From IMG/VR virus record IMGVR_UViG_2778261009_000002: a DNA stretch of 20,820 nucleotides, one strand, 5' to 3'. A program made the position numbers and the translations under genes. Numbering within the stretch: the first letter of the stretch is position 1; the number at the start of each line of letters is the position of its first letter. The notes beneath the pieces were generated by a model that was given only the letters and a program-made list of their open reading frames with translations, was not told where the DNA came from and did no database searches. This DNA is from a virus (Duplodnaviria; Heunggongvirae; Uroviricota; Caudoviricetes). Positions 1-20,820 of the stretch are shown in pieces.

Positions 1-142
1 GCTGGAAAGGCTGGGCCATACTCCTCCGGCAGAAGCAGAAAAAGCTTATTATGCTTCCATCGGAAACGATGATCTGGCAGCCTGAGTTCACAGATAAAAC
101 ACTCTCCAGGAAACCCGGGGCGGTTCAACCGGACGTTATGAT

Positions 143-553
143 TTAGCGTGGAAAGATTTGTGTAGTGTTCTGAATGCTCTCAGTAAATAGTAATGAATTA
201 TCAAAGGTATAGTAATATCTTTTATGTTCGTGGATATTTGTAACCCATCGGAAAACTCCTGCTTTAGCAAGATTTTCCCTGTATTGCTGAAATGTGATTT
301 CTCTTGATTTCAACCTATCAAAGGACGTTTCTATAAGATGCGTATTTCTTGAGAATTTAACATTTACAACCTTTTTAAGTCCTTTTATTAACACAGTGTT
401 ATCGTTTTCTAACACAATGTGAATATTATCTGTGGCTAGATAGTAAATATAATGTGAGACATTGTGACGTTTTAGTTCAGAATAAAACAATTCACAGTTT
501 AAATCTTTTCGCACTTGATCGAATATTTCTTTAAAAATGGCAACCTGAGCCAT
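143..553 (-). CDS. Hypothetical moron protein, 136 aa; possibly DUF1398 / YbcV-YdfO-like (by recollection only)
   Basis: The six-frame ORF 143..676 has a TTG at 674-676, not an ATG. The in-frame ATG at 551-553 is preceded by GGAAGG at about 8 nt spacing and gives a 136-aa protein ([13 protein letters not shown]...). The region is visibly AT-rich compared with the flanking phage DNA. Family assignment rests on memory of the gene order upstream of the Nu1 homolog in E. coli cryptic prophages. Confidence 0.5.
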
Positions 554-838
554 TGGTAAAACCTTCCATGTGATACGAGGGCGCGTAGTTTGCATTATCG
601 TTTTTATCGTTTCAATCTGGTCTGACCTCTTTGTGTTTTGTTGATGATTTATGTCAAATATTAGGAATGTTTTCAATTAATAGTATTGGTTGTGTAACAA
701 AGTGCGGTCCTGCTGGCATTCTGGAGGGAAATACAACCGACAGATGTATGTAAGGCCAACGTGCTCAAATCTTCATACAGAAAGATTTGAAGTAATATTT
801 TAACCGCTAGATGAAGAGCAAGCGCATGGAGCGACAAA

Positions 839-1045
839 ATGAATAAAGAACAATCTGCTGATGATCCCTCCGTGGATCTGATTCGTGTAAAAAATATGCT
901 TAATAGCACCATTTCTATGAGTTACCCTGATGTTGTAATTGCATGTATAGAACATAAGGTGTCTCTGGAAGCATTCAGGGCAATTGAGGCAGCGTTGGTG
1001 AAGCACGATAATAATATGAAGGATTATTCCCTGGTGGTTGACTGA
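839..1045 (+). CDS. Small hypothetical protein, 68 aa (possibly YbcW/YnfO-like)
   Basis: ATG at 839 with GGAG about 9 nt upstream; 68-aa ORF divergent from the 136-aa gene and convergent with the 64-aa gene. No recognisable catalytic motif. Confidence 0.45.
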
Positions 1046-1209
1046 TCACCATAACTGCTAATCATTCAAACTACTTAACCTGTGACAGAGCCAACACGCA
1101 GTCTGTCACTGTCAGGAAAGTGGTAAAACTGCAACTCAATTACTGCAATGCCCTCGTAATTAAGTGAATTTACAATATCGTCCTGTTCGGAGGGAAGAAC
1201 GCGGGATGT

Positions 1210-1404
1210 TCATTCTTCATCACTTTTAATTGATGTATATGCTCTCTTTTCTGACGTTAGCCTCCGACGGCAGGCTTCAATGACCCAGGCTGAGAAATTC
1301 CCGGACCCTTTTTGATCAAGAGCGATGTTAATTTGTTCAATCATTTGGTTAGGAAAGCGGATGTTGCGGGTTGTTGTTCTGCGGGTTCTGTTCTTCGTTG
1401 ACAT
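1210..1404 (-). CDS. Small basic protein, 64 aa, with ribbon-helix-helix-like core (possibly YlcI / DUF3950-like)
   Basis: ATG at 1402-1404 on the minus strand. Arg/Thr-rich N-terminus followed by IRFPNQMIEQINIALDQKGSGNFSAWVIEACRRRL, which fits a beta-strand/helix/turn/helix RHH pattern. The Shine-Dalgarno is weak. Confidence 0.45.
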   Translation of the reverse strand: MSTKNRTRRTTTRNIRFPNQMIEQINIALDQKGSGNFSAWVIEACRRRLTSEKRAYTSIKSDEE

Positions 1405-1569
1405 GAGGTTGCCCCGTATTCAGTGTCGCTGATTTGTATTGTCTGAAGTTGTTTTTACGTTAAGTTGATGCGGATCAATTAATACGATACCTGCGTCATA
1501 ATTGATTATTTGACGTGGTTTGATGGCGTAGATGCACGTTGTGACATGTAGATGATAATTATTATCATT

Positions 1570-1790
1570 TTGCGGGTCCTTTCCGGCGATCCGACAGGTT
1601 ACGGGGCGGCGACCTCGCGGGTTTTCGCTATTTATGAAAATTTTCCGGTTTAAGGTGTTTCCGTTCTTCTTCGTCGTAACTTAATGTTTTTATTTAAAAT
1701 ACCCCCTGAAAAGAAAGGAAACGACAGGTGCTGAAAACGGGCTTTTTGGCCTTTGTCGTTTCCTTTCTCTGTTTTTGTCCGTGGAATGAA
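1570..1790 (+). other. cos: Cohesive-end site cos (cosQ-cosN-cosB), lambda type
   Basis: GGGCGGCGACCT at 1604-1615 matches the 12-nt lambda cohesive end (cosN). Downstream are Nu1-binding R-element-like repeats: R3 about 1655-1673 (GTGTTTCCGTTCTTCTTCG), inverted R2 about 1712-1728 (GAAAGGAAACGACAGG), R1 about 1753-1769 (TTGTCGTTTCCTTTCTC), with an AT-rich IHF-like stretch between R3 and R2. Upstream sequence from about 1440 resembles the lambda right end. Confidence 0.85.
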
Positions 1791-1792
1791 CA

Positions 1793-2312
1793 ATGGAAGT
1801 CAACAAAAAGCAGCTGGCTGACATTTTCGGTGCGAGTATCCGTACCATTCAGAACTGGCAGGAACAGGGAATGCCCGTTCTGCGAGGCGGTGGCAAGGGT
1901 AATGAGGTGCTTTATGACTCTGCCGCCGTTATAAAATGGTATGCCGAAAGGGATGCTGAAATTGAGAACGAAAAGCTGCGCCGGGAAGTTGAAGAACTGC
2001 GGCAGGCCAGCGAGACAGATCTCCAGCCAGGGACTATTGAGTACGAACGCCATCGACTTACGCGTGCGCAGGCCGACGCACAGGAACTGAAGAATGCCAG
2101 AGACTCCGCTGAAGTGGTGGAAACCGCATTCTGTACTTTCGTGCTGTCGCGGATCGCAGGTGAAATTGCCAGTATTCTCGACGGGATCCCCCTGTCGGTG
2201 CAGCGGCGTTTTCCGGAACTGGAAAACCGACATGTTGATTTCCTGAAACGGGATATCATCAAAGCCATGAACAAAGCAGCCGCGCTGGATGAACTGATAC
2301 CGGGGTTGCTGA

Positions 2313-2338
<26 letters not shown>
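1793..2338 (+). CDS. nu1: Terminase small subunit Nu1
   Basis: 181-aa ORF starting MEVNKKQLADIFGASIRTIQNWQEQGMPVLRGGG, near-identical to lambda gpNu1 as I remember it. Starts immediately after cosB and overlaps the A start by 26 nt, as in lambda. Confidence 0.97.
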
Positions 2339-6019
<3,681 letters not shown>

Positions 6020-6039
<20 letters not shown>

Positions 6040-7339
6040 TCTCCCGCATATTGCCAGCATGGCCTTTAATGAGCCGCTGATGCTTGAACCCGCCTATGCG
6101 CGGGTTTTCTTTTGTGCGCTTGCAGGCCAGCTTGGGATCAGCCGCCTGACGGATGCGGTGTCCGGCGACAGCCTGACTGCCCAGGAGGCACCCGCGACGC
6201 TGGCATTATCCGGTGATGATGACGGACCACGACAGGCCCGCAGTTATCAGGTCATGAACGGCATCGCCGTGCTGCCGGTGTCCGGCACGCTGGTCAGCCG
6301 GACGCGGGCGCTGCAGCCGTACTCGGGGATGACCGGTTACAACGGCATTATCGCCCGTCTGCAACAGGCTGCCAGCGACCCGATGGTGGACGGCATTCTG
6401 CTCGATATGGACACACCGGGCGGAATGGTGGCGGGAGCATTTGACTGCGCTGACATCATCGCCCGTGTGCGTGACATAAAACCGGTATGGGCGCTGGCCA
6501 ACGACATGAACTGCAGTGCAGGTCAGCTGCTTGCCAGTGCCGCCTCCCGGCGTCTGGTCACGCAGACCGCCCGGACAGGCTCCATCGGCGTCATGATGGC
6601 TCACAGTAATTACGGTGCTGCCCTGGAGAAACAGGGTGTGGAAATCACGCTGATTTACAGCGGCAGCCATAAGGTGGATGGCAATCCCTACAGCCATCTT
6701 CCGGATGACGTCCGGGAGACACTGCAGTCCCGGATGGACGCAACCCGCCAGATGTTTGCGCAGAAGGTGTCGGCATATACCGGCCTGTCTGTGCAGGCTG
6801 TGCTGGATACCGAGGCTGCAGTGTACAGCGGTCAGGAGGCCATTGATGCCGGACTGGCTGATGAACTTGTTAACAGCACCGATGCGATCACCGTCATGCG
6901 TGATGCACTGGATGCGCGTAAATCCCGTCTCTCAGGAGGGCGAATGACCAAAGAGACTCAATCAACAACTGTTTCAGCCACTGCTTCGCAGACTGACGTT
7001 ACTGACGTGGTGCCAGCGACGGAGGGCGAAAACGCCAGCGCGGCGCAGCCGGACGTGAACGCGCAGATCACCGCTGCGGTTGCGGCAGAAAACAGCCGCA
7101 TTATGGGGATCCTCAACTGTGAGGAGGCTCACGGACGCGAAGAACAGGCCCGCGTGCTGGCAGAAACCCCCGGTATGACCGTGGAAACGGCCCGCCGCAT
7201 TCTGGCAGCTGCACCACAGAGTGCACAGGCGCGCAGTGACACTGCGCTGGATCGTCTGATGCAGGGGGCACCGGCACCGCTGGCTGCAGGTAACCCGGCA
7301 TCTGATGCCGTTAACGATTTGCTGAACACACCAGTGTAA
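6020..7339 (+). CDS. C: Head maturation protease / scaffold C
   Basis: The six-frame ORF runs from 5873, but the lambda-type start is the GTG at 6020 (VTAELRNLPHIASMAFNEPLML...), preceded by GAGGAGGAGAAG. This gives 439 aa, overlapping the B 3' end by 20 nt as in lambda. Confidence 0.93.
6734..7339 (+). CDS. nu3: Scaffolding protein Nu3 (in-frame internal start within C)
   Basis: In-frame ATG at 6734 (MDATRQMFAQKVSAYTGL...) gives 201 aa sharing the C stop. This matches the known nested C/Nu3 arrangement in lambda. Confidence 0.8.
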   Translation: MDATRQMFAQKVSAYTGLSVQAVLDTEAAVYSGQEAIDAGLADELVNSTDAITVMRDALDARKSRLSGGRMTKETQSTTVSATASQTDVTDVVPATEGENASAAQPDVNAQITAAVAAENSRIMGILNCEEAHGREEQARVLAETPGMTVETARRILAAAPQSAQARSDTALDRLMQGAPAPLAAGNPASDAVNDLLNTPV

Positions 7340-7348
7340 GGGATGTTT

Positions 7349-7681
7349 ATGACGAGCAAAGAAACCTTTACCCATTACCAGCCGCTGGGCAACAGTGACC
7401 CGGCACATACGGCAACCGCGCCCGGCGGATTGAGTGCGAAAGCGCCTGCAATGACCCCGCTGATGCTGGATACCTCCACCCGTAAGCTGGTTGCGTGGGA
7501 TGGCACCACCGACGGTGCTGCCGTTGGCATTCTGGCGGTTGATGCTGACCAGACCAGCACCACGCTGACGTTCTACAAGTCCGGCACGTTCCGTTATGAG
7601 GATGTGCTCTGGCCGGAGGCTGCCAGCGACGAGACGAAAAAACGGACCGCGTTTGCCGGAACGGCAATCAGCATCGTTTAA
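7349..7681 (+). CDS. D: Head decoration protein D
   Basis: [22 protein letters not shown]..., 110 aa from the ATG at 7349 (lambda gpD is 110 aa). An alternative ATG lies 6 nt upstream at 7343. Confidence 0.93.
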
Positions 7682-7699
7682 CTTTACCCTTCATCACTA

Positions 7700-7723
7700 A
7701 AGGCCGCCTGTGCGGCTTTTTTT
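7700..7723 (+). terminator. Intrinsic-terminator-like hairpin between D and E
   Basis: AAAGGCCGC-CTGT-GCGGC followed by TTTTTTT: a 5-6 bp GC stem, 4-nt loop and T7 run, ending about 14 nt before the E start codon. Confidence 0.4.
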
Positions 7724-7736
7724 ACGGGATTTTTTT

Positions 7737-8762
7737 ATGTCGATGTACACAACCGCCCAGCTGCTGGCGGCAAATGAGCAGAAATTTAAGTTTGATCCGC
7801 TGTTTCTGCGTCTCTTTTTCCGTGAGAGCTATCCCTTCACTACGGAGAAAGTCTATCTCTCACAAATTCCGGGACTGGTAAACATGGCGCTGTACGTTTC
7901 GCCGATTGTTTCCGGTGAGGTTATCCGTTCCCGTGGCGGCTCCACCTCTGAATTTACGCCGGGATATGTCAAACCCAAGCATGAAGTGAATCCGCAGATG
8001 ACCCTGCGTCGCCTGCCGGATGAAGATCCGCAGAATCTGGCGGACCCGGCTTACCGCCGCCGTCGCATCATCCTGCAGAACATGCGTGACGAAGAGCTGG
8101 CCATTGCTCAGGTCGAAGAGATGCAGGCAGTTTCTGCCGTGCTCAAGGGCAAATACACCATGACCGGTGAAGCCTTCGATCCGGTTGAGGTGGATATGGG
8201 CCGCAGTGCGGCGAACAACATCACGCAGTCCGGCGGCACGGAGTGGAGCAAGCGTGACAAGTCCACGTATGACCCGACCGACGATATCGAAGCCTACGCG
8301 CTGAACGCCAGCGGAGTGGTGAATATCATCGTGTTTGATCCGAAAGGCTGGGCGCTGTTCCGTTCCTTCAAAGCCGTCAAGGAGAAGCTGGATACCCGTC
8401 GCGGCTCTCATTCCGAGCTGGAGACAGCGGTGAAAGACCTGGGTAAAGCGGTGTCCTATAAGGGGATGTATGGCGATGTGGCCATCGTCGTGTATTCCGG
8501 ACAGTACGTGGAAAACGGCGTCAAAAAGAACTTCCTGCCGGACAACACGATGGTGCTGGGTAACACTCATGCACGCGGTCTGCGCACCTATGGCTGTATT
8601 CAGGATGCGGATGCATTGAGTGAGGGTATTAATGCGTCTCCCCGTTATCCGAAAAACTGGAAGACATCCGGCGATCCGGCGCGAGAGTTCACCATGATTC
8701 AGTCAGCACCGCTGATGCTGCTGGCTGATCCTGATGAGTTCGTGTCCGTTCAACTGGCGTAA
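7737..8762 (+). CDS. E: Major capsid protein E
   Basis: The six-frame ORF starts at 7710, but the lambda N-terminus MSMYTTAQLLAANEQKFKFDPLFLRLFF begins at the ATG at 7737, giving 341 aa as in lambda gpE. Confidence 0.96.
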   Translation: MSMYTTAQLLAANEQKFKFDPLFLRLFFRESYPFTTEKVYLSQIPGLVNMALYVSPIVSGEVIRSRGGSTSEFTPGYVKPKHEVNPQMTLRRLPDEDPQNLADPAYRRRRIILQNMRDEELAIAQVEEMQAVSAVLKGKYTMTGEAFDPVEVDMGRSAANNITQSGGTEWSKRDKSTYDPTDDIEAYALNASGVVNIIVFDPKGWALFRSFKAVKEKLDTRRGSHSELETAVKDLGKAVSYKGMYGDVAIVVYSGQYVENGVKKNFLPDNTMVLGNTHARGLRTYGCIQDADALSEGINASPRYPKNWKTSGDPAREFTMIQSAPLMLLADPDEFVSVQLA

Positions 8763-8764
8763 TC

Positions 8765-8782
8765 ATGGCCCTTCGGGGCCAT
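8765..8782 (+). other. Stable RNA hairpin with UUCG tetraloop between E and FI
   Basis: ATGGCCC-TTCG-GGGCCAT: a perfect 7-bp stem with a UUCG loop, starting 3 nt after the E stop and ending about 21 nt before the FI start. No long T tract follows. Confidence 0.3.
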
Positions 8783-8803
8783 TGTTTCTCTGTGGAGGAG
8801 TCC

Positions 8804-9199
8804 ATGACGAAAGATGAACTGATTGCCCGTCTCCGCTCGCTGGGTGAACAACTGAACCGTGATATCAGCCTGACGGGGACGAAAGAAGAACTGGCGCTCC
8901 GTGTGGCAGAGCTGGAAGAAGAGCTTGATGACACGGGCGACACTGCCGATCAGGATACCCCTCTCAGCCCGGAAAATGTGCTGACCGGACATGAAAATGA
9001 GGTTGTATCAGCGCAGCCGGATACCGTGACTGATACGGCTGATCTGGTCACGGTTGTGGCACTGGTGACGCTGCATACTGATGCACTTCACGCCACGCGG
9101 GATGAGGCTGTGGCATTTGTGCTGCCGGGAACGGCGTTCCGTGTCTCTGCCGGTGTGGCAGCTGAAATGACAGAGCGCGGCCTGGCCAGAATGCAATAA
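8804..9199 (+). CDS. FI: DNA-packaging / head assembly protein FI
   Basis: ATG at 8804 preceded by GGAGGAG (MTKDELIARLRSLGEQLNRD...), 131 aa versus about 132 in lambda. The six-frame ORF extends upstream to 8765 across the hairpin. Confidence 0.93.
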   Translation: MTKDELIARLRSLGEQLNRDISLTGTKEELALRVAELEEELDDTGDTADQDTPLSPENVLTGHENEVVSAQPDTVTDTADLVTVVALVTLHTDALHATRDEAVAFVLPGTAFRVSAGVAAEMTERGLARMQ

Positions 9200-9210
9200 C
9201 GGGAGGCGCT

Positions 9211-9564
9211 GTGGCTGATTTCGATAACCTGTTCGATGCTGCCATTGCCTGCGCCGATGAAACGATACGCGGGTACATGGGAACGTCAGCCACCATGACA
9301 TCCGGTGAGCAGTCCGGTGCTGTGATACGTGGTGTTTTTGATGACCCTGAAAATATCAGCTATGCCGGACAGGGCGTGCGCGTTGAAGGCTCCAGCCCGT
9401 CCCTGTTTGTCCGGACTGATGATGTGCGGCAGCTGCGGCGCGGCGACACGCTGACCATCGGTGAGGAAAACTTCTGGATAGACCGGATTTCGCCGGATGA
9501 TGGCGGAAGCTGTCATCTCTGGCTTGGGCGGGGCGTACCGCCTGCCGTTAACCGTCGCCGCTGA
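9211..9564 (+). CDS. FII: Head-tail connector (head completion) protein FII
   Basis: 117-aa ORF with a GTG start at 9211 (ADFDNLFDAAIACADETIRGYMG...), same length as lambda gpFII. Confidence 0.93.
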   Translation: MADFDNLFDAAIACADETIRGYMGTSATMTSGEQSGAVIRGVFDDPENISYAGQGVRVEGSSPSLFVRTDDVRQLRRGDTLTIGEENFWIDRISPDDGGSCHLWLGRGVPPAVNRRR

Positions 9565-9575
9565 AAGGGGGATGT

Positions 9576-10154
9576 ATGGCCATAAAAGGTCTTGAGCAGG
9601 CCGTTGAAAACCTCAGCCGTATCAGCAGAACGGCGGTGCCCGGTGCCGCCGCAATGGCCATTAACCGCGTTGCTTCATCCGCGATATCGCAGTCGGTGGC
9701 ACAGGTTGCCCGTGAGACAAAGGTACGCCGGAAACTGGTAAAGGAAAGGGCCAGGCTGAAAAGGGCCACGGTCAAAAATCCGCAGGCCAGAATCAGGGTT
9801 AACCGGGGGGATTTGCCCGTAATCAAGCTGGGTAACGCGCGGGTTGTCCTTTCCCGCCGCAGACGTCGTAAAAAGGGGCAGCGTTCATCCCTGAAAGGTG
9901 GCGGCAGCGTGCTTGTGGTGGGAAACCGTCGTATTCCCGGCGCGTTTATTCAGCAACTGAAAAATGGCCGGTGGCATGTCATGCAGCGTGTGGCCGGGAA
10001 AAACCGTTACCCCATTGATGTGGTGAAAATCCCGATGGCGGTGCCGCTTACCACGGCGTTTAAACAGAATATTGAACGGATACGGCGTGAACGTCTTCCG
10101 AAAGAGCTGGGCTATGCGCTGCAGCATCAACTGAGGATGGTAATAAAGCGATGA
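9576..10154 (+). CDS. Z: Tail completion protein Z
   Basis: 192-aa ORF (MAIKGLEQAVENLSRIS...), same length as lambda gpZ. Confidence 0.95.
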   Translation: MAIKGLEQAVENLSRISRTAVPGAAAMAINRVASSAISQSVAQVARETKVRRKLVKERARLKRATVKNPQARIRVNRGDLPVIKLGNARVVLSRRRRRKKGQRSSLKGGGSVLVVGNRRIPGAFIQQLKNGRWHVMQRVAGKNRYPIDVVKIPMAVPLTTAFKQNIERIRRERLPKELGYALQHQLRMVIKR

Positions 10155-10546
10155 AACATACTGAACTCCGTGCAGCCGTACTGGATGCACTGGAGAAGCA
10201 TGACACCGGGGCGACGTTTTTTGATGGTCGCCCCGCTGTTTTTGATGAGGCGGATTTTCCGGCAGTTGCCGTTTATCTCACCGGCGCTGAATACACGGGC
10301 GAAGAGCTGGACAGCGATACATGGCAGGCGGAGCTGCATATTGAAGTTTTCCTGCCTGCTCAGGTGCCGGATTCAGAGCTGGATGCGTGGATGGAGTCCC
10401 GGATTTATCCGGTGATGAGTGATATCCCGGCACTGTCAGATTTGATCACCAGTATGGTGGCCAGCGGCTATGACTACCGGCGCGACGATGATGCGGGCCT
10501 GTGGAGTTCAGCCGATCTGACTTATGTCATTACCTATGAAATGTGA
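10151..10546 (+). CDS. U: Tail terminator protein U
   Basis: 131-aa ORF ([26 protein letters not shown]...) overlapping the Z stop; same length as lambda gpU. Confidence 0.95.
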
Positions 10547-10553
10547 GGACGCT

Positions 10554-11294
10554 ATGCCTGTACCAAATCCTGTAATGCCGGTGAAAGGTGCCGGGACCAC
10601 CCTGTGGGTTTATAAGGGAAGCGGTGACCCTTATGCGAATCCGCTTTCAGACGTTGACTGGTCGCGTCTGGCAAAAGTTAAAGACCTGACGCCCGGCGAA
10701 CTGACCGCTGAGTCCTATGACGACAGCTATCTCGATGATGAAGATGCAGACTGGACTGCGACCGGGCAGGGGCAGAAATCTGCCGGAGATACCAGCTTCA
10801 CGCTGGCGTGGATGCCCGGAGAGCAGGGGCAGCAGGCGCTGCTGGCGTGGTTTAATGAAGGCGATACCCGTGCCTATAAAATCCGCTTCCCGAACGGCAC
10901 GGTCGATGTGTTCCGTGGCTGGGTCAGCAGTATCGGTAAGGCGGTGACGGCGAAGGAAGTGATCACCCGCACGGTGAAAGTCACCAATGTGGGACGTCCG
11001 TCGATGGCAGAAGATCGCAGCACGGTAACAGCGGCAACCGGCATGACCGTGACGCCTGCCAGCACCTCGGTGGTGAAAGGGCAGAGCACCACGCTGACCG
11101 TGGCCTTCCAGCCGGAGGGCGTAACCGACAAGAGCTTTCGTGCGGTGTCTGCGGATAAAACAAAAGCCACCGTGTCGGTCAGTGGTATGACCATCACCGT
11201 GAAAGGCGTTGCTGCAGGTAAGGTCAACATTCCGGTTGTATCCGGTAATGGTGAACTTGCTGCGGTTGCAGAAATCACTGTCACCGACAGTTAA
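10554..11294 (+). CDS. V: Major tail tube protein V (with C-terminal Ig-like domain)
   Basis: ATG at 10554 preceded by GAGGAC ([22 protein letters not shown]...), 246 aa as in lambda gpV. The C-terminal ~90 aa are Thr/Val/Ser-rich, consistent with the known Ig-like domain. The six-frame ORF starts further upstream at 10524. Confidence 0.95.
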
Positions 11295-11309
11295 TCCGGA
11301 GAGTCAGCG

Positions 11310-11732
11310 ATGTTCCTGAAAACCGAATCATTTGAACATAACGGCGTGACCGTCACGCTTTCTGAACTGTCAGCCCTGCAGCGTATTGAGCATCTCGCCC
11401 TGATGAAACGGCAGGCAGAACAGGCGGAGTCAGACAGCAACCGGAAGTTTACTGTGGAAGACGCCATCAGAACCGGTGCTTTTGTGGTGGCTATGTCCCT
11501 GTGGCATAACCATCCGCAGAAGACAAAGCAGCCTTCCATGAATGAAGCCGTTAAACAGATTGAGCAGGAAGTGCTTACCACCTGGCCCACAGAGGCAATT
11601 TCTCATGCTGAAAACGTGGTGTACCGGCTGTCCGGTATGTATGAGTTTGTGGTGAATGATGCCCCTGAACAGGCAGAGGACGCCGGGCCTGCAGAGCCTG
11701 TTTCTGCGGGAAAGTGTTCGACGGTGAGCTGA
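11310..11732 (+). CDS. G: Tail assembly chaperone G
   Basis: 140-aa ORF (MFLKTESFEHNGVTVTLSELSALQRIEHLALM...), same length as lambda gpG. Confidence 0.93.
   Translation: MFLKTESFEHNGVTVTLSELSALQRIEHLALMKRQAEQAESDSNRKFTVEDAIRTGAFVVAMSLWHNHPQKTKQPSMNEAVKQIEQEVLTTWPTEAISHAENVVYRLSGMYEFVVNDAPEQAEDAGPAEPVSAGKCSTVS
11708..11714 (+). promoter_or_regulatory. Programmed -1 ribosomal frameshift slippery heptamer G_GGA_AAG (G to GT)
   Basis: GGGAAAG at 11708-11714, with GGA and AAG as codons 134-135 of the G frame. The -1 frame is open from 11714 to 12148. Confidence 0.85.
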
Positions 11733-12148
11733 GCTTTGCCCTGAAACTGGCGCGCGAGATGGGGCGACCCGACTGGCGTGCCATGCTTGCCGGGATGTCA
11801 TCCACGGAGTATGCCGACTGGCACCGCTTTTACAGTACCCATTATTTTCATGATGTTCTGCTGGATATGCACTTTTCCGGGCTGACGTACACCGTGCTCA
11901 GCCTGTTTTTCAGCGATCCGGATATGCATCCGCTGGATTTCAGTCTGCTGAACCGGCGTGAGGCTGACGAAGAGCCTGAAGATGATGTGCTGATGCAGAA
12001 AGCAGCAGGGCTTGCCGGAGGCGTCCGCTTTGGCCCGGACGTGAATGAAGTTATCCCCGTTTCCCCGGATGTGGCGGACATGACGGAGGATGACGTAATG
12101 CTGATGACAGTATCAGAAGGGATCGCAGGAGGAGTCCGGTATGGCTGA
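11714..12148 (+). CDS. T: T segment of tail assembly protein GT (expressed as G-T fusion by -1 frameshift; product spans 11310..11713 joined to 11713..12148)
   Basis: The -1 frame ORF begins directly at the slippery site (VFDGELSFALKLAREMGRPDWRAML...) and ends 8 nt into H, the lambda arrangement. It has no independent ATG or RBS. Confidence 0.85.
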   Translation: MFDGELSFALKLAREMGRPDWRAMLAGMSSTEYADWHRFYSTHYFHDVLLDMHFSGLTYTVLSLFFSDPDMHPLDFSLLNRREADEEPEDDVLMQKAAGLAGGVRFGPDVNEVIPVSPDVADMTEDDVMLMTVSEGIAGGVRYG

Positions 12149-14702
12149 ACCGGTAGGCGATCTGGTCGTTGATTTAAGTCTGGATGCGGCCAGATTTGAC
12201 GAGCAGATGGCCAGAGTCAGGCGTCATTTTTCCGGTACGGAAAGTGATGCGAAAAAAACAGCGGCAGTCGTTGAACAGTCGCTGAGCCGACAGGCGCTGG
12301 CTGCACAGAAAGCGGGGATTTCCGTCGGGCAGTATAAAGCTGCCATGCGTATGCTGCCTGCGCAGTTCACCGACGTGGCCACGCAGCTTGCAGGCGGGCA
12401 AAGTCCGTGGCTGATCCTGCTGCAACAGGGTGGTCAGGTGAAGGACTCCTTCGGCGGGATGATCCCCATGTTCAGGGGGCTTGCCGGTGCGATCACCCTG
12501 CCGATGGTCGGGGCCACCTCGCTGGCGGTGGCGACCGGTGCGCTGGCGTATGCCTGGTATCAGGGCAACTCAACCCTGTCCGATTTCAACAAAACGCTGG
12601 TCCTTTCCGGCAATCAGTCGGGTCTGACGGCAGATCGTATGCTGGTCCTGTCCAGAGCCGGGCAGGCGGCAGGGCTGACGTTTAACCAGACCAGCGAGTC
12701 ACTCAGCGCACTGGTTAAGGCGGGAGTAAGCGGTGAGGCTCAGATTGCATCCATCAGCCAGAGTGTGGCGCGTTTCTCCTCTGCATCCGGCGTGGAGGTG
12801 GACAAGGTCGCTGAAGCCTTCGGGAAGCTGACCACAGACCCGACGTCAGGGCTGACAGCGATGGCACGCCAGTTCCATAACGTGACGGCGGAGCAGATTG
12901 CGTATGTTGCTCAGTTGCAGCGTTCCGGCGATGAAGCCGGGGCATTGCAGGCGGCGAACGAGGCCGCGACGAAAGGGTTTGATGACCAGACCCGCCGCCT
13001 GAAAGAGAACATGGGTACGCTGGAGACCTGGGCAGACAGGACAGCGCGGGCATTCAAATCCATGTGGGATGCGGTGCTGGATATTGGTCGTCCTGATACC
13101 GCTCAGGAGATGCTGATTAAGGCAGAGGCTGCGTTTAAGAAAGCGGACGACATCTGGAGTCTGCGCAAGGATGATTATTTTGTTAACGATGAAGCGCGGG
13201 CGCGTTACTGGGATGATCGTGAAAAGGCCCGTCTTGCGCTTGAAGCCGCGAGAAAGAAGGCTGAACAGCAGAGTCAACAGGACAAAAATGCGCAGCAGCA
13301 GAGCGATACTGAAGCGTCACGGCTGAAATATACCGAAGAGGCGCAGAAAGCTTACGAACGGCTGCAGACGCCGCTGGAGAAATATACCGCCCGTCAGGAA
13401 GAACTGAACAAGGCACTGAAGGACGGGAAAATTCTGCAGGCAGATTACAACACGCTGATGGCGGCGGCGAAAAAGGACTATGAAGCGACGCTGAAAAAGC
13501 CGAAACAGTCCGGCGTGAAGGTGTCTGCGGGCGATCGTCAGGAAGACAGTGCTCATGCTGCCCTGCTGACGCTTCAGGCTGAACTCCGGACGCTGGAGAA
13601 GCATGCCGGAGCAAATGAGAAAATCAGCCAGCAGCGCCGGGATTTGTGGAAGGCGGAGAGTCAGTTCGCGGTACTGGAGGAGGCGGCGCAACGTCGCCAG
13701 CTGTCTGCACAGGAGAAATCCCTGCTGGCGCATAAAGATGAGACGCTGGAGTACAAACGCCAGCTGGCTGCACTTGGCGACAAGGTTACGTATCAGGAGC
13801 GCCTGAACGCGCTGGCGCAGCAGGCGGATAAATTCGCACAGCAGCAACGGGCAAAACGGGCCGCTATTGATGCGAAAAGCCGGGGGCTGACTGACCGGCA
13901 GGCAGAACGGGAAGCCACGGAACAGCGCCTGAAGGAACAGTATGGCGATAATCCTCTGGCGCTGAATAACGTCATGTCAGAGCAGAAAAAGACCTGGGCG
14001 GCTGAAGACCTGCTTCGCGGGAACTGGATGGCAGGCCTCAGGTCCGGCTGGAGCGAGTGGAAAGAGAGTGCCACGGACAGTATGTCGCAGGTTAAAAGTG
14101 CAGCCACGCAGACCTTTGATGGTATTGCGCAGAATATGGCGGCGATGCTGACCGGCAGTGAACAGAACTGGCGCAGCTTCACCCGCTCCGTGCTGTCCAT
14201 GATGACAGAAATTCTGCTTAAGCAGGCAATGGTGGGGATTGTCGGGAGTATCGGCAGCGCCATTGGCGGGGCTGTTGGTGGCGGCGCATCCGCGTCAGGC
14301 GGTACAGCCATTCAGGCCGCTGCGGCGAAATTCCATTTTGCAACCGGAGGATTTACGGGAACCGGCGGCAAATATGAGCCAGCGGGGATTGTTCACCGTG
14401 GTGAATTTGTCTTCACAAAGGAGGCAACCAGCCGGATTGGCGTGGGGAATCTCTACCGGCTGATGCGCGGCTATGCCACCGGTGGTTATGTCGGTACACC
14501 GGGCAGTCTGGCTGACAGCCGGTCGCAGGCGTCCGGGACGTTTGAGCAGAATAACCATGTGGTGATTAACAACGACGGCACGAACGGGCAGATAGGTCCG
14601 GCTGCTCTGAAGGCGGTGTATGACATGGCCCGCAAGGGTGCCCGTGATGAAATTCAGACACAGATGCGTGATGGTGGACTGTTCTCCGGAGGTGGACGAT
14701 GA
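12141..14702 (+). CDS. H: Tail tape measure protein H
   Basis: 853-aa ORF, same length as lambda gpH, with coiled-coil-like Ala/Gln/Glu/Lys-rich repeats and a Gly-rich C-terminal region. Confidence 0.97.
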   Translation: MAEPVGDLVVDLSLDAARFDEQMARVRRHFSGTESDAKKTAAVVEQSLSRQALAAQKAGISVGQYKAAMRMLPAQFTDVATQLAGGQSPWLILLQQGGQVKDSFGGMIPMFRGLAGAITLPMVGATSLAVATGALAYAWYQGNSTLSDFNKTLVLSGNQSGLTADRMLVLSRAGQAAGLTFNQTSESLSALVKAGVSGEAQIASISQSVARFSSASGVEVDKVAEAFGKLTTDPTSGLTAMARQFHNVTAEQIAYVAQLQRSGDEAGALQAANEAATKGFDDQTRRLKENMGTLETWADRTARAFKSMWDAVLDIGRPDTAQEMLIKAEAAFKKADDIWSLRKDDYFVNDEARARYWDDREKARLALEAARKKAEQQSQQDKNAQQQSDTEASRLKYTEEAQKAYERLQTPLEKYTARQEELNKALKDGKILQADYNTLMAAAKKDYEATLKKPKQSGVKVSAGDRQEDSAHAALLTLQAELRTLEKHAGANEKISQQRRDLWKAESQFAVLEEAAQRRQLSAQEKSLLAHKDETLEYKRQLAALGDKVTYQERLNALAQQADKFAQQQRAKRAAIDAKSRGLTDRQAEREATEQRLKEQYGDNPLALNNVMSEQKKTWAAEDLLRGNWMAGLRSGWSEWKESATDSMSQVKSAATQTFDGIAQNMAAMLTGSEQNWRSFTRSVLSMMTEILLKQAMVGIVGSIGSAIGGAVGGGASASGGTAIQAAAAKFHFATGGFTGTGGKYEPAGIVHRGEFVFTKEATSRIGVGNLYRLMRGYATGGYVGTPGSLADSRSQASGTFEQNNHVVINNDGTNGQIGPAALKAVYDMARKGARDEIQTQMRDGGLFSGGGR

Positions 14703-15028
14703 AAACCTTCCGCTGGAAAGTGAAACCCGGTATGGATGTGGCTTCGGCCCCTTCTGTAAGAAAGGTGCGCTTTGGTGATGGCTATTCCCAGCGAGCGCCT
14801 GCCGGGCTGAATGCCAACCTGAAAACGTACAGCGTGACGCTTTCTGTCCCCCGTGAGGAGGCCACGGTACTGGAGTCGTTTCTGGAAGAGCACGGGGGCT
14901 GGAAAGCCTTTCTGTGGACGCCGCCTTATGAGTGGCGGCAGATAAAGGTGACCTGCGCAAAATGGTCGTCGCGGGTCAGTATGCTGCGTGTTGAGTTCAG
15001 CGCAGAGTTTGAACAGGTGGTGAACTGA
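14699..15028 (+). CDS. M: Tail tip assembly protein M
   Basis: 109-aa ORF (MKTFRWKVKPGMDVASAPSVRKVRFGDGYSQRAP...) overlapping the H stop; same length as lambda gpM. Confidence 0.95.
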   Translation: MKTFRWKVKPGMDVASAPSVRKVRFGDGYSQRAPAGLNANLKTYSVTLSVPREEATVLESFLEEHGGWKAFLWTPPYEWRQIKVTCAKWSSRVSMLRVEFSAEFEQVVN

Positions 15029-15726
15029 TGCAGGATATCCGGCAGGAAACACTGAATGAATGCACCCGTGCGGAGCAGTCGGCCAGCGTGGTGCTCTGGG
15101 AAATCGACCTGACAGAGGTCGGTGGAGAACGTTATTTTTTCTGTAATGAGCAGAACGAAAAAGGTGTGCCGGTCACCTGGCAGGGGCGACAGTATCAGCC
15201 GTATCCCATTCAGGGGAGTGGTTTTGAACTGAATGGCAAAGGCACCAGTACGCGCCCCACGCTGACGGTTTCTAACCTGTACGGTATGGTCACCGGGATG
15301 GCGGAAGATCTGCAGAGTCTGGTCGGCGGAACGGTGGTCCGGCGTAAGGTTTACGCCCGTTTTCTGGATGCGGTGAACTTCGTCAACGGAAACAGTGACG
15401 CCGATCCGGAGCAGGAGGTGATCAGCCGCTGGCGCATCGAGCAGTGCAGCGAACTGAGCGCGGTGAGTGCCTCCTTTGTACTGTCCACGCCGACGGAAAC
15501 GGATGGCGCTGTTTTTCCGGGACGTATCATGCTGGCCAACACCTGCACCTGGACCTATCGCGGTGATGAGTGCGGTTATCACGGTCCGGCAGTCGCGGAT
15601 GAATATGACCAGCCGACGTCCGATATCACGAAGGATAAATGCAGCAAATGCCTGAGCGGCTGTAAGTTTCGCAATAACGTCGGCAACTTTGGCGGCTTCC
15701 TTTCCATTAACAAACTTTCGCAGTAA
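15028..15726 (+). CDS. L: Tail tip protein L
   Basis: 232-aa ORF (MQDIRQETLNECTRAEQSASVVLWEIDLTEVGGERYFF...) with a cysteine cluster near the C-terminus; same length as lambda gpL. Confidence 0.95.
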   Translation: MQDIRQETLNECTRAEQSASVVLWEIDLTEVGGERYFFCNEQNEKGVPVTWQGRQYQPYPIQGSGFELNGKGTSTRPTLTVSNLYGMVTGMAEDLQSLVGGTVVRRKVYARFLDAVNFVNGNSDADPEQEVISRWRIEQCSELSAVSASFVLSTPTETDGAVFPGRIMLANTCTWTYRGDECGYHGPAVADEYDQPTSDITKDKCSKCLSGCKFRNNVGNFGGFLSINKLSQ

Positions 15727-15731
15727 ATCCC

Positions 15732-16475
15732 ATGACACAGACAGAATCAGCGATTCTGGCGCACGCCCGGCGATGTGCGCCAGCGGAGTCGTGCGGCTTC
15801 GTGGTAAGCACGCCGGAGGGGGAAAGATATTTCCCCTGCGTGAATATCTCCGGTGAGCCGGAGGCGTATTTCCGTATGTCGCCGGAAGACTGGCTGCAGG
15901 CAGAAATGCAGGGTGAGATTGTGGCGCTGGTCCACAGCCACCCCGGTGGTCTGCCCTGGCTGAGTGAGGCTGACCGGCGGCTGCAGGTGCAGAGTGATTT
16001 GCCGTGGTGGCTGGTCTGCCGGGGGGCGATTCACAAGTTCCGCTGTGTGCCGCATCTCACCGGGCGGCGCTTTGAGCACGGGGTGACGGACTGTTACACG
16101 CTGTTCCGGGATGCTTATCATCTGGCGGGGATTGAGATGCCGGATTTTCATCGCGGGGATGACTGGTGGCGTCACGGTCAGAATCTCTATCTGGATAATC
16201 TGGAGGCCACAGGGCTGTATCAGGTGCCGTTGTCATCAGCACAACCGGGCGATGTGCTGCTGTGCTGTTTTGGTTCATCGGTGCCGAATCATGCCGCCAT
16301 TTACTGTGGTGATGGCGAGCTGCTGCACCATATTCCTGAACAACTGAGCAAACGAGAGAGGTATACCGACAAATGGCAGCGACGCACACACTCCCTCTGG
16401 CGTCACCGGTCATGGCGCGCATCTGCCTTTACGGGGATTTGCAACGATTTGGCCGCCGCATCGACCTTCGTGTGA
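15732..16475 (+). CDS. K: Tail tip assembly protein K (MPN/JAMM plus NlpC/P60-like); full-length ORF 247 aa
   Basis: ATG at 15732, 6 nt after the L stop. Contains HSHPGG (JAMM-type motif) and a Cys/His arrangement compatible with an NlpC/P60 domain (VTDCYTLF ... HAAIY). The commonly annotated 199-aa lambda K would correspond to the internal ATG at 15875 (MSPEDWLQAEM...), which has GGAGG upstream. Confidence 0.85.
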   Translation: MTQTESAILAHARRCAPAESCGFVVSTPEGERYFPCVNISGEPEAYFRMSPEDWLQAEMQGEIVALVHSHPGGLPWLSEADRRLQVQSDLPWWLVCRGAIHKFRCVPHLTGRRFEHGVTDCYTLFRDAYHLAGIEMPDFHRGDDWWRHGQNLYLDNLEATGLYQVPLSSAQPGDVLLCCFGSSVPNHAAIYCGDGELLHHIPEQLSKRERYTDKWQRRTHSLWRHRSWRASAFTGICNDLAAASTFV

Positions 16476-17044
16476 AAACGGGGGCTGAAGCCATCCGGGC
16501 ACTGGCCACACAGCTCCCGGCGTTTCGTCAGAAACTGAGCGACGGCTGGTATCAGGTACGGATTGCCGGGCGGGACGTCAGCACGTCCGGGTTAACGGCG
16601 CAGTTACATGAGACTCTGCCTGATGGCGCTGTGATTCATATTGTTCCCAGAGTCGCCGGGGCCAAGTCAGGTGGCGTATTCCAGATTGTCCTGGGGGCTG
16701 CCGCCATTGCCGGATCATTCTTTACCGCCGGAGCCACCCTTGCAGCATGGGGGGCAGCCATTGGGGCCGGTGGTATGACCGGCATCCTGTTTTCTCTCGG
16801 TGCCAGTATGGTGCTCGGTGGTGTGGCGCAGATGCTGGCACCGAAAGCCAGAACTCCCCGTACACAGACAACGGATAACGGTAAGCAGAACACCTATTTC
16901 TCCTCACTGGATAACATGGTTGCCCAGGGCAATGTTCTGCCTGTTCTGTACGGGGAAATGCGCGTGGGGTCTCGCGTGGTTTCTCAGGAGATCAGCACGG
17001 CAGACGAAGGGGACGGTGGTCAGGTTGTGGTGATTGGTCGCTGA
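16373..17044 (+). CDS. I: Tail tip assembly protein I
   Basis: 223-aa ORF (MAATHTLPLASPVMARICLYGDLQRFGRRIDLRVKTG...) overlapping the K 3' end by about 100 nt, as in lambda. Confidence 0.93.
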   Translation: MAATHTLPLASPVMARICLYGDLQRFGRRIDLRVKTGAEAIRALATQLPAFRQKLSDGWYQVRIAGRDVSTSGLTAQLHETLPDGAVIHIVPRVAGAKSGGVFQIVLGAAAIAGSFFTAGATLAAWGAAIGAGGMTGILFSLGASMVLGGVAQMLAPKARTPRTQTTDNGKQNTYFSSLDNMVAQGNVLPVLYGEMRVGSRVVSQEISTADEGDGGQVVVIGR

Positions 17045-17104
17045 TGCAAAATGTTTTATGTGAAACCGCCTGCGGGCGGTTTTGTCATTTATGGAGCGTG
17101 AGGA

Positions 17105-20100
17105 ATGGGTAAAGGAAGCAGTAAGGGGCATACCCCGCGCGAAGCGAAGGACAACCTGAAGTCCACGCAGTTGCTGAGTGTGATCGATGCCATCAGCGAA
17201 GGGCCGGTTGAAGGTCCGGTGGATGGATTAAAAAGCGTGCTGCTGAACAGTACGCCGGTGCTGGACACTGAGGGGAATACCAACATCTCCGGCGTCACGG
17301 TGGTGTTCCGTGCCGGTGAGCAGGAGCAGACACCGCCGGAGGGGTTTGAATCCTCCGGCTCCGAGACGGTGCTGGGTACGGAAGTGAAATATGACACGCC
17401 GATCACCCGCACCATTACGTCTGCAAACATCGACCGTCTGCGCTTTACCTTCGGCGTGCAGGCACTGGTGGAAACCACCTCAAAGGGGGACCGGAATCCG
17501 TCGGAAGTCCGCCTGCTGGTTCAGATCCAGCGTAATGGTGGCTGGGTGACGGAAAAAGACATCACCATTAAGGGCAAAACCACCTCGCAGTATCTGGCCT
17601 CGGTGGTGGTGGGTAACCTGCCGCCGCGCCCGTTCAATATACGGATGCGCAGGATGACGCCGGACAGCACCACAGACCAGCTGCAGAACAAAACGCTCTG
17701 GTCGTCATACACCGAAATCATCGATGTGAAACAGTGCTACCCGAACACGGCACTGGTCGGCGTGCAGGTGGATTCGGAGCAGTTCGGCAGCCAGCAGGTG
17801 AGCCGTAATTATCATCTGCGCGGGCGCATTCTGCAGGTGCCGTCGAACTATAACCCGCAGACGCGGCAATACAGCGGTATCTGGGACGGAACGTTTAAGC
17901 CAGCATACAGCAACAACATGGCCTGGTGTCTGTGGGATATGCTGACCCATCCGCGCTACGGCATGGGGAAACGTCTTGGTGCGGCGGATGTGGACAAATG
18001 GGCGCTGTATGTCATCGGCCAGCATTGCGATCAGTCGGTGCCGGACGGTTTTGGCGGCACGGAGCCGCGCATCACCTGTAATGCGTACCTGACCACACAG
18101 CGCAAGGCGTGGGATGTGCTCAGTGATTTCTGCTCTGCGATGCGCTGTATGCCGGTATGGAACGGGCAGACGCTGACGTTCGTGCAGGACCGACCGTCGG
18201 ATAAGGTGTGGACCTATAACCGCAGTAATGTGGTGATGCCGGATGATGGTGCGCCGTTCCGCTACAGCTTCAGCGCCCTGAAGGACCGCCATAATGCCGT
18301 TGAGGTGAACTGGATTGACCCGAATAACGGCTGGGAGACGGCGACAGAGCTTGTGGAGGACACGCAGGCCATTGCCCGTTACGGTCGTAACGTCACGAAG
18401 ATGGATGCTTTTGGCTGTACCAGCCGGGGGCAGGCACACCGCGCCGGGCTGTGGCTGATTAAAACAGAACTGCTGGAAACGCAGACCGTGGACTTCAGCG
18501 TGGGTGCCGAAGGGCTTCGCCATGTACCGGGCGATGTCATTGAAATCTGCGATGATGACTATGCCGGTATCCGCACCGGCGGGCGCGTGCTGGCGGTAAA
18601 CAGCCAGACCCGGACGCTGACGCTCGACCGTGAAATCACGCTGCCATCTTCCGGCACCACGCTGATAAGCCTGGTTGACGGGCAGGGGAGTCCGGTCAGC
18701 GTGGAGGTTCAGTCCGTCACCGACGGCGTGAAGGTGAAAGTGAGCCGTGTTCCTGACGGCGTTGCTGAATACAGCGTATGGGGGCTGAAGCTGCCGACGT
18801 TGCGCCAGCGCCTGTTCCGCTGCGTGAGTATCCGTGAGAACGACGACGGCACGTATGCCATCACCGCCGTGCAGCATGTACCGGAAAAAGAGGCCATCGT
18901 GGATAACGGGGCGCACTTTGACGGCGACCAGAGCGGCACGGTAAATGGTGTCACGCCGCCAGCGGTGCAGCACCTGACCGCAGAAGTCACCGCAGACAGC
19001 GGGGAATACCAGGTGCTGGCCCGCTGGGACACGCCGAAGGTGGTGAAGGGCGTGAGCTTCCTGCTTCGCCTGACCGTGGCAGCGGATGACGGCCGTGAGC
19101 GGCTGGTCAGCACGGCCCGGACGACGGAAACCACTTACCGCTTCACACAACTGGCTCTGGGGAACTACAGGCTGACAGTCCGGGCAGTAAATGCGTGGGG
19201 GCAGCAGGGCGATCCGGCGTCGGTATCGTTCCGGATTGCCGCACCGGCAGCGCCGTCGCGGATTGAGCTGACGCCGGGCTATTTTCAGATAACCGCCACG
19301 CCGCATCTTGCGGTTTATGACCCGACGGTACAGTTTGAGTTCTGGTTCTCGGAAAAACGGATTGCGGATATCAGGCAGGTTGAAACCAGCGCGCGTTATC
19401 TTGGTACGGCACTGTACTGGATAGCCGCCAGTATCAATATCAAACCGGGCCATGATTATTATTTTTACGTTCGCAGTGTGAACACCGTTGGCAAATCGGC
19501 ATTCGTGGAGGCTGTCGGTCAGCCGAGTGATGATGCATCAGGCTATCTGGATTTTTTCAAAGGCGAGATAGGGAAAACCCATCTGGCTCAGGAGCTGTGG
19601 ACGCAGATTGATAACGGTCAGCTTGCGCCTGACCTGACTGAAATCAGGACGTCCATAACGGATGTCAGCAATGAAATAACACAGACCGTCAATAAGAAAC
19701 TGGAAGACCAGAGTGCAGCGATCCAGCAGATACAGAAGGTTCAGGTTGATACAAATAATAACCTGAACAGCATGTGGGCAGTGAAGCTGCAGCAGATGCA
19801 GGACGGACGCCTTTATATTGCGGGTATCGGTGCCGGTATTGAGAACACCCCTGACGGCATGCAGAGTCAGGTGCTGCTGGCAGCAGACAGGATTGCGATG
19901 ATTAATCCTGCGAATGGCAACACAAAGCCGATGTTTGTTGGTCAGGGCGATCAGATATTCATGAATGAAGTGTTCCTGAAACGCCTGACGGCCCCCACTA
20001 TTACCAGCGGCGGTAATCCTCCGGCATTTTCCCTGACATCAGACGGGAGACTGACGGCGAAAAATGCGGATATCAGTGGCAGTGTGAATGCGAACTCAGG

Positions 20101-20602
20101 AACGCTCAACAATGTCACGATTAACCAGAACTGTACGATTAAGGGCATGCTGGAGGCGACCCAGGTCAGAGGAGATTTCGTTAAAGCTGTATCAAAAGCC
20201 TTCCCGAAAAAAGTCGGTACGTGGGGTAACACGGAAACACCAAACGGTACGGTTACAGTCACCATCAGCGATGATCATAACTTTGACCGCCAGATTATTA
20301 TTCCGCCCATTATTTTTAACGGTATAGCGTATGACGATCCGGGGAGCGGAAATAACCCAGGAGGCACGCGATACACGGGTTATGGTTTTGAAGTTCGCAA
20401 AAACGGCGTATTAATCGCATCCAGAGAAACTAAAGGGGCCATTCCCGGTAGTTACAGTGCAGTTATTGATATGCCGAGTGGCAGGGGAAGCGTCACTCTG
20501 GAGTTTAAGATTTTCCAGAAAGGCAATCAGGGGGCAGGCAATATCACCGACTGTACGGTGATTGTGACCAAAAAAGCCGCTTCCGGCATCAGTATTCGTT
20601 GA
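17105..20602 (+). CDS. J: Central tail fiber / host specificity protein J, with C-terminal receptor-binding domain apparently divergent from lambda
   Basis: 1165-aa ORF with ATG at 17105 after GAGG. The N-terminal ~1000 aa match my memory of lambda gpJ (1132 aa) closely, including the fibronectin-III-like central region. The last ~150 aa differ and the protein is about 33 aa longer. Confidence 0.95.
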
Positions 20603-20623
20603 AATATTTATAACCCCAATAAA

Positions 20624-20649
20624 GGGCGTCAGGAATGACGCCTTTTTTA
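20624..20649 (+). terminator. Rho-independent terminator downstream of J
   Basis: GGCGTCA-GGAA-TGACGCC stem-loop (7-bp stem) followed immediately by TTTTTT, about 22 nt after the J stop. Confidence 0.6.
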
Positions 20650-20672
20650 TTGCAGAAAAGCGAGAGGTAATT

Positions 20673-20820
20673 ATGCGTAAAGTTTGTGCAGCAATTTTGT
20701 CCGCAGCCATTTGTCTGGCCGTATCCGGTGCGCCTGCATGGGCGTCTGAACATCAGTCCACGCTGAGCGCGGGGTATCTTCATGCCTCGACGAACGTCCC
20801 CGGCAGTGATGATCTGAACG
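20673..20820 (+). CDS. lom: Outer-membrane protein Lom (Ail/OmpX family), 5' partial; continues beyond window
   Basis: ATG at 20673 preceded by GAGAGG. MRKVCAAILSAAICLAVSGAPAWASEHQSTLSAGYLHASTNVPGSDDLN has a signal peptide with AWA cleavage motif and a near match to the lambda Lom N-terminus as I recall it. Truncated by the window end. Confidence 0.85.
   Translation, partial: MRKVCAAILSAAICLAVSGAPAWASEHQSTLSAGYLHASTNVPGSDDLN

What the first reader, a model, noticed from the sequence alone, without database searches (positions are those of the whole stretch)
143..1404. AT-rich three-gene moron block of unknown function immediately upstream of cos
The first ~1.4 kb is visibly AT-rich (for example about 25% G+C across 181-240), while the phage structural genes are clearly GC-richer. 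It holds a 136-aa minus-strand ORF, a divergent 68-aa plus-strand ORF and a convergent 64-aa minus-strand ORF with an RHH-like core. In lambda this position carries bor and ea ORFs, so this is a swapped cargo module. From memory the order resembles the ybcV-ybcW-ylcI block next to the Nu1 homolog in E. coli cryptic prophage DLP12, whose functions are to my knowledge still uncharacterised. A small DNA-binding-like protein next to two unknowns could be a regulator plus effector or a toxin-antitoxin-like pair, but nothing in the sequence proves that. This is the most plausible place in the window for an uncharacterised function.
Basis: partly seen in the sequence, partly recalled or inferred. Interest (0 to 1): 0.5.

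Follow-up and report, generated by a model that had tools for sequence, protein, structure and literature searches.

The report
Lambda's own right-end accessory genes
The AT-rich stretch before cos is not a swapped-in module but phage lambda's own right end (ybcV, ybcW, ylcI), three real, independently assorting accessory genes whose functions are still mostly unknown.

Summary
Window 143-1404 is AT-rich (38% G+C against 57% in the structural genes; 181-240 is exactly 25%). It carries a 136-aa minus ORF, a 68-aa plus ORF and a 64-aa minus ORF, ending 199 bp before the cos nick.

The central interpretation is wrong. Window 127-1603 aligns without gaps to lambda 47026-48502 at 98.2% identity. 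The ORFs are lambdap78 (YbcV, DUF1398), lambdap79 (YbcW) and an unannotated YlcI (DUF3950) homologue.

All three are under purifying selection. They assort independently: all three together, YlcI alone, YlcI+YbcW, YlcI+YbcV, and YbcV+YbcW without YlcI all occur. An obligate toxin-antitoxin or regulator-effector unit is therefore unlikely.

- **YlcI** is the most constrained and most widespread. It always lies head-to-head with the packaging genes, and in P4-like satellites with the icd-primase operon. Several weak tests agree on an Arc-like ribbon-helix-helix fold.
- **YbcW** is identical to the lambda protein that a 2026 preprint reports as the activator of the Vulcan NADase defence.
- **YbcV** is about 85% identical to the solved YdfO structure, whose function is unknown.

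Known genes, modest interest.

The parts
1..127 (+). Right end of an IS3-family IS629/IS1203-like element (terminal inverted repeat at 80-127). It forms the left boundary of the block and replaces the bor side.
   Evidence: the O157 prophages annotate an IS1203 transposase here. Homology to lambda starts at 127. No complete E. coli genome has this exact junction.
143..553 (-). ybcV / lambdap78, a DUF1398 protein of 136 aa. An alternative TTG start at 676 gives the 177-aa lambda RefSeq model.
   Evidence: Pfam DUF1398 1.7e-46. About 85% identical to the YdfO NMR structure 2HH8, E 3e-71. 98.5% identical to lambda. dN/dS 0.21-0.34. No transmembrane segment. The 136-aa start is the one conserved in Qin-type loci, where ylcI ends 43-57 bp upstream.
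554..838 (.). Divergent ybcV-ybcW control region. It contains the PdhR box ATCTGGTCTGACCTCTT at 614-630, the tandem repeat TTATCGTTT x2 at 595-612, and an inverted repeat at 765-790.
   Evidence: Sequence and repeats. PdhR SELEX site and about 10-fold lower ybcV and ybcW mRNA in a pdhR mutant (PMC7660256). Hha binding and induction of ybcW (PMC2408971).
839..1045 (+). ybcW / lambdap79, a 68-aa acidic protein (pI 4.9) on the strand of the late (pR') transcript.
   Evidence: 100% identical to lambda lambdap79. Reported activator of the Vulcan NIR/DUF4062 NADase defence, with escape phages deleting it (bioRxiv 10.64898/2026.09.04.749371). No Pfam family. PHROG 657. The family is tiny.
1046..1209 (.). 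Spacer between the convergent ybcW and ylcI genes. It contains an imperfect hairpin at about 1079-1116.
   Evidence: Sequence. ybcW-ylcI is listed as a convergent overlapping-transcript pair in K-12 RNA-seq (PMC12288877).
1210..1404 (-). ylcI homologue (YlcI/YnfO family, DUF3950), a 64-aa basic protein (pI 10.5) with a probable Arc-like ribbon-helix-helix DNA-binding fold. It is not annotated in lambda RefSeq (48109-48303).
   Evidence: Pfam DUF3950 5.4e-20, NCBIfam YlcI_YnfO_N. dN/dS 0.03-0.09. RHH evidence. Lambda annotation table.
1405..1603 (.). Region upstream of ylcI, which is also the right end of the virion DNA (cosQ side). It contains an inverted repeat at 1474-1506, TTGACGT at 1510-1516, and the palindrome ATGATAATTATTATCAT at 1552-1568.
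   Evidence: Conserved in all lambda-type loci but unrelated in BP-4795.
1604..1615 (+). 12-nt cohesive end (cosN), GGGCGGCGACCT.
   Evidence: Lambda 48502 equals window 1603; sequence.
1793..2338 (+). Nu1 (small terminase subunit), the first gene of the packaging operon and head-to-head with ylcI.
   Evidence: The ylcI-to-Nu1 start-to-start spacing is a constant ~388 nt in 88 loci.

Best explanation
This is the accessory region at the right end of lambda-type phage chromosomes, between the lysis genes and cos. It is not one system. It holds three separately acquired, separately expressed small genes that are dispensable for plaque formation.

1. **ylcI** (minus strand, next to cos) most likely encodes a small dimeric Arc/Mnt-like ribbon-helix-helix DNA-binding regulator. 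It would be made from its own promoter, reading against the late transcript, so in lysogens or early in infection. In every context found it sits head-to-head with the first gene of a major operon: Nu1-A or HNH-TerS-TerL in lambdoid phages, and icd-primase in P4-like satellites. The inferred role is a repressor or modulator acting at that divergent control region.

2. **ybcV** encodes a soluble cytoplasmic DUF1398 protein. It is expressed from the prophage under host control (H-NS/Hha silencing, PdhR activation). That makes it a lysogenic-conversion type gene whose biochemical activity is unknown.

3. **ybcW** lies on the late-transcript strand. It encodes a small acidic protein with a conserved helical core that is made during lytic growth. 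It is what the Vulcan NADase defence senses. Its benefit to the phage is unknown.

**Shown here:** identity with lambda and DLP12, coding selection, independent assortment, gene neighbourhoods.
**Taken from papers:** non-essentiality, Vulcan activation, PdhR and Hha effects.
**Inferred:** the RHH fold, the regulatory role of YlcI, and the timing of expression.
For: **Identity**
- 98.2% gapless match to lambda 47026-48502.
- RefSeq names ybcV, ybcW and ylcI.
- Pfam and NCBIfam hits.
- The YdfO structure 2HH8.

**Real genes**
- dN/dS values.

**Independent assortment**
- Among 88 loci: Nu1-YlcI-YbcW-YbcV-Bor-Rz in about 45, Nu1-YlcI-Bor-Rz in about 25, and Nu1-YlcI-YbcW without YbcV in about 11.
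- Qin, ev099 and PhiR42 have YlcI followed by YbcV, without YbcW.
- BP-4795 has YlcI alone, beside a different terminase.
- Tritos has YbcV and YbcW without YlcI.
- Phage records holding each gene: YlcI 155, YbcW 40, YbcV 43.

**YlcI as an RHH protein**
- hhalign against verified Arc aligns in register (N14/R16/P18/G33 to Arc N11/R13/P15/G30). The E-value improves as the profile gets more diverse: 0.032, then 0.0058, then 0.0019.
- The best PDB sequence hits are RHH proteins: CdbA, and the CopG-family chain 9KKD at E 0.065.
- Three of the four Foldseek PDB hits are RHH proteins: Arc, NikR and ParD2.
- A weak PHROG HicB-like hit, E 0.016.

**Regulatory neighbourhood of the YlcI family**
- In 67 satellite loci the family member is the lone opposite-strand gene between alpA/ant and icd-primase. 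An Icd-like gene lies directly upstream in about 52 of them.
- A TTGACGT element sits at a fixed -65 to -90 from the start, and repeated GGTGT..ACAC motifs lie in the spacer.

**Expression and dispensability, from papers**
- CRISPRi: lambdap78 non-essential; lambdap79 scores as essential only through polarity, and is non-essential in the literature (PMC10695390).
- Vulcan escape phages delete lambdap79, and co-expression with Vulcan is toxic.
- PdhR, Hha, MotB/H-NS, the ybcW-ylcI excludon.
Against: - No operator was found. Nothing is shared between the lambda-type and BP-4795 flanks. The TCAATTA repeats do not survive correction for multiple testing.
- The sigma-70 promoter scan is no better than shuffled sequence and finds no minus-strand promoter for ylcI.
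- No promoter is known in front of Nu1 in lambda, so a 'repressor of the divergent operon' has no known target there.
- In the Qin-type arrangement ylcI and ybcV are a tight tandem pair, which would fit a functional couple.
- Nothing here shows what YbcV or YbcW do for the phage.
Confidence: 0.75

Rival explanations
1. One reading: the block is one cargo system, with YlcI as an RHH antitoxin or regulator and YbcV (with or without YbcW) as its toxin or effector.
For: - In Qin, ev099 and PhiR42-type loci, ylcI (77 aa) is followed 43-57 bp later by ybcV on the same strand, like a type II TA operon.
- The RHH-like N-terminal domain is nearly invariant, while the C-terminal tail changes with the downstream neighbour.
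- A weak PHROG HicB-like hit.
Against: - YbcV occurs without YlcI in the cultured phage Tritos.
- YlcI occurs without YbcV in about 40% of 88 loci and in most of the 155 phage records.
- In this window the two genes are 656 bp apart, with an opposite-strand gene and a separate control region between them.
- YbcV and YdfO tolerate over-expression: the ASKA glycogen screen (PMC2853380), over-expression raising oxidative-stress resistance (PMC4077768), and production for NMR (2HH8).
- PADLOC gives no credible defence-family hit.
Confidence: 0.1
2. lambdap78 (YbcV) is a structural virion or envelope protein, as its 'head protein' and 'putative envelope protein' labels say.
For: PHROG 413 is labelled 'head protein'. 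RefSeq and GenBank records carry 'head protein' or 'putative envelope protein'.
Against: - The gene is encoded antisense to the late operon.
- CRISPRi knock-down has no effect on plating (efficiency of plating 1.9 and 1.3; PMC10695390).
- There is no signal peptide or hydrophobic segment.
- It is absent from many phages with about 99% identical Nu1 and the same structural module.
- Homologues YdfO and YbcV sit in defective prophages and are regulated by host factors.
Confidence: 0.02
3. The ORFs are non-coding by-products of AT-rich spacer DNA kept for cos function.
For: The region next to cos is highly conserved at the DNA level in lambda-type phages. The promoter and terminator scans are no better than shuffled sequence.
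Against: - dN/dS is well below 1 with many synonymous changes.
- In BP-4795 ylcI is conserved while all flanking DNA is unrelated.
- Curated Pfam and NCBIfam families match.
- A structure of YdfO has been solved.
- lambdap79 has a protein-level phenotype.
Confidence: 0.01
4. YbcW is a counter-defence or host-takeover protein, and Vulcan acts as a guard that senses it. The block would then matter mainly as an anti-immunity locus.
For: - It is small, acidic, late-expressed, dispensable and narrowly distributed.
- Its N-terminus evolves fast (pN 0.19-0.23, equal to or above pS) while the core is constrained.
- It is the specific activator of a defence system.
Against: There is no homology to any known anti-defence protein. 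No phenotype of its loss other than Vulcan escape is reported. Defence systems also sense ordinary phage proteins.
Confidence: 0.2

Closest known systems
Phage lambda right end: lambdap78, lambdap79 and the unannotated ORF at 48109-48303
   Same: Same genes, order, strands and spacing. 26 substitutions and no gaps over 1477 bp. YbcW is 100% identical, YbcV 98.5%, YlcI 98.4%.
   Different: Here an IS629/IS1203 element lies 16 bp beyond the ybcV stop, where lambda continues to bor.
E. coli K-12 cryptic prophage DLP12 ybcV-ybcW-ylcI-nohD, and Qin ynfO-ydfO-nohQ
   Same: DLP12 has the same three genes next to the Nu1 homologue. Qin has the ylcI and ybcV homologues.
   Different: Qin-type loci lack ybcW and have ylcI (77 aa, a different tail) directly in front of ybcV. 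This is the arrangement that replaces lambdap79 in Vulcan escape phages.
Arc and Mnt repressors of phage P22 immI (ribbon-helix-helix)
   Same: - Size of 53-83 aa.
- A basic N-terminal arm, then x-N-[LI]-R-[WF]-P, helix, Gly turn, helix.
- Alignment in register with Arc.
- In satellites the family lies beside antA/antB and icd genes, as mnt and arc lie beside ant.
   Different: There is no significant sequence or profile hit. DNA binding, dimerisation and the operator are all unknown. The lambda-type gene lies beside cos and the terminase genes, not beside an antirepressor.
bor and lom of lambda (classical morons)
   Same: AT-rich, dispensable, present or absent between otherwise collinear phages, and (ybcV, ylcI) on the strand opposite to late transcription.
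   Different: bor and lom are outer-membrane proteins with known phenotypes. These three are soluble, have no known phenotype, and ybcW lies on the late-transcript strand.
Phage proteins that trigger abortive-infection defences (for example, activators of Avs, CapRel or Vulcan)
   Same: lambdap79 activates the Vulcan NADase, and its loss gives escape.
   Different: It is a dispensable orphan protein rather than a conserved structural or replication protein. Direct binding to Vulcan has not been shown in the passages read.

Membership tests
DUF1398 (PF07166; YbcV/YdfO) | Full-length match to the family HMM above the gathering score | tested here: met
   157.6 bits against a cut-off of 22, covering residues 8-126 and the whole 119-position model. 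E 3e-71 to the YdfO structure 2HH8.
YlcI/YnfO family (DUF3950, PF13132; NCBIfam NF041551) | Match above the curated cut-offs | tested here: met
   Pfam 71.4 bits against 25. NCBIfam 36.6 bits against 30.
Ribbon-helix-helix (Arc/MetJ/CopG) superfamily | Significant sequence or profile similarity to an RHH family | tested here: inconclusive
   No RHH Pfam hit at E<=10. hhalign against CopG gives probability 0.1%. Against Arc it aligns in register, with E 0.032, then 0.0058, then 0.0019, and probability at most 14%. The top PDB profile hit is the CopG-family RHH chain 9KKD, E 0.065.
Ribbon-helix-helix (Arc/MetJ/CopG) superfamily | Fold: an N-terminal strand followed by two helices joined by a tight Gly turn | tested here: inconclusive
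Ribbon-helix-helix (Arc/MetJ/CopG) superfamily | Obligate dimer that binds repeated operator half-sites through the paired strands | not testable with these tools
   Only monomer prediction was available. No conserved operator was found.
Type II toxin-antitoxin pair (YlcI + YbcV) | The two genes co-occur as an adjacent co-oriented pair | tested here: not met
   In this window they are 656 bp apart with ybcW between them. YbcV occurs without YlcI in Tritos. YlcI occurs without YbcV in many loci. A tight tandem is found only in Qin-type loci.
Type II toxin-antitoxin pair (YlcI + YbcV) | Toxicity of the putative toxin, relieved by the antitoxin | not testable with these tools
   Papers report tolerated over-expression of ybcV and ydfO, and YdfO was produced for NMR. 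No direct test exists.
Moron (extra gene inserted between genes that are adjacent in related phages) | Presence or absence polymorphism between otherwise collinear phages | tested here: met
   Nu1-YlcI-Bor-Rz against Nu1-YlcI-YbcW-YbcV-Bor-Rz and other combinations, with 95-100% identical flanks.
Moron (extra gene inserted between genes that are adjacent in related phages) | Base composition distinct from the surrounding genome | tested here: met
   38% against 57% G+C.
Moron (extra gene inserted between genes that are adjacent in related phages) | Own promoter and terminator, expressed from the prophage | tested here: inconclusive
   Consensus scans are no better than shuffles. Papers show host-factor-dependent ybcV and ybcW mRNA and ylcI transcripts in K-12.
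Vulcan activator (lambdap79) | Same protein as the one shown to activate Vulcan | tested here: met
   100% identical over 68 aa to lambda lambdap79. The activity itself is taken from the preprint and was not tested here.
Known anti-phage defence proteins (PADLOC) | Credible hit to a defence-system model | tested here: not met
   Only a weak REase_II hit for YbcV (E 3.6e-4, 18 bits) and nothing for the other two.

The most novel reading that the evidence does not exclude
YlcI/YnfO (DUF3950) would be an unrecognised family of Arc/Mnt-like ribbon-helix-helix repressors of mobile elements, always placed head-to-head with a key operon. In P4-like/PICI satellites and phage-plasmids that operon is icd-primase. 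In lambdoid phages it is the packaging operon at cos. Phage lambda itself would then carry an unannotated DNA-binding regulator 200 bp from cos. That regulator could act on transcription entering the terminase genes, or on the cos region, in lysogens or early in infection. Separately, YbcW could be a counter-defence protein that Vulcan guards against.
Probability: 0.25. Interest if true: 0.55.

Novelty: already known. Interest (0 to 1): 0.3.

Why it matters
Lambda is the best-studied temperate phage, yet its last 1.5 kb still holds three conserved genes without a known role. One of them is not even annotated in the reference record.

The block is also extremely common. More than half of 5,426 complete E. 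coli genomes carry at least 80% of this 20.8-kb window. It is spiked into countless sequencing runs as control DNA.

Three practical consequences follow:
- **Annotation.** The labels 'head protein' and 'envelope protein' for lambdap78 have no support, and ylcI should be added to the lambda record.
- **Experimental design.** The three genes should be studied one by one, not as a single system.
- **Testable leads.** YlcI may be an Arc-like regulator shared between phages and their satellites. YbcW is the handle by which a newly described NADase defence recognises lambda.

For the genome scan itself the finding is ordinary: known genes in their usual place.

Full report
**1. What is in the sequence**

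- 143..553, minus strand, 136 aa from the ATG. The same frame opens at a TTG at 676, giving 177 aa.
- 839..1045, plus strand, 68 aa.
- 1210..1404, minus strand, 64 aa.

G+C is 38.0% over 143-1404 and exactly 25.0% over 181-240. It is 56.9% over the structural genes at 1793-20820. The 12-nt cohesive end GGGCGGCGACCT lies at 1604-1615. The ylcI start codon is therefore 199 bp from the cos nick.

**2. Identity**

Megablast against phage records shows that window 127-1603 matches lambda 47026-48502 at 98.2%. A direct comparison gives 26 substitutions and no gaps over 1477 bp. So window position equals lambda position minus 46899.

- The 136/177-aa ORF is lambdap78.
- The 68-aa ORF is lambdap79.
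- The 64-aa ORF corresponds to lambda 48109-48303, which the RefSeq record does not annotate.

RefSeq annotation of E. coli genomes names the same three genes ybcV (DUF1398), ybcW and ylcI (YlcI/YnfO family), next to nohD, the Nu1 homologue. The statement that lambda carries 'bor and ea ORFs' here, making this a swapped module, is wrong. Lambda has this very block, with bor further to the left.

Window 1-127 is the right end of an IS3-family IS629/IS1203 element, inserted 16 bp beyond the ybcV stop. In O157 prophages a copy lies 131 bp further away. No complete E. coli genome has this exact junction.

**3. Family assignments**

| Protein | Family hits | Other properties |
|---|---|---|
| YbcV | Pfam DUF1398, 1.7e-46; PHROG 413 labelled 'head protein' | About 85% identical to the YdfO NMR structure 2HH8, function unknown |
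| YlcI | Pfam DUF3950, 5.4e-20; NCBIfam YlcI_YnfO_N; PHROG 949 | pI 10.5, with 6 Lys/Arg and no acidic residue in its first 20 residues |
| YbcW | No Pfam family; PHROG 657 | pI 4.9 |

None of the three has a hydrophobic segment. PADLOC and Rfam give nothing credible.

**4. Are they genes?**

Nei-Gojobori comparisons with divergent alleles in fetched loci:

| Gene | Synonymous changes | Non-synonymous changes | dN/dS |
|---|---|---|---|
| YbcV | 24-30 | 29-39 | 0.21-0.34 |
| YlcI | 15; 18 | 2; 9 | 0.03; 0.09 |
| YbcW | 5-9 | 14-17 | 0.43-0.85 |

Within YbcW the first 22 codons change fast (pN 0.19-0.23). Codons 23-68 are constrained (pN about 0.04 against pS 0.10-0.23).

In phage BP-4795 only the ylcI coding sequence is conserved, and the DNA on both sides is unrelated. 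The conservation is therefore not a side effect of lying next to cos.

**5. One system or three genes?**

I took 88 loci fetched around near-identical YlcI genes and located each protein by tblastn.
- About 45 loci have the lambda order Nu1-YlcI-YbcW-YbcV-Bor-Rz.
- About 25 have Nu1-YlcI-Bor-Rz, with neither YbcV nor YbcW.
- About 11 have Nu1-YlcI-YbcW (a 79-81% identical allele) without YbcV.

Other arrangements:
- Qin-type loci (ev099, PhiR42_1, K-12 Qin, Shigella, E. albertii) have ylcI (77 aa, a different tail) followed 43-57 bp later by ybcV, without ybcW.
- BP-4795 has ylcI alone, beside an HNH/TerS/TerL module of another type.
- The cultured phage Tritos has ybcV and ybcW but no ylcI. 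Homology to the window stops just before the ylcI stop codon, and the terminase is of another type.

In the phage collection YlcI is found in 155 records, YbcW in 40 and YbcV in 43. The YlcI start is always about 388 nt from the Nu1 start, even where Nu1 is only 35-53% identical.

The three genes are therefore separable modules. An obligate toxin-antitoxin or regulator-effector unit is not supported. The Qin-type tandem keeps a looser functional link between ylcI and ybcV possible.

**6. What papers say**

- A bioRxiv preprint of September 2026 (10.64898/2026.09.04.749371) reports three things. All seven lambda-vir escapers of the Vulcan defence (a NIR/DUF4062 NADase) had deleted lambdap79, probably by recombination with Qin. 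Co-expressing lambdap79 with Vulcan is toxic. The authors conclude that lambdap79 activates Vulcan. The window's YbcW is 100% identical to that protein. The Qin-type arrangement I found is exactly the one lacking ybcW.
- A CRISPRi map of lambda scores lambdap78 as non-essential. It scores lambdap79 as 'essential', although the literature lists it as non-essential. That fits polarity on the late transcript (PMC10695390).
- In K-12, PdhR binds ATCTGGTCTGACCTCTT between ybcV and ybcW (window 614-630), and both mRNAs fall about 10-fold in a pdhR mutant (PMC7660256).
- Hha binds and induces ybcW (PMC2408971).
- T4 MotB, an H-NS antagonist, raises ybcV and ybcW more than 1000-fold (PMC7827196).
- ybcW-ylcI is listed as a convergent overlapping-transcript pair (PMC12288877).
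- ydfO is stress-induced, and its over-expression is reported to raise oxidative-stress resistance (PMC4077768).
- ybcV over-expression alters glycogen content (PMC2853380).

I found no paper that tests a function of YbcV or YlcI.

**7. Is YlcI ribbon-helix-helix?**

Negative or underpowered results:
- No RHH Pfam family at E<=10 for any member.
- A narrow family profile finds nothing in the PDB.
- hhalign against a CopG alignment gives probability 0.1%.
- The AlphaFold model has pLDDT 65, with helices 19-32 and 34-63 and an unstructured N-terminus.

Positive but weak results, all pointing the same way:
- Foldseek against the PDB returns only four hits (E 7-9). Three of them are RHH proteins: Arc-operator 1par_C, NikR 2wvf_B and ParD2 7r5a_D.
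- hhalign against Arc, whose sequence I verified against 1ARQ, aligns YlcI N14/R16/P18/G33 with Arc N11/R13/P15/G30. In Arc, N11 and R13 are base-contacting strand residues (established knowledge of the Arc-operator structure).
- That E-value improves as I add more distant family members: 0.032, then 0.0058, then 0.0019, with probability rising to 14%.
- With the diverse profiles, the best PDB sequence hits are the RHH protein CdbA (E 0.63), and then a 'Ribbon-helix-helix protein, CopG family' chain, 9KKD. The latter scores E 0.065 over the whole domain and is the top hit of 177,635 sequences.
- There is a weak PHROG HicB-like hit, E 0.016.

I judge an RHH fold likely, about 0.8, but not proven.

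**8. Wider context of the YlcI family**

Distant members (27-68% identical to one another, about 40% to lambda YlcI) occur in P4-like/PICI satellites and phage-plasmids of Klebsiella, Enterobacter, Morganella and others.

In 67 such loci the gene is the only one on its strand. It lies between alpA (sometimes with antA/antB) and the icd-like-primase operon. An Icd-like gene lies directly upstream, in divergent orientation, in about 52 loci.

The short divergent spacer carries a TTGACGT element at a fixed -65 to -90 from the start codon, together with repeated GGTGT..ACAC motifs. This is the layout of a small repressor facing the operon it controls. It recalls P22 immI (mnt/arc/ant) and P1 immI (c4-icd-ant); that comparison is from my own knowledge.

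In lambdoid phages the gene likewise faces the first packaging gene. This is inference from neighbourhood. No operator or target was demonstrated, and lambda has no known promoter in front of Nu1.

**9. YbcV and YbcW**

- YbcW belongs to a very small family. Only 199 representatives out of 1.84 billion score E<=1e-3, and most are noisy lambda control reads. The most distant real homologue is 52% identical, and there are no domain fusions.
- YbcW's conserved core is [25 protein letters not shown].
- For YbcV, the only informative result is the match to 2HH8. The labels 'head protein' and 'envelope protein' have no support.

**10. Verdict**

- The identification with DLP12 is correct.
- The comparison with lambda is wrong.
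- The single-system idea is not supported.

These are known, very common genes in their normal place, so the finding is ordinary for a genome scan. Three things remain of interest. All three functions are still open. YbcW now has a defined role as a defence trigger, from a preprint. YlcI looks like an overlooked Arc-like regulator family shared by lambdoid phages and their satellites.

Noticed in passing
window 1-127: Right end of an IS3-family IS629/IS1203-like element, inserted 16 bp beyond the ybcV stop. O157 prophages have a copy 131 bp further away. No complete E. coli genome in the collection has this junction, so the host may be a Shigella or an unsampled E. coli.
   Followed up: partly
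database hits (for example L091-L125): Lambda control DNA contaminates many public assemblies: the ~3.5-kb ONT control amplicon, which is the lambda right end, and whole 48.5-kb lambda. Affected records are labelled Staphylococcus, Veillonella, Kitasatospora, Pseudomonas, a plant (Dovyalis caffra), 'Campylobacter phage CJLB-4' and small 'plasmids'. Error-laden reads create false divergent homologues of all three proteins.
   Followed up: partly
window 143-676; lambda 47042-47575: lambdap78 is labelled 'head protein' (PHROG 413, RefSeq) or 'putative envelope protein', and is modelled with a 177-aa TTG start. The conserved protein is the 136-aa form, and nothing supports a structural or envelope role.
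   Followed up: yes
window 1210-1404; lambda 48109-48303: The lambda reference record NC_001416 does not annotate the ylcI homologue, although it is under the strongest purifying selection of the three genes.
   Followed up: yes
window 614-630: The PdhR box ATCTGGTCTGACCTCTT reported for DLP12 is present in the ybcV-ybcW spacer. Next to it is a tandem repeat, TTATCGTTT x2, at 595-612.
   Followed up: no
window 673, 1136, 1227-1233, 1475, 1499-1505: The heptamer TCAATTA occurs five times in the block and nowhere else in the 20.8-kb window. Two copies form the inverted repeat at 1474-1506, upstream of ylcI. After correcting for the number of heptamers tested this is not significant, so it is only a candidate operator half-site.
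   Followed up: partly
window 1541-1568 (+ strand): The best sigma-70-like match in the region is GTGACA-16-TATCAT (10 of 12 positions). It points towards cos and Nu1, diverges from ylcI, and overlaps the palindrome ATGATAATTATTATCAT at 1552-1568. The number of such sites is no higher than in shuffled sequence.
   Followed up: no
window 1712-1768: A 26-nt inverted repeat (81% complementary) lies between cosN and Nu1. It corresponds to the oppositely oriented Nu1-binding R sites of lambda cosB. That assignment is from my own knowledge and was not tested.
   Followed up: no
L133:2257-2784 (Enterobacter kobei plasmid p4_SCLZS19): A 175-aa YlcI-family protein has the conserved N-terminal domain plus a C-terminal extension of about 120 aa with no Pfam match. 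A second satellite subfamily (MATGAKNAKSQMTTVRIPHEVMEDIE...GESTAGFLVTAAKGEIKRR) looks even more like a classical RHH protein.
   Followed up: partly
L005:3134-4108 (vB_KppS-Ant): An annotated 324-aa hypothetical gene lies antisense to a well-conserved 67-aa YlcI-family ORF at 3501-3704. It is probably a mis-annotation.
   Followed up: no
whole window 127-20820: The lambda-like packaging, head and tail region is at least 80% covered in 3,003 of 5,426 complete E. coli genomes. The best matches are 99.0% identical.
   Followed up: no

Follow-up and report, generated by a model that had tools for sequence, protein, structure and literature searches.

A lambda-like J gene that combines a 434-type receptor-binding module with a separately exchanged shaft block

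Introduction

The host-range allele of phage 434 is the classical example of a swap in the tail fibre gene J, by which a lambda-like phage changes its receptor from LamB to OmpC. The C-terminal part of J sets host specificity (PMC3509688, PMC11101478). When the tail-fibre gene of 434 is put in place of lambda J, the phage switches to OmpC, which 434 itself uses (PMC3509688, PMC11101478). The h434 allele has served as a genetic tool from early lambda genetics onwards (PMC9119081), and the 434 central fibre is treated as OmpC-targeting (PMC12502783).

Structurally, the end of lambda gpJ is built from an alpha-helical shaft (residues 809–861), a beta-sheet prism and an Ig-like receptor-binding domain, of which four bottom loops enter the LamB trimer. 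On binding, the domains spread, the prism twists, the shaft refolds and the tail tip opens (PMC11101478). Indels in J are concentrated at four hot-spot loops near residues 1012, 1048, 1077 and 1107, both in natural homologues and in the evolution of lambda towards OmpF use (PMC6646904). That study (Maddamsetti et al. 2018) described the specificity region as an independently recombining part of J, left the receptors of the natural lineages unassigned, and noted further indel peaks in the upstream part of the gene whose meaning it left open.

Two other lambda-like fibres using OmpC are relevant here. A8 is the gpJ C-terminus of a natural Escherichia coli prophage engineered onto lambda (Brodel et al. 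2024, PMC11338833). The enterohaemorrhagic siphophage phi330 has a lambda-like J-type fibre for which OmpC was established by knockout and complementation; the same work compares this fibre with that of 434 and gives its receptor-binding domain only 35–40% identity with the 434 and lambda domains (PMC12502783).

Here, we describe a J gene in a stretch of 20,820 nt, referred to throughout as the window and numbered from its first letter. An initial annotation of this DNA had proposed that the C-terminal receptor-recognition part of J was a swapped module and that the swap might alter receptor specificity.

Results and Discussion

The window and its J gene

The window is a lambda-like left genome arm that extends from the terminase genes to lom; the side tail fibres fall outside it. 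It is ~97% identical to the isolated lambda-like phages PhiR26_1, PhiR42_1 and Kati over 94–98% of its length. Lambda itself matches at ~97% identity across 95% of the length, and the match stops at position 20156. Gene J, encoding the tail tip and central tail fibre (host specificity protein), occupies 17105–20602 on the + strand and is an intact open reading frame of 1165 codons, as originally annotated, with the peptide quoted there present in the translation. The lambda protein has 1132 residues and that of phage 434 has 1137.

All six gpJ domains are found in the order FNIII-A_GpJ, Phage-tail_3, Ig_J, Ig_J_second, Phage_Tail_Tip and Ig_GpJ_C. This bears on the question of whether the gene belongs to a decaying prophage remnant and is no longer functional, a reading suggested by the fact that most occurrences of the sequence are in bacterial chromosomes. 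As well as the intact frame with its full set of domains, there is a complete set of lambda-like head and tail genes in the remainder of the window, ~97% identical to those of isolated phages, and the region 19300–20820 is 99.9% identical in the plaque-forming isolates Kati, ev243, PhiR42_1, PhiR34_1 and PhiR68_2. Given the unbroken frame and the near-identical segment in phages that form plaques, we reject decay, to which we would allow only a very slight chance.

Overall, the J protein is 82% identical to lambda J by BLASTP, but the identity is very unevenly spread. Residues 1–805 (17105–19461), comprising the hub domains and two FNIII/Ig domains, form a conserved chassis that is 98% identical to both lambda J and 434 J and aligns with lambda without gaps; at the DNA level, 19100–19460 is 96.7% identical to lambda. 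Residues 961–1003 are again close to lambda (93% identity, no gaps). The initial annotation had J following lambda as far as the sequence NANSGTL near residue 1000; this does not hold for residues 806–960 (19520–19984), which are only 55% identical and carry a 28-residue insertion. Divergence after NANSGTL was correctly recognised, residues 1004–1165 having 64 of 151 aligned positions (42%) in common with lambda J and 17 gap positions, so that the C-terminus is far from near-identical to that of lambda. Because 28 of the 33 residues by which J exceeds lambda's length lie in the upstream block (residues 806–960), a net gain of only 5 falls to the C-terminal domain.

Position of the breakpoint

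The window, lambda and phage 434 (OL657226) were aligned three ways and every informative site was classified by which pair agrees. The 28 sites in 19100–19462 are mixed and mostly lambda-like. In the following interval, 19463–19984, the window stands alone at 131 of 138 sites, where lambda and 434 are alike. The pattern then switches: the window sides with 434 at 214 of 226 sites in 20098–20602 and at 91 of 106 in 20603–20820, that is, at 305 of the 332 informative sites downstream of the switch. The difference in the counts of window-unique and 434-siding sites between the upstream block and the 434-like tract is highly significant (Fisher p = 2e-96).

The switch itself can be placed closely. 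The last window-specific site is at 20059 and the first 434-specific site at 20098, and between them are 38 nt (20060–20097, + strand) in which window, lambda and 434 are all alike and no site is informative. This crossover zone lies in a conserved stretch coding for beta-prism and ending in NANSGTL; the wider junction, 19985–20107, has 90–93% identity in all three pairs. The start of the divergent region had been put at 20100, in good agreement with this zone. The right-hand crossover of the 434-type tract is beyond the end of the window.

The sharpness of this boundary, within 38 nt, is difficult to reconcile with a C-terminus that changed away from lambda where it stood, through point mutations accelerated by diversifying selection and with no recombination. 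The J specificity region is indeed fast-evolving and under diversifying selection (PMC6646904), but a module that is ~97% identical to 434 and only ~53% identical to lambda, a level near saturation, is not what such a process would be expected to leave. Moreover, all four combinations of shaft type with domain type are present in sequenced phages, and the swapped tract extends into the intergenic region and lom. The three-way alignment refutes in-place divergence, which we regard as having next to no chance of being correct.

From the sequence comparison, the region is therefore a recombinant in three parts: a lambda-like body, a shaft block from a third party, and a 434-type receptor-binding module together with lom. 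The junction is a real mosaic junction and the swap proposed at the outset is supported by the sharp switch at 20060–20097 followed by 434-type sequence. The module is a known host-range module, ordinary and already catalogued; what had gone unrecognised was that it is a named and long-known allele, that a second swapped block lies upstream of it, and that the tract runs on into lom.

The 434-type receptor-binding module

The module extends over 20098–20602 on the + strand and encodes the last turns of the beta-prism and the Ig-like receptor-binding domain. Beyond J the same type of sequence goes on to position 20820, and over the whole tract from 20098 the identity is ~97% with both phage 434 and lambda h434 imm21 but only ~53% with lambda. 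Within J the corresponding figures for 20108–20602 are 97.6% to 434 (483 of 495 nt) and 52.8% to lambda. The 503-nt segment 20100–20602 is 100% identical in Kati, phiSTEC1575-Stx2k and PhiR68_2 and 97.4% identical in lambda h434 imm21, a laboratory hybrid with the h434 host-range allele, whereas lambda-type phages align to only its first ~110 nt, at ~74%.

In the receptor-binding domain (residues 1004–1165), 157 of 162 residues (97%) are as in 434 J. The differences from window to 434 are N1047D, R1127G, I1136V, Q1138H and G1143R, and the codon differences in the domain, six of them synonymous and five non-synonymous, point to recent common ancestry. Residue 1143 (20531–20533), in a loop whose counterpart in the lambda alignment is the 1107 host-range hot spot, is glycine in the window, arginine in 434 and tryptophan in lambda h434 imm21.

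Relative to lambda J, indels occur at 1011/1012 (+2), 1043/1044 (+6), 1078/1079 (+1) and 1100–1114 (+2 and −6). These four sites all coincide with the four hot-spot loops described previously (PMC6646904), and the same pattern of indels is found in 434 J and the lambda h434 allele (OL657226, OM418627), which also share with the window the downstream terminator and the type of lom. The specificity region is thus near-identical to that of 434 J and distinct from lambda's; the lambda domain, which binds LamB, is only 42% identical to it and differs by indels in all four hot-spot loops, so the gene lacks the lambda-type specificity region found in the LamB-binding gpJ. As a region of J with a history of its own, separate from that of the rest of the gene, it is a textbook instance of the independently recombining region of Maddamsetti et al. 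(PMC6646904); apart from the receptor assignments that are missing there, the two cases have no substantive difference. Modular exchange of this region was published in 2018, and the window is another clean example of it.

Family and fold of the domain

Residues 1029–1164 match Pfam family PF12421 (Ig_GpJ_C), which Pfam describes as the C-terminal receptor-binding domain of tip attachment protein J, scoring 88.9 bits (E = 4e-25; curated cut-off 26.2) over profile positions 1–134 of 135. It lies where it would be expected: the hub, FNIII/Ig and tail-tip fibre domains come first, and this domain closes a full-length J. Among PDB sequences, the best match was A8 gpJ (E = 1e-58), with lambda gpJ at E = 1e-50, both across the whole 204 residues.

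An AlphaFold2 (AF2) model of the J C-terminus, calculated with 24 homologues, is all-beta with pLDDT ~80–93 over the Ig-like domain (model residues 70–200); the prediction is of a monomer, and the N-terminal prism part is poorly modelled that way. The predicted fold is an Ig-like beta-sandwich that matches solved gpJ structures, the top Foldseek matches being 8xcj (lambda gpJ-LamB), 8xck (the closed lambda fibre), 9wca (closed A8 gpJ) and 9wcb, with E between 1e-18 and 3e-16. For 9wcb, A8 gpJ bound to the OmpC of EDL933, the TM score is 0.70 on the target. The indel positions with respect to lambda are all in or beside inter-strand loops of the model.

The relationship to the two solved systems can be summarised as follows. 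Lambda gpJ in its complex with LamB (8xcj, 8xck; PMC11101478) belongs to the same Pfam family and has the same fold at the same position at the end of the beta-prism, and the ~43 residues preceding the domain are 93% identical to the window. The mechanism is presumably shared as well, with loops entering a trimeric porin and the signal travelling up the prism and shaft. A8 gpJ (9wca, 9wcb) is the best PDB sequence match to the window domain and a good match in fold, but the two domains are only 48–53% identical and are consequently of different lineages. Recognition of OmpC may have arisen separately in the A8 and window lineages, or their loops may have diverged.

Receptor expected for the module

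The 97% identity to the 434 domain is the basis on which we infer dependence on OmpC, and the module is most probably directed at OmpC rather than LamB. We consider it very probable that the C-terminal ~165 residues of J represent the 434 (h434) allele recombined onto a lambda-like J body, with OmpC the expected receptor. The scheme we propose is as follows. Homologous recombination, with a crossover in the conserved stretch 20060–20097, joined a 434-type domain to a lambda-like J, and the swapped tract extends past the J terminator into lom, which is likewise of the 434 type. By analogy with lambda, three copies of the Ig-like domain at the tip of the central fibre would reach with their variable bottom loops into a porin trimer, which for the 434 allele is expected to be OmpC, not LamB. 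Binding would then trigger a lambda-like rearrangement of the beta-prism and helical shaft by which the tail tip opens.

The recorded host of PhiR34_1 and mEp332, which have the 3' J–lom segment at 98.9–99.9% identity, is E. coli K-12 MG1655. These records are compatible with the use of a K-12 outer-membrane protein. A literature search for the phages with an identical or nearly identical allele (the PhiR collection, ev243, Kati, mEp332, mEp460 and phiSTEC1575) found no receptor assay; the sole study found on the PhiR phages concerns the tape-measure protein and ManYZ and contains no outer-membrane receptor assignments. Two 35-nt strings from the domain were also compared with the supplements of PMC11338833, the question being whether the gpJ chimera 1A2 is of the 434 type, and gave no match in the material covered, which may not include the sequence files.

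Near-identity to 434 does not strictly guarantee the same receptor, as in phi21 one mutation in J adds a receptor (PMC11336670), and the fine specificity of the window allele could differ from that of 434. The domain would then still be of the 434 type, but its five substitutions, with or without the longer shaft, would have shifted or broadened its specificity towards particular OmpC alleles or another porin such as OmpF or LamB. There are precedents: single or few J substitutions add receptors in lambda and phi21 (PMC6646904, PMC11336670), and two natural gpJ chimeras, A8 and 1A2, differ in which of 23 OmpC variants they recognise (PMC11338833). N1047, R1127 and G1143 are predicted to lie in or next to loops, and G1143, in a hot-spot loop, is at a position that is polymorphic among 434 stocks. 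Against this, the domain is 97% identical to that of 434, prophages of E. coli commonly carry the allele in conserved form, and there is no sign of a receptor other than OmpC. On balance, we think it unlikely that the five substitutions and the 28-residue longer shaft retune the allele. If they did, particular shaft alleles would belong functionally with particular receptor-domain alleles, and the two could not be combined at will.

The second mosaic block

The upstream block (19462–20059, + strand) encodes a variant alpha-helical shaft and upper beta-prism, with 28 extra residues (63 + 21 nt) located inside the shaft, and is unlike both lambda and 434. Over 19520–19984 the DNA is 65% identical to lambda and to 434 and the protein 55%, whereas lambda and 434 are 98–99% alike over the matching region. 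In position, the block corresponds to the lambda gpJ shaft (AHS, 809–861) and CSF. The counterpart of residues 806–960 in 434 J is thus lambda-like, and the window has another allele there, 28 residues longer, in addition to the five substitutions in the domain.

The block is found at 96–100% identity in many other phages with various receptor-binding domains. Lambda_ev087, 1H12 and PhiR46_1 have this shaft with a domain that is not of the 434 type; conversely, 434, mEp460 and PhiR49_1 have the 434-type domain with a lambda-type shaft. Among sequenced phages, therefore, the second block assorts independently of the type of receptor domain. A heptad scan of the enlarged shaft (residues 809–893) found no single coiled-coil register, and a break, NGQLAPD, is present. 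For this reason we make no claim that the 28-residue insertion (4 × 7) keeps a coiled-coil in register.

The junction with lom

Between J and lom, a hairpin (GGCGTCA-GGAA-TGACGCC) followed by TTTTTT can be read on the + strand at 20625–20648; the automated hairpin scan listed 20625–20648 on the − strand only. The element is terminator-like, and the homologous site in the 434 record is annotated as a terminator. The 5' part of lom, encoding an outer-membrane protein of the Ail/Lom family (Pfam Ail_Lom, E = 1e-24), begins at 20673 on the + strand and is cut by the end of the window at 20820, leaving its first 49 codons inside. Over 20681–20820 the sequence is 94% identical to 434 and 49% identical to lambda; lom is of the 434 type, and the imported tract thus extends beyond J.

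Base composition

The lower G+C content reported for the 3' end of J is borne out in magnitude, with 47.9% over 20100–20602 and 41.7% over 20281–20340, but not in its point of onset, since the drop starts at ~19300–19500 and not at 20100. By comparison, the part of J coding for residues 1–805 has 59.5% G+C and lambda's equivalent C-terminal segment 54.8%. G+C at third codon positions (GC3) falls from 72% for residues 1–805 to 50% for 20100–20602, and just 8.7% of the 503-nt segments across the stretch are as AT-rich as 20100–20602. The low G+C at the 3' end of J follows from the composition of the imported module.

Prevalence and significance

The allele is common. The exact 1165-residue J protein is present on 627 contigs in public databases, where it is named host specificity protein J. 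Four complete E. coli genomes have the 1521-nt 3' J–lom segment (19300–20820) at 100% identity, and 1173 of 5426 complete genomes have a site that covers 80% or more of it. There are records of close homologues from Shigella sonnei and E. albertii as well.

For annotation, the J gene of this lambda-like phage or prophage can be entered as 434-type, probably OmpC-dependent and not LamB-dependent. This has a bearing on the prediction of host range, on the choice of indicator strain and on the J alleles available for retargeting lambda particles, which have already been retargeted with other OmpC-binding gpJ variants (PMC11338833). Beyond annotation, its importance is slight.

Other open reading frames

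Two further open reading frames were observed on the − strand. One, of 582 residues, lies antisense within the G+C-rich part of J (17705–19453) and is most likely an artefact of the high GC3 (72%) of the coding strand. The other, of 177 residues, is at 143–676 (start at 676, stop codon at 143–145) and matches DUF1398 (PF07166, E = 3e-46). It sits in a stretch of 32–37% G+C at the start of the window (1 to ~700), with the small terminase gene (1793) ~1.1 kb further downstream, and looks like an accessory gene of the moron type, close to the prophage's cos end.
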